From: a virus | Taxonomy: Duplodnaviria > Heunggongvirae > Uroviricota > Caudoviricetes | Length of the DNA: 14,641 nucleotides | Strand: one strand, 5' to 3' | Virus record (IMG/VR): IMGVR_UViG_2675903658_000001 | Part shown: piece after piece, positions 1 to 14,641 of the stretch | Layout of the letters: the number at the start of each line of letters is the position of its first letter | How positions within the stretch are numbered: position 1 is the first letter of the stretch | The notes under the pieces: generated by a model | What the model was told of the DNA's origin: nothing | The model's input: the letters and a program-made list of their open reading frames with translations, nothing else | Databases searched by the model: none | Program-made: the position numbers and the translations under genes

Positions 1-172
1 GATGCCGGGCCTCCTCCCGGGTCACGGAAAGCGTCACCCTGTATGTTTTCAGGTCAGCATTCAGCCCTGCCGCCATACGCTGTGAGTACCCGTCACCAAA
101 ACGCACTTCACGCACCGATGGCTGCGAGTTCACCTCCATATCCGGCTTCACTTTCCAGCGAAAGGTTTTCAT
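1..172 (-). CDS. M: Minor tail protein M, second copy; only the first ~57 codons are in the window, gene continues past the left edge
   Basis: Minus-strand ATG at 172-170 overlaps the stop of the H-fragment (ATGA). Nt 1-172 are identical by eye to 5628-5799, the 5' end of the complete M gene. Translation begins MKTFRWKVKPDMEV. Confidence 0.8.
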   Translation of the reverse strand, partial: MKTFRWKVKPDMEVNSQPSVREVRFGDGYSQRMAAGLNADLKTYRVTLSVTREEARH

Positions 173-690
173 CGACCGCTCCCTGATAACAGACCGCCAT
201 CACGCAACTGCAGCCGGAGTTCATCCTGTGCCCCCTTGCGGGCCATGTCATACACCGCCTTCATCAGCTGCGACCCCGCCTGTCCGTTGATACCGTCGTT
301 CTGAATCACCACGTGATTGTTCTGATTAAAATTAATGCCTTCGGCCCGCCGCATCTGCGCCGGACTTCCGGCAGCACCCACATACCCCCCTTCCGCATAG
401 CCCCGCATCAGGCGGTACAGGTTCCCGACACCAATCCGGCTGGTTGCCTCCTTCGTGAAGACAAACTCCCCGCGGTGGACAATCCCCGCTGGCTCATATT
501 TGCCACCGGTTCCCGTAAATCCCCCGGTCGCGAAATGGAAGTTCGCCGCCGCAGCCTGAATGGCTGTACCGCCTGACGCTGATGCGCCGCCACCGGTAGC
601 CCCGCCAATGGCGCTGCCGATACTCCCGACAATCCCCACCATTGCCTGCTTAAGCAGAATTTCTGTCATCATGGATTTTTGTCGTGACAT
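169..690 (-). pseudogene. Tape measure protein H, C-terminal fragment (173-aa ORF equal to the last ~170 residues of H); likely remnant
   Basis: Six-frame ORF 169..690; the protein aligns with the C-terminus of the full H at 5796..8375 at roughly 93% identity, with no indels (1-675 colinear with 5628-6302). The ATG at 690-688 lies inside the 95-bp repeat and has no obvious Shine-Dalgarno. Confidence 0.7.
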
Positions 691-770
691 AAGAATAATT
701 ATCTATAGTTGATCTTCGTAACGCTCCCGCAGCTCCGCAACTCTGCGGGATTTTTTTATTCTTTTTACCC
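676..770 (+). repeat. Copy A of a ~95-bp element (candidate sRNA body plus terminator), direct repeat of 3350-3450
   Basis: Aligned by eye to 3350-3450 at roughly 85% identity. Both copies start at TTTTTGTCGTGA and end at GGGATTTTTTTATTCTTTTTACCC, and both begin (on the minus strand) exactly at the GGG-TAA that ends the upstream tail gene. Confidence 0.8.
725..765 (+). terminator. Intrinsic-terminator-like hairpin plus T-tract on the plus strand (copy A)
   Basis: Stem cccgcag (726-732) pairs with ctgcggg (743-749), 10-nt loop, followed by TTTTTTTATTCTTTTT (751-766). Confidence 0.55.
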
Positions 771-3101
771 AATCCGGCTCCCCTGGACAGTCCACTGACT
801 GCCGGTCCCCAGATAACGGGCAGATTTTTCCACCTGTGCCGTGTTCGTGATGCGTTTTTCTGAGAACCAGAATTCAAACTGTACCGTCGGGTCATACACC
901 GCAAGACGCGGGACCGCCGTTATCTGAAAATACCCCGGCGTCAGCTCAATGGTGGCGGGTTTTGCAGGCGCGTTAATCCGGAAGGTGGTGGTCGCAGGTT
1001 CGCCCTGCTGGCCGTAGCTGTTAATGGCCCGCACCGTCAGGGTGTATTCCCCCAGCGGCAGACCACTGAAACGGTGCTCCGTGTCTGCGGTGATGGCGGT
1101 GCTCACCAGACGGCTGTCTTCTCCGCTTCCGCTGGTCAGACGCAGACTGAAGCGCACACCCTTCACCACCCGCGGCGTGTCCCATTTCGCCTGTGCCAGA
1201 TACTGACCGTCAGCTGCACTCACCTCCACCGTCAGGTGCTGCACTGCCGGTGGGATAACGCTGTTCAGGCTGCCTGACTGCGGCTCAAAGCTGGCCCCGT
1301 TATCCACAATGGCTTCTTTTTCCGGTACGTGCTGCACCGCCGTGATGGCGAACGTGCCGTCCGTGTTTTCCCGAATGGAGACACAGCGGAACAGGCGACG
1401 ACGCAGTGACGGCAGGGAGAGTCCCCACACACCGTATGTCTCCACACCATCCGGCAGGGTGCTGACCTGTATCCGGTCAGGCGCGGGGTGTGCGGTGATG
1501 GCCACGCTCGCCGGCTTACCGCTGCCGTTAATCAGATTAACAGTGGCCGTGCCGGTCTCCGGCAGTGTCACCTCCCGGTCCAGCGTCAGGGTACGGCTGG
1601 CGGCATCGATGGACAGGACACGTCCGCCGGTCATGGTCCCGGCATAGTCGTTATCACAGATTTCAATGATGTCACCGGGTGTGTGACGCAGCCCCTGTGA
1701 CCCGAGCGTGAAATCCACCGTCTGCGTTTCCAGCAGTTCGGTCTTTATCACCCACAGCCCGGCACGGTGGGCCTGACCGCGGCTGGTACAGCCGAACGCG
1801 TCCATCTTCAGCAGGTTGCGTCCGTAGCGCAGTATGGCTTCCGGGTCTTCCACCAGTTCCGTGGAGGTCTGCCAGCCGTTCTGCGGGTCGGTGTAATTCA
1901 CCTCCACTGCCGTGTGCCGGTCCTTCAGGGCACTGAAGCTGTAGCGGAAACCCACGCCGTTATCATCCACCACCACATCGCTGTTGGTGTACGGCCACAC
2001 CACATCCGACGGACGGTCCTGAACGAACGTCAGCGTCTGGCCGTTCCATACCGGCATACAGCGCATCGCAGAGCAGAAATCACTGAGAACGTCCCACGCC
2101 TTACGCTGTTGTGCCAGGTACGCATTAAAGGTCATCCGCGGCTCGGTCCCCCCGAAACCATCCGGGACCGTCTGGTCGCAGTACTGCCCGATGGCATACA
2201 GCGCCCACTTGTCCACATCCGCCGCCCCCAGACGTTTTCCCATGCCGTAGCGCGGGTGAGTCAGCATGTCCCACAGACACCAGGCCGGGTTGTTGCTGTA
2301 TGCCGGTTTCAGGCTGCCGTCCCAGATACCACTGTACGTGCGTTTTTCCGGGTCATAGTTTGACGGCACCTGGATGATGCGACCGCGGATATGGTAGTTC
2401 ACCGTCATCTGCTGGCCGCCGAACTGCTCCGCATCCACCTGCAGCCCCACAATGGCCGTGTTCGGGTAGCACTGTTTCACATCGATGATTTCGGTGTATG
2501 ACGACCACAGCGTCTTATTCTGCAGCTGGTCCGTGGTGCTGTCCGCCGTCTCCCTGACCATCCGGATGTTAAAGGGCCGGGGAGGCAGATTATCCAGAAT
2601 CACCGAGGCCAGGAACTGCGAGGTGGTCTTGCCGTTAATGGTGACATCCTTTTCCGTCACCCAGCGGCCATTACGCTGTAACTGAATCAGAATCCGGACA
2701 GAGGAAGGATTACGGTCGCCCTTTGACGTGGTCTGCACCAGTGACTGCACCCCGAAGGTAACCCGCAGGCGGTCAATGTTCGCGGACGTAATGGTGCGCG
2801 TCACCGGTTTTGCCTTCGTCACTTCCACGCCCAGTCCGGTTTCAGCTCCGGAGGACTCAAAGCCTTCCGGTGGTGTCTGCTCCTGCTCCCCGGCACGCCA
2901 GACCGCAGTCACACCGTGTATCACGGGATTACCGTCCGTGTCCGTCAGCGGGGTTTTGTTCACCAGAATACTCTGCAGTCCCTTCACCGGACCTTCTATC
3001 GGTCCCTCACCAATCGCATCAATCACACTCATCATCTGCGTGGATTTGAGATTATCCTTCGCCTCACGAGGCGTGTGTGCCTTACCGCCACCTTTTCCCA
3101 T
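765..3101 (-). CDS. J: Tail tip / host-specificity protein J, N-terminal ~765 residues only; C-terminal receptor-binding part missing
   Basis: 778-aa ORF starting [22 protein letters not shown], matching lambda J residue for residue over much of its length as I recall it. RBS AGGGGAAGG 4 nt upstream. Similarity ends after ...RYLGT, then ~12 unrelated residues and a stop at the repeat junction. Lambda J is about 1132 aa. Confidence 0.85.
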
Positions 3102-3204
3102 ACAGCCTTCCCCTGAATAAATTAACCGCCACTTGCCATTCCGTACAGAAGTCGGATATCCTTCGCCCGAAAAGCATGAAACACATTTCTGCCATGCTAA
3201 AGAG

Positions 3205-3240
3205 AAACCCCGGTATCAGCAGATACCGGGGTTTTCTTTC
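3205..3240. terminator. Bidirectional intrinsic-terminator-like hairpin in the I-J intergenic insert
   Basis: Perfect 10-bp stem ccccggtatc (3208-3217) / gataccgggg (3222-3231) with loop agca, flanked by AAA on the 5' side and TTTTCTTTC on the 3' side, so it is followed by a U-rich tract on both strands. Confidence 0.65.
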
Positions 3241-3306
3241 ATGCCCACCGATAATCCTGTTGGTTAAAACCGGTAATGGCATAAAAATTCTGAATATCTT
3301 CACATT

Positions 3307-3334
3307 TTCACAAACTGACTGTGGCGCGTATAAT
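3307..3334 (+). promoter_or_regulatory. Near-consensus sigma70 promoter, antisense to the tail operon
   Basis: -35 TTCACA (3307-3312), 16-bp spacer, perfect -10 TATAAT (3329-3334); predicted start near 3341. It lies in the AT-rich insert, not in coding sequence. Confidence 0.55.
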
Positions 3335-3340
3335 TTCTCT

Positions 3341-3440
3341 GCGTTAATTTTTTTGTCGTGATATAAGAATAATTCCTTACACTTAATCTTCGTAACTCTC
3401 CCGCAGTTCCTGTCCGCGATCACTGCGGGATTTTTTTATT
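3341..3440 (+). ncRNA. Candidate ~100-nt small RNA, antisense to the 3' end of gene I
   Basis: Runs from the predicted start to the intrinsic terminator: 9-bp stem tcccgcagt (3399-3407) / actgcggga (3422-3430) then TTTTTTT (3431-3437). No plausible ORF. The body is conserved in the second copy at 676-770. Confidence 0.45.
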
Positions 3441-3450
3441 CTTTTTACCC
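3350..3450 (+). repeat. Copy B of the ~95-bp element, direct repeat of 676-770
   Basis: See copy A. Here the element abuts the stop codon of I (TAA at 3447-3445 on the minus strand). Confidence 0.8.
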
Positions 3451-4125
3451 CTGCCGCCCGATAACCACGACCTTTCCGCCCCCGCCTTCATCACGGGTGC
3501 TGATGTCCTGGGATATACGGCGGGAGCCAACCAGCATTTCCCCGTAAGGCACCGGCATCGGGTTCCCCTGGGCAATCATGTTATCCAGCGAGGAAAAGTA
3601 CGTGTTCTGTCTGCCGTTATCCGTTGCGCGGTAATCCGGTGTTTTTGCCTTCGGGGCCAGCATCTGGGCCACACCGCCCAGTATCATGCTGGCCCCCAGT
3701 GAAAACAGCATCGTGGTGGCAGAAAAACCGCCGGCACTCAGGGCTGTACCCCATAACACCATCGAGGCACCGGCCGTGAAGAAAGAGCCCACGATGGCTG
3801 CCGCCCCCAGCACAATCTGCAGTCCGCCCTTTCCGGCTCCGGCCAGTCGCGGCACAATGTGGATGACCGTTCCCTCACCCAGCTGTTCGTGAAGACGGGC
3901 GTACACCGCCTCCGGTGCCGTGTCATCACCGGCAATACGTATCTGGTACCAGCCTTCGTTCATCTGACGGCGAAAGCCCGGCACCTGTAACGACAGGGCA
4001 CGGATGGCTTCCGCTGCCGTGTTCACATACAGGCTGAGGCGGCGGCCAAATCGTTGCAAATCCCCGTGAAGGCAGATGCGTGCCAGTGGCGGTGACGCCA
4101 GACAGAATGCGTTCGTCGTTGCCAT
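3445..4125 (-). CDS. I: Tail tip assembly protein I (ubiquitin-like N-terminal domain family)
   Basis: 226-aa ORF starting MATTNAFCLASPPLARICLHGDLQRFGRR, lambda I-like. The start lies ~100 nt inside the 3' end of K in another frame, as in lambda. Confidence 0.9.
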   Translation of the reverse strand: MATTNAFCLASPPLARICLHGDLQRFGRRLSLYVNTAAEAIRALSLQVPGFRRQMNEGWYQIRIAGDDTAPEAVYARLHEQLGEGTVIHIVPRLAGAGKGGLQIVLGAAAIVGSFFTAGASMVLWGTALSAGGFSATTMLFSLGASMILGGVAQMLAPKAKTPDYRATDNGRQNTYFSSLDNMIAQGNPMPVPYGEMLVGSRRISQDISTRDEGGGGKVVVIGRQG

Positions 4126-4766
4126 TTTTCGGAATACCTCTCCCGTTTACTCAGTTGTTCAGGAATATGGTGCAGCAGCTCGCCGTCACCACAGTAAATG
4201 GCGGCATGATTCGGCACCGATGAACCAAAACAGCACAGCAGCACATCGCCCGGCTGCGCCGCTGACAACGGCACCTGATACAGCCCTGTGGCCTCCAGAT
4301 TATCAAGATAGAGATTCTGGCCGTTACGCCACCAGTCATCCTCACGATGAAAGTCCGGCATCTCAGTCCCCGCCAGATGGTAAGCGTCCCGGAACAGCGT
4401 GTAACAGTCCGTCACCCCGTGCTCAAAGCGCCGCCCGGTGAGATGCGGCACACAGCGGAACTTATGAATCGCCCCCCGGCAGACCAGCCACCACGGCAAA
4501 TCACTCTGCACCTGCAGCCGCCGGTCGGCCTCACTCAGCCAGGGCAGACCACCGGGATGACTGTGGACCAGCGCCACAATCTCACCCTGCATCTCTGCCC
4601 GCAGCCAGTCTTCCGGTGCAATACGAAAATACGCCTCCGGCTCTGCAGAGATATTCACACAAGGGATATACCGCTCCCCCTCCGGCGTTCTCACCACTAA
4701 GCCGCACGACTCCGCAGGCACACACCGCCGGGCATGCGCCAGAATCGCTGATTCTGTCTGTGTCAT
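4023..4766 (-). CDS. K: Tail tip assembly protein K (JAB/MPN metalloprotease-like plus NlpC/P60 peptidase-like domains)
   Basis: 247-aa ORF with a JAMM motif HSHPGGLPWLSEAD and an NlpC/P60-type Cys/His region (GVTDCYTLF ... NHAAIY). It starts 5 nt after the L stop with no strong SD, so the true start could be an internal Met. Confidence 0.88.
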   Translation of the reverse strand: MTQTESAILAHARRCVPAESCGLVVRTPEGERYIPCVNISAEPEAYFRIAPEDWLRAEMQGEIVALVHSHPGGLPWLSEADRRLQVQSDLPWWLVCRGAIHKFRCVPHLTGRRFEHGVTDCYTLFRDAYHLAGTEMPDFHREDDWWRNGQNLYLDNLEATGLYQVPLSAAQPGDVLLCCFGSSVPNHAAIYCGDGELLHHIPEQLSKRERYSEKWQRRTHSVWRHRHWHASAFTGICNDLAAASACM

Positions 4767-4771
4767 TGGAT

Positions 4772-5470
4772 TTACTGCGAAAGTTTATTAATGGAAAGGA
4801 AACCGCCAAAATTAGCCACCATGCCGCGCATCTCACACCCGCGCATGCACTTGCTGCATCTGTCCTTACGGATATCCGTGGTGGGGTTGTCGAACTCATC
4901 CGCCACCGCAGGACCGTTATACCCGCATTCATCTCCCCGGTAATCCCACATACAGGTGTTCGCCAGCATGATGCGACCGGGAAACAGCGCCCCGTCCGTC
5001 TCGGTCGGTGTAGCCAGCACAAACGAGGCCGTCATGGCTGTCAGCTGCGACATCTGCTCCACCACCCAGCGGTCACTCAGCTCCTGCTCCGGGTCCGCCT
5101 CCGGATTGCCCGCAACGAAATTCACCGCATCCAGAAAACGGGCATACACCCGGCGGCGGACCACCGTGGCCCCCACCAGACTCTGCAGGTCTTCCGCCAT
5201 CCCGGTGACCAGACCGAACAGATTGGACACCGTCAGCGACGGTCTGGCACTGCTGCCCCGGCCGTTCATCTCAAAGCCGCTGCCGTCAATCGGGTATGCC
5301 TCATACTTACGCCCCTGCCAGGTGACCGGCTCCCCTTTTTCATTCAGCTCATTACAGAAAAAATACCGCTCACCGCCCTGTACCGTCAGGTCGATTTCCC
5401 AGAGTACCACCCGCGGTGACTGCTCTGACTTAACCGACTCGTTCAGACTTTCTTCGCGAATATCCTGCAT
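4772..5470 (-). CDS. L: Minor tail protein L
   Basis: 232-aa ORF, MQDIREESLNESVKSEQSPRVVLWEIDLT..., lambda L-like with the same length. Its start overlaps the M stop (TGATG). Confidence 0.93.
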   Translation of the reverse strand: MQDIREESLNESVKSEQSPRVVLWEIDLTVQGGERYFFCNELNEKGEPVTWQGRKYEAYPIDGSGFEMNGRGSSARPSLTVSNLFGLVTGMAEDLQSLVGATVVRRRVYARFLDAVNFVAGNPEADPEQELSDRWVVEQMSQLTAMTASFVLATPTETDGALFPGRIMLANTCMWDYRGDECGYNGPAVADEFDNPTTDIRKDRCSKCMRGCEMRGMVANFGGFLSINKLSQ

Positions 5471-5799
5471 CAGTTCACCACCTGCTTAAACTCCGCGCTG
5501 AACTCAACGCGCAACATCCCGACCCGCGCAGACCACCCGGCACAGGTCACCTTTATCTGCCGGTATGCATAGGGTGGCTTCCACAAAAATGCCTTCCAGC
5601 CCCCGTGCTCTGCCAGGAACGCTTCCAGATGCCGGGCCTCCTCCCGGGTCACGGAAAGCGTCACCCTGTATGTTTTCAGGTCAGCATTCAGCCCTGCCGC
5701 CATACGCTGTGAGTACCCGTCACCAAAACGCACTTCACGCACCGATGGCTGCGAGTTCACCTCCATATCCGGCTTCACTTTCCAGCGAAAGGTTTTCAT
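5470..5799 (-). CDS. M: Minor tail protein M
   Basis: 109-aa ORF, MKTFRWKVKPDMEV..., lambda M-like with the same length. ATGA overlap with the H stop. Confidence 0.93.
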   Translation of the reverse strand: MKTFRWKVKPDMEVNSQPSVREVRFGDGYSQRMAAGLNADLKTYRVTLSVTREEARHLEAFLAEHGGWKAFLWKPPYAYRQIKVTCAGWSARVGMLRVEFSAEFKQVVN

Positions 5800-8375
5800 C
5801 CACCGCTCCCTGATAACATACCGCCATCACGCAACTGCAGCCGGAGTTCATCCTGTGCCCCCTTGCGGGCCATCTCATACACCGCTTTCATCAGCTGCGG
5901 CCCTGCCCGCCCGTTGGGGCCGTCGTTCTGAATCACCACGTGATTGTTCTGATTAAAATTAATGCCTTCCGCCCGCCGCATCTGCGCCGGACTTCCGGCA
6001 CCGCCGACATAACCACCTTCCGCATAGCCCCGCATCAGGCGGTACAGATTGCCGACACCAATCCGGCTGGTCGCCTCCTTCGTGAAGACAAACTCCCCGC
6101 GATGAACAATCCCCGCAGGTTCATATTTACCCCCCGTCCCCGTAAATCCCCCGGTCGCGAAATGGAAGTTCGCCGCCGCAGCCTGAATGGCCGTCCCCGT
6201 GGAGGCAGACGCACCACCACCGAAAGCACCGCCAATGGCGCTGCCGATACTCCCGACTATCCCCACCATCGCCTGCTTCAGAAAAATCTCTGTCAGCATG
6301 GACAGCACAGAACGGGTGAAACCACGCCAGTTCTGTTCGCTGCCGGTCAGCATCGCTGCCATATTCTGTGCAATACCGTCAAAGGTCTGCGTGGCAGCAC
6401 TTTTTACCTGCGACATACTGTCCGTGGCACTCTCTTCCCACTCACTCCAGCCGGACCTGAGGCCTGCCATCCAGTTCCCGCGAAGCAGGTCTTCAGCCGC
6501 CCAGGTCTTTTTCTGCTCTGACATGACGTTATTCAGCGCCAGCGGATTATCGCCATACTGTTCCTTCAGGCGCTGTTCTGTGGCTTCCCGTTCTGCCTGC
6601 CGGTCAGTCAGCCCCCGGCTTTTCGCATCAATGGCGGCCCGTTTTGCCCGTTGCTGCTGTGCGAATTTATCCGCCTGCTGCGCCAGCGCGTTCAGGCGCT
6701 CCTGATACGTAACCTTGTCGCCAAGTGCAGCCAGCTGGCGTTTGTACTCCAGCGTCTCATCTTTATGCGCCAGCAGGGATTTCTCCTGTGCAGACAGCTG
6801 GCGACGTTGCGCCGCCTCCTCCAGTACCGCGAACTGACTCTCCGCCTTCCACAAATCCCGGCGCTGCTGGCTGATTTTCTCATTCGCTCCGGCATGCTTC
6901 TCCAGCGTCCGGAGTTCTGCCTGAAGCGTCAGCAGGGCAGCATGAGCACTGTCTTCCTGACGATCGCCCGCAGACACCTTCACGCCGGACTGTTTCGGCT
7001 TTTTCAGCGTCGCTTCATAGTCCTTTTTCGCCGCCGCCATCAGCGTGTTGTAATCCGCCTGCAGGATTTTCCCGTCTTTCAGGGCCTTATTCAGCTCTTC
7101 CTGCCGGTCAGTATATTTCTCCAGTGGCGTCAGCAGACGCTCATACGCCTTCTGCGCCTCTCCGGTATACTTCAGCTGTGACGCCTCACGCTCAGCCCGG
7201 TCCCTTGCCGCCAGTTCACCGGCTTTTTCCATATCCGACTGCAGCGTGGCCGCTGCCAGACCCAGACGGGCATTTTCCCGGTCATCCCATGCCCCCTGAA
7301 GGTTCGCACGAAAAGAGGAGGTCTTTCCCCGGCGCTGGCTCCGGCTCTGGTACCACTGCCATTTTTTATCCGCCTCATCAAATGCCTTCTGCGCACTGGC
7401 GAGCATATCCGCTGAGGATTCCGGACGACCGATATCCAGAATGGCATCCCACATCGATTTGAATGCCTTCCCTGTTTTATCCGCCCAGGTCTCCAGTGTT
7501 CCCATGTTTTCTTTCAGGCGACGGGTCTGCTCATCAAAGCCTTTCGTGGCGATATCGTTCGCCGCCTGTAAGGCTCCGGCCTCGTCTCCGGAACGCTGCA
7601 GTTGTGCAACATACGCAATCTGCTCTGCCGTCACGTTACGAAACTGGCGCGCCATCGCCATCAGTCCCGACGTCGGGTCAGTGGTCAGCTTCCCGAAGGC
7701 TTCAGCGACTTTATCCACCTCCACACCGGATGCAGACGCAAAACGCGCGACACTCTGGTTGATGGCATCAAACTGTTCACCACCACGCACACCGGCATTC
7801 ACCAGGGCTGCCAGTGACTCTCTCGCCTGGTTAAACGTCAGCCCTGCTGCCTGCCCGGCTCTTGAGAGAGTCAGCATACGATCGGCAGTCAGTCCGGACT
7901 GATTACCGGAAAGAACCAGGGTTTTATTAAACGCTGAAAGCGTGGAATCTCCCTGGTACCAGGCGTACACCAGCGCACCTGTCGCCACCGCCAGCGAGGT
8001 GACCCCGACCATCGGCAGGGTGATCGCACCGGCAAGCCCCCTGAACATGGGGATCATCCCGCCGAAGGAGTCCTTCACCTGACCGCCCTGTTGCAGCAGG
8101 ATCAGCCAGGGATTCTGACCACCGGCAAGCTGCGTGGCGATATCCGTAAACTGTGCGGGCAGGGTTCGCATGGCCGCTTTATACTGCCCGACGGAAATCC
8201 CTGCTTTTTGTGCAGCCAGCGCCTGGCGGCTCAGGCCCTGTTCAACAGCACTGGCGGTTTTTCTGGCGTCGGTATCCAGACCTGAAAAATGACGCCTTAC
8301 CCGGCTCATCTGCTCATCGAAACGGACAGCATCCAGACTAAGGTCAATAACAAGATCACCAACCGGCTGGGACAT
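5796..8375 (-). CDS. H: Tail tape measure protein H
   Basis: 859-aa ORF, MSQPVGDLVIDLSLDAVRFDEQMSRVRRHFSG..., lambda H-like (about 853 aa in lambda). RBS GGGAGG 8 nt upstream. Gly-rich hydrophobic C-terminal segment. Confidence 0.95.
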   Translation of the reverse strand: MSQPVGDLVIDLSLDAVRFDEQMSRVRRHFSGLDTDARKTASAVEQGLSRQALAAQKAGISVGQYKAAMRTLPAQFTDIATQLAGGQNPWLILLQQGGQVKDSFGGMIPMFRGLAGAITLPMVGVTSLAVATGALVYAWYQGDSTLSAFNKTLVLSGNQSGLTADRMLTLSRAGQAAGLTFNQARESLAALVNAGVRGGEQFDAINQSVARFASASGVEVDKVAEAFGKLTTDPTSGLMAMARQFRNVTAEQIAYVAQLQRSGDEAGALQAANDIATKGFDEQTRRLKENMGTLETWADKTGKAFKSMWDAILDIGRPESSADMLASAQKAFDEADKKWQWYQSRSQRRGKTSSFRANLQGAWDDRENARLGLAAATLQSDMEKAGELAARDRAEREASQLKYTGEAQKAYERLLTPLEKYTDRQEELNKALKDGKILQADYNTLMAAAKKDYEATLKKPKQSGVKVSAGDRQEDSAHAALLTLQAELRTLEKHAGANEKISQQRRDLWKAESQFAVLEEAAQRRQLSAQEKSLLAHKDETLEYKRQLAALGDKVTYQERLNALAQQADKFAQQQRAKRAAIDAKSRGLTDRQAEREATEQRLKEQYGDNPLALNNVMSEQKKTWAAEDLLRGNWMAGLRSGWSEWEESATDSMSQVKSAATQTFDGIAQNMAAMLTGSEQNWRGFTRSVLSMLTEIFLKQAMVGIVGSIGSAIGGAFGGGASASTGTAIQAAAANFHFATGGFTGTGGKYEPAGIVHRGEFVFTKEATSRIGVGNLYRLMRGYAEGGYVGGAGSPAQMRRAEGINFNQNNHVVIQNDGPNGRAGPQLMKAVYEMARKGAQDELRLQLRDGGMLSGSGG

Positions 8376-9227
8376 ATCTCACACCTCCCGGAATCCCCGC
8401 TGAAGCCATCATTAATGCGGCATCATCCACCATGACATCCGCCACATCCGCAGACGATAAAATATCGCGCCCTCCGTCCCCACCGAACCGGACGCCTCCG
8501 GCAAGTCCTGCCGCTTTCTGCATCAGCATTTTGTCCTCATCCGGCCTCTCCACCTGCTCTTCCTCATGCCGGGGGACAAGCAGACTGAAATCAGAGGGAT
8601 GCATATCCGGATCGCAAAAAAACAGGCTGAGTACAGCGTACGTCAGCCCGGAAAAATGCATATCCAGCTGGGTATCCTGAAAATAATGCGTGCGGTAAAA
8701 ACGGTGCCAGTCGGCATATTCGGTGGATGTCATCCCGGCAAGCATGGCGCGCCAGTCGGGTCTCCCCATCTCACGCGCCAGTCTGAGGGCAAAGTTCAGC
8801 TCGCCGTCGAAGACTTTCCCGCAGAAAAATCATCATCAGTCAGCGTGTTATTTTTCGCCACTTCAGTAATATCAGTATCCGGACGAACAGCTTCGATCAT
8901 CCCGGACAGGCACAACACCACGTCTTCCGCCCGGGCAATGGCATCGGCAGGCCAGGTGGTGAGCACTTCCTGCTCTATCTTCATCACGGCCTCATTCATT
9001 GACGGTGACTGCGTTTTCTGTGGATGGTTATGCCACAGGGACATCGCCACCAGAAACGCGCCGGTTCTGACGAGATCTTCCACACTTACCTGCAGGTTGC
9101 CGCTGGATTCTGCCTGTTCTGCACGCCGTTTCAGGAGGGCAAGATGCTCGATACGCTGCAGCGCAGACAATTCGGAAAGCGTGACAGACACACCGTTATA
9201 TTCAAATTGTTCTGTTTTCAGAAACAT
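8356..9227 (-). CDS. T: Tail assembly chaperone G-T fusion made by programmed -1 ribosomal frameshift (G frame to about 8814, then the T frame to the stop at 8356)
   Basis: The T-frame ORF (8356..8769, MGRPDWRAMLAGMTSTEYADWHRFY...) has no independent start context. It is open upstream into G, and the slippery heptamer sits at the junction. The post-shift reading VFDGELNFALRLAREMGRPDW matches the lambda gpGT junction. Confidence 0.85.
8796..9227 (-). CDS. G: Tail assembly chaperone G
   Basis: 143-aa ORF, MFLKTEQFEYNGVSVTLSELSALQRIEHLALLKRRAEQAES..., lambda G-like. RBS GGAGG 7 nt upstream. Confidence 0.93.
   Translation of the reverse strand: MFLKTEQFEYNGVSVTLSELSALQRIEHLALLKRRAEQAESSGNLQVSVEDLVRTGAFLVAMSLWHNHPQKTQSPSMNEAVMKIEQEVLTTWPADAIARAEDVVLCLSGMIEAVRPDTDITEVAKNNTLTDDDFSAGKSSTAS
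8814..8820 (-). other. -1 frameshift slippery heptamer G GGA AAG
   Basis: Plus strand ctttccc at 8814-8820 is the reverse complement of GGGAAAG, in the G frame as GCG GGA AAG, 7 codons before the G stop. This is the lambda G-T slippery sequence. Confidence 0.85.
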
Positions 9228-9240
9228 GTATTACCTCCGT

Positions 9241-9993
9241 TTACCCTGCAGCGCCCGCTTCAGTAACGGTGACTTCAGCCACTGCGGCGAACTGACCATT
9301 TCCGCTCACCACAGGGATCTGCACCTTACCTGTCGCCACGCCGTTTACCGTAATTGTCATATCTTTCACACTAATGGTGGCTTTCGACGGATCGGCGGAA
9401 ACCGCTCTGAACGTCTTGTCGGTTGCACTTTCCGGCTCAAAAGAAACCGTCAGGGTGGTTGTTTTCCCTTTTGCCACCGTACCGGATGTCGGCGTCACCT
9501 TAATCGCACTGACCGGCGTAATTTTGCTGCGTTCTTCCGCTACAGAAGGTTTACCCACGTTAGTGACTTTCACCGTGCGGGTGATCACTTCTTTCGCCGT
9601 CACGGCCTTACCGATACTGCTGACCCAGCCACGAAACACATCCACCGTGCCATTCGGAAAACGGATTTTATAGGCCCGGACATCGCCGCTTTCAAACCAG
9701 CCTATAAGCCCTTTCTGACCTTCCTCTCCCGGTTTCCAGGCCAGCGTAAAACTGGTATCACCTGCAGATTTCTGTCCCTGCCCGGTCGCGGTCCAGTCCG
9801 CGTCTTCATCATCCAGGTAGTTATCATCGTAGGGTTCTGCCGTCATCTCGCCCGGCGTCAGATCCTTCACCTTAGCCAGTCGCTGCCAGTCATCGTCTGA
9901 CAACGGGTTTGCATAAGCATCACCCTTGCCGTTGTAAACCCACAGAGTGGTACCGGCACCTTTTACCGGCTCAAGGGGATTTGGTGTTGCCAT
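9241..9993 (-). CDS. V: Major tail tube protein V with a C-terminal Ig-like domain
   Basis: 250-aa ORF, lambda V-like. RBS GAGGA. The C-terminal ~90 aa are Thr/Val-rich beta-strand sequence typical of the Ig-like decoration domain. Confidence 0.93.
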
Positions 9994-10000
9994 ATCGTCC

Positions 10001-10396
10001 TCACATCTCGTATGTAATGGAATAAGTCAGATCTGCAGAACTCCATAACGCCATATCGTCATCACGACGATACTCATAGCCCTGCGTAACCATCGTGGTA
10101 ATCAGTCCTGCCAGTGCCGGGATCGCGGTCATCGCCGGGTAAATCCGGCTTTCCATCCACTGATCAAGCTCTGAATCCGGTACCTGTGCCGGTAAAAACA
10201 CCTCAATATGCAGCGTGGCCCGCCAGGTATCTGCATCCAGCTCTTCACCGGTATACTCTGCATCCGTCAGATAAACCGCGATCGCAGGAAAATCCTCTTC
10301 GTCAAAAACAACGGGGCGACCATCAAACAGCGTCGCCCCGTGTTCATGCTGCTCGAGTGCATCCAGCACTGCGGCACGAATGTCAGTGTGTTTCAT
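10001..10396 (-). CDS. U: Tail terminator protein U
   Basis: 131-aa [36 protein letters not shown]..., lambda U-like with the same length. ATGA overlap with the Z stop. Confidence 0.94.
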
Positions 10397-10926
10397 CGTT
10401 TTATTGCAATCCTCAGTTGTTGTTTCAGCGCGGATGCCAGTTCTTTGGGCAGGCGTTCACGCCGGATACGGTCAACATTCTCATCAAACGCCTGTTTCAG
10501 TGGGGCCGCCATCGGGATTTTCACCACATCAATGGGGTAACGGTTTTTCCCGGCCACACGCTGCATGACATGCCAGCGACCGTTTTTTAATCGCTGAATG
10601 AATGCCCGCTGATACCGATGCTGACCGGCTTTAAGTATGCTGTTCGGGCGACGGCCCAGCATCCTGATCCCCAGCTTAATCACTGGGAGATCACCGCGGT
10701 TAACGATAATTTTTGCGTTCGGATTTCTGACCGTGGCCCGTTTCAGTCTGGACCGTTCCTTAACCAGTTTCCGGCGTACCTTTGTCTCCCGGGCAACCTG
10801 TGATGAAGACTGATTAATCGCCGTTGTGGCCACGCGGTTAATCGTCATTGCTGAAGCCGCCGGAATGGCGTTTTTACGAACCCGGCTCAGATTGTCAATC
10901 GCCTGATCAAGCCCTTTTATCGCCAT
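10393..10926 (-). CDS. Z: Tail completion protein Z
   Basis: 177-aa ORF, MAIKGLDQAIDNLSRVRKNAIPAASAMTINRVA..., lambda Z-like; the C-terminus ...[22 protein letters not shown] is conserved. Confidence 0.93.
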   Translation of the reverse strand: MAIKGLDQAIDNLSRVRKNAIPAASAMTINRVATTAINQSSSQVARETKVRRKLVKERSRLKRATVRNPNAKIIVNRGDLPVIKLGIRMLGRRPNSILKAGQHRYQRAFIQRLKNGRWHVMQRVAGKNRYPIDVVKIPMAAPLKQAFDENVDRIRRERLPKELASALKQQLRIAIKR

Positions 10927-10941
10927 AATTTCACCCTGCGT

Positions 10942-11295
10942 TTATCGTCGCCGGTTAACTGCGGGTGGTTGCCCACGGTTGAGCCAGAGATAACAGCTGC
11001 CCCCGTCATCCGGAGAAACACGATCCACCCAGAACATCTCGCCGTTAATGGTCAGCGTGTCACCACGCCGCACGGCACGCACCGTATCCGTCCGCACAAA
11101 TAATGACGGGCTGCTTCCTTCAATACGGACCCCGCCACCGGCAAAACCCAGCGACTCCGGATCGTCAAAAACCCCCTGAACTTCGCTTCCACGTTGTGCT
11201 CCGGAGGTGAACTGCGCACAGAGCCCCATCACTTCAACGATCGTGCTGTCCACCCCGGCGAGGGCAGCATCAAAGGCATTCTGAAAATCACGCAT
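10942..11295 (-). CDS. FII: Head-tail joining protein FII
   Basis: 117-aa ORF, MRDFQNAFDAALAGVD...VDRVSPDDGGSCYLWLNRGQPPAVNRRR, lambda FII-like with the same length. Confidence 0.94.
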   Translation of the reverse strand: MRDFQNAFDAALAGVDSTIVEVMGLCAQFTSGAQRGSEVQGVFDDPESLGFAGGGVRIEGSSPSLFVRTDTVRAVRRGDTLTINGEMFWVDRVSPDDGGSCYLWLNRGQPPAVNRRR

Positions 11296-11362
11296 GTTCA
11301 GCCGTTCCGTGCTGTATCATGGCTGTTGCCAGTGGTGATGGCACCATAACACGCATGCCCCG

Positions 11363-11671
11363 TTACGTCAGTTCAACGGGACGGCCTGTCTCCGGGCAAT
11401 ACCCCATTACTTGCAGGCACTTCCGTCCCCGGACGGCTTTAACATCATCCGGAGCATCCGTGTTGTTCAACTGCTCACCATCGTCTGTGTGATTTTGATC
11501 AGCCCCGCTCTCATCAGAGTGCATAATGCCCTCCGGGGAAACAGCAAGCTCCTCTTCCCACTCAGACACACGTTGAGCAATATCCGCAGCACTCCCCGAC
11601 ATATCCGCCTCGCGCCCCAGCAGGCCAGCCAGTTGACGAAGACGATTCAGATTTTCTTCTTTTGTTGCCAT
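11363..11671 (-). CDS. FI: DNA-packaging / head assembly protein FI
   Basis: Start reassigned to the second Met of track ORF 11363..11704 (MATKEENLNRLRQ...), which has a strong SD AGGAGG 5 nt upstream. The upstream ATG lies inside the terminator hairpin loop. Acidic middle region as in lambda FI. Confidence 0.85.
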   Translation of the reverse strand: MATKEENLNRLRQLAGLLGREADMSGSAADIAQRVSEWEEELAVSPEGIMHSDESGADQNHTDDGEQLNNTDAPDDVKAVRGRKCLQVMGYCPETGRPVELT

Positions 11672-11683
11672 CTCAGCCTCCTG

Positions 11684-11716
11684 TGAAAAAAGACACGGGG
11701 GCATTTCGCCCCCGCT
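11684..11716 (-). terminator. Intrinsic-terminator-like hairpin between E and FI (candidate attenuator)
   Basis: On the minus-strand RNA: 7-bp GC stem (11696-11702 / 11708-11714) with a 5-nt loop, then UGUCUUUUUUCA (11695-11684), then the FI SD. Confidence 0.5.
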
Positions 11717-11722
11717 CCCGGA

Positions 11723-12751
11723 TTATTTCACCTGTACCACCACAAACTCATCCGGATCCGGCAGCACCATCAGCGGTGCGGACTGCGTCATGGTGAATTC
11801 ACGGGCCGGATCGCCCACAGTCAGCCAGTGTTTCGGATAACGGGAAGAGGCCACCACACCTTCGGACAACGCCTGCGCATCCTGAATGGCACCATAGCAA
11901 CGAATGCCCTCTGCTGCCGTATTCCCCAGGACCAGTGTGCCCTCCGGCAGATAACGTTTTTCGGTACCGTCCTCTGCCACATAAGACGTTTTCGCCACCA
12001 CAATGGCCAGATCGCCGTAATACCCCTTGAAGGACACCACTGCGCCCAGGTCTTTCACTGCCGTTTCGAGTTGTGAATTTGAGCCGCGACGGGTATCCAG
12101 TTTTTCGCGGAACAGCTTAAAGCCATTCAGCAGACGCCAGACCGTACCGTCCATAATGGCGATATTCACAAGGCCGCTGGCCTGATCGCAGTAGAGGTCA
12201 ATATCATGCGTCGGATCAAACGTATCACGGTCCTGCTCAGACCATTTTTTACCGTCAGCCTGCTCAATGTTATTTCCTTCAGAGCGCCCGAAATCCACCT
12301 CGACAGTATCAAACTGATCCCCTTCCATGGTGTATTTGCCATACAGCACGGCATTCACCGCCTGCATTTCTTCCACCTGGACAATGGCGTGCTCTTCCTG
12401 TTTGAGGTTATCGGTAATGATACGCAGACGACGGTAGGCTGGGTCGTTCAGCTGAGCCGGATCTTCACCAGGAAGGCGCTCAACCGCCTGCTGGTAATTA
12501 AATTCGTGTTTGGGCTTGACGTAGCCCGGACGTAACACGCGGGTTTCACCACCGCGATGGCGAAGCACTTTTCCTTCAACGATCGGGGAGACATAGGCCG
12601 CCACCGGCGTTTTTCCGGTAATTTTGTCCAGCATCACCTCTTCGGTGTGGAAATTCACCGTGCGGCGGAAAAACAGCTCCAGAAACAGCGCACGGAATTT
12701 AACTTTTTGTTCGGTATAACCGAGTAACTGGCGGGTCGTAAACAATCCCAT
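11723..12751 (-). CDS. E: Major capsid protein E
   Basis: 342-aa ORF, MGLFTTRQLLGYTEQKVKFRALFLELFFRR...SAPLMVLPDPDEFVVVQVK, lambda E-like (341 aa in lambda). RBS AGGA 8 nt upstream. Confidence 0.96.
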   Translation of the reverse strand: MGLFTTRQLLGYTEQKVKFRALFLELFFRRTVNFHTEEVMLDKITGKTPVAAYVSPIVEGKVLRHRGGETRVLRPGYVKPKHEFNYQQAVERLPGEDPAQLNDPAYRRLRIITDNLKQEEHAIVQVEEMQAVNAVLYGKYTMEGDQFDTVEVDFGRSEGNNIEQADGKKWSEQDRDTFDPTHDIDLYCDQASGLVNIAIMDGTVWRLLNGFKLFREKLDTRRGSNSQLETAVKDLGAVVSFKGYYGDLAIVVAKTSYVAEDGTEKRYLPEGTLVLGNTAAEGIRCYGAIQDAQALSEGVVASSRYPKHWLTVGDPAREFTMTQSAPLMVLPDPDEFVVVQVK

Positions 12752-12779
12752 AAATCAGTTCCTTTCATTCAGAAATCAG

Positions 12780-12801
12780 TCAGGCCACCATGGTGGCCTG
12801 A
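12780..12801 (-). other. Perfect 22-bp palindrome in the D-E intergenic region (RNA hairpin or protein site)
   Basis: tcaggccaccatggtggcctga equals its own reverse complement; it sits about 28 nt upstream of the E start and 8 nt after the D stop. Confidence 0.5.
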
Positions 12802-12808
12802 TAACGTG

Positions 12809-13156
12809 TTACGGCAGCGCCGCGTGACTCAGGGCTGTACCGGCAAAGGCATTTGCCTTTTTGTGTTCATCCACACTGTCAGGCCAGCGGATTGCCTCCG
12901 TCGCAAAGGTCCCCGACTTGTAATAGGTCAGCACCGTCTCTGTGCCTTCAAGCGGCAGTACCAGTATGCCAACCGCACTACCGGCTTTCTGTCCATCCCA
13001 GACAACCAGTTTCCCGCTGGCTTCATCCAGCATCAGGGGCGTCAGTGCCGGTGTTGCCTGAGAAATCCCGCTGCTGCCTGTGGCGGTATGAGCCGGATCA
13101 TTACCGGCAAAAATACGTACTTCTGCACGTTGTTCAGTGATGGTTTTCGTTACCAT
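12809..13156 (-). CDS. D: Head decoration protein D
   Basis: 115-aa ORF containing NDPAHTATGSSG...TPLMLDEASGKLVVWDG...YKSGTF, lambda D-like. RBS GAGG 8 nt upstream. Confidence 0.93.
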   Translation of the reverse strand: MVTKTITEQRAEVRIFAGNDPAHTATGSSGISQATPALTPLMLDEASGKLVVWDGQKAGSAVGILVLPLEGTETVLTYYKSGTFATEAIRWPDSVDEHKKANAFAGTALSHAALP

Positions 13157-13192
13157 ATTGTTAAAACCTCGTATTGATGTTCAGCACTGACT

Positions 13193-13795
13193 TCATGGCA
13201 TGGCCATGAGCATTTTCACGTCCGCATCACCGTCTTCTGACGTCTGTGACACGCCCCCCTGGACCGCTGCCGGTGAATGGTTCGCCATGAAATGTTCAAA
13301 CAGGGCGGTTGTGGATGCAGAGACCGGTTCTGCTTTATCCGGCGATGAGGACAGAATGTCGCGGGCAGCCTCCACCGTCATTCCGGGAAACGCCGCCAGT
13401 TTTTCAGCCTGCGCCTCAGCCCCTTTTGCCTCATCCAGAGCCATGATCTGATCACGGAGTGAGGGTCCGGCATCCGCCAGTGGTGCAGCCGCCAGGATCG
13501 GGCGGGCTTTTTCCACCGTCATCTCCGGCATCGCCGCCAGCGTTGCCGCCAGTTGTTCACGACCTTTAGCCTCTTCACACGCCATAATGCGATCGGCTTC
13601 ACTCTGCGTGGATGCCACCGGCTGCTGTGGTGCTGCCGCGGTCAGAATCGCCCGGGCCTGTTCAACGCTCATGCCCTGTTGTCCTGCCAGCATCGTGGCA
13701 AGGTGTTCACGTCCTTTCGCTTCCTGACACGTCAGGATCCCCATCACTCGCTGGTTCTCCTGCGCGGCAGCTTCCGTTGCAGTTAATTGCGGCAT
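13193..13795 (-). CDS. Nu3: Nu3-like scaffolding protein, made by in-frame internal initiation within C
   Basis: Internal ATG at 13795-13793 (MPQLTATEAAAQ...) is preceded by a strong SD AGGAGG 4-5 nt upstream, embedded in the C frame. It corresponds in position to lambda Nu3, which is nested in the 3' third of C. It contains three tandem ~48-aa repeats. Confidence 0.65.
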   Translation of the reverse strand: MPQLTATEAAAQENQRVMGILTCQEAKGREHLATMLAGQQGMSVEQARAILTAAAPQQPVASTQSEADRIMACEEAKGREQLAATLAAMPEMTVEKARPILAAAPLADAGPSLRDQIMALDEAKGAEAQAEKLAAFPGMTVEAARDILSSSPDKAEPVSASTTALFEHFMANHSPAAVQGGVSQTSEDGDADVKMLMAMP

Positions 13796-14641
13796 AGTGC
13801 CTCCTGTATCATGTGTGTTCAGCGCCGCAGCCATCACGCTGATGGCATCCGACGCATTGATTAATTCATCCGCCAGCCCGGCCTCAATGCCGGACTGACC
13901 TTCAAAAACGGCGGCCTCTGTTCCCGTGACTGCATCAACAGACAGACCGGTATACATCGCCACTTTTTCGGCAAACATCCGGCGCGCCGCATCAATCCGC
14001 TGCTGCATGTCCTGGCGAACCTCTTCCGGCAACGCTTCAAACTGATTGCCATCCACCTTGTGCGCCCCTGAGTAAATCAGCGTGATATCCACACCGGCCT
14101 GCGCCAGATGACCGGCATAGCTGACATGGCTCATCATCACGCCAATGGAGCCGATACGGGATGTCTGGGTAACCAGCCGTCGGGAGCAGGCCGACGCCAG
14201 CAGCATGGCTGCAGAACAGGCCGTGTCATTGCACAGTGCCCAGACCGGCTTCTGCTGACGGAGTCGGTAAATCATGTCAGCACAGTCAAACGCACCGGCG
14301 GCCTGCCCGCCCGGACTGTCAATGTCCAGCAGTACACCCCGCACCTGGCTATCCGCCATTGCCTGCTGAAGACAGGCGACAATGCCGTCATAGCCTGTCA
14401 TTCCGGAAAATGGCCGCATACCCCCCAGCCGGTGCACCAGCGTGCCTGTCACCGGCAGTACAGCAATACCGTTCACCACCCGGTAAACACGGGCCGGTCG
14501 TTTACCTCCGGCCATGTACTCGTCCGTTTCAGCCAGCATTCCGGGAGCATCAAGCTGTACCTGCTGTTGTGGTACCGAAAGACTTGCTGCCCCCATCTCG
14601 CGCCCGAGCGCGCAAAAGAAAACCCGCGCATAGGCGGGCTC
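13193..14641 (-). CDS. C: Capsid assembly protease C (S49/ClpP-like), 5' end beyond the right edge of the window
   Basis: The frame is open to the window edge; the upstream codons read EPAYARVFFCAL, matching lambda C near residue 25. The body has a lambda C-like core (VNGIAVLPVTG...VWALCNDTACSAAMLLASA...). Confidence 0.92.
   Translation of the reverse strand, partial: EPAYARVFFCALGREMGAASLSVPQQQVQLDAPGMLAETDEYMAGGKRPARVYRVVNGIAVLPVTGTLVHRLGGMRPFSGMTGYDGIVACLQQAMADSQVRGVLLDIDSPGGQAAGAFDCADMIYRLRQQKPVWALCNDTACSAAMLLASACSRRLVTQTSRIGSIGVMMSHVSYAGHLAQAGVDITLIYSGAHKVDGNQFEALPEEVRQDMQQRIDAARRMFAEKVAMYTGLSVDAVTGTEAAVFEGQSGIEAGLADELINASDAISVMAAALNTHDTGGTMPQLTATEAAAQENQRVMGILTCQEAKGREHLATMLAGQQGMSVEQARAILTAAAPQQPVASTQSEADRIMACEEAKGREQLAATLAAMPEMTVEKARPILAAAPLADAGPSLRDQIMALDEAKGAEAQAEKLAAFPGMTVEAARDILSSSPDKAEPVSASTTALFEHFMANHSPAAVQGGVSQTSEDGDADVKMLMAMP
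13313..13762 (-). repeat. Three tandem, diverged ~48-codon repeats within the C/Nu3 C-terminal region
   Basis: The protein repeats share the motif EAKGRE.LA..LA..P.MTVE.AR.IL.AAP (ILTCQEAKGREHLATMLAGQQGMSVEQARAILTAAAP / IMACEEAKGREQLAATLAAMPEMTVEKARPILAAAP / IMALDEAKGAEAQAEKLAAFPGMTVEAARDILSSSP). Lambda has one copy as I recall. Confidence 0.7.

What the first reader, a model, noticed from the sequence alone, without database searches (positions are those of the whole stretch)
1..690. Duplicated H 3' end plus M 5' end, colinear with 5628-6302: tandem or chimeric prophage junction
Positions 1-675 align without indels to 5628-6302 at a constant offset of 5627. The M portion (1-172) is identical by eye, while the H portion is only about 90-93% identical with many synonymous and some amino-acid changes. 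This mosaic pattern suggests the left copy comes from a different but related tail operon joined at the 95-bp element, rather than a recent tandem duplication. A near-identical repeat of this kind is also a classic cause of assembly collapse in genomes with several lambdoid prophages.
Basis: seen in the sequence. Interest (0 to 1): 0.55.

Follow-up and report, generated by a model that had tools for sequence, protein, structure and literature searches.

The report
Scaffolding artefact joining two sibling prophages
The repeated tail-gene segment is really in the sequence, but it most likely arose when a draft-genome assembler wrote pieces of two nearly identical lambda-like prophages one after the other, so it is an assembly artefact rather than a biological duplication.

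Summary
Positions 1-675 match 5628-6302 without gaps at offset 5627. Positions 1-173 are identical, and all 49 mismatches lie in the H part.

The window is one contig of a public draft scaffold, KQ087876.1 (GCA_001030435.1), and it lies between two runs of N. In that record the base at window 771 is a single N. That is exactly where J meets the 95-nt piece.

Eight kb further along the same scaffold, another single N sits between two perfect 1230-bp copies. This shows that a single N in this assembly can mark an unmerged contig overlap.

The left 770 nt are 100% identical to a second, common prophage type (as in strain AR_0086). After a 365-N gap the scaffold continues with that phage's L, K, I and a complete J.

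Neither junction occurs in 5,426 complete E. coli genomes, the phage records, GTDB species representatives, IMG/VR or JGI metagenomes. Both junctions are blunt.

The "95-bp element" is an allele of pasB, a known Hfq-dependent prophage sRNA gene whose normal place is the I-J spacer.

Verdict: a chimeric junction made by the assembler. The underlying biology is ordinary. One point stays unexplained: the blunt pasB|H' join at 675|676.

The parts
1..172 (-). M' : first 57 codons of minor tail gene M. This is the second-prophage (P2) copy, cut off by the 365-N scaffold gap.
   Evidence: Identical to 5628-5799. 100% identical to AR_0086. Called as a 57-aa PF05939 fragment that ends at the N run.
169..675 (-). 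H' : last 168 codons plus stop of the tape-measure gene H, P2 allele.
   Evidence: 100% identical to AR_0086 and 16 other complete genomes. 90.2% identical to the window's own H 3' end, with mostly synonymous differences. An independent P2-type contig, L014, starts 21 nt upstream of this breakpoint.
676..770 (+). Displaced 95-nt piece: the P2 allele of the pasB sRNA gene (body, terminator hairpin and T7) without its promoter. It is joined bluntly to H' at 675|676.
   Evidence: 100% identical to the native I-J spacer copy of AR_0086, KE51 and about 36 genomes, and to the second copy in the same scaffold. No microhomology at either end. A terminator is found, but no promoter.
771..771 (.). Scaffold join. 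This base is a single N in KQ087876.1.
   Evidence: It is the only difference between the window and the record over 14,641 bases. A second single N in the same scaffold separates two perfect 1230-bp copies.
765..3101 (-). J 5' part: 775 native codons of the tail-tip gene J (772-3101). The apparent ORF then runs through the N codon and a glycine codon to a TAA supplied by the pasB piece.
   Evidence: Window 771-3361 is 100% identical to AR_0086 J, which runs on to 1230 aa. The last 1950 nt before the N are identical to J' of the second copy. An independent contig, L011, ends 71 nt away.
3307..3437 (+). Native pasB gene of this prophage (P1 allele). Promoter TTCACA-16-TATAAT at 3307-3334, RNA from about 3341 to 3437, terminator hairpin followed by T7. 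It is convergent with gene I.
   Evidence: Promoter scan scored 11 of 12, and a terminator was found. It aligns with E2348/69 pasB. The published Northern probe matches the minus strand.
3445..5799 (-). Tail-tip assembly genes: I (3445-4026), K (4023-4766), L (4772-5470) and M (5470-5799).
   Evidence: Gene calls and Pfam families on the same DNA in L009. Colinear with annotated prophages.
5628..6302 (-). Right-hand, in-place copy of the repeat: the M 5' end and H 3' end of prophage P1.
   Evidence: This stretch is identical to the KE51 prophage.
5796..8375 (-). H, tape-measure gene, 859 aa. It is a natural mosaic: the 3' part is KE51-like and the 5' part is AR_0086-like.
   Evidence: Exactly the same protein is encoded in 6 other independent assemblies with a normal H-M-L-K-I-J order.

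Best explanation
The duplication was made when a short-read draft genome was scaffolded. It is not a structure of the bacterial chromosome.

**Setting (inferred from relatives).** The strain carries at least two closely related lambda-like prophages.
- P1 is the body of the window.
- P2 is the AR_0086 type.
- They are identical over long stretches: the 5' half of H, part of M, and the first 2.6 kb of J.
- They differ in short blocks: the H 3' end, K-L, and the pasB sRNA gene.

**What the assembler did (shown).** It could not keep the two phages apart. It wrote the P1 path as far as J codon 775. It then placed a single N, which in this scaffold marks an unmerged overlap. After the N it wrote the P2-specific pieces: a 95-nt pasB node, then the H 3' end and M, a 365-N gap, then L, K, I, pasB and a complete J.

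**What that produces.** The unit from H residue 691 to J residue 775 appears twice in series. J looks truncated. An artificial ORF appears to start inside pasB.

**Status of each step.**
- Shown: the N at the join, the second unmerged overlap, the allele origin of every piece, and the absence of the junctions elsewhere.
- Inferred: that two separate prophages exist in this strain.
- Inferred, and weaker: the cause of the blunt pasB|H' join inside the left contig. It may come from a single-k-mer graph node or from a mate-pair circularisation chimera. The two backward jumps are 2676 and 2952 bp, which fits a roughly 3-kb jumping library. The assembler used for this record could not be verified.
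For: 1. The reverse complement of the window equals KQ087876.1 (GCA_001030435.1) between a 100-N run and a 365-N run. A further 238-N run lies 2 kb beyond. So the region is full of assembly breaks.
2. The only difference over 14,641 bases is that window 771, the J|pasB junction, is a single N in the record.
3. In the same scaffold, 8 kb downstream, L013 16881-18110 equals 18112-19341 at 100% over 1230 bp, separated by a single N at 18111. That is an unmerged contig overlap.
4. The last 1950 nt before the first N are identical to the J' of the second copy. This is the same kind of overlap.
5. Window 1-675 and 676-770 are each 100% identical to the correct, colinear places of one ordinary prophage in AR_0086. 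The sequence after the gap is 99.74% identical to that phage.
6. Neither junction exists in 5,426 complete E. coli genomes, 50,697 phage records, GTDB representatives, IMG/VR or JGI metagenomes.
7. Six other assemblies encode the identical H protein and have the normal H-M-L-K-I-J(1230 aa) order.
8. Both breakpoints lie next to contig ends in independent assemblies. L011 ends 71 nt from the J breakpoint, and L014 starts 21 nt from the H' breakpoint. Repeat boundaries in an assembly graph would behave this way.
9. Both joins are blunt, with no microhomology.
10. E. coli genomes that match this tail region have a median of 3 matching places, so co-resident sibling prophages are the norm. Strain E5 has two.
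Against: - The pasB|H' join at 675|676 lies inside continuous called sequence, with no N. A simple end-to-end placement of contigs does not explain it. I could not show which assembler step produced it.
- The assembler, the k-mer size and the library types of GCA_001030435.1 could not be looked up. The k-mer and mate-pair arguments rest on my own knowledge and on numerical coincidence only.
- I could not reach the chromosomal flanks of the scaffold. I therefore could not find P2's head genes or P1's J 3' end elsewhere in the assembly. The existence of two separate prophages in this particular strain is inferred, not shown.
- No reads were available.
Confidence: 0.9

Rival explanations
1. The structure is a real complex rearrangement. 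One version is a tandem duplication of the 5.5-kb unit from H residue 691 to J residue 775. The other is a deletion between two tandemly integrated prophages. In either case it would have been made by serial template switching during replication, which copied 95 nt of pasB as filler at the junction. Later recombination with a sibling prophage would then have made the two copies differ.
For: All three segments are in direct orientation. Each jump goes backwards along the same phage map, by 2676 and 2952 bp, as template-switch models predict. The 675|676 join is continuous called sequence. The scaffold order after the gap is colinear with such a structure.
Against: The other junction is an N in the record. 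The same scaffold has a proven unmerged overlap at another single N. There is no microhomology at either join. The junctions occur in no other genome or metagenome searched. The two copies carry different alleles in three separate blocks, which would require additional recombination events. The breakpoints coincide with contig ends in unrelated assemblies.
Confidence: 0.07
2. The 95-nt element is itself mobile or recombinogenic. It could be a miniature transposable element, a site for a site-specific recombinase, or a reverse-transcribed PasB RNA. On this reading it inserted between, or joined, J and H'.
For: The piece has sharp ends and nearly coincides with the mapped PasB RNA. It starts about 4 nt before the annotated 5' end and runs 13 nt past the terminator T-run. 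It is far more variable than its flanks: 19 differences in 61 nt against none in the adjacent 2591 nt.
Against: Relatives of the piece matched in 1,401 genomes. In the 80 hits listed (best 40 and a spread of 40), every full-length match overlaps the end of the tail assembly gene I, and the shorter ones fall in unannotated DNA. No other gene context appeared. There are no terminal inverted repeats or target duplications. The ends do not match the RNA ends exactly. The sharp ends are equally expected for an allele-specific node of an assembly graph, because the variable block is the sRNA body.
Confidence: 0.02
3. The join is a chimeric DNA molecule made during library preparation and then assembled faithfully. 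Examples are a mate-pair circularisation junction or an amplification chimera. This is a specific sub-mechanism of the artefact, not a different verdict.
For: Both joins are blunt and lack homology, in tandem-like orientation. They connect points 2.7-2.95 kb apart on the same phage map. A circularised fragment of about 3 kb would give this result.
Against: The library types of this assembly are unknown. A single chimeric read rarely survives error correction. Two such events 95 nt apart would be needed.
Confidence: 0.3

Closest known systems
Unmerged contig overlaps in short-read scaffolds, written as a single N with the same sequence on both sides (false tandem duplication in draft assemblies)
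   Same: There is a single N exactly at the join. The sequence before the N is repeated after it. N-gaps are clustered in a multi-copy prophage region. A textbook case (1230 bp, 100% identical) lies 8 kb away in the same scaffold.
   Different: Here the two sides are paralogues, not the same locus, so the copies are 92-100% alike rather than identical. An extra 95-nt allele-specific piece sits bluntly at the head of the second contig.
Lambda-type tail module (V-G-T-H-M-L-K-I-J) of E. coli lambdoid prophages such as those of CFT073, ABU 83972, AR_0086 and KE51
   Same: The gene order, sizes and Pfam families match, and nucleotide identity to many prophages is 97-99%.
   Different: Nothing differs once the artefact is removed. 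The P1 phage is an ordinary mosaic of known alleles.
PasB, an Hfq-dependent prophage-encoded sRNA of EPEC E2348/69 (Pearl Mizrahi et al. 2021, PMC8550237; Zhu, Shabalina and Storz 2026, bioRxiv 10.64898/2026.05.13.724894)
   Same: The locus is the same: the I-J spacer, convergent with I. The promoter and the terminator with its T7 run are conserved. The published probe sequence is present. The preprint reports PasB as frequent in extraintestinal isolates; prophages closely matching this window are in CFT073- and O25:H4-type strains.
   Different: The central, presumed seed region differs strongly between the E2348/69 allele and the two alleles in this window. The displaced copy at 676-770 lacks the promoter.

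Membership tests
Scaffolding artefact (contigs with a zero or negative gap written in series) | The join is marked by a gap character, not by called sequence | tested here: met
   Window 771 is N in KQ087876.1, and this is the only difference in 14,641 bases.
Scaffolding artefact (contigs with a zero or negative gap written in series) | The sequence before the join reappears after it | tested here: met
   L013 4371-9901 reappears at 9998-15640. The last 1950 nt match at 100%.
Scaffolding artefact (contigs with a zero or negative gap written in series) | The same assembly shows the behaviour elsewhere | tested here: met
   A perfect 1230-bp repeat lies on either side of a single N at L013 18111. 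Three N-runs lie within 18 kb.
Scaffolding artefact (contigs with a zero or negative gap written in series) | No reads span the junctions, and depth is consistent with separate copies | not testable with these tools
   Raw reads are not available here.
Biological tandem duplication or tandem-prophage fusion | The junction is continuous sequence and can be found independently | tested here: not met
   There is an N at 771. Both junctions are absent from every collection searched. The junction ORFs are not on record elsewhere.
Biological tandem duplication or tandem-prophage fusion | Homology or microhomology at the breakpoints | tested here: not met
   Both joins are blunt, with no shared bases.
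PasB sRNA gene | Sequence homology to the validated E2348/69 pasB, including the Northern probe site | tested here: met
   Alignment A1. The first 20 of the 23 nt of probe AATCCCGCAGTGATCGCGGAGCT are present on the window's minus strand in the native copy.
PasB sRNA gene | Located in the spacer between tail genes I and J, convergent with I | tested here: met
   for the native copy at 3341-3437. The displaced copy at 676-770 does not meet this feature.
PasB sRNA gene | Own promoter and an intrinsic terminator with a U-run | tested here: met
   TTCACA-16-TATAAT (11 of 12) and a hairpin followed by T7. These are consensus matches only. The displaced copy has the terminator but no promoter.
PasB sRNA gene | Expressed and bound by Hfq | not testable with these tools
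   Shown only for E2348/69 in PMC8550237.
Miniature mobile element | Copies in several unrelated genomic contexts, with terminal inverted repeats and target-site duplications | tested here: not met
   Every listed hit lies at the I-J spacer: full-length matches overlap the end of gene I and shorter ones are intergenic. No inverted repeats were reported.

The most novel reading that the evidence does not exclude
The junction is real. In this strain a replication template-switching event, or insertion of a reverse-transcribed PasB RNA, duplicated 5.5 kb of the tail operon. It placed a copy of the pasB sRNA gene at the breakpoint. This truncated the host-range protein J and created a new ORF for the C-terminal 170 residues of the tape-measure protein.
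Probability: 0.05. Interest if true: 0.45.

Novelty: not a real feature. Interest (0 to 1): 0.07.

Why it matters
It matters mainly as a caution. A truncated J gene, an orphan H fragment and a "tandem prophage" in this record should not be annotated or counted as biology. Single N characters in draft scaffolds can hide false duplications, and a window cut from such a record may no longer show the N.

The finding adds nothing new about phage biology. The tail operon is ordinary, and the 95-nt element is the already described PasB sRNA gene.

One minor point may be useful to people working on prophage sRNAs. pasB is a hypervariable island between otherwise identical sibling prophages.

Tried and rejected
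- **Rfam scan of the whole window at E up to 1**. It found nothing relevant, and pasB matched no Rfam family there.
- **Exact look-ups of the two junction ORFs**. They failed because the recorded J product contains an X at the N codon and the recorded H' gene starts at a later ATG. The 167-aa version and the H protein did work.
- **Phage PhiR5_1, annotated with two 'H' genes**. This is only a frameshift split and is unrelated.
- **Whether window 771 is a mosaic boundary between the KE51 and AR_0086 J genes**. It is not, so those two phages alone do not explain that contig end.
- **The 95-nt piece as a simple two-allele de Bruijn bubble branch.** The shared flanks are 12 and 25-28 nt, which are unequal, and H' starts in the middle of a divergent block. 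A third sibling prophage or another assembler step would be needed.
- **A DGR-type repeat.** Rejected by eye: the differences between the two pasB copies are not adenine-specific (reading; not computed).
- **Literature searches.** A search for the accession numbers found nothing. A search for the ALLPATHS-LG k-mer size gave no usable citation.
- **Chromosomal flanks of the scaffold.** I could not reach them, because look-ups are limited to 10 kb around proteins encoded in the window.

Full report
**1.

An ungapped comparison at offset 5627 shows that window 1-675 matches 5628-6302 with 49 mismatches. None lies in 1-173 and all lie in 174-675. Identity drops to the random level from 676 onwards (also found by the repeat finder).

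All genes are on the minus strand. Read in the direction of transcription, the window contains:
- the head genes (protease C fragment, D, E, FI, FII);
- the tail genes Z, U, V, G and T;
- H (5796-8375), M (5470-5799), L, K and I (3445-4026);
- a 340-bp low-GC spacer;
- the first 775 codons of J (772-3101);
- a 95-nt piece (676-770);
- the last 168 codons of a second H (169-675);
- the first 57 codons of a second M (1-172).

Of the 49 mismatches, 36 are at third-codon positions, and 11 of 168 residues differ. So the two H ends are diverged functional alleles. Neither is a decayed copy of the other.

**2. Where the pieces come from**

Window 1-675 is 100% identical to the H/M boundary of a lambdoid prophage present in 17 complete E. 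coli genomes, for example AR_0086. The 95-nt piece is 100% identical to the sequence just downstream of gene I in that same prophage. Window 771-3361 is also 100% identical to that prophage's J gene and I-J spacer.

Over 771-14641 the window is colinear with that prophage at 98.2% identity. The differences cluster in three places: 3362-3422, 4164-5245 and 5801-6543. In the last two blocks the window is identical to another prophage, from strain KE51.

So the body of the window is one mosaic phage, which I call P1. The left 770 nt carry the alleles of a sibling phage, P2, for two of the blocks in which P1 and P2 differ.

Both joins are blunt, with no shared bases. Neither join is present in any collection searched:
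- 5,426 complete E. coli genomes;
- 50,697 phage records;
- GTDB species representatives;
- IMG/VR;
- JGI metagenomes.

**3. The source record settles most of the question**

Looking up the exact H protein returned seven contigs. Six have the ordinary order H-M-L-K-I-J, with J complete at 1230 aa where the contig reaches that far. The seventh, scaffold KQ087876.1 of draft assembly GCA_001030435.1, has the window's structure.

The window is the reverse complement of that scaffold between a 100-N run in the protease gene and a 365-N run in M'. A third run of 238 N lies 2 kb further on.

The window and the record differ at one position only. Window 771, exactly the J|95-nt junction, is a single N in the record.

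After the 365-N gap the scaffold continues with L, K, I, the same 95-nt sequence in its native place, and a complete J. All of this is 99.74% identical to the AR_0086 type.

**4. An internal control**

Eight kb downstream in the same scaffold, 1230 bp (the J 3' end, lom and the stf 5' end) are written twice at 100% identity. A single N lies between the copies. That is an unmerged contig overlap.

At the first N the same pattern appears. The last 1950 nt before it are identical to the J' of the second copy, and there are only three mismatches over about 2.5 kb.

Two independent short-read assemblies also break their contigs next to the two breakpoints. L011 ends 71 nt from the J breakpoint. L014, a P2-type contig, starts 21 nt from the H' breakpoint. 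This is what repeat boundaries in an assembly graph would produce. Random illegitimate recombination would not be expected to produce it.

Genomes that match this tail region have a median of three matching places. Strain E5 shows two near-identical sibling prophages at different loci.

**5. What the 95-nt element is**

On the plus strand the native copy has three features of a small-RNA gene that runs convergent with I:
- a near-consensus promoter, TTCACA-16-TATAAT, at 3307-3334;
- a transcribed region of about 95 nt;
- a hairpin followed by T7.

The element is pasB, an 83-nt Hfq-dependent sRNA validated by Northern blot in EPEC E2348/69. Table S6 of PMC8550237 gives its coordinates and a probe, and most of the probe sequence is present in the window. 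The E2348/69 locus lies between the same two genes. It aligns with the window's promoter and terminator but differs in the centre of the RNA.

A 2026 preprint describes PasB as embedded in a phage structural operon and as frequent in extraintestinal isolates.

Relatives of the 95-nt piece occur in 1,401 of the 5,426 genomes. In the hits I listed, they always lie in this spacer. So it is not a dispersed mobile element.

Rfam did not report it.

The displaced copy at 676-770 has the terminator but lacks the promoter.

**6. Most likely explanation**

The assembler could not separate P1 from P2. It wrote the P1 path into the shared J, then placed an N where the gap estimate was zero or negative, and then wrote the P2-specific path. 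That produced a false tandem repeat of the unit from H residue 691 to J residue 775.

I put this at about 0.9.

**7. What remains unexplained**

The blunt pasB|H' join at 675|676 lies inside called sequence. I see two possible causes:
- a stray single-k-mer graph node, since 95 nt is one k-mer or k-1 in several assemblers (my own knowledge, not verified for this record);
- a mate-pair circularisation chimera, since the two backward jumps of 2676 and 2952 bp fit an insert of about 3 kb.

Both are inference only.

**8. Rivals**

A real template-switch duplication remains possible, at about 0.07. It is disfavoured by five points:
- the N at the join;
- the second unmerged overlap in the same scaffold;
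- the blunt ends;
- the uniqueness of the junctions;
- the need for extra recombination events to explain three blocks of allele differences.

A mobile or recombinogenic role for the element is unlikely, at about 0.02.

**9. Verdict**

The junction itself is most likely not biological. Once the artefact is removed, what remains is a standard lambdoid tail operon with a known sRNA gene. Interest is low.

Noticed in passing
window 3307-3437 (+); also 676-770: The pasB sRNA gene is a hypervariable island. P1 and the AR_0086-type phage differ at 19 positions, plus indels, within 61 nt of the RNA body. The adjacent 2591 nt of spacer and J are identical, and the promoter and terminator are conserved. 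This suggests allele exchange or diversifying selection on the seed region.
   Followed up: partly
L013 16881-19341 (scaffold KQ087876.1, downstream of the window): A second false tandem repeat occurs in the same scaffold. A 1230-bp stretch (J 3' end, lom, stf 5' end) is written twice at 100% identity around a single N, so lom appears as two genes.
   Followed up: yes
window 771: The window shows a called base here (A on the plus strand, which is the native J base).
   Followed up: partly
window about 3205-3250: A strong GC-rich hairpin (AAAACCCCGGTATC-TGCT-GATACCGGGGTTT) with T-runs on both strands lies in the I-J spacer, between pasB and the J start. It looks like a bidirectional intrinsic terminator inside the late operon. 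The simple terminator scan did not list it.
   Followed up: no
window 8814-8820 (minus strand), near the 3' end of gene G (8796-9227): The slippery heptamer GGGAAAG lies 24 nt before the G stop codon, where lambda's programmed -1 frameshift makes the G-T fusion. The T ORF follows at 8356-8769.
   Followed up: no
window 5796-8375: The tape-measure gene is a natural mosaic. Positions 4001-7000 are identical to the KE51 prophage, and 7001-9500 are identical to the AR_0086 prophage. Exactly this protein is encoded in six other assemblies, so the mosaic is real and not an assembly product.
   Followed up: yes
L002 1648-3252 (AR_0086, next to the P2-type prophage): A gene annotated as a TIR-domain anti-phage reverse transcriptase sits at the prophage end near prfC. 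It is a defence gene carried at the prophage's edge.
   Followed up: no
L004 33150-34436 (E5 prophage related to P1): A subtilase-family AB5 toxin B subunit and a scabin-related ADP-ribosyltransferase are annotated between the Q antiterminator and the lysis genes. This is the position that Shiga-toxin genes occupy in Stx phages.
   Followed up: no

What the first reader, a model, noticed from the sequence alone, without database searches (positions are those of the whole stretch)
169..690. Tape-measure C-terminal fragment remains a clean 173-codon ORF with a new start codon
Despite about 7% nucleotide divergence from the full H, the fragment has no frameshift or stop, and a start codon is supplied by the repeat at the junction. 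It encodes the Gly-rich hydrophobic C-terminal region of the tape measure, which in lambda is implicated in DNA passage across the envelope. If expressed, a free copy could plausibly interfere with an incoming phage, but the lack of an SD argues for a silent remnant. The purifying-selection appearance may simply reflect its origin in a functional H gene.
Basis: inference. Interest (0 to 1): 0.4.

Follow-up and report, generated by a model that had tools for sequence, protein, structure and literature searches.

The report
Accidental tape-measure fragment ORF at scaffold join
The open reading frame is really in the sequence, but it is an unselected by-product of a junction on a 770-base contig island in a badly scaffolded draft E. 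coli prophage region, so it is most likely an assembly artefact and otherwise a brand-new silent remnant, not a gene.

Summary
The ORF 169-690 (minus strand, 173 codons) exists as described. It has five junction-derived codons followed by the last 168 codons of a lambda-type tape measure protein (lambda gpH 686-853, 82.7% identity).

The clean frame needs no selection. The H/M' segment, window 1-675, is 100% identical to intact full-length H genes in 17 complete E. coli genomes. The dN/dS of 0.11 against the window's own H therefore compares two functional alleles.

The ATG lies in a 95-bp promoter-less copy of the prophage sRNA gene pasB, read antisense. It has no Shine-Dalgarno sequence and no called promoter.

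The window comes from draft scaffold KQ087876.1 (GCA_001030435.1).
- The record has an N exactly at window 771, the "truncated J | 95-bp piece" junction.
- A 365-N gap abuts window position 1.
- A second single N 8 kb away separates two perfect 1,230-bp copies of sequence that is single-copy in the reference prophage.

The ORF thus sits on a 770-bp contig island. The one internal junction (675|676) is a blunt end-to-start join of a 2,952-bp segment. That fits either a mate-pair circularisation chimera or a tandem duplication.

Neither junction occurs in 5,426 complete E. coli genomes or in the other collections searched. Interest is low.

The parts
169..690 (-). The 173-codon ORF (H'). It reads MSRQK from junction DNA, then 168 codons equal to the C-terminus of a lambda-type tape measure protein. 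GenBank calls it from ATG672 as the 167-aa protein KLX44692.1.
   Evidence: (lambda gpH 686-853, E 9.7e-82)
1..675 (-). Segment of an AR_0086-type prophage: H codons 692-859 plus stop, then the first 172 nt of M, whose start overlaps the H stop (ATGA). It is 100% identical to NZ_CP032201.1 69561-70235. Window position 1 is the last base before a 365-N gap in the source scaffold.
676..770 (+). 95-bp piece: the last sense codon (GGG) and the TAA stop of gene I, plus a promoter-less copy of the sRNA gene pasB (body about 680-757, terminator hairpin 734-749 followed by a T-run). It is 100% identical to the I-J spacer of the AR_0086-type prophage (67284-67378) and to L002 12967-13061. Its antisense strand supplies the ATG.
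675..676 (.). Junction 2. A blunt end-to-start join of a 2,952-bp segment (reference 70235 | 67284) with no microhomology.
770..771 (.). Junction 1. Position 771 is N in the public record KQ087876.1, which marks a contig boundary. There is no microhomology.
765..3101 (-). Apparent truncated J (778 aa). It is J codons 1-776, cut inside the second Ig-like domain, and it ends on the borrowed gene-I stop codon. It is produced by the contig join.
3102..3444 (+). Native I-J spacer carrying the resident pasB allele: promoter TTCACA-16-TATAAT at 3307-3334, body about 3354-3437, terminator at 3413-3437. This allele has ATA where the junction copy has ATG.
5796..8375 (-). Full-length H of the window's prophage (859 aa; Pfam TMP_2 and Tape_meas_lam_C). 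Positions 5628-6302 are the paralogue of window 1-675.

Best explanation
The ORF is an accidental junction ORF with no function, and most probably it does not exist as such in the cell.

The strain carries two closely related lambdoid prophages. Type A is the window's main body. Type B is AR_0086-like. Large tracts of A and of the type-B reference (AR_0086) are identical: J codons 1-776, the start of M, and most of the head and tail-shaft region.

The draft assembler laid the B-specific path (H C-terminus, M, L, K, I, pasB, J and onward) after the A path. It used a single-N join, which here marks a negative gap or unmerged overlap. The result looks like 'truncated J followed by an H fragment'.

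The 770-bp contig that holds the ORF begins with exactly 95 nt of the B-type I-J spacer joined bluntly to H codon 692. This is the end of a 2,952-bp segment ligated to its own start. That is the expected look of a read crossing the circularisation junction of a roughly 3-kb jumping (mate-pair) library fragment. The 95 nt equal K-1 for a K=96 graph.

The frame is open because the H part is an unmutated copy of an intact H allele. The ATG is a chance triplet on the antisense strand of pasB.

Shown: the sequence identities, the N and the gaps, the duplicated overlap, the junction geometry, and the absence of SD and promoter. Inferred: that the junction comes from library or assembly chemistry rather than from the chromosome.
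For: - Source and Ns. L002 (KQ087876.1) equals the reverse complement of the window, except for an N at window 771. A 365-N run starts right after window position 1, where the true distance in the reference prophage is 253 nt.
- Second single N. At L002 18111 it separates two 100%-identical 1,230-bp copies of sequence that is single-copy in AR_0086. Single-N joins in this scaffold are therefore unmerged contig overlaps.
- Overlapping alleles. Contig 1 covers AR_0086 locus 14606-4707 and contigs 2+3 cover 10236-2237. They overlap by about 5.5 kb as two alleles at 93-97% identity.
- Precedent for two prophages. Genomes with two such prophages at separate loci exist, for example UID2309220036 and E5.
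- Junction 2. It is blunt, same-strand, end-to-start, 2,952 bp, with a 95-nt flank. PMC3483553 describes how jumping libraries co-ligate fragment ends.
- Rarity. Neither junction is found in 5,426 complete E. coli genomes, the phage collection, GTDB representatives, IMG/VR or JGI metagenomes.
- No decay. There are 0 differences from intact H in 17 genomes.
- No expression signals or domain logic. No SD and no promoter. The breakpoints fall mid-domain in both H and J.
Against: - No reads were available, so junction 2 could be a real adjacency.
- Assemblers normally discard single chimeric reads, so the junction needed repeated support. PCR duplicates of a jump library or real DNA could both supply that.
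- The assembler and library type of GCA_001030435.1 were not verified. ALLPATHS-LG, K=96 and roughly 3-kb jump fragments are from my own knowledge and from the pattern of Ns.
- In AR_0086 the B-type H already differs from type A about 200 nt upstream of the breakpoint. A pure allele-path start would therefore be expected further upstream.
Confidence: 0.6

Rival explanations
1. The junction is real. It would be a very recent tandem duplication, or a complex illegitimate recombination between two co-resident prophages. One version is a 2,952-bp tandem duplication in the B-type prophage, running from H codon 692 to 89 nt past the I stop. Another is a roughly 5.6-kb duplication with a templated 95-bp insertion. 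In both cases the H fragment is a silent, unselected remnant. It would be transcribed only as read-through of the late operon on induction.
For: - The end-to-start geometry is equally the signature of a tandem duplication.
- A K-1 flank is what a real novel junction would also show in a de Bruijn contig.
- The junction survived assembly.
- Independent chromosomal H C-terminal remnants with foreign N-termini exist, for example P0035 on an 856-kb contig.
- The antisense pasB terminator is not followed by a T-run on the minus strand, so late transcription would read through.
Against: - There is zero microhomology at either junction.
- Junction 1 is an N in the record.
- The same scaffold shows a proven duplication artefact at its other single N.
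- The arrangement is unique among all collections searched.
- A 3-5.6 kb direct repeat at 93-100% identity would be unstable in a recombination-proficient host (inference).
Confidence: 0.33
2. The ORF is a functional gene. It would make a free gpHC-like protein. That protein might compete for gpI or the tail tip, either poisoning tail assembly or interfering with DNA entry of incoming lambdoid phages. Alternatively it might supply gpHC in trans.
For: - The fragment starts at lambda residue 686. This is within a few residues of where the natural cleavage product gpHC is thought to begin, about 690.
- The ATG is in frame.
- A 5-of-6 -10-like hexamer, GATAAT, lies 7 nt upstream of the ATG and could give a leaderless mRNA (read from the sequence).
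Against: - No SD, no -35 or extended -10, and no promoter called.
- The arrangement is not conserved anywhere.
- No substitution has accumulated since an intact H, so there has been no time for selection.
- No defence-family match.
- The breakpoint cuts the Pfam Tape_meas_lam_C domain, which spans 633-707 of H.
- The locus is unreliable in the record.
Confidence: 0.03
3. The 95-bp piece was inserted through an RNA intermediate. On this reading it is a cDNA of the abundant PasB sRNA captured at a break.
For: The piece (676-770) contains the whole PasB body (about 680-757) without its promoter.
Against: - It runs 13 nt past the terminator U-tract, into the gene-I stop codon.
- It starts 4 nt before the RNA-seq-mapped 5' end and about 9 nt after the start predicted from the -10 hexamer. 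Its ends therefore do not match transcript ends.
- No reverse transcriptase was seen in the window.
Confidence: 0.01

Closest known systems
gpHC, the C-terminal proteolytic fragment of the lambda tape measure protein gpH (PMC12617516; PDB 8IYK, 8K35, 9E7M)
   Same: It covers the same residues: lambda 686-853, 82.7% identity. It includes the last roughly 32 residues that bind the gpI trimer in the tail tip.
   Different: gpHC is made by cleaving full-length gpH inside an assembled tail. Here the same residues would have to be translated on their own, from a chance ATG with five extra residues and no ribosome-binding site. Nothing shows that this happens.
Truncated tape-measure remnants and 'partial' TMP ORFs in E. 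coli assemblies
   Same: Dozens of 100-300 aa proteins match the same C-terminal region. Most are contig-end partials. A few are chromosomal remnants with foreign N-termini, such as P0035.
   Different: This one has no decay at all. Its upstream partner is a piece of the same prophage type rather than IS or host DNA.
Unmerged contig overlaps and haplotype-in-tandem artefacts in scaffolded short-read drafts
   Same: A single-N join is followed by sequence that repeats what came before. This is proven for the 1,230-bp perfect repeat at L002 18111. The same layout holds for contig 1 against contigs 2+3, which overlap by 5.5 kb at 93-97% identity.
   Different: The internal pasB|H' junction is not explained by scaffolding alone.
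Circularisation-junction chimeras of jumping (mate-pair) libraries (PMC3483553 for the principle)
   Same: The join is same-strand, end-to-start and blunt. The fragment is kilobase-sized (2,952 bp). The flank is no longer than one read (95 nt).
   Different: The library type of this assembly was not verified. A tandem duplication gives the identical junction.
PasB, a prophage-encoded Hfq-dependent sRNA of E. coli E2348/69 (PMC8550237; bioRxiv 10.64898/2026.05.13.724894)
   Same: The I-J spacer of the window and the 95-bp junction piece carry pasB alleles. The position between tail assembly protein I and J is the same. The published Northern probe matches 20 of 23 nt. A promoter and a U-rich terminator are present in the native copy.
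   Different: The junction copy lacks the promoter. The alleles differ in the 5' half from the E2348/69 sequence.
Superinfection exclusion acting on tape-measure-mediated DNA entry (for example HK97 gp15; from my own knowledge)
   Different: There is no homology, no membrane-protein gene context and no defence-family hit. The resemblance is purely hypothetical.

Membership tests
Lambda-type tail tape measure protein (gpH) | Sequence homology to the gpH C-terminal region | tested here: met
   phmmer against PDB 8iyk_H: E 9.7e-82, query 6-173 aligned to gpH 686-853. PHROG tape-measure families match at their C-terminal ends.
Lambda-type tail tape measure protein (gpH) | Full-length architecture (N-terminal TMP_2 domain, long helical ruler, complete Tape_meas_lam_C domain) | tested here: not met
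   Pfam finds no family in the 173-aa product. In the full H, TMP_2 spans 54-256 and Tape_meas_lam_C spans 633-707. The fragment starts at residue 692, inside the latter domain.
Expressed bacterial protein-coding gene | Ribosome-binding site upstream of the start codon | tested here: not met
   Anti-SD duplex energy is +0.4 kcal/mol for ATG690, ATG672 and ATG669, against -5.6 to -11.6 for H, M, L, I, J, E and the ORF at 9241-9993.
Expressed bacterial protein-coding gene | Own promoter, or conservation of the gene arrangement in other genomes | tested here: not met
   No sigma-70-like site on the minus strand in 1-3600. The junction is absent from every collection searched. The exact 173-aa product is not on record.
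Gene under purifying selection as a free-standing ORF | Substitutions accumulated since the truncation, with dN/dS well below 1 | tested here: not met
   There are 0 substitutions relative to intact H in 17 complete genomes. The dN/dS of 0.11 is between two intact alleles.
Anti-phage defence / superinfection exclusion protein | Match to a known defence family | tested here: not met
   PADLOC best hit has E 0.068 and 9.8 bits.
Assembly / scaffolding artefact | Gap characters or contig ends at the novel adjacency | tested here: met
   N at window 771 (L002 9902). A 365-N run lies next to window position 1.
Assembly / scaffolding artefact | Demonstrable false duplication at another join of the same kind in the same scaffold | tested here: met
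   A perfect 1,230-bp repeat flanks the single N at L002 18111. That sequence is single-copy in AR_0086.
Assembly / scaffolding artefact | Lack of read support for junction 675|676 | not testable with these tools
Tandem duplication (real) | End-to-start junction of a contiguous segment on the same strand | tested here: met
   Reference 70235 | 67284, a 2,952-bp segment. The same geometry fits a mate-pair chimera, so this feature does not discriminate.
Tandem duplication (real) | Doubled coverage and spanning reads | not testable with these tools
   No reads are available.
PasB sRNA gene (for the 95-bp piece and the native spacer) | Sequence match to published PasB, position between I and J, promoter and intrinsic terminator | tested here: met
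   The probe and coordinates come from PMC8550237 table S. The E2348/69 locus lies between the tail assembly protein and gpJ. Alignment is, the promoter and terminator, the fold. The junction copy lacks the promoter.

The most novel reading that the evidence does not exclude
The junction is real, and the ORF is translated during late-operon read-through or from a leaderless transcript. The product would be a free gpHC-like protein. It would bind gpI or the tail-tip initiator and either poison tail assembly of related phages or block their DNA entry. That would be a prophage-encoded, tape-measure-derived interference factor.
Probability: 0.02. Interest if true: 0.5.

Novelty: not a real feature. 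Interest (0 to 1): 0.06.

Why it matters
It matters mainly as a caution. A tidy ORF with apparent purifying selection and a new start codon can come entirely from laying two prophage alleles in tandem in a draft scaffold, plus one chimeric or very recent junction.

If the junction proved real, it would at most be a fresh, unstable duplication inside a prophage. The one biologically suggestive point is that the fragment nearly equals the natural gpHC cleavage product, whose function is still unknown. That point rests on a single unconserved junction.

The side observation has more substance but is already described. The I-J spacer of this prophage family carries the sRNA gene pasB, antisense to the tail operon.

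Tried and rejected
- Insertion sequence or transposon at the junction. The filler is not foreign DNA. It is 100% identical to the I-J spacer of the same prophage type.
- Microhomology-mediated or site-specific recombination. There is no shared base run at either junction.
- Frameshifted J. ORFs 3082-3423 and 765-3101 at first looked like a split J. J really starts at 3101, after a 340-bp spacer, as in AR_0086. The 113-aa ORF has no Pfam hit and overlaps pasB antisense.
- RNA-templated origin of the 95 bp. The ends do not match transcript ends.
- Known RNA family for the spacer. Rfam gave nothing relevant. The identification came from the published PasB probe and coordinates.
- Exact-protein look-ups of the 173-aa and 778-aa products found nothing. 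The 167-aa version starting at ATG672 found the source scaffold.
- Pattern scans for both junctions in GTDB genomes, for junction 2 (675|676) also in IMG/VR and JGI metagenomes, found nothing.
- The assembly accession is not mentioned in the paper library. The ALLPATHS-LG paper could not be read, so K=96 and the library design remain unverified.
- Structure prediction and the representative-protein search were not used. The homology is unambiguous.

Full report
**1. What is in the window**

All genes of interest run on the minus strand and form the late region of a lambdoid prophage.
- Major capsid protein: 11723-12751.
- Full-length tape measure H: 5796-8375, 859 aa, with Pfam TMP_2 and Tape_meas_lam_C.
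- M: 5470-5799. L: 4772-5470. K: 4023-4766. I: 3445-4125.
- A 340-bp spacer follows I.
- J starts at 3101.

The ORF named in the finding is there: 169..690, minus strand, 173 aa, ATG start.

An ungapped alignment puts window 675..1 against 6302..5628. That region is the last 168 codons of H, the stop codon overlapping the M start (ATGA), and the first 172 nt of M.

The H-coding part differs from the window's own H at 49 of 507 nt (90.3% identity), giving 11 amino-acid changes in 168. The M part is identical. For H alone the figure is 9.7%.

**2. Why the frame is clean**

Nei-Gojobori dN/dS between the fragment and the window's H is 0.11 (dS 0.34, dN 0.038). This is not selection acting on the fragment.

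Window 1-675 is 100% identical to the corresponding part of intact, full-length H and M genes in 17 complete E. coli genomes. One example is AR_0086, NZ_CP032201.1 69561-70235. The comparison is therefore between two functional H alleles.

Since the fragment separated from an intact gene, no substitution has accumulated. There has been nothing that could have broken the frame and nothing for selection to act on.

**3. The start codon and the "repeat"**

Bases 676-770 (95 nt) are a copy of the DNA just downstream of gene I. They include the last sense codon of I (GGG) and its TAA stop.

The spacer carries a small transcription unit on the opposite (+) strand.
- Promoter: TTCACA-16-TATAAT at 3307-3334.
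- Terminator: an intrinsic terminator with U7 at 3413-3437.

The published Northern probe and coordinates for the prophage sRNA PasB identify this unit as pasB. PasB is 83 nt, at E2348/69 1466343-1466261, between tail assembly protein I and gpJ (PMC8550237 table S).

The 95-bp piece holds a second pasB allele (body about 680-757) without its promoter.

The ORF's ATG (688-690) is a chance triplet on the antisense strand of the PasB 5' region.
- In its native place it opens a 6-codon mini-ORF, MSRQKN*.
- The window's own pasB allele has ATA at that position.

Expression signals are lacking.
- There is no Shine-Dalgarno sequence. Anti-SD duplex energy is +0.4 kcal/mol for ATG690, ATG672 and ATG669, against -5.6 to -11.6 for most real genes here.
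- No sigma-70-like promoter is called on the minus strand.
- A -10-like GATAAT lies 7 nt upstream of the ATG, but it has no -35 or extended -10.

**4. Where the window comes from**

Exact-protein look-ups of the 173-aa and 778-aa products found nothing. The 167-aa version starting at ATG672 found NCBI GCA_001030435.1, scaffold KQ087876.1 (L002; protein KLX44692.1).

The reverse complement of the window matches L002 base for base, with one exception. L002 9902 is N where the window has A (+ strand) at 771. That position is exactly the join between J codon 776 and the 95-bp piece.

Window position 1 is the last base before a run of 365 N. After that gap the scaffold continues with L (from about codon 33), K, I, pasB, a full 1,230-aa J, and lom.

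A second single N, at L002 18111, separates two 100%-identical 1,230-bp copies that include lom. That sequence is single-copy in the reference prophage. Single-N joins in this scaffold are therefore contig ends that overlap but were not merged.

In reference coordinates:
- contig 1 covers AR_0086 locus 14606-4707;
- contigs 2+3 cover 10236-2237.

These are two overlapping alleles of one prophage type, 93-97% identical over the overlap. They have been written one after the other.

Differences between the window's main body and AR_0086 are confined mostly to 3251-6500. Complete genomes with two such prophages at separate loci exist, for example UID2309220036 and E5.

So the "truncated J" (778 aa, cut inside the second Ig-like domain) and the apparent tandem layout are best read as scaffolding products.

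**5. The one junction that scaffolding does not explain**

Junction 675|676 lies inside the 770-bp contig (95 + 503 + 172 nt).

Relative to the AR_0086-type prophage, it joins position 70235 to position 67284 on the same strand. This is the end of a 2,952-bp segment joined to its own start. The join is blunt, with no microhomology.

Two processes give exactly this junction.
- A tandem duplication.
- A read that crosses the circularisation point of a kilobase-sized jumping (mate-pair) library fragment (principle in PMC3483553).

The left flank is exactly 95 nt. That equals K-1 for a K=96 de Bruijn graph and is shorter than a 101-nt read. I could not verify the assembler or the libraries; that part rests on my own knowledge and on the pattern of Ns.

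Neither junction is present in:
- 5,426 complete E. coli genomes;
- the phage collection;
- GTDB representatives;
- IMG/VR;
- JGI metagenomes.

I put about 0.6 on an artefact and about 0.33 on a real, very recent rearrangement.

**6. What the product would be**

The H-derived part aligns to lambda gpH 686-853 with 82.7% identity.

According to the Ur-lambda structure paper (PMC12617516):
- gpH is cleaved into gpH* (residues 1 to about 690-710), which forms the trans-envelope channel;
- the other product is gpHC (about 690-853);
- the last roughly 32 residues of gpHC sit as a trimer on gpI in the tail tip, and the function of gpHC is unknown.

The fragment is thus close to a free gpHC.

A break within about 25 residues of the cleavage region has roughly a 6% chance. 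That figure is post hoc, and I give it little weight.

The breakpoint cuts the Pfam Tape_meas_lam_C domain. No defence family matches. PHROG hits are all C-terminal ends of tape measure families.

Similar short C-terminal tape-measure ORFs are common in E. coli assemblies. Most are contig-end partials, and a few are chromosomal remnants with foreign N-termini.

**7. Verdict**

The ORF is an accidental product of a junction in a mis-scaffolded prophage region. At best it is a brand-new silent remnant. More likely it is not a feature of the living genome. The decisive test is read-level support or PCR across 675|676.

Noticed in passing
window 3102-3444 (+ strand unit: promoter 3307-3334, body about 3354-3437): The 340-bp spacer between tail genes I and J, absent from lambda, carries the Hfq-dependent prophage sRNA gene pasB, antisense to the tail operon. 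It has a near-consensus promoter (TTCACA-16-TATAAT) and an intrinsic terminator. The identification rests on the published probe and coordinates (PMC8550237). Rfam has no matching family.
   Followed up: yes
window about 3200-3232: A strong 10-bp GC-rich hairpin, CCCCGGTATC-TGCT-GATACCGGGG, is flanked by T/A-rich runs on both strands. It lies between the pasB promoter and the J start and looks like a bidirectional terminator inside the late operon. The consensus scan did not list it.
   Followed up: no
L002 16881-19341 (KQ087876.1, downstream of the window): A perfect 1,230-bp tandem repeat that includes lom is split by a single N. The sequence is single-copy in AR_0086. It is an unmerged contig overlap, so the annotated second lom and the two small ORFs there are artefacts.
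   Followed up: yes
window 3251-6500 against NZ_CP032201.1: Nearly all differences from the AR_0086 prophage cluster in one 3.3-kb mosaic patch: the H C-terminus, L, K, I and pasB, with M identical. J codons 1-776 and most head genes are identical or nearly so. The patch allele is 99.9% identical to prophages in strains SFAD3 and E5.
   Followed up: partly
   Followed up: yes
protein search, (P0013, P0021, P0030, P0034 and others): Hundreds to thousands of 'partial' tape-measure proteins in E. coli drafts begin within a few residues of H residue 680-690. Short-read contigs apparently often break there, probably at a common mosaic or repeat boundary between co-resident lambdoid prophages.
   Followed up: no

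Follow-up and report, generated by a model that had tools for sequence, protein, structure and literature searches.

The tail region described here raises a double question: what is the short element that occurs in it twice, and why does one of its copies sit exactly where gene J appears to be cut off? The window, by which we mean the whole stretch of 14,641 nucleotides that was analysed (IMG/VR record IMGVR_UViG_2675903658_000001), has on its minus strand the layout of a lambda-like head and tail operon, running from capsid genes through V, G, T, H, M, L, K and I to a shortened J, here called J'. A sequence-only reading of this window had proposed an sRNA/terminator element that has its second copy exactly where J is truncated, marks the boundaries of tail modules and, as two direct repeats bracketing J', offers a substrate for recombination.

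The repeats themselves were found where they had been placed, copy A at 676-770 (95 nt) and copy B at 3350-3450 (101 nt), as direct repeats with about 83-85% identity. The repeat search matched 676-736 to 3350-3410 at 85% and 743-770 to 3423-3450 at 100%, and alignment with MAFFT and BLAST gave 83% over 101 columns; the differences are 11 mismatches and a sole indel of 6 nt that falls in the hairpin loop. The stem CCCGCAG/CTGCGGG, followed by an A and seven T residues, is kept in both copies, and the terminator scan flagged both on the plus strand, copy A with its hairpin at 726-749 and T-tract at 751-757, copy B with its hairpin at 3400-3429 and T-tract at 3431-3437 (the latter also by folding). 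Read on the minus strand, both copies begin at the GGG-TAA that closes a tail ORF, that of I at 3445 and that of J' at 765, again as proposed. At both copies the T-tract lies 3' of the hairpin on the plus strand alone, and the scan called no minus-strand terminator at either. The element is ruled out as an intrinsic terminator of I or J', since hairpin and T-tract terminate a plus-strand sRNA. The earlier label therefore stands for an sRNA gene with its own promoter and terminator, but not for a terminator of the minus-strand tail genes.

The promoter lies at 3307-3334 on the plus strand (TTCACA, a 16-nt spacer and TATAAT; 11/12 matches) and is the only strong one in 500-3600. Copy B is a complete small plus-strand transcription unit converging on gene I. 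Its sRNA extends from 3341 to 3437, with the stem at 3400-3406/3423-3429 and the 3' end in the U7 run at 3431-3437; the 5' end falls near 3341 by the promoter and at about 3355 by mapping of the annotated 5' end of the E2348/69 homologue introduced below. Gene I (3445-4026, minus strand; Pfam Lambda_tail_I and RefSeq annotation of homologous loci) has its stop codon 8 nt past the U-run, so that the two genes are convergent. Meanwhile, the promoter scan returned nothing comparable upstream of copy A, in agreement with the sequence-only reading. Homology between the copies begins at the T-run, downstream of the -10 element, and copy A has nothing in common with copy B further upstream; it therefore lacks the promoter and would be silent even if real. 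What remains of it is a promoterless 95-nt fragment on the plus strand (676-770), running from the 5' T-run to 13 nt beyond the U7 run.

A very stable palindromic hairpin was also observed at 3193-3243, between the promoter and the start codon of J. Folding gave -28.7 and -32.2 kcal/mol (z -6.7 and -5.2), and its core, CCCCGGTATC-AGCA-GATACCGGGG, is flanked by T-rich tails on both strands. The predicted fold suggests that it is probably a bidirectional terminator or insulator of the insert between I and J.

Alignment and position together identify the repeated element as the already described PasB sRNA gene of lambdoid prophages, the two copies being alleles that have diverged. First found in EPEC O127:H6 E2348/69, PasB acts there by base pairing and depends on Hfq (Pearl Mizrahi et al. 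2021, PMC8550237). The supplementary table of that study places it in prophage PP6, at NC_011601.1 1466343..1466261 on the minus strand, with a length of 83 nt, and the probe used for its detection was AATCCCGCAGTGATCGCGGAGCT (PMC8550237). The E2348/69 RNA was validated by northern blot, its stability depends on Hfq, and its RIL-seq partners belong to both the core and the accessory genome (PMC8550237). PasB is embedded in a phage structural operon and has the widest distribution among the Pas sRNAs (Zhu, Shabalina and Storz 2026, bioRxiv 10.64898/2026.05.13.724894).

In the RefSeq annotation of E2348/69, PasB (1466261-1466343) lies between I, which ends at 1466255, and gpJ, which starts at 1466496. 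Copy B occupies the same I-J spacer, with I ending at 3445, J starting at 3101 and the sRNA on the plus strand. Copy A as placed in the window lies between J' and H' (a partial second H, described below), not between I and J, and an identical native copy in the same scaffold does lie between I and J. Over the 83 nt of the E2348/69 RNA, copy B is 73% and copy A 69% identical, and over a 190-nt region identity is 80%. The alignment of E2348/69 with copy B spans the promoter, a block made of GCGTTA and the T-run, the GTTRATCTTC block and the terminator, and the northern probe matches 3410-3432 on the minus strand at 20/23 positions (3 mismatches), for which the chance expectation is zero. The TTCACA/TATAAT promoter is conserved in E2348/69, AR_0086, VT1-Sakai, BP-4795 and about 40 IMG/VR variants. 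Hence the window alleles share with E2348/69 PasB the I-J spacer, the convergence with I, the promoter, an identical terminator stem with its U7 tail, and the conserved blocks GCGTTA, T-run, AAAAAYAAYTCC and GTTRATCTTC; they differ from it in their 5' third, which reads GTCGTGAYATAAGAATAATT in the window alleles and GCCCGAGTAACAAAAACAAC in E2348/69. Expression, stabilisation by Hfq and pairing with mRNAs are known for the E2348/69 allele and, by analogy, may be expected of alleles A and B. Searched across the entire window at gathering thresholds, Rfam yielded no family, and relaxing to E<=10 for 600-3520 brought up matches of chance level only. An identity with the anti-sRNA AgvB is ruled out, because AgvB lies downstream of pR', at the moron site, and not between I and J.

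The sequence on the other side of copy A has a different origin from the rest of the window. Positions 1-675 hold, on the minus strand, a second allele ('b') of the end of H and the start of M: the last 173 codons of H (H', ORF 169-690) and the start of M (1-172). This segment is 93-94% identical to the window's own 5628-6302, with homology stopping exactly at 675, and it is 100% identical to H and M of L001 and AR_0086. These matches indicate that it comes from another, AR_0086-like prophage of the same genome and is not a recent duplication. Copy A likewise shows 100% identity, along precisely 95 nt, with the native PasB in the I-J spacer of AR_0086, of L003, L005 and many other genomes, and of L006, the draft scaffold from which the window is taken.

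J' (765-3101, minus strand) comprises 778 codons: codons 1-777 of J, followed by a glycine codon and a stop supplied by copy A. Its Pfam J domains end inside Ig_J_second. The complete genome L004 matches window 771-3460 at 100% and continues into an intact J of 1230 aa, and complete genomes with an identical H protein have a normal I-PasB-J arrangement with a J of 1230 aa. Look-ups of the exact J' (778 aa) and H' (173 aa) proteins found nothing, in the case of J' because an ambiguous base makes codon 777 ambiguous, and in the case of H' because the gene caller had used another start (167 aa).

When the window is compared with L001, the nearest relative, 771-4250 is 100% identical and mismatches cluster in K/L (4250-5250) and at the 3' end of H (5750-6500), a pattern consistent with the typical patchwork mosaicism of lambdoid tail modules. 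The closely related prophage of L001 (NZ_CM142674.1) has, at L001 1-766 and downstream of the tail fibre genes, cdtA and cdtB of the type I cytolethal distending toxin.

The ambiguous base points to the probable explanation of the whole arrangement. A look-up of the exact H protein of the window returned the scaffold KQ087876.1, and the window is the reverse complement of positions 3735-18375 of KQ087876.1 (GCA_001030435.1; L006), where it is bounded by runs of 100 N and 365 N. Within this 22.6-kb locus there is only one single N, at L006 17605, which is window 771, directly after copy A; it appears as 'a' in the window. Window 1-770 is therefore a separate contig of 770 bp, which ends with copy A, and 771 is the joint between copy A and J'. 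The scaffold runs from contig c3 (window 772-14641; allele set 'a', down to H, M, L, K, I, PasB-B and J'), through the one N, to contig c4 (1-770; the PasB-A stub with H' and M of set 'b'), then through 365 N to contig c5, which holds L of set 'b', K, I, a native PasB-A and a full-length J. This native PasB-A lies at L006 20670-20764, about 3 kb further along the scaffold from the stub. The H/M part of c4 (100%) and c5 (99.7%) are colinear with one intact AR_0086 tail module, with an implied gap of 253 nt, and the 95-nt stub alone does not fit the order of that module. Beyond window 14641, across the 100-N gap, the first 877 bp of c3 recur in contig c2, where they are about 96.7% identical. 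This second allelic redundancy is a signature of interleaved paralogous contigs, and the scaffold, by its allele content, interleaves contigs from at least two related prophages. The redundant 877 bp belong to the portal/protease region (L006 1605-3634 versus 3735-4611). A literature search for GCA_001030435.1 found nothing.

The element is the known PasB, and we regard it as very probable that the window consists of two contigs joined at 771 and that the combination of copy A with a truncated J is a scaffolding artefact. The contig at 772-14641 would come from one prophage, carrying allele set 'a' and PasB-B, and would simply stop inside J; the contig at 1-770 would come from a second, AR_0086-like prophage, carrying set 'b' and PasB-A, and the scaffolder would have set it, along with the next contig, in tandem behind the first. 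The stub of 95 nt would then duplicate the native PasB-A gene. The truncation of J is apparent because a contig end was abutted to the next contig at this joint, and with the intact 1230-aa J of L004 the proposal that J is cut exactly at the element loses its support. What argues for the artefact is the single N at the joint, the 100% match of both parts of window 1-770 to AR_0086, with the H/M part and c5 colinear with one intact tail module, the 877-bp redundancy, the absence of the junctions elsewhere and the intact J in L004. From the same evidence we infer that the adjacency of J' and copy A does not exist in the cell.

Neither junction of copy A was covered in any of 5,426 complete E. 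coli genomes, where the best coverage of a 251-nt spanning query was 38%, and neither junction string occurred in the GTDB representative genomes or in the JGI metagenomes. The two differ in quality: the right junction carries the N, and the left one, at 675/676, is contiguous but unique to the GCA_001030435.1 assembly; the nearest complete genomes have an intact J. The left junction reads ...CATGGA|TTTTTGTCG... and lies inside c4. It joins points equivalent to AR_0086 positions 6952 and 4001, which share a strand, are separated by 2,952 bp and come together here in circularly permuted order, and it falls no more than about 10 nt from the PasB 5' end, in a zone in which natural insertions occur (L087, L036). 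At neither junction was any microhomology, or any sequence shared with the native flanks, detected. A simple repeat-collapse chimera at a shared k-mer is ruled out, given that neither junction has shared sequence.

The length of the stub may also bear on its origin, as 95 nt equals K-1 for K=96. This is a common setting of de Bruijn assemblers, and a length of K-1 would make the right end of the stub the boundary of a graph node, which is suggestive. As a general rule for the scaffold this was not borne out, since the pattern is not seen at other contig ends, and the match may be a coincidence.

The most serious challenge to this account comes from the left junction. Copy A could mark a genuine breakpoint in the second, AR_0086-like prophage, either a 2,952-bp tandem duplication (PasB-I-K-L-M-H') or a deletion between prophages. 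Gene I would then truly lie to the right of copy A, only the adjacency of J' would be artefactual, and an extra, promoterless PasB-A would abut a truncated tape-measure gene in the cell. The junction was assembled without ambiguity inside a contig, so some reads must have backed it; the linkage of the H' end to the PasB 5' end, two same-strand points separated by 2,952 bp, has the topology of a tandem duplication and could be a real one; and a breakpoint about 10 nt from the 5' end of PasB, in the short upstream zone broken by insertions in L087 and L036, is unlikely for a random chimera. Against these points stand the lack of microhomology at the joint, its absence from the 5,426 complete genomes and the other collections, and the demonstrable unreliability of this part of the scaffold. 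In addition, a circularisation chimera from a mate-pair (jumping) library of about 3 kb gives the same topology, so that three origins fit 675/676: a tandem duplication, a deletion between directly oriented prophages, and such a library chimera. We consider a genuine breakpoint possible, though doubtful.

Accepting the deposited order in full is far harder. J would have been cut after codon 777, a 95-nt patch templated by PasB-A would have been inserted, and a second partial module (H', M, L, K, I, PasB, J) would have followed, all by template switching. Apart from one N the deposited sequence does read so, and that N might in principle reflect a poor base call within a genuine junction. Template switching is known to leave short templated insertions at the joints of duplications. 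However, the ambiguous base falls exactly at the joint, the scaffold holds a second allelic redundancy, no microhomology occurs on either side, and the patch has the length K-1. Moreover, the two modules show patchy differences of 2-7%, and in complete genomes each has its match in a different intact prophage, so they are not a duplication. We hold this reading to be very improbable. Just as improbable, in our estimate, is the proposal that the promoter and hairpin zone of PasB acts as a hotspot where co-resident lambdoid prophages undergo replication template switching or recombine illegitimately, with the fragment as a real templated patch or duplication breakpoint; if it were true, an sRNA gene would be the physical mediator by which tail modules are shuffled.

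Returning to PasB itself, the family is far more common than its annotation suggests. A B-type query had BLAST matches in 1,418 of the 5,426 complete E. coli genomes, at up to 8 places per genome; among the matches listed, none carried an RNA feature and nearly all lacked any RefSeq feature. The same query also matches many Stx1a, Stx2c and Stx2a phages. PasB-type genes are hence widespread yet unannotated, and Rfam has no model for them. Scanning IMG/VR for the 17-nt terminator motif yielded about 40 distinct variants and 102 motif sites with enough flanking sequence, 90 of which lie between the start of J and the end of I. The other 12 include three sites of a deletion lineage (L016, L077, L086), one tandem second gene (L060), one PasB separated from J by a 1.3-kb insertion (L036) and one odd chimera (L097), the remainder being unrelated chance matches. 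With 90 of 102 sites at I-J, the element is without independent distribution, and the varied flanking contexts looked for as a check did not emerge. The refutation earlier proposed for the element, that it is simply a co-duplicated 3' end of I, fails, because the element shares with I only the last codon and the stop.

Several of these sites are of interest in their own right. In L016, L077 and L086, three independent contigs of a defective lineage, a deletion extends from codon 121 of L to the last 12 or so codons of I, and PasB and J are kept. An apparent ectopic PasB fragment inside gene L of L097 was traced to a chimera involving this same deletion lineage. In L055 (17-486) and L060 (539-1008), two different PasB-like genes stand in tandem, 453 bp apart and each with its own promoter, in an I-J spacer enlarged to about 920 nt; natural tandem pairs of sRNA genes therefore exist at this locus. 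Natural insertions between PasB and J were seen in L087 (about 1120-1960, roughly 0.5 kb) and in L036 (4570-6180, roughly 1.3 kb), and the break in L087 lies right at the 5' end of PasB and has removed the TTCACA promoter.

The alignment of the IMG/VR variants (L011-L130) revealed several 5' modules on one conserved 3' half, for example GTCGTGAYATAAGAATAATT, GCCCGAGTAACAAAAACAAC, CGGGCCAATAAAAACAAAAC and GATGCCTGAAAAATAAC. The 5' modules, the loops and the variants of the end of I reassort among PasB variants (e.g., L100), and PasB alleles reassort against the flanking alleles of I, J, K, L and H. The 5' diversity of PasB, as seen in these alignments, exceeds both the 'few nucleotide differences' reported and what BLAST surveys of close variants capture. 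Meanwhile, the terminator stem is invariant across 26 aligned variants together with VT1-Sakai, BP-4795 and Stx2a_WGPS8, the most divergent of them, an invariance that is partly forced by the search pattern and gives no covariation evidence either way. The compensatory stem changes that had been suggested as a check are accordingly missing, both between copies A and B and across the family.

These data also bear on the module-boundary idea, of which one part survives: alleles do reassort, and insertions do break the spacer just upstream of PasB. The rest does not, as the element lacks independent distribution and brackets J' in this scaffold only. No terminal inverted repeats or target-site duplications were found at the junctions in the window, and a mobile, MITE-like cassette is not supported, given this absence together with the largely constant I-J context. 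Hence a semi-autonomous sRNA/terminator cassette that marks tail-module boundaries and brackets J' with direct copies as a recombination substrate, to which the reassorting alleles and the tandem genes of L055 and L060 lend some colour, is scarcely credible, given that 90 of 102 sites lie between J and I, four more belong to the deletion lineage or a tandem copy and most others are chance matches, that terminal repeats and target duplications are lacking, and that the bracketing occurs in this scaffold alone.

With the window read as a scaffolding of two prophages that each carry a PasB allele, we propose the following working of the gene. PasB is a self-contained unit, comprising a sigma-70 promoter, a transcript of about 85-97 nt and a Rho-independent terminator ending in U7, inserted moron-style into the I-J spacer and transcribed toward I, counter to the late operon. 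As shown for the E2348/69 allele, transcription by sigma-70 RNA polymerase in the lysogen would begin at TTCACA/TATAAT and end in the U7 terminator, shortly ahead of the I stop codon. The hairpin and U-tail of the window alleles would serve as an Hfq-binding module, by extension from E2348/69, and pairing probably involves UUAAUCUUC, which is conserved and single-stranded, along with the variable 5' module. Late transcription antiterminated by Q would pass through PasB antisense to the gene, and the palindrome at 3193-3243 probably insulates the unit.

For the biology of these prophages the anomaly of the window matters little, as the sRNA is a published one and the arrangement most likely arose from scaffolding two similar prophages. 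A practical point follows from it: a single N shown as 'a' resulted in an apparently in-frame gene truncation, and scans of draft assemblies should carry information on N and other ambiguity into the window. In this respect the scaffold resembles the collapsed or interleaved repeat contigs of short-read drafts of E. coli with multiple prophages, in which allelic contigs of two similar prophages stand in tandem, with gaps at stretches of allelic identity and a lone N marking a forced joint. It differs from a simple repeat collapse in that its small contig c4 has an internal, chimeric-looking junction at 675/676.

Among known sRNAs, the closest parallels to PasB are AgvB and AsxR (Tree et al. 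2014, PMC4104026) and PasA, PasC and PasD, which are likewise short, Hfq-associated RNAs of lambdoid prophages encoded as units with their own promoter and terminator. All of these are located downstream of pR' and close to the lysis and stx genes, whereas PasB lies in the tail operon and has no sequence similarity to them. The PasB family nevertheless shares with these moron sRNAs the same overall design, in which variable 5' ends are carried on a conserved 3' half.

Follow-up and report, generated by a model that had tools for sequence, protein, structure and literature searches.

The locus raises the question of what is encoded in the AT-rich DNA that lies between the tail genes I and J of this lambdoid prophage. 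The window (the whole stretch of viral DNA that was analyzed, 14,641 nucleotides) represents the late region of the prophage on the minus strand, from the major capsid gene through H, M, L, K, and I to J (Table 1). The J gene of the window is truncated: its product has 778 aa and ends within the second Ig-like domain (Ig_J_second covers profile positions 2-64 of 105). The intact J protein of strain ATCC 25922 is 1230 aa long. The I-J gap spans 343 bp (3102-3444) and is AT-rich, with a GC content of 0.36-0.43 against approximately 0.6 in the flanks. This agrees with the first-pass annotation, which was made from the sequence alone, and so does the length of the gap in lambda, given there as about 60 bp and measured here as 60 bp (15445-15504). 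BLAST searches found the gap in 1662 of the 5426 complete E. coli genomes, where it is annotated in none, and also in Stx-converting and other lambdoid phages. In ATCC 25922 the gap sequence is 100% identical to that of the window. The insert has the properties of a moron in the sense of Juhala and Hendrix: it is additional DNA between conserved phage genes, it has a deviant GC content, and it possesses its own promoter and terminator.

Table 1. Positions of genes and predicted elements around the I-J gap of the window
Feature	Positions	Strand	Remarks
Tail assembly gene I	3445-4125	-	Pfam Lambda_tail_I (6.5e-16) and PHROG tail assembly protein matches; stop codon 3445-3447
Inverted repeat TCTGA-N6-TCACA	3289-3304	+	Directly 5' of the -35 element; candidate regulator site
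pasB promoter	3307-3334	+	-35 TTCACA (3307-3312), 16-bp spacer, -10 TATAAT (3329-3334); 11/12 match
Predicted primary transcript, PasB alpha allele	3341-3437	+	97 nt; aligned with E2348/69 PasB
Seed-equivalent single-stranded region	3374-3396	+	UCCUUACACUU (3374-3384) and UCUUCGUAAC (3387-3396); aligns to beta positions 37-47 and 50-59
Intrinsic terminator, likely Hfq-binding 3' end	3399-3437	+	Predicted fold: 9-bp stem followed by U7
L-module	3102-3279		Separate near-invariant DNA module; flanked by the J start codon and the pasB unit
Tail tip gene J	765-3101	-	Start 3101; Pfam FNIII-A_GpJ, Phage-tail_3, Ig_J
Second PasB-type copy without promoter	666-757	+	Covariance model 85.2 bits; at the breakpoint that truncates J

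The first-pass annotation placed in this gap a near-consensus sigma70 promoter antisense to the late operon, about 100 nt without an ORF, and an intrinsic terminator. The promoter is confirmed and is the best promoter-like site in the window. A scan of both strands of the whole window returned three promoter-like sites (6.7 +/- 2.5 expected from shuffled sequences), all of them in the gap. The other two are weaker, and the site at 3307-3334 is the sole strong sigma70-like promoter in 14.6 kb. It is followed by 97 nt which contain no ORF and no AUG; transcription would start at G3341, as predicted from the position of the -10 element. The promoter-terminator unit fills only the right 40% of the gap (approximately 3280-3437).

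The terminator is largely as first described. In its 9-bp stem UCCCGCAGU (3399-3407) pairs with ACUGCGGGA (3422-3430), and the U7 run occupies 3431-3437. However, the T7 run does not overlap the last codons of I, as had been claimed, since the stop codon lies 8 nt beyond it. The stop codon is reached only by another, shorter T-run (3442-3446). A search of the whole window against Rfam 15 at the gathering threshold matched no family. When the cutoff was relaxed to E <= 10 for positions 3000-3550, the matches were sub-threshold and attributable to chance, the best being STnc310 on the hairpin of the L-module (19 bits; cutoff 40).

By homology and synteny the candidate RNA gene is a divergent allele of pasB. 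An alignment of the two gaps places the same promoter and the same terminator at the same site beside the I stop codon. The first-pass annotation had been unable to match the RNA to a named one, which no longer holds, and its view of the unit as a prophage regulatory sRNA, with its own promoter and a direction of transcription opposite to that of the late operon, is supported by this homology and synteny. PasB (E2348CN_0006) is an Hfq-dependent sRNA of prophage PP6 in EPEC O127:H6 E2348/69 and one of the five "pathogenicity-associated" prophage sRNAs which RIL-seq detected in that strain (Pearl Mizrahi et al. 2021, PMC8550237). Its coordinates are NC_011601 1466343..1466261 on the minus strand, 83 nt (Table S6, PMC8550237). 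There the tail assembly gene (+, ends 1466255) and gpJ (+, starts 1466496) flank pasB, which is antisense to the two, and the RNA ends 6 nt from the I stop codon. The window RNA has the same arrangement, antisense between I and J with its 3' end a few nt from the I stop.

The two RNAs also share their architecture: a U-run on the 5' side, next an AU-rich, single-stranded body in which CUCCUUA and AAUCUU occur, and then the same terminator stem with U7. The site of the northern probe published for PasB (AATCCCGCAGTGATCGCGGAGCT; Table S6, PMC8550237) is conserved as well. By eye, the reverse complement of AATCCCGCAGTGATCGCGGAGCT equals window positions 3410-3432 except for the first three bases, and its target is the terminator element. 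A difference is that the E2348/69 locus is without the 178-bp L-module present upstream of the promoter in the window. In the alignment the counterpart of the published 83-nt RNA is window 3355-3437. The published 5' end, which is based on RNA-seq, thus maps 14 nt downstream of the predicted start, beyond the U-run, and may reflect processing or an imprecisely drawn boundary. Alleles with a different -10 element also conserve the block CUGCGUUA around 3341, which mildly favors its inclusion in the RNA. Full-text literature searches for PasB found only Pearl Mizrahi et al. 2021 and Zhu et al. 2026, and those for the alpha sequence (the allele of the window) or the terminator sequence found none.

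Another reading, that the gap encodes a small protein, is hardly credible. ORFs do exist in it (61 aa at 3176-3361 on the plus strand; 66 aa at 3082-3282 and 113 aa at 3082-3423 on the minus strand). The 66-aa ORF is annotated as hypothetical in phage ASU11, one gap ORF is annotated in ON416862, and a 32-aa ORF is annotated in PV340549. However, these ORFs cross the terminator hairpins and the promoter, an obvious ribosome-binding site was not seen, and they are missing from gaps of the S-type (described below), which keep pasB. None of the three has a Pfam or PHROG match, and on this basis protein coding in the gap was rejected.

The E2348/69 PasB was observed by RNA-seq, RIL-seq, and northern blotting, with a band of the expected size and Hfq-dependent stability (PMC8550237). 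The log2 fold change between delta-hfq and wild type was -6.8 under activating and -2.4 under non-activating conditions, and the level of the RNA was higher in the non-activating condition (PMC8550237). RIL-seq recorded 37 interactions. In all chimera rows examined PasB occupies the second position, taking part via its 3' 25-48 nt, and the partners in these rows include bfpB, bfpI, perB, ler, ftsZ, the tolC 5'UTR, fabR, ffh, glk, and yrdD-smg (PMC8550237).

These partners bear on an analogy drawn in the first-pass annotation, namely that the RNA is an anti-sRNA sponge like those of EHEC prophages and titrates a core sRNA. The EHEC RNAs AgvB and AsxR sequester the core sRNAs GcvB and FnrS (Tree et al. 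2014, PMC4104026; RF02702, RF02703). There is a formal similarity: they are prophage-encoded, Hfq-associated, expressed in the lysogen, and convergent to phage genes, and they combine a conserved 3' scaffold (approximately 42 nt) with a variable targeting part (PMC4104026). In addition, one RIL-seq chimera links PasB with the region adjoining pasA. However, neither the AgvB (RF02702) nor the AsxR (RF02703) model of Rfam matches the window RNA, even at E <= 10 for positions 3000-3550. AgvB and AsxR are 51-60 nt long and form a convergent sRNA pair at the moron site downstream of PR', whereas the RNA discussed here has 83-97 nt and is located in the I-J gap. In the RIL-seq rows examined the partners of PasB are almost all mRNAs, represented by coding sequences and 5' UTRs, and none is a core sRNA. 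The analogy is therefore not supported, and a sponge function of PasB is very improbable.

The PasB family was surveyed in IMG/VR, phage, and genome records, where 124 loci yielded 32 unique RNA variants. All variants have in common the promoter, a GCGUUA at the 5' end with a U-run behind it, two motifs, A(A/C)(U/C)UCCUUA and (A/G)AUCUU, and the terminator core with its U-run (U7 in most). Conserved blocks, a consensus structure, and a covariance model were derived from an alignment of 25 unique variants. The covariance model detects the copy in Sakai Sp11, which is outside the model, with 74 bits, and has no match in lambda; the 93.5 bits of the window RNA are high by construction, the window sequence being part of the model. 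The first IMG/VR sample had been picked with a pattern that contained the upstream repeat and the -35 element. Conservation of the promoter in that sample is circular, and the loci were therefore resampled via the I protein. This second sample comprised 80 loci, 76 of them with a recognizable J start. In 72 of the 76 the PasB terminator is found within 600 nt of the J start, and the remaining four carry it further out, behind sodC. The promoter is canonical in 66 of the 72 pasB loci of this sample, which was selected independently of it. In every arrangement seen (S-type, L-type, and sodC-type) pasB ends 5-8 nt from the I stop and is antisense to the tail operon.

The RNAalifold consensus structure consists of the terminator only, and the remainder of the RNA is single-stranded. 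The 7-bp core of the terminator (CCCGCAG/CUGCGGG) is kept in 23 of the 25 unique variants, and in the other two the outermost pair is A-C. No compensatory change was found in the stem among the 25 variants, so that structure-based evidence is absent.

Two common alleles can be distinguished, alpha (the window) and beta (E2348/69). They are 72% identical over 83 nt and 63% identical in the body that separates the U-run from the terminator. The terminator with its U-tail is identical at 25 of 25 nt and is the only part that BLAST detects. The promoter is more conserved across alleles than the RNA body, with 93% identity between the window and E2348/69 over positions -55 to -1. The region 5' of the terminator, where the seed of PasB would lie, is present in alpha and single-stranded, and its sequence differs. 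The window copy is accordingly a divergent allele, which is still compatible with membership in the PasB family. The alpha body occurs in 800 of the 5426 complete E. coli genomes (616 records at >=99% identity) and the beta body in 945. Among the 946 beta records, 39 have the exact E2348/69 sequence and 871 are 95-99% identical. Those of the latter that were sampled represent a 1-nt variant, corresponding to "PasB-2" at position 27 in Zhu et al. 2026. Carriers of alpha include extraintestinal strains, e.g. ATCC 25922.

A recent survey of PasB distribution (Zhu, Shabalina and Storz 2026, bioRxiv 10.64898/2026.05.13.724894) reports 1158 hits. It describes PasB as embedded in a phage structural gene operon, as frequent among extraintestinal isolates, and as often the sole Pas sRNA in ETEC, EAEC, and strains without pathovar marker genes. 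The BLAST settings stated for that survey were re-run on the window. With word size 28 there is no match in the window. With word size 11 a 25-nt match appears at the locus, and the total query cover of 40% is below the survey filters of 50% and 75%. Alpha was therefore probably not counted. The number of beta genomes (945) is near the survey total, which fits alpha having been missed. The alpha allele appears to be uncatalogued. It is nearly as frequent as the published one and invisible to the published search settings. The PasB locus is more diverse than published, with at least two common alleles that share promoter and terminator and differ in the pairing region.

Pairing was studied with five RIL-seq partner fragments from E2348/69, using 12-nt window scans and exact-complement searches. 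Whole-molecule RNAduplex was dropped because the duplexes were unrealistically long. The longest perfect complements of beta are 11 nt to fabR/yijD (UCCUUCACAUU, the target stretch being just upstream of the yijD start codon) and 10 nt to tolC (UCUUCAUUUG, the target stretch starting 5 nt upstream of the annotated tolC start codon). The complements to ler have 9 and 8 nt (UCCUUCACA and UCUUCAUU), and that to yrdD has 7 nt (CUUCAUU). By our own estimate the chance of a perfect match of 10-11 nt in such fragments is below 0.01. All perfect matches of beta fall in RNA positions 37-59, in agreement with the seed site just 5' of the terminator that is proposed by Zhu et al. 2026.

At the two main pairing stretches alpha has UCCUUACACUU in place of UCCUUCACAUU and UCUUCGUAAC in place of UCUUCAUUUG. 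The 9-11 nt matches to tolC, yijD, and ler are lost in alpha, and the 7-8 nt matches which are left are at chance level. Since its seeds differ from those of beta, a largely different target set is predicted for alpha on the basis of these five targets. From the sequence comparison we infer that alpha keeps the scaffold (promoter, 5' end, and Hfq-binding terminator) and has a different target specificity.

The reading preferred here, with a probability of roughly 0.8, is that 3280-3437 on the plus strand is a self-contained "RNA moron" with pasB, whose product in the lysogen is most likely an sRNA that depends on Hfq and acts in trans by base pairing. It is based on the homology, the synteny, the conservation of promoter and terminator, and the lack of an ORF observed in this analysis. 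Host RNA polymerase with sigma70 would transcribe pasB from its own promoter in the lysogen, against the silent late operon. The RNA would be approximately 97 nt long, or 83 nt if the published 5' end applies, and would terminate 8 nt short of the I stop, with the terminator hairpin and the U tail serving as the Hfq-binding site. The AU-rich single-stranded stretch at 3374-3396 would then base-pair with mRNAs and change their translation or stability; the paired sites would often be ribosome-binding sites and start codons or lie close to them. Expression, Hfq dependence, and partners are documented for beta (PMC8550237); for alpha we infer expression, the 5' end, and targets.

A further proposal is tentative and somewhat short of even odds: alpha may be a seed-swapped sister of PasB, with the same regulated promoter and Hfq scaffold directed at different mRNAs, present in approximately 15% of the complete E. 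coli genomes and overlooked by the survey. If this is true, the I-J gap is a cassette site where prophages swap sRNA targeting modules. If alpha is expressed, an uncharacterized Hfq-dependent regulator with targets unlike those mapped in EPEC is present in many E. coli of commensal and extraintestinal origin. The kind of element is already known and named, and it is the allele that appears to be new. The practical consequence is modest, one further accessory sRNA for annotation. The case also illustrates that a real prophage sRNA gene, one validated by experiment, can be recovered from raw sequence by its promoter-to-terminator layout.

A more skeptical reading of alpha is that the unit has no regulatory RNA function and is a decaying moron remnant or a transcriptional insulator. 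The absence of covariation and the failure of alpha seeds to match known PasB targets would fit it, and damaged loci do exist. The second PasB-type copy in the window has a body identical to that of an IMG/VR variant (L030), and no promoter-like site was found upstream of it. Two further promoterless copies are located downstream of sodC (L194, L199), and in two loci (L005, L038) IS629 insertions part the upstream repeat from the rest of the promoter. However, alpha with intact promoter and terminator is near-unchanged in the 800 genomes, which makes an inert remnant unlikely. The stronger conservation of the promoter relative to the body also speaks against decay, and the sister allele is abundant and Hfq-bound in vivo. 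Loss of function in alpha is thus quite unlikely.

The part of the gap outside the pasB unit differs between phages. Two hairpins are found in the L-module of the window, a small one at 3173-3198 and a very stable one whose core (3208-3231) is preceded by an A-run and followed by a T-run; the module also has a weak promoter-like site (3133-3162, +). No ORF of the module matches Pfam or PHROG. The fold of 3166-3242 has -31.9 kcal/mol (z = -7.3). The module is found in 1446 of the 5426 genomes (1442 of the 1451 records that match it are >=99% identical) and is absent from E2348/69 and other S-type gaps. The shape of the predicted hairpin could allow termination in both directions, and the simplest reading of the module is a terminator or insulator. 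It is possible that it encodes a second small RNA (approximately 3169-3240). An origin as a dispersed repeat or MITE was rejected, since distant blastn matches are found only in this context with a median of one copy per genome. Descent from a sodC moron was also rejected, since the homology stops at the boundary of the pasB promoter (approximately 3280).

S-type gaps (E2348/69 and many Stx phages) have 85-95 nt upstream of pasB. These contain a hairpin on the sense strand, CAGGCAYCC...GGRUGCCUG followed by UUGUUUUUG, in which one compensatory change from C-G to U-A was detected. The lambda gap holds only a hairpin with a sense-strand T-run. The segment is relevant to the sRNA candidates reported for EHEC Sakai (Tree et al. 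2014, PMC4104026). EcOnc24 (Sakai 2166694-2166753, +) is found in the Sp11 I-J gap, antisense to the tail genes and thus in the same gap as pasB, but its peak covers the J-proximal hairpin 5' of the pasB promoter and not pasB. The window has the L-module instead of that segment. Identity of the window RNA with an EcOnc sRNA (EcOnc22, EcOnc23, or EcOnc24; Table S2 of Tree et al. 2014) was rejected, as no EcOnc peak lies on pasB of Sp11 or Sp12. The Hfq-CRAC data of that study have no peak on pasB, although the gene is present in both prophages. The growth condition used is one in which EPEC PasB is low, and the authors note that terminator-proximal sites are under-detected (PMC4104026).

These hairpins, together with the constant placement of pasB beside the I stop in antisense orientation to the tail operon, raise the possibility that PasB mainly regulates the late mRNA of the phage in cis. 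As an antisense RNA it would then direct RNase III cleavage or alter I/J expression after induction. In a variant of this idea the late transcript would titrate PasB, and convergent transcription would shut off its promoter. The hairpins of S-type gaps and of the L-module are terminator-like on the sense strand upstream of J, and that of lambda is analogous. However, the late operon is silent in lysogens, where PasB was detected, and the partners recorded in the RIL-seq rows examined are mRNAs of core and virulence genes encoded in trans. There is no overlap between the RNA and the I coding sequence, and in the window the ribosome-binding site of J is approximately 230 nt away. A cis-antisense RNA is complementary to its target whatever its sequence, and so the combination of a variable body with a conserved scaffold argues for action in trans. 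Regulation in cis as the main role is therefore unlikely. As PasB is fully complementary to the I-J spacer, a cis effect is possible as an extra function beside the trans-acting role preferred here.

In a few phages the gap carries sodC (Pfam Sod_Cu 8e-32) in antisense orientation, with pasB directly downstream on the same strand. The sodC moron of the Stx2a phage Stx2_EH1846 resembles the insert of the window: it is AT-richer, has its own promoter and terminator, is antisense, and occupies the same I-J site. The difference is in the cargo, a protein in the former and a predicted non-coding RNA in the window, which contains no sodC. The sodCI gene of Gifsy-2 is found in a different tail gap (Lom homologue/L) with no pasB.

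The pasB promoter itself may be regulated. The inverted repeat directly upstream of it fits nine of ten core positions of the CRP consensus, and is a candidate CRP site on the strength of this resemblance. The promoter may then be under catabolite control via the repeat. Both TCTGA/TCACA half-sites are retained in all promoter-bearing pasB loci, including diverged alleles. In Sakai Sp11 and in two further pasB loci (L151 and L207) the half-sites are kept although the -35 element, the spacer, and the -10 element differ.

The inverted repeat upstream of the pasB promoter (TCTGA-N6-TCACA) is strongly retained: both half-sites are kept in all promoter-bearing pasB loci, even in diverged alleles with different -35 and -10 elements. 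The copy in the window agrees with the CRP consensus, TGTGA-N6-TCACA, at 9 of its 10 core positions and is centred at about -44.5 rather than the canonical -41.5. In EPEC E2348/69 the PasB level was higher in the non-activating growth condition than in the activating one (PMC8550237). That pasB is under catabolite control via this repeat is speculation. In L005 and in the IMG/VR locus L038 an insertion is found immediately 3' of the pasB -35, splitting the conserved repeat from the remaining promoter; the inserted element is presumably IS629/IS1203. L005 is a contig titled Asaia platycodi, and another pasB locus (L007) comes from a Streptomyces contig. Both contigs are short and carry E. coli prophage pasB-locus sequence, and are probably contamination.

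In some phages the I-J gap also contains sodC (Cu,Zn superoxide dismutase) on the antisense strand, that is, the strand of pasB. Such gaps were detected in loci L194, L197, L199 and L200 (IMG/VR) and in an Stx2a phage (L218), with the order sodC, sodC terminator, pasB. The pasB promoter is retained in L197 and L200. In L194 and L199 it was replaced, and PasB could therefore only be produced there by read-through from sodC. The sodCI gene of Gifsy-2 differs from all of these, as it occupies a tail gap other than I-J and is not accompanied by pasB.

Another Hfq-bound RNA adjoins PasB in the Sp11 prophage of Sakai. EcOnc24, with its homologues EcOnc22 and EcOnc23, was reported by Tree et al. 2014 (PMC4104026). 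Its peak spans the J-proximal hairpin on the antisense strand, upstream of the Sp11 pasB promoter, and EcOnc24 is separate from PasB. Agreement of Sakai coordinates across genome versions was checked at the PasA/EcOnc51 site.

Features in and around the I-J gap and the J breakpoint
Feature	Record	Position	Strand	Remarks
sodC-bearing I-J gap	Stx2a phage LC567840.1 (L218)	1801-2514
Second PasB-type copy plus the end of an I gene	window	666-770		promoterless; covariance model, 85 bits
EcOnc24, Hfq-CRAC peak	Sakai NC_002695.2 (L131)	2166694-2166753	+	in Sp11 I-J gap
Inverted repeat TCTGA-N6-TCACA	window	3289-3304		immediately upstream of pasB -35
L-module promoter-like site	window	3133-3162	+	weak
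L-module hairpin	window	3173-3198
L-module hairpin, bidirectional-terminator-like	window	3208-3231 (core)		very stable; z = -7.3
Annotated small gene	PhiR12_1 (L003)	1658-1756	tail-operon
Annotated small gene	ASU11 (L001)	1533-1733	tail-operon

After the second PasB-type copy in the window come the final nucleotides of an I gene with the stop codon. Window positions 1-675 match DNA for the C-terminus of the tape-measure protein and the M gene at 100% identity, and from 771 on the sequence is 100% identical to J-internal DNA. Because the region of this copy joins J-internal DNA to tape-measure/M DNA, the window J ends at 778 aa, compared with 1230 aa for the J of ATCC 25922. Both junctions were absent from 5426 complete E. 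coli genomes and from IMG/VR. Either a strain-specific rearrangement joined two tail modules here, or the assembly is chimeric.

The L-module, the left part of the I-J gap of the window (3102-3279), is an invariant 178 bp present in 1446 of the 5426 complete E. coli genomes, every time in the I-J gap. An RNA of ~70 nt could be made from it. In the deposited annotations of phages PhiR12_1 and ASU11, small genes labelled "hypothetical protein" are called inside the gap. One of these is antisense to pasB and one crosses the L-module hairpin; both are probably spurious calls.

Between I and J, both lambda (L129, 846-905) and the S-type gaps, which lack the L-module (for example L004, L002 and L131 of Sakai), have a hairpin on the sense strand with a T-run after it. 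In the S-type gaps it is preserved by a compensatory change from C-G to U-A, with the U-G intermediate present. This hairpin looks like an intrinsic terminator within the late operon, directly upstream of J.

Follow-up and report, generated by a model that had tools for sequence, protein, structure and literature searches.

A probable Rho-independent terminator between tail genes I and J, adjacent to the PasB sRNA gene, in lambda-like prophages of Escherichia coli

The late operon, the I-J spacer and the PasB gene

The window, by which the whole stretch of 14,641 nt analyzed here is meant (IMG/VR record IMGVR_UViG_2675903658_000001), is the late operon of a lambda-like prophage, encoded on the minus strand in the order C-D-E…V…H-M-L-K-I-J. 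The identity and the minus orientation of the operon follow from Pfam hits to C, an S49 protease (13193-14596), D (12809-13156), E (11723-12751), V (9241-9993), H (5796-8375), M (5470-5799), L (4772-5470), K (4023-4766), I and J, all on the minus strand. The tail assembly gene I (3445-4125, -) was identified by Pfam Lambda_tail_I as well as by RefSeq annotation, and the tail tip gene J (765-3101, -) by the Pfam families FNIII-A_GpJ, Phage-tail_3 and Ig_J. In the window J is truncated after 778 codons; the full-length J of CFT073 has 1230 aa. The J start codon is located at 3101-3099 (-) and is preceded by the Shine-Dalgarno sequence GGGGAAGG at 3113-3106. I and J are separated by a spacer of 343 bp (3102-3444). 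The region 3060-3480 was 100% identical to the prophages of CFT073, ATCC 25922, S88, CE10 and many other strains, and the I-J spacer of the matching prophage records carries no RefSeq annotation. In CFT073, position x of the window corresponds to NC_004431.1 1364525-(x-3060), with the plus strand of the window being the minus strand of CFT073.

The left end of the window is rearranged, with the stop codon that ends the truncated J at 765. Positions 676-770 consist of a promoterless 3' fragment of the sRNA gene pasB, described below, joined to an I-stop junction, and 1-690 (-) encodes a tape-measure C-terminal fragment that is 94% identical to the window's own H. Searches of complete E. coli genomes and of phage records did not recover the junctions at this end.

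Strong terminator-like hairpins could be observed on the late-operon strand after D (12801-12780, -) and after E (11715-11695, -), and a further one upstream of C (14641-14620, -). The two sense-strand hairpins after D and after E are the best terminator-like hairpins of the window scan, and such elements are therefore normal in this operon and need read-through by Q-modified polymerase. In the E2348/69 lysogen, the expression of the tail genes is very low, which counts against the terminator reading preferred below.

One transcription unit of the I-J spacer is oriented against the late operon. A promoter with 11 of 12 consensus positions (TTCACA-16-TATAAT, 3307-3334, +) was detected by a consensus scan and is conserved across the alleles described below. 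It is followed by the PasB sRNA gene at 3341-3437 (+), of which the start was predicted from the -10 hexamer, and by a terminator with a predicted stem at 3399-3429 and a U7 tail at 3431-3437. PasB was described as an 83-nt Hfq-dependent sRNA of EPEC E2348/69 using RIL-seq and northern blotting, and is listed in Table S6 of that study at NC_011601 1466343-1466261, between E2348C_1436 and E2348C_1437 (Pearl Mizrahi 2021, PMC8550237). The northern probe AATCCCGCAGTGATCGCGGAGCT and the Table S6 coordinates could both be mapped onto the window sequence by alignment with E2348/69, and the strong promoter-terminator unit at 3307-3437 (+) is the published PasB. For the published form of 83 nt, a start near 3355 would be expected. 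PasB is embedded in phage structural operons and is common in extraintestinal strains (Zhu, Shabalina and Storz 2026 preprint). It lacks annotation in the RefSeq records with which the window shares this sequence.

Homologs of PasB appear to have been recorded before under other names. EcOnc22, EcOnc23 and EcOnc24 are RNAs of ~85 nt that are destabilized without Hfq and were assigned to the prophages Sp15, Sp14 and Sp11 of O157:H7 Sakai (Tree et al. 2014, PMC4104026). The EcOnc coordinates of 2014 were calibrated with AgvB (old 1941783-835, now 1941920-981) and AsxR (old 1268494-542, now 1268629-681), which resulted in an offset of ~+137 to +142 bp relative to NC_002695.2. After this correction, the EcOnc22/23/24 peaks fall on PasB homologs at NC_002695.2 2676765-2676856 (L005), 2166xxx (L008) and 2902xxx (L009), and not on the hairpin block. 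An assignment of the EcOnc23 peak at 2676643-2676704 to the short-allele hairpin block was ruled out by the AgvB/AsxR calibration. EcOnc22-24 are therefore equated here with PasB. This equation is made in the present analysis: Table S6 gives EHEC homologs for PasA and PasD and none for PasB (PMC8550237), and a link between PasB and EcOnc22/23/24 is absent from both Pearl Mizrahi 2021 and the 2026 preprint.

The calibration with PasA/EcOnc51 was ambiguous and was left out. In Sp12, a second PasA-like terminator is located ~130 bp downstream of the PasA homolog (L006 41663-41684, corresponding to Sakai 2237662-2237683), and with corrected coordinates EcOnc51 seems to fall on this second terminator and not on the first PasA copy. 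In some spacers of the short allele described below (L255, L258, L262 and L273), the -10 side of the PasB promoter is replaced ~130 nt upstream of J by the unrelated sequence …ATGATATCTGCCACGGGGGCGTACAGAAAATGTGAAGA…, with the pre-J hairpin being kept.

Anatomy of the hairpin and two alleles of the spacer

Between PasB and J, a hairpin is located at 3208-3231. It has a perfect stem of 10 bp, including 7 G-C pairs, and a 4-nt loop AGCA; the left arm CCCCGGTATC occupies 3208-3217 and the right arm GATACCGGGG 3222-3231. On the plus strand, the stem is preceded by the A-tract AAAGAGAAA (3199-3207), which on the late-operon strand is the U-tract UUUCUCUUU 3' of the stem, and is followed by the U-tract TTTTCTTTC (3232-3240, +). 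The two transcribed tracts, UUUCUCUUU on the minus and UUUUCUUUC on the plus strand, each contain 7 U in 9 nucleotides. Folding of 49 nt yielded -26.4 kcal/mol for the plus and -27.1 kcal/mol for the minus strand (z-scores of -6.5 and -7.4, respectively), and an equally stable fold occurred in 0 of 200 shuffles; for the stem-loop alone the values were -18.5 and -19.1 kcal/mol. Thus, the perfect 10-bp hairpin with a U-tract on both strands that had been noticed in the first-pass annotation was confirmed in the sequence and folds strongly.

Intrinsic terminators are characterized by a GC-rich stem of 5-14 bp with a short loop and by a U-tract directly after the stem, and both features are present here. 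The plus-strand tract TTTTCTTTC makes the terminator of this allele bidirectional. The hairpin was not among the hits of the window terminator scan, probably since extension of the stem absorbs the A- and U-tracts. A literature search with the hairpin sequence retrieved no published mention. When one genome per species was scanned for exact matches, the hairpin turned up in a prophage contig of E. albertii only, and with a median of one copy per genome it is not a dispersed repeat.

The spacers of E2348/69, of Sakai Sp11, Sp12, Sp14 and Sp15, of several phages and of IMG/VR contigs were aligned. The PasB unit is common to all of them, and the segment between the PasB promoter and J occurs in two forms, a long and a short allele. 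Among the PasB-promoter sites listed (at least 192), at least 118 carry the long and at least 72 the short allele; the remaining 2 of 192 listed sites are long-allele spacers, one with a deletion and one with an IS insertion. The long allele, present in the window at 3102-3282, contains both the CCCCGGTATC hairpin and the promoter proposed in the first-pass annotation, and has a J leader of 97 nt (3102-3198, -) that includes the Shine-Dalgarno sequence. The short allele has a J leader of 35-45 nt and a distinct hairpin, CAGGCAYYC-N4-GRRTGCCTG, and the leaders of the two alleles are wholly different.

In the short allele, TTGTTTT follows the stem on the sense strand in every copy, whereas the plus strand never has a U-tract (tails such as TGTCATGACG are found). 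The stem contains a C-G to U-A double change, of which the intermediates are U·G on the sense and C·A on the plus strand. Of the 117 paired cells compared, 116 can pair on the sense strand versus 113 on the antisense strand. Pairing amounts to 99.1%, versus ~40% when the partners are slid, and the observed covariation was reached in 9 of 500 shuffles. This modest but consistent signal suggests that the short-allele structure is maintained as an RNA of the late-operon strand.

The long allele was found in 1446 of 5426 complete E. coli genomes (~27%) and is at least 99% identical in 1442 of the 1451 matching E. coli records. Among 114 long-allele copies, no substitution was found within 3126-3191. 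Because it is nearly invariant, the long allele offers no covariation or evolutionary test of its own. The diversity of its leader (pi 0.003) is lower than that of the adjacent J coding sequence (0.023); as a sign of selection this difference was rejected, because the copies were gathered by an exact match inside the hairpin and linkage explains it.

Two natural variants of the long allele were observed. A spacer that is otherwise of the long allele, in IMGVR_UViG_2671180417_000014 (L170, near 330 on the minus strand), lacks precisely the hairpin with its tracts, owing to a deletion of 47 nt between direct TTTCT repeats, and the hairpin is therefore dispensable, at least in a prophage. In L023, another IMG/VR contig, the stretch from the hairpin to the PasB promoter is interrupted by an IS element (5990-6010, corresponding to window position 3252).

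Hairpins and inserted genes upstream of J in other phages

A GC-rich hairpin followed by a T-tract on the sense strand just upstream of J is found in lambda, ev017, HK97 and HK225 and in the short-allele PasB spacers. In lambda, the I-J spacer of 60 bp contains GAAACCGCC-TGCG-GGCGGTTTT-GTCATTTAT, 22 nt before the J ATG, and the pre-J hairpin of ev017 equals that of lambda except for the loop. These unannotated hairpins resemble that of the window in their position and orientation relative to I and J, and their operon is a close relative; however, they comprise only six to eight pairs of another sequence, and no sRNA gene lies between I and the hairpin. Since the hairpin is present in lambda without PasB, it is older than PasB.

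In HK97 (AF069529), a curated 'terminator' is annotated at 15107-15129, with J starting from 15141. This terminator adjoins the 'moron' gp22 and the 'reverse moron' gp23. In HK225 (NC_019717), a 'rho-independent terminator' is annotated at 15508-15532 and the J homolog starts from 15542. As in the window, the hairpin of both phages is the last element before the ribosome-binding site of J and follows inserted extra genes, its U-tract lies on the late-operon strand, and antiterminated polymerase must read through it. The stem AGCCACC…GGTGGCT of HK97 and HK225 is, however, unrelated to the stem in the window, and the distance between hairpin and J start is 11 nt in HK97 and 9 nt in HK225, compared with the 97-nt leader of the window. 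HK97 and HK225 have a clean run of six to seven T, whereas the hairpin of the window has an additional U-tract on the opposite strand. Thus, judged from the sequences compared, a sense-strand hairpin before J appears to be a positional feature of every lambda-like tail operon examined, of which the sequence turns over.

Bidirectional intrinsic terminators reportedly occur between convergent transcription units. They share with the hairpin of the window the arrangement of a GC-rich stem between an A-tract and a U-tract; they differ in that no convergent transcript pair is documented at 3208-3231, and only the long allele is symmetric.

Genes inserted against the direction of the operon are not restricted to PasB. 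In locus L219 (380-900, an upstream sequence common to nine loci), a reverse-oriented gene is located upstream of J; it encodes a signal peptide and the motif HVHEKGNC…GGHFDP, recognized by eye, and we take its product to be a Cu/Zn superoxide dismutase (SodC). In this allele the PasB promoter is absent, and no hairpin was seen near J. The SodC-like gene is a further reverse moron at the I-J junction. Insertion of morons at this junction, in both orientations, is well recognized; the reverse moron of the window is PasB.

The candidate promoter and the role of the hairpin

Between the J start and the hairpin, the plus strand contains TTGCCA (3133-3138) and TATCCT (3157-3162). The first-pass annotation had proposed that this pair might drive a second antisense RNA of ~70 nt, which ends at the hairpin and overlaps the ribosome-binding region of J. 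Both hexamers and their 18-bp spacing are present in the sequence as it had described them, and the distance from the end of the -10-like hexamer to the stem is indeed 45 nt. The pair (3133-3162, +) was recovered by a consensus scan with 9 of 12 matching positions and is judged to be probably at chance level. The hypothetical RNA (3169-3238, +) is predicted to fold into a weak 5' hairpin (AGCAUG/CAUGCU), followed by AAGAGAAAC and the terminator.

It is considered unlikely that 3133-3162 is a weak sigma-70 promoter for a dedicated cis-antisense or trans-acting sRNA of ~70 nt (~3169-3238, +), which would be a second regulator beside PasB. Matches of 9/12 in which the -35 hexamer has TTG and the -10 hexamer TAnnnT are in the range of weak real promoters such as lac P. 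The pair retains these key positions and an AT-rich stretch lies upstream of it (3117-3126), but it reaches only 9/12 with an 18-bp spacer and has no extended -10 element. The whole window contains 3 promoter-like hits versus 6.7 ± 2.5 in shuffles, and all three hits of the 14.6 kb fall in the I-J spacer, which speaks for the second RNA. As a null, the 106 nt that separate the J start from the hairpin were dinucleotide-shuffled, and a hit of at least 9/12 occurred in 5.6% of the shuffles on the plus strand and in 9.2% on either strand; the local chance of ~6% is modest support.

Conservation does not separate the pair from its surroundings. More than 1400 genomes carry the segment unchanged and the pair is identical in 114 copies, but nearly all of 3102-3282 is equally invariant, so that linkage confounds this invariance, which is a property of the entire block. 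No counterpart of the promoter pair was found in the short allele, in which PasB functions without it. Most likely, the TTGCCA/TATCCT pair is a fortuitous match, and promoter activity is probably absent at 3133-3162.

The predicted RNA itself was also compared with known sRNAs. The Rfam scan at gathering level gave no hit in the window, and the best hit of a permissive scan was STnc310 with 19.4 bits versus a threshold of 40 (E=2.4). STnc310, BSnc120 and IR_84 were rejected as families, being chance-level hits to generic terminator-bearing sRNAs. The complementarity between the candidate RNA and PasB was no better than in shuffles, and the block 3102-3282 gave no alignment with PasB. The Sakai Sp12 spacer, at NC_002695.2 2217392-2217732, carries the allele of the window, and in it no EcOnc entry from Hfq CRAC could be found with the calibrated coordinates, in a list that is non-exhaustive and covers one growth condition.

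A-R-N triplets are typical of class II Hfq sRNAs. The AAGAGAAAC segment between the predicted 5' hairpin and the terminator contains three of these, which could fit a class II sRNA, yet such triplets are present in any bidirectional terminator. The Hfq-sRNA terminator module, as Tree et al. (2014, PMC4104026) cite it from Ishikawa 2012, consists of a U-rich stretch before the terminator hairpin and a long free U-tail; neither could be recognized in the candidate RNA. Instead, the stretch before the stem is the A-rich AAAGAGAAA, which is expected of any bidirectional terminator and, in the predicted fold, is base-paired to the interrupted U-tail. An A-rich stretch, a stem and an interrupted U-tail are just the 3' architecture of a bidirectional terminator.

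The proposed overlap with the ribosome-binding region of J could not be upheld either, as an RNA starting at ~3169 (+) would run away from the Shine-Dalgarno sequence at 3113-3106 and would be antisense to the J leader only, 68-140 nt upstream of the start codon. PasB and the proposed RNA are alike in being antisense-oriented promoter-plus-terminator units in a common spacer, but the promoter of PasB reaches 11/12, its tail is U7 and its existence is backed by experiments, whereas the proposed RNA has none of these and lies in a separate sequence block. Similarly, lambda OOP RNA and the convergent sRNA pairs at the PR' moron site (AsxR/EcOnc27; Tree 2014) are models for antisense or convergent phage RNAs of small size that stop at a terminator, as the proposed RNA would; their 5' ends and promoters are mapped, in contrast to the mere 9/12 consensus match here. 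It is thus doubtful that the invariant 181-bp block 3102-3282 encodes an unreported RNA of ~70 nt beside PasB, be it one with the long leader of J as its cis target or a trans-acting, class II-like Hfq RNA. If true, it would be an additional widespread prophage regulator; nothing in the analysis favors it. A short divergent RNA from a sense-strand promoter ending at the hairpin was rejected as well, because no minus-strand promoter above ~7/12 was found.

The reading that agrees best with these observations, with a probability of roughly 0.6, is that the hairpin at 3208-3231 is a Rho-independent terminator of the I-J junction, which works primarily on the late-operon strand and is read through by Q-modified polymerase, and that the promoter pair is fortuitous. 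Antitermination by Q is an established mechanism in lambda. The first-pass annotation had named as its alternative that the hairpin insulates the inserted segment and is passed by Q-antiterminated polymerase; of its two proposals, this one is favored by the comparison with lambda, ev017, HK97, HK225 and the short allele. From the sequence we infer both that termination would actually occur and which transcripts would be stopped.

On the late-operon sense strand, the presumed primary working strand, polymerase would transcribe the stem and then UUUCUCUUU. Polymerase without Q modification, for example from leaky or moron-derived transcription in the lysogen, would be stopped, and unmodified transcription would thereby be kept out of J and the cargo genes beyond. 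Scans of the minus strand detected no sense-strand promoter that would explain what the terminator stops in the lysogen, and by eye matches of at most ~7/12 were seen. During lytic growth, Q-modified polymerase would read through the hairpin, which may in addition stabilize the 3' end of the processed upstream message. In the long allele, the symmetric A- and T-tracts might also stop plus-strand transcription out of J and so shield the PasB promoter. Should TTGCCA/TATCCT fire at all, its transcript would be cut to ~70 nt by the terminator, as a by-product and not as a dedicated regulator.

That the selected role of the hairpin is on the plus strand, as an insulator against antisense transcripts from J that would otherwise occlude the strong PasB promoter, is improbable. 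Of the two U-tracts, the plus-strand tail UUUUCUUUC is the better one, and 75 nt separate the hairpin from the PasB -35 hexamer downstream of it, but the short allele has the same PasB promoter and lacks the plus-strand U-tract, lambda, HK97 and HK225 possess the hairpin without PasB, and no promoter-like site was found on the plus strand within J.

Less probable still is a processing or stability element of the late mRNA that is coupled to PasB, where cleavage of the duplex would detach the protective 3' hairpin from the K-I message or give the J message a hairpin at its 5' end. The sense transcript from I to the hairpin is complementary to PasB over the full length of the latter and the hairpin is stable, but the coupling is pure inference and the hairpin occurs in phages without PasB.

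A small protein encoded in the spacer, either by the 66-aa ORF at 3282-3082 (-) or by the plus-strand ORF from ATG 3176, can practically be dismissed: both ORFs exist and the phage ASU11 record annotates the former as hypothetical, but both run through the perfect palindrome, no convincing Shine-Dalgarno sequence precedes either of them, the long minus-strand frame is disrupted by indels of two nucleotides that distinguish the alleles, and there is no PHROG family match or RefSeq annotation. The ASU11 annotation, gp9c (L002 1523-1723, corresponding to window 3082-3282, -), is a 66-aa hypothetical protein that spans the hairpin and overlaps the J start, and is probably a gene-caller artefact.

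The pre-J terminator on the late-operon strand therefore remains the preferred reading, and the hairpin is real and most likely ordinary, an unannotated terminator of a known type. It would be present, unannotated, in about one quarter of complete E. coli genomes, including CFT073, ATCC 25922, ST131 strains and Sp12 of O157:H7 Sakai. For the Hfq data of Tree et al. (2014), the correction by ~+140 bp clarifies that the EcOnc22-24 peaks fall on PasB homologs. For the lambda-like phages, the recurrent putative pre-J terminator marks a hot spot of reverse morons, at which HK97 gp23, PasB and the SodC-like gene are found.

What the first reader, a model, noticed from the sequence alone, without database searches (positions are those of the whole stretch)
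11684..11716. Terminator-like hairpin between the major capsid gene and FI
Immediately after the E stop there is a 7-bp GC stem with a U6 tract, followed directly by the FI SD and ATG. An intrinsic terminator here would act as a partial attenuator, consistent with the high E to FI stoichiometry. The spurious upstream ATG of the track's FI ORF lies inside this hairpin loop, which supports the shorter start at 11671.
Basis: seen in the sequence. Interest (0 to 1): 0.4.

Follow-up and report, generated by a model that had tools for sequence, protein, structure and literature searches.

The report
Conserved terminator-like hairpin after capsid gene
A short, very stable RNA hairpin followed by a run of U sits between the major capsid gene and the next gene of this lambda-like prophage; relatives keep a hairpin at the same spot even though its sequence differs completely, so it is a real, selected element of an ordinary and already recognised kind whose exact job has never been measured.

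Summary
All genes are on the minus strand. Seven nt after the E stop (11725-11723) there is an 8-bp stem (7 G-C plus 1 G.U; 11715-11708 with 11702-11695) and a GAAAU loop. GUC, U6 (11691-11686), the FI Shine-Dalgarno AGGAGG (11682-11677) and the ATG at 11671 follow.

It is the strongest terminator-like site in the window. It forms with probability 0.88-1.0 in 120-500 nt contexts.

The main new result is comparative. All 16 sequence-distinct E-to-FI junctions examined (phage 21, lambda, N15, phi80, prophages of Providencia, Serratia, Trabulsiella and E. whittamii, among others) have a GC hairpin there, with unrelated sequences. Within the window's own family every stem change keeps pairing on the mRNA strand only. 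About 12 of 16 have a U-rich tail and 3 have none. A sister hairpin follows gene D.

GenBank already annotates the N15 equivalent as a putative rho-independent terminator. Casjens and co-authors note that such intra-late-operon terminators have unknown roles.

Late transcription in these phages is Q-antiterminated. The "partial attenuator that sets E:FI stoichiometry" reading is therefore only partly supported. A combined role as a weak terminator and a 3'-end protector is more likely.

The FI start at 11671 is well supported. This is ordinary and of low-to-moderate interest.

The parts
11723..12751 (-). Major capsid protein gene E (342 aa); stop TAA at 11725-11723
   Evidence: ORF list; Pfam PF03864 Phage_cap_E, E=1.2e-66, full length; 98.8% DNA identity to PhiR12_2_star 'major capsid protein E' and about 90% to phage 21 gene 7
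11708..11715 (-). 5' arm of the hairpin, GCGGGGGC
   Evidence: Sequence; fold; pair probabilities 0.88-1.0
11703..11707 (-). Loop GAAAU; its last two bases plus the first stem G form the spurious in-frame ATG at 11704-11702
   Evidence: The loop varies freely among relatives (GAUAU, GGAAU, UAAAU)
11695..11702 (-). 3' arm of the hairpin, GCCCCCGU
   Evidence: 100% of 167 cells are paired in 21 family variants, with one compensatory G-C to A-U change and a G.U intermediate
11686..11694 (-). GUC spacer (11694-11692) and U6 tract (11691-11686)
   Evidence: The tract is nearly invariant in the family alignment A1. U-rich tails follow the hairpin in about 12 of 16 lineages
11677..11682 (-). Shine-Dalgarno AGGAGG of FI, 5 nt upstream of the ATG
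   Evidence: Sequence; the phage 21 record annotates the equivalent ribosome binding site
11363..11671 (-). FI (DNA-packaging protein) from ATG 11671. It is cut short here by a TTA to TAA nonsense change at 11365-11363 (102 aa instead of 127)
   Evidence: Pfam PF14000 Packaging_FI; start agrees with PGAP, PhiR12 and phage 21; nonsense codon from alignment A2 and (59 relatives with TTA, 1 with TAA)
12780..12801 (-). Sister element: a 9-bp hairpin UCAGGCCAC-CAUG-GUGGCCUGA, 7 nt after the D stop, with tail CUGAUUUCUG, upstream of the E start at 12751
   Evidence: pair probabilities 0.92-1.0; a hairpin sits at the D-E junction in 12 of 13 lineages, including a canonical GCCGC-CUGU-GCGGC-U7 in lambda

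Best explanation
This is an intrinsic-terminator-type RNA stem-loop on the late mRNA, placed at the 3' boundary of the major-capsid cistron and kept there by selection for structure.

Proposed working:
1. The GC hairpin forms as soon as the sequence leaves the polymerase.
2. On polymerase that does not carry the Q antiterminator, and on a minority of Q-modified complexes, hairpin plus U tract releases the transcript about 7-9 nt past the stem, near 11686.
3. On read-through transcripts the same hairpin stops 3'-to-5' exonucleases that enter after cleavage in the less translated downstream cistrons.

Either route produces or preserves RNA that ends just after E. A sister hairpin does the same just after D. 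The message for the two most abundant head proteins therefore outlasts or outnumbers the message for FI and the tail genes. FI is translated independently from its own strong SD, 13 nt past the U tract.

Shown here: the structure, its strand, its conservation, the U-rich tail in most lineages and the FI start. Inferred: termination, the decay barrier and any effect on protein ratios.
For: - The hairpin is the best terminator-like site in the window. It is very stable and context-independent.
- All 16 sequence-distinct E-to-FI junctions have a GC hairpin 0-17 nt after the stop and 7-23 nt before the FI ATG, with unrelated stem sequences.
- Such stems occur in only 0.03-4.5% of same-length windows of each locus (12 junctions tested). 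Fisher combination of whole-intergenic MFE percentiles gives p=2e-7.
- Within the window's family, 5 of 8 pairs vary and all 167 cells stay paired. Four changes are C to U, giving G.U or U.G. One is a full G-C to A-U swap with the G.U intermediate present. These wobble pairs would be A-C mismatches on the other strand, so the structure is read on the mRNA strand.
- Lambda versus N15/phi80 shows an A-U to G-C swap at the stem base.
- U makes up 59% of the 8 nt after the stem, against about 20-25% background.
- The plus-strand version has no T tract after it.
- The N15 record annotates the positional equivalent as a putative rho-independent terminator.
- Hairpins in the head region are intergenic only after D and E.
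Against: - No experimental 3'-end, RNA-seq or half-life data could be consulted.
- Late transcription is Q-antiterminated, so termination should be weak. From memory: the Q21 'nozzle' structure of Yin et al. 2019, which PMC8022706 cites.
- U6 is separated from the stem by GUC. The stem ends in GU rather than the GC of the GC(U)7RU motif.
- Three lineages lack a U tract, which argues against termination as the universal function.
- The U-rich tails in the other lineages are not needed for a pure decay barrier.
- The stop codon lies only 7 nt from the stem, so a terminating or coupled ribosome would melt the 5' arm.
- Attenuation after D would lower E message relative to D, although the two proteins are needed about 1:1.
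Confidence: 0.55

Rival explanations
1. It is an insulator against unprogrammed transcription. On this view it is a genuine terminator whose only selected role is to stop polymerases that lack Q. These could be spurious starts inside the head genes or read-in during lysogeny. It would be silent during normal Q-driven late transcription and have no effect on the E:FI ratio.
For: - Terminator-like anatomy with a U-rich tail in most lineages.
- Q-modified polymerase ignores terminators.
- This is one of the two possibilities offered for intra-late-operon terminators in PMC8022706.
Against: - It does not explain why the hairpins sit precisely after D and E in lineage after lineage rather than at module borders.
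- It does not explain why three lineages keep a hairpin with no U tract.
Confidence: 0.15
2. It is a translational insulator or context element. The hairpin would not act on transcription or decay. It would uncouple FI translation from the very heavy ribosome traffic on E by blocking re-initiation or scanning from the E stop. It could also lock the upstream sequence into a local fold, so that the U-rich single strand and the SD of FI are presented in a constant context.
For: - The hairpin always lies between the E stop and the FI SD, 7-23 nt before the ATG.
- It persists in the lineages with no U tract, where the SD follows the stem directly (L008, L111, L103).
- It swallows the stray in-frame start codons.
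- The pyrimidine-rich tail could serve as a ribosome (S1) landing site. This last point is an inference.
Against: - There is no direct evidence.
- Predicted SD accessibility changes with the context folded and is not clearly improved by the hairpin.
- The strong U enrichment right after the stem is the signature of terminators.
Confidence: 0.15
3. It has no function. On this view it is a chance GC palindrome inherited with the module, or a DNA-level or protein-binding site rather than an RNA structure.
For: - The shuffle z-score of the 61-nt segment alone is only -1.77.
- Variation within the immediate family is small, and the covariation shuffle control is weak (50 of 500 shuffles reach the observed value).
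Against: - Hairpins with unrelated sequences sit at the same junction in all 16 junctions examined.
- All stem substitutions keep RNA pairing through G.U on the sense strand only.
- Sliding the 3' partners drops pairing from 100% to 49-74%.
Confidence: 0.05

Closest known systems
Phage N15 stem_loop 7053-7073 between gene 8 (major head protein) and gene 9 (FI homologue), annotated 'putative rho-indep. transcription terminator' (GenBank AF064539)
   Same: Same position (after the E-family capsid gene and before the FI homologue), same strand, a 7-bp GC stem with a 4-nt loop and a pyrimidine-rich tail running into the SD.
   Different: The stem sequence is unrelated (GUGGCCC/GGGCCAC versus GCGGGGGC/GCCCCCGU). 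The N15 tail, CUUUCUGG, is a poorer U tract than the window's U6. The N15 annotation is a prediction, not a measurement.
Lambda E-FI junction hairpin (J02459 7163-7180, AUGGCCC-UUCG-GGGCCAU) and lambda D-E hairpin (GCCGC-CUGU-GCGGC-U7)
   Same: The gene order D-hairpin-E-hairpin-FI is the same. The hairpin starts 2 nt after the E stop and ends 21 nt before the FI ATG. An in-frame ATG is buried in the stem.
   Different: The sequence is different. Lambda's E-FI tail, UGUUUCUC, is weaker than the window's. Neither hairpin is annotated in the lambda record.
Intra-late-operon terminator after the procapsid gene module of P22-like phage L (PMC8022706)
   Same: It is a predicted rho-independent terminator inside a single-promoter, antiterminated lambdoid late operon, directly after the capsid-protein module. 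The authors state that the roles of such terminators are not known and propose partial termination or stopping spurious transcription.
   Different: The capsid protein family is different (P22 type) and there is no sequence relation. It was not examined here at sequence level.
Terminators and stabiliser hairpins after major-subunit genes in other polycistronic systems (T7 T-phi after gene 10; papA in the pap pilus operon; the malE-malF intercistronic hairpin). Cited from general knowledge, not tested here
   Same: The logic is the same: a stable hairpin after the most abundantly needed cistron, with read-through to the genes needed in smaller amounts.
   Different: Those systems are not transcribed by a Q-type terminator-resistant polymerase. 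Their activity has been measured, whereas here it has not.

Membership tests
Intrinsic (rho-independent) transcription terminator | GC-rich stem-loop (stem of about 5-14 bp, loop of 3-8 nt) on the transcribed strand | tested here: met
   8-bp stem with 7 G-C pairs, 5-nt loop, -16.8 kcal/mol
Intrinsic (rho-independent) transcription terminator | U-rich tract directly 3' of the stem | tested here: met
   GUCUUUUUU: 6 U in the first 8 nt, but the U6 run starts 3 nt after the core stem. If the bulged 12-pair stem forms, only UUUU follows it
Intrinsic (rho-independent) transcription terminator | Bubble-edge motif GC(U)7RU (G-C as the last two stem bases, RU at the release site), per the Battaglia et al. 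2026 preprint | tested here: not met
   The core stem ends in GU and the tail is GUCUUUUUUCA. Only a C before the U run and an A near the end match. The criterion comes from one preprint, so it lowers the expected efficiency rather than excluding membership
Intrinsic (rho-independent) transcription terminator | Transcript 3' ends and release at the site, in vivo or in vitro | not testable with these tools
   No Term-seq or RNA-seq data are accessible. EHEC Sakai Term-seq exists (PMC7547250) but could not be read
Intercistronic mRNA-stabilising hairpin (3' exonuclease barrier) | Stable hairpin in the spacer downstream of the more highly expressed cistron, conserved as a structure rather than a sequence | tested here: met
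   Hairpin in all 16 sequence-distinct junctions with unrelated sequences. Compensatory and wobble changes. Hairpins follow D and E only
Intercistronic mRNA-stabilising hairpin (3' exonuclease barrier) | Longer half-life or higher abundance of the upstream segment, dependent on the hairpin | not testable with these tools
   Needs rifampicin-chase RNA measurements on stem mutants
Positional homologue of the N15 / lambda E-FI hairpin | Lies between an E-family (PF03864) capsid gene and an FI-family (PF14000) gene, on the same strand | tested here: met
   Pfam hits; junction comparison
Positional homologue of the N15 / lambda E-FI hairpin | Alignable sequence similarity of the hairpin itself | tested here: not met
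   BLAST matches to lambda and N15 stop inside E (query positions 10-128 of 301). The stems differ completely
Any curated Rfam RNA family | Match at or above the gathering score | tested here: not met
   0 matches in the whole window, both strands

The most novel reading that the evidence does not exclude
The hairpins after D and E would be a conserved, Q-proof device of lambda-type head modules. On this reading they do not terminate the antiterminated late transcript. They act afterwards as decay barriers that give the two 400-copy head proteins a longer-lived message than the rest of the roughly 20-kb operon. The U tracts would be retained only for back-up termination of unmodified polymerase. 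This would give a concrete, testable answer to the 'roles are not known' remark about intra-late-operon terminators (PMC8022706).
Probability: 0.3. Interest if true: 0.45.

Novelty: new member of a known kind. Interest (0 to 1): 0.3.

Why it matters
Lambda's late operon is the textbook case of one long antiterminated transcript whose products are needed in amounts that differ by orders of magnitude. Terminator-shaped hairpins inside such an operon look paradoxical, and phage genomicists have explicitly flagged them as unexplained.

This work shows that a hairpin is kept at the E-FI junction, and another at D-E, across every lineage examined despite complete sequence turnover. That turns a stray prediction into a defined target for a simple mutational test.

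There is also a practical point. The hairpin hides in-frame start codons that annotation pipelines sometimes pick for FI (phi80, Chlobot and the ORF track of this window), so recognising it corrects gene starts. Beyond that the element is ordinary.

Tried and rejected
1. Rfam, whole window at gathering threshold: nothing.
2. A d'Aubenton-Carafa-type terminator score written from memory. The values depend on which stem boundary is chosen and on modern energy parameters, so I do not rely on them.
3. Whole-intergenic MFE percentile is a blunt measure. I replaced it with a contiguous-stem criterion.
4. A third minus-strand hairpin at 14641-14620 looked like a portal-to-C junction element. However, the frame of the C/Nu3 ORF is open to the window end, and phage 21 and PhiR12 C is 501 aa, so the hairpin lies inside coding sequence. 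Dropped.
5. Is the upstream in-frame ATG or GTG inside the hairpin (window, lambda, phi80, Trabulsiella, one Providencia copy) a real extended FI start, or is there an E-FI read-through fusion (E and FI are in frame here and in N15)? Rejected. Intergenic length varies (50, 51, 52 nt) within the family, and many lineages have no such codon.
6. RNase III site: the stem is too short. This is an inference and was not tested.
7. Literature: Liu et al. 2013 (lambda ribosome profiling), Casjens & Hendrix 2015 and Sampson et al. 1988 are not held. Seven full-text searches found no 3'-end mapping of a lambda-type late operon.
8. The search for related loci with single proteins returned mostly near-identical loci. 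Diversity came from genome contigs and the annotated phage records instead.

Full report
**What is there**

The window is the head and tail late-gene block of a lambda/phage-21-type prophage, with all genes on the minus strand. The order is C/Nu3 (runs off the window end), D (12809-13156), E (11723-12751), FI (from 11671), FII, Z, U, V, G/T, H, M, L, K, I and a truncated J. The E-FI region is 98.8% identical to Escherichia phage PhiR12_2_star and about 90% identical to phage 21. The module occurs in 1559 of 5426 complete E. coli genomes, with a best identity of 98.4%.

Read on the minus strand, the junction is:

UAA(11725-11723) UCCGGGA GCGGGGGC GAAAU GCCCCCGU GUC UUUUUU CAC AGGAGG CUGAG AUG(11671).

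- The stem has 8 pairs (7 G-C plus a G.U).
- It begins 7 nt after the stop.
- U6 is offset from the stem by GUC.

**Is it more than chance?**

It is the top terminator-like site of the whole window. The scan gave 24 sites against 11.2 ± 3.6 in shuffles. The core hairpin is -16.8 kcal/mol, and its pairs have probability 0.88-1.0 whether 120, 300 or 500 nt are folded. The shuffle z-score of the 61-nt piece alone is only -1.77. The decisive evidence is therefore comparative.

**Comparative evidence**

I collected E-to-FI junctions from:
- annotated phages: lambda, phage 21, N15, phi80, Chlobot, ev207, PhiR63_1 and an Enterobacter phage;
- bacterial genomes: E. albertii, E. coli, Shigella, Providencia, Trabulsiella, Serratia and E. 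whittamii;
- viral contigs.

The capsid proteins range from 54% to 100% identity to the window's. Sixteen sequence-distinct junctions emerged, and every one has a GC hairpin between the E stop and the FI start. The hairpins begin 0-17 nt after the stop and end 7-23 nt before the ATG, with stems that share no sequence. Examples:

| Lineage | Hairpin |
|---|---|
| lambda | AUGGCCC-UUCG-GGGCCAU |
| N15 | GUGGCCC-AUUC-GGGCCAC |
| Providencia | CGGCGGG-GAAA-CCCGCCG |
| Trabulsiella | GCACCACGGUC-UGUAAU-GGCCGUGGUGC |
| E. whittamii type | AAGAGCC-GAAA-GGCUCUU |

In each of the 12 loci tested, a stem at least as good is found in only 0.03-4.5% of same-length windows on the sense strand. A blunter test, the whole-intergenic MFE percentile combined by Fisher's method, gives p=2e-7. 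The lineages are not fully independent, so these numbers show direction and are not exact probabilities.

Within the window's own family there are 25 distinct intergenic variants among 209 copies. Twenty-one distinct variants were aligned. All 167 stem cells form standard pairs, and five of the eight pairs vary:
- Four vary by C to U, giving G.U or U.G.
- One is a complete G-C to A-U exchange (L005/L006), with the G.U intermediate also present (L117).

Sliding the 3' partners by 1-3 columns drops pairing to 49-74%. No uncompensated G-to-A change or transversion was seen in the stem, while the loop, the SD region and position 5 vary freely. G.U pairs would be A-C mismatches on the complementary strand, so the structure is maintained on the mRNA strand. 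The plus-strand version also has no T run after it.

**Terminator or just a hairpin?**

U makes up 59% of the 8 nt after the stem across the 16 lineages, against roughly 20-25% background. About 12 of 16 have at least 4 U in 8. Terminator-like anatomy is therefore the rule. Three lineages (Trabulsiella L008, L103, L111) keep a strong hairpin with no U tract, and the SD follows almost at once. In lambda, N15 and phi80 the tail is mediocre.

A 2026 preprint reports that efficient intrinsic terminators need GC(U)7RU. The window's site (stem end GU, tail GUCUUUUUUCA) matches that motif poorly. The lambda D-E hairpin (GC-U7-AC) matches it almost perfectly.

**A sister element**

The only other intergenic hairpin of the head region follows D. 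It lies at 12801-12780, has 9 pairs, again starts 7 nt after the stop, and has pair probabilities of 0.92-1.0. A hairpin, usually with a clean U run, sits at the D-E junction in 12 of 13 lineages examined. Other late-gene junctions in the window are overlaps or gaps of 5-36 nt with no structure. So the two most abundant head proteins are each followed by a terminator-shaped hairpin.

**What is already known**

The N15 GenBank record annotates the equivalent stem-loop (7053-7073, between the major head gene 8 and the FI homologue gene 9) as a "putative rho-indep. transcription terminator". The lambda and phage 21 records carry no such feature.

For P22-like phage L, Zaworski et al. (PMC8022706) note a predicted terminator at the end of the procapsid module, inside the single-promoter late operon. 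[quoted passage not shown] They suggest partial termination, or stopping transcription that started without antitermination.

Late transcription in lambdoid phages depends on Q-mediated antitermination from pR'. I could not obtain the lambda ribosome-profiling paper, the Casjens-Hendrix review or Sampson et al. 1988. No paper with 3'-end mapping of a lambda-type late operon turned up.

**Most likely mechanism**

The shown facts are a sense-strand RNA hairpin of terminator type, under selection, at the 3' edge of the E cistron. I infer that it creates or preserves RNA ends just after E in two ways:
- It terminates polymerase that lacks Q, and perhaps a small fraction of Q-modified polymerase.
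- It blocks 3'-to-5' exonucleases on read-through transcripts.

The U-rich tails argue that termination matters in most lineages. The U-less lineages and the Q context argue that the hairpin itself, as a decay barrier or a translational insulator, also matters.

As the sole explanation of E:FI stoichiometry, attenuation is weak for three reasons:
- Q-modified polymerase resists terminators.
- A terminator after D would reduce E relative to D, although both are needed about 1:1.
- From memory, Sampson et al. 1988 assigned lambda late-protein ratios chiefly to translation initiation.

I put 0.55 on the combined terminator and 3'-end-protector reading, 0.15 on a pure insulator against Q-less transcription, 0.15 on a purely translational role and 0.05 on no function.

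**FI start**

ATG 11671 has AGGAGG 5 nt upstream. PGAP, PhiR12 and the phage 21 authors all use it. The Pfam FI profile starts at residue 3 of that form.

The upstream ATG at 11704 straddles the loop and the 3' arm, and has no SD. It falls out of frame in family members with 50- or 52-nt spacers. The same trap exists elsewhere: phi80's FI is annotated from a GTG inside its hairpin, and Chlobot's from the ATG in the stem.

**Verdict**

The element is real, conserved and structurally selected. It is of a familiar kind and is already predicted in a relative. It is a new member of a known kind. Interest is low to moderate, mainly because its function inside an antiterminated operon remains unmeasured and is now easy to test.

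Noticed in passing
window 11363-11365 (minus strand): FI carries a premature stop. TTA (Leu) in PhiR12_2_star and in 59 of 60 related loci is TAA here. FI is therefore 102 aa instead of 127 aa, and a 67-nt untranslated gap precedes FII. This suggests a decaying prophage.
   Followed up: yes
window 12780-12801 (minus strand); L001 around 380-435 for lambda: A second terminator-like hairpin sits 7 nt after the D stop. It is conserved as a structure in 12 of 13 lineages. The lambda version (GCCGC-CUGU-GCGGC-U7-AC) is a near-perfect canonical terminator inside the late operon, yet it is not annotated in the lambda record.
   Followed up: partly
window 676-770 and 3350-3450: There is a direct repeat of about 95 nt (85-100% identity). 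One copy follows gene I. The other abuts the end of a J gene cut to 778 aa (its Ig_J_second domain is truncated) and supplies its stop codon. It looks like a recombination or deletion that removed the distal part of J.
   Followed up: partly
window 3307-3437 (plus strand): The 343-nt gap between I and J holds a near-consensus sigma-70 promoter (TTCACA-16-TATAAT, 11 of 12 matches) on the strand opposite to the late genes. About 75 nt downstream there is a clean terminator (UCCGCGAUCACUGCGGG-AU7). This is a candidate small RNA of about 95 nt. Part of it is duplicated at 676-770, with its own terminator at 734-749. There is no Rfam match.
   Followed up: partly
window 3204-3235: A perfect 13-14 bp palindrome (AAACCCCGGUAUC...GAUACCGGGGUUU) is flanked by A and T runs on both strands. 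It is a bidirectional terminator-like site in the I-J gap. Only noise-level Rfam matches were found.
   Followed up: partly
L119 839 (phi80 NC_021190) and L120 832 (Chlobot PP925838): Deposited annotations start FI at a GTG or ATG inside the post-capsid hairpin, 2-9 nt after the E stop. The SD-preceded ATG lies about 36-39 nt further downstream. These are probably over-extended gene calls.
   Followed up: yes
window 14620-14641 (minus strand): This terminator-like hairpin, reported by the scan, lies inside the C/Nu3 coding frame. That frame is open to the window end, and the homologues are 501 aa. It is not an intergenic element.
   Followed up: yes

What the first reader, a model, noticed from the sequence alone, without database searches (positions are those of the whole stretch)
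13313..13795. Nu3-like scaffold with a triplicated ~48-aa motif and a strong internal RBS
The in-frame internal start at 13795 has an AGGAGG SD embedded in the C coding sequence, consistent with the nested C/Nu3 arrangement of lambda. The C-terminal region then carries three tandem copies of a motif (EAKGRE-LA-LA-P-MTVE-AR-IL-AAP) that I recall as a single copy in lambda C/Nu3. The DNA copies are diverged, so this is not a recent slippage event. Repeat number in a scaffold or delivery domain could affect procapsid assembly.
Basis: partly seen in the sequence, partly recalled or inferred. Interest (0 to 1): 0.5.

Follow-up and report, generated by a model that had tools for sequence, protein, structure and literature searches.

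The report
Phage 21-type scaffold with known triple repeat
This is the head protease/scaffold gene of a phage 21-like prophage of E. coli, and its three-fold repeated motif is real and old but was already marked as the "Tri boxes" in the 1993 phage 21 sequence and sits in about a third of complete E. coli genomes, so it is ordinary.

Summary
On the minus strand, 13193-14641 encodes a lambda-C-like S49 prohead protease that is cut at its 5' end by the window edge. An in-frame ATG at 13795 follows AGGAGG (13805-13800) and gives a nested 200-aa Nu3-like scaffold. That scaffold holds three tandem ~40-45-aa units at 13759-13628, 13600-13481 and 13456-13340. The units are 46-59% identical in protein and 52-67% in DNA, and they score z = 12-16 against shuffles.

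It is not new. The gene is 95% identical to phage 21 genes 5/6 (GenBank M81255). That record already annotates the nested gene 6, its RBS and "Tri1/Tri/Tri3 box" repeats at exactly these positions. The gene occurs in 1,940 of 5,426 complete E. coli genomes. Gifsy-1, Trabulsiella and Providencia relatives also carry three positionally orthologous units.

Lambda and most distant relatives have one unit, of the unit-1 type. Two- and four-copy variants exist.

AlphaFold models each unit as a confident small three-helix bundle (pLDDT 92), with the units joined by flexible linkers. No Pfam, NCBIfam or PDB family covers it.

The most likely role is a repeated protein-contact module of the scaffold, also carried by the protease so that it co-assembles into the procapsid. 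The binding partner is inferred, not shown.

The parts
13193..14641 (-). Lambda-C / phage 21 gene 5-type prohead protease-scaffold ORF. It is cut at its 5' end by the window edge, and the stop codon is at 13193-13195.
   Evidence: phrog_53 head maturation protease, E = 2.7e-207. 95.2% nt identity to phage 21 gene 5. The frame is open up to 14641 and aligns with the lambda C N-terminus.
13820..14263 (-). S49 (SppA-type) serine peptidase domain.
   Evidence: Pfam PF01343, E = 1.4e-35, residues 112-259. PDB SppA 3rst, 2e-16. The Ser in CSAA and the Lys in HKVDG align with lambda C S166 and K218.
13800..13805 (-). Shine-Dalgarno AGGAGG of the nested scaffold gene.
   Evidence: Read directly. Annotated as the RBS of gene 6 in M81255 and OL657228. 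An SD-like hexamer (at least 4 of 6 matches to AGGAGG) with a 4-nt spacer in 109 of 111 distinct complete homologues; the other two have 5- and 7-nt spacers.
13193..13795 (-). Nested in-frame ORF of 200 aa plus stop: the Nu3 / phage 21 gp6-type scaffolding protein.
   Evidence: ATG at 13795 in frame. Same length as phage 21 gp6, with 181 of 200 residues identical. phrog_8399 head scaffolding protein is matched in 3 stretches.
13628..13759 (-). Repeat unit 1 (ENQRVMGILTCQEAKGREHLATMLAGQQGMSVEQARAILTAAAP). This is the type that lambda has as its only copy.
   Evidence: HMM domain hit. Overlaps the Tri1 box of M81255, which maps to 13728-13625. Clusters with the single units of lambda-type proteins. 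The single-unit model has pLDDT 92.2 and is a three-helix bundle.
13481..13600 (-). Repeat unit 2 (EADRIMACEEAKGREQLAATLAAMPEMTVEKARPILAAAP).
   Evidence: HMM domain hit. Overlaps the second Tri box, which maps to 13588-13478. Clusters with unit 2 of phage 21, Gifsy-1, L133, Providencia and Trabulsiella.
13340..13456 (-). Repeat unit 3 (LRDQIMALDEAKGAEAQAEKLAAFPGMTVEAARDILSSSP).
   Evidence: HMM domain hit. Overlaps the Tri3 box, which maps to 13447-13334. Clusters with unit 3 of phage 21, Gifsy-1 and Trabulsiella.
13196..13339 (-). C-terminal tail after the repeats: a predicted helix (TALFEHFMANH), then a low-confidence stretch ending in LMAMP.
   Evidence: F166 and M170 are nearly invariant and the ending is conserved among three-copy homologues. 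Model helix at 160-172, then pLDDT below 50.
12809..13156 (-). Downstream head decoration gene (lambda D / phage 21 shp type), given as context.
   Evidence: phrog_49, 1.8e-30. Same gene order in phage 21 and in E. coli AR_0086.
11723..12751 (-). Downstream major capsid protein gene (lambda E / phage 21 gene 7 type). It is the presumed assembly partner of the scaffold.
   Evidence: phrog_2353 / phrog_29 major head protein. 95% aa identity to phage 21 gp7 and 62% to lambda E.

Best explanation
The region is the 3' part of the phage 21-type gene 5/6 pair, the homologue of lambda C/Nu3, in an E. coli lambdoid prophage.

**What the sequence shows.**
- The long frame encodes an S49 serine prohead protease.
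- A strong internal SD-ATG in the same frame gives a 200-aa scaffolding protein identical to the protease's C-terminal part.
- That shared part consists of a 12-aa leader, three ancient tandem copies of a ~40-45-aa module (the "Tri boxes" of phage 21) joined by short Pro/Ala/Gln-rich linkers, and a conserved C-terminal tail.

**What is predicted.** Each module folds on its own into a small three-helix bundle, so the protein resembles beads on a string.

**What is inferred by analogy with lambda C/Nu3 and other nested protease-scaffold genes.**
- The scaffold is made in excess from the internal ATG with its perfect SD. In phage 21, gene 5 itself starts with GTG.
- The scaffold co-polymerises with the major capsid protein around the portal.
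- The few protease molecules enter the procapsid because they carry the same modules.
- The protease then destroys the scaffold.
- The repeated modules are the protein-contact elements, used for self-association and/or binding to the inner face of the capsid protein. Three of them would make each chain multivalent.

The copy number is not fixed in the family. It ranges from 1 to 4 and changes by unequal recombination between units.
For: **Identity.**
- 95.2% nt identity to phage 21 genes 5/6 and 99% to several E. coli phages.
- The same RBS, nested gene and Tri boxes are annotated in M81255.
- PF01343 and phrog_53 are matched.
- The gene order is portal, this gene, decoration, capsid.

**Internal start.**
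- An SD-like hexamer plus ATG, 4 nt apart in 109 of 111 distinct complete homologues (5 and 7 nt in the other two). 94 of them have a perfect AGGAGG that uses GGA for the first Gly, which from my own knowledge is a rare codon in E. coli.
- Local RNA folding is no stronger than in shuffles (z = 0.76).
- Phage 21 gene 5 starts with GTG.

**Repeats.**
- z = 12-16 against shuffles.
- The units are positionally orthologous across phage 21, Gifsy-1 and Trabulsiella, and for units 1 and 2 also Providencia.
- L130 is a unit 1/2 chimera, and P0029 has four copies with units 2-4 closest to each other.

**Fold.**
- The single-unit model has pLDDT 92.2 and pTM 0.73, with three helices.
- The full model has pTM 0.28 with confident units and weak linkers.

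**Lambda background.** Nu3 is the essential scaffold and C the protease. Interactions Nu3-E, Nu3-Nu3, Nu3-C and Nu3-B are reported (PMC3224144; PMC10695390).
Against: - No experiment or structure shows what the Tri unit binds. The GenBank note itself says "function unknown".
- Lambda assembles the same kind of T=7 head with one unit. Natural variants with 2 and 4 units exist. Three copies are therefore not required for the mechanism.
- Expression from the internal ATG is inferred from sequence conservation and from the lambda precedent. It was not measured for this element.
- Part of the SD conservation could reflect the conserved Gly-Gly dipeptide.
Confidence: 0.85

Rival explanations
1. The modules are not capsid-binding elements. 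They are spacer or volume-filling segments, or degradation cassettes, whose linkers carry the cleavage sites for the S49 protease. Capsid binding would reside in the conserved C-terminal tail, as in herpesvirus and phi29 scaffolds where the extreme C-terminus binds the capsid protein.
For: - A conserved tail (FxxFM ... LMxMP) follows the repeats in all three-copy proteins.
- Copy number varies from 1 to 4 without an obvious change of head type.
- The residues conserved within a unit (EAKGRE, PGMT, A..IL..AP) look structural rather than surface-specific.
Against: - The unit is the only element shared by all 1,818 profile hits, including distant ones.
- The tail is not detectably conserved between phage 21-type and lambda proteins (local score z = 0.3).
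- A folded and strongly conserved domain is unusual for a mere spacer.
Confidence: 0.2
2. The modules bind the portal (gp4 / lambda B) or mediate scaffold oligomerisation only. In that case they would serve nucleation at the portal vertex rather than shell contacts.
For: The lambda literature reports that Nu3 is required for B incorporation, and that Nu3-Nu3 and C-B interactions exist (PMC3224144).
Against: A Nu3-E two-hybrid interaction is also reported in the same paper. Nothing here distinguishes the partners.
Confidence: 0.15
3. The internal ATG is not used, and only the full-length protease-scaffold fusion is made. The AGGAGG would then be a by-product of the Gly-Gly codons.
For: There are no expression data for this element. 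The SD overlaps a conserved GG dipeptide.
Against: - ATG preceded by an SD-like hexamer in 111 of 111 distinct homologues, with a 4-nt spacer in 109. The first Gly always uses GGA, and SD variants keep the purine core.
- Lambda Nu3 is an established separate essential product overlapping C (Shaw and Murialdo 1980, cited in PMC8508860; PMC10695390).
- Gene 6 is annotated in both phage 21 records.
Confidence: 0.04
4. The triplication is a recent slippage event or an assembly artefact of this window.
For: None beyond the tandem arrangement itself.
Against: - The units are only 52-67% identical in DNA and TRF finds nothing.
- The same three units occur in independent phage and genome records, including different genera.
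Confidence: 0.01

Closest known systems
Phage 21 genes 5 and 6 (head-tail preconnector gp5 / scaffold gp6; GenBank M81255 and OL657228)
   Same: - 95.2% nt identity over the whole gene.
- Same internal RBS and ATG, and the same 200-aa nested product (181 of 200 residues identical).
- Same three Tri boxes at the same positions.
- Same flanking shp and gene 7.
   Different: There are 19 amino-acid differences in the nested product, concentrated at the end of unit 3. The window copy is part of a chromosomal prophage of E. coli that is 98-99.6% identical to many RefSeq genomes.
Lambda C / Nu3 (S49 prohead protease with nested scaffolding protein)
   Same: - Homologous protease domain (57% aa identity overall).
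- Same SD-ATG position (lambda TCAGGAGGGCGAATG at C Met309).
- Same unit-1-type motif.
- Same place in the head operon.
   Different: - Lambda has one unit, preceded by a 48-aa low-complexity linker, and a 131-aa nested product from Met309.
- Here the linker is 12 aa, there are three units, and the product is 200 aa.
- No significant similarity of the C-terminal tails was detected.
Gifsy-1 (Salmonella) gpC homologue STM2605
   Same: Three units that are positionally orthologous to those here, the same internal AGGAGG-ATG, and the same tail.
   Different: Only 67% aa identity. It has small indels in the linkers and a longer C-terminal end.
P22-type scaffolding protein with a C-terminal helix-turn-helix coat-binding domain, and herpesvirus UL26/UL26.5 nested protease-scaffold genes
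   Same: Functional analogy only. These scaffolds have a small helical element that contacts the capsid protein. In herpesviruses the protease shares its C-terminal part with a more abundant in-frame scaffold. This comparison rests on my own knowledge of these systems.
Tandem three-helix-bundle binding modules of bacterial surface proteins (protein A Z/affibody, GA albumin-binding domain, BibA, Embp)
   Different: 6-18% sequence identity and generic fold similarity only. There is no evidence of common descent.

Membership tests
Lambda C/Nu3-type nested prohead protease-scaffold gene | S49 (SppA-like) serine peptidase domain with a Ser/Lys dyad | tested here: met
   PF01343, E = 1.4e-35. SppA structures match at 2e-16. 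Ser and Lys align with lambda C S166 and K218. Catalysis itself was not tested.
Lambda C/Nu3-type nested prohead protease-scaffold gene | In-frame internal translation start giving a protein identical to the C-terminal part of the protease | tested here: met
   AGGAGG, 4 nt, then ATG at 13805-13793, in frame. It is homologous to the lambda site. An SD-like hexamer plus ATG is present in 111 of 111 homologues, 4 nt apart in 109. Actual translation is not testable here.
Lambda C/Nu3-type nested prohead protease-scaffold gene | Position between the portal gene and the decoration and major capsid genes of a lambdoid head operon | tested here: met
   The decoration and capsid genes lie downstream in the window. 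The portal gene lies upstream in the collinear E. coli prophage L147 and in phage 21.
Lambda C/Nu3-type nested prohead protease-scaffold gene | Scaffold is needed for procapsid assembly and is removed by the protease | not testable with these tools
   Known for lambda only (PMC3224144, PMC10695390).
Phage 21 gene 5/6 with Tri boxes | Three tandem Tri repeat regions inside the nested gene | tested here: met
   The Tri boxes of M81255 map to window 13728-13625, 13588-13478 and 13447-13334. They coincide with the three HMM units.
Phage 21 gene 5/6 with Tri boxes | Close sequence identity over the whole gene | tested here: met
   95.2% nt over 1404 of 1404 bases. 95% aa.
P22-type scaffolding protein coat-binding helix-turn-helix | Sequence or fold similarity to the P22 gp8 C-terminal domain | tested here: not met
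Curated protein domain families (Pfam-A, NCBIfam) | A model that covers the repeat unit | tested here: not met
   No Pfam hit in residues 281-467 even at E = 1; the only match reaching into the nested part is a weak DUF7518 hit (E = 0.09, residues 226-280) that ends before unit 1. No NCBIfam hit for the 200-aa product. Only PHROG clusters match: phrog_8399, phrog_1999 and phrog_53.

The most novel reading that the evidence does not exclude
The Tri unit is an uncharacterised domain with no Pfam model. It is a three-helix-bundle module that is the true capsid-contact (or portal-contact) element of lambda-type scaffolds. Its copy number (1 to 4, changed by unequal recombination between units) would set the valency of each scaffold chain. 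That valency would in turn affect the kinetics or fidelity of T=7 procapsid assembly, with lineage-specific co-adaptation to the capsid protein (phage 21 gp7 and lambda E are 62% identical).
Probability: 0.25. Interest if true: 0.4.

Novelty: already known. Interest (0 to 1): 0.12.

Why it matters
It matters little as a discovery. The nested gene, its ribosome-binding site and the three repeats have been in GenBank for phage 21 since the early 1990s, and the gene is one of the commonest prophage genes in E. coli.

Three residual points have some value.
- The function of the Tri unit is still marked "unknown". No curated domain model or solved structure covers it.
- It is predicted with high confidence to be an independent three-helix bundle.
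- Natural 1-, 2-, 3- and 4-copy versions offer a ready-made series for testing how scaffold valency affects lambda-type procapsid assembly.

Tried and rejected
- **Tandem Repeats Finder on 13100-14000.** It reported no array. The repeats are visible only at the protein level. The repeat finder gave only short fragments spaced 141-156 nt apart.
- **Foldseek of the whole 200-aa model against PDB.** Nothing below E = 2, as expected for a model with pTM 0.28.
- **PDB sequence search.** Only SppA matches for the protease part.
- **Pfam and NCBIfam.** No model covers the unit.
- **Homology of the lambda C-terminal tail with the phage 21-type tail.** The local alignment score was not significant (z = 0.3), so I make no claim.
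- **CII-binding-site annotation inside gene 6 in OL657228.** The TTGYN6TTGY pattern has 2 matches in the window against 2.1 expected by chance, so I dismissed it.
- **RNA structure around the internal start.** Not different from shuffles (z = 0.76).
- **Promoter scan of 12700-14641.** No sites found.
- **Literature.** Smith and Feiss 1993 and the Medina/Catalano gpC and gpNu3 papers are not held in the library. What the authors wrote about the Tri boxes could be read only from the GenBank feature notes.
- **First homologous-protein search.** It returned mostly fragments. I therefore counted copy number on loci fetched from genome and viral contig collections instead.

Full report
**1. What is in the sequence**

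The minus strand of the window carries a lambdoid head-tail operon. The ORF listed as 13193..14596 (467 aa) is a lambda-C-type prohead protease:
- Pfam Peptidase_S49 matches at E = 1.4e-35 over residues 112-259.
- PHROG 53 "head maturation protease" matches at E = 2.7e-207.
- SppA structures match at 2e-16.

The frame stays open up to the last base of the window. There it reads EPAYARVFFCALGRE, which aligns with the N-terminal region of lambda C and phage 21 gp5. The gene is therefore cut by the window edge.

The in-frame ATG at 13795 is preceded by AGGAGG (13805-13800) with a 4-nt spacer. It opens a nested 200-aa product.

**2. The repeats are real**

The nested product holds three tandem units:
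- ENQRVMGILTCQEAKGREHLATMLAGQQGMSVEQARAILTAAAP
- EADRIMACEEAKGREQLAATLAAMPEMTVEKARPILAAAP
- LRDQIMALDEAKGAEAQAEKLAAFPGMTVEAARDILSSSP

They lie at nt 13759-13628, 13600-13481 and 13456-13340. Pairwise local scores are 99, 70 and 105 against shuffle means of 21-25 (z = 16, 12 and 16; 0 of 2000 shuffles reach them).

The cores are 46-59% identical in protein and 52-67% in DNA. About half of the identical residues use different codons. TRF sees no DNA array. A lambda-Nu3-sized PHROG profile (phrog_8399, 131 positions) matches in three separate stretches.

**3. It is phage 21 gene 5/6, and the repeats are already annotated**

Megablast against phage records gives 21 records. The gene is 99.3% identical to Escherichia phage PhiR12_2_star and 95.2% identical over its full length to phage 21 (M81255 and OL657228).

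The M81255 record ("Bacteriophage 21 head gene operon") annotates the following:
- gene 5;
- a nested gene 6 with a putative RBS at the same AGGAGG;

Mapped onto the window, these boxes are 13728-13625, 13588-13478 and 13447-13334. They are the same three units. The 2022 complete phage 21 genome annotates the pair as "capsid protease/scaffolding protein" and "scaffolding protein". The nested products of the window and of phage 21 are both 200 aa and share 181 residues.

The gene is present in 1,940 of 5,426 complete E. coli genomes, with a median of two places per genome.

**4. Copy number across the family**

I fetched 142 loci that encode relatives, 62 from one-genome-per-species contigs and 80 from viral contigs. 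I counted units with an HMM built from seven units. The 142 sequences scored were these relatives, the annotated phage loci fetched earlier, and the window.

| Units | Sequences | Examples |
|---|---|---|
| 3 | 87 | window, phage 21, many E. coli/Shigella/E. albertii prophages, Gifsy-1-type Salmonella, Trabulsiella guamensis, Providencia alcalifaciens |
| 1 | 43 | lambda, relatives from Enterobacter, Kluyvera, Klebsiella, Citrobacter, Serratia, Erwinia, an Aeromonadaceae MAG |
| 2 | 2 | L130, Buttiauxella L010 |
| 0 | 10 | mostly fragments |

An E. coli cluster (P0029, 48 members) has four units.

A neighbour-joining tree of units gives these results:
- Units 1, 2 and 3 each group by position across phage 21, Gifsy-1, L133 and Trabulsiella, and units 1 and 2 also for Providencia. 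The triplication is therefore old.
- Lambda's single unit is of the unit-1 type, which carries the ENxR(I/V)MGIL extension.
- The two-unit L130 protein has a chimeric unit 1/2 (ENQRVMGILTCQEAKGREQLA|ATLAAMPEMTVEKARPILAASP). This is the signature of unequal recombination between units.
- Units 2-4 of the four-copy protein are each other's closest relatives, which indicates a recent duplication.

A profile of the unit was searched against 1.84 billion representative proteins. It finds 1,818 proteins at E ≤ 0.001. Among the best 150, most have one stretch, about twenty have two, and five have three or more. One distant two-unit protein (P0151) has units closest to each other, separated by a PPTPPTPPTPP linker, which suggests an independent duplication.

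The multi-copy form is thus rare in terms of sequence diversity. It is very common in E. coli and Salmonella prophages.

**5. The internal start**

In all 111 distinct complete homologues, an in-frame ATG preceded by an SD-like hexamer lies upstream of unit 1. The spacer is 4 nt in 109 of them, and 5 and 7 nt in the other two. The hexamer is a perfect AGGAGG in 94, and CGGAGG, TGGAGG, AGGAGT or similar in the rest. The first Gly codon in the SD is always GGA. From my own knowledge this is a rare codon in E. coli, which argues for constraint at the RNA level beyond the Gly-Gly dipeptide.

The nested product is 120-140 aa with a 36-57-aa leader in one-unit proteins. It is about 200 aa with a 12-14-aa leader in three-unit proteins.

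The RNA around the start folds no better than shuffles. Phage 21 gene 5 itself starts with GTG after GAGGAG, which fits higher output from the internal start.

A caveat on the lambda reference: RefSeq NC_001416 annotates nu3 from 5132 (C Met239, 201 aa). The conserved SD-ATG is at 5342 (C Met309, TCAGGAGGGCGAATG). Met239 has a poor SD, and the aligned residue is Ile in the window and in phage 21. The family-wide evidence favours the Met309-equivalent site, which is also the one the phage 21 records use.

**6. Structure**

The 200-aa product, modelled with 29 aligned sequences, gives mean pLDDT 68.8 and pTM 0.28. It shows three separate helical units (pLDDT 72-85), low-confidence linkers, a helix at 160-172 and a poorly defined end.

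Unit 1 alone, with 31 aligned units, gives pLDDT 92.2 and pTM 0.73. It has a long helix (2-17), a short turn at EAKG, a second helix (26-33), a PGMT-type loop and a third helix (40-49).

**7. How it most likely works**

Shown here:
- the identity of the gene;
- the nested frame and its conserved start signal;
- the three old units.

Predicted: each unit is an independent three-helix bundle.

Inferred from lambda:
- Nu3 is the essential scaffold.
- C is the protease that removes it.
- Nu3 interacts with E, B, C and itself (PMC3224144; PMC10695390; the overlap of C and Nu3 from Shaw and Murialdo 1980, cited in PMC8508860).

By that analogy, the scaffold is made in excess from the internal start and co-assembles with the capsid protein. 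The protease is carried in because it has the same C-terminal modules. The modules serve as protein-contact elements.

Which partner they bind is not known: capsid protein, portal or other scaffold chains. The alternative that the conserved C-terminal tail is the capsid-binding element, with the units acting as spacers or cleavage cassettes, cannot be excluded. Lambda works with one unit, and 2- and 4-unit versions exist. Three copies are therefore not a mechanistic requirement.

**8. Verdict**

The feature is already known and annotated (phage 21 Tri boxes) and widespread. Novelty: already known. Interest is low.

The modest additions made here are:
- the positional orthology of the three units across genera;
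- the 1-4 copy range, with recombination signatures;
- the confident three-helix-bundle prediction for a unit that has no curated family;
- the mismatch between the RefSeq lambda nu3 start and the conserved start.

Noticed in passing
window 1-770: The left end of the window is a mosaic. Bases 771-14641 are collinear with an E. coli AR_0086 prophage (98.2%), and the J-like tail-tip ORF 765..3101(-) stops at about 778 of about 1,230 residues. Bases 676-770 are 100% identical to that prophage's I-J intergenic piece. Bases 1-675 are 100% identical to its tape-measure C-terminus and M start, and 92.9% identical to the window's own 5628-6302. ORF 169..690(-) is a tape-measure C-terminal fragment. 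This is either a rearranged or defective prophage, or a chimeric contig end.
   Followed up: partly
window 3102-3444: There is a gap of about 340 bp between the I-like tail assembly gene (3445..4125) and the J-like gene. It holds a 113-aa GTG ORF (3082..3423, minus strand) with no PHROG hit. The same gap is left unannotated in the RefSeq genome.
   Followed up: no
L003 (lambda NC_001416) 2333 versus 2543: RefSeq annotates lambda nu3 from 5132 (C Met239, 201 aa, poor SD). The SD-preceded ATG conserved in all homologues is at 5342 (C Met309, 131 aa). Met239 is Ile in the window and in phage 21.
   Followed up: partly
L016-L025, L035-L036, L045, L049-L052 and others (genome contigs): Loci with a C protein identical to lambda's, or matching the query exactly as lambda does, occur on short low-coverage contigs of unrelated taxa. 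Examples are Neobacillus, Chromatium, Kitasatospora, Shewanella, Oceanobacillus, Leeuwenhoekiella, Paenibacillus and an Akkermansia MAG. This is most likely lambda DNA contamination of those assemblies.
   Followed up: no
P0029; L130 2408-3796; P0151: Copy-number variants of the unit exist. P0029 is a four-unit E. coli protein with 48 cluster members. L130 is a two-unit protein whose first unit is a unit 1/2 chimera. P0151 is a distant two-unit protein with a PPTPPTPPTPP linker that looks like an independent duplication.
   Followed up: partly
window 13543-13556 and 13777-13790 (+ strand): There are two matches to TTGYN6TTGY, the pattern annotated as "CII binding site" inside gene 6 of the phage 21 genome record OL657228. 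The count in the window equals the chance expectation (2 against 2.1).
   Followed up: yes
window 12780-12801 (- strand): A perfect 9-bp GC-rich hairpin (TCAGGCCACCATGGTGGCCTGA) followed by a T-rich stretch lies in the short gap between the decoration gene and the major capsid gene. It is terminator-like or an RNA-processing or stability element.
   Followed up: no
P0136 (844 aa): A database protein joins the N-terminal part of a lambda tape-measure-like sequence to the complete lambda C. It is probably a rearranged lambda vector or an assembly artefact.
   Followed up: no
window 8356-9227 (- strand): The G-like (8796..9227) and T-like (8356..8769) tail chaperone ORFs are arranged as in the lambda G/GT programmed frameshift pair. 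phrog_32165 spans both.
   Followed up: no
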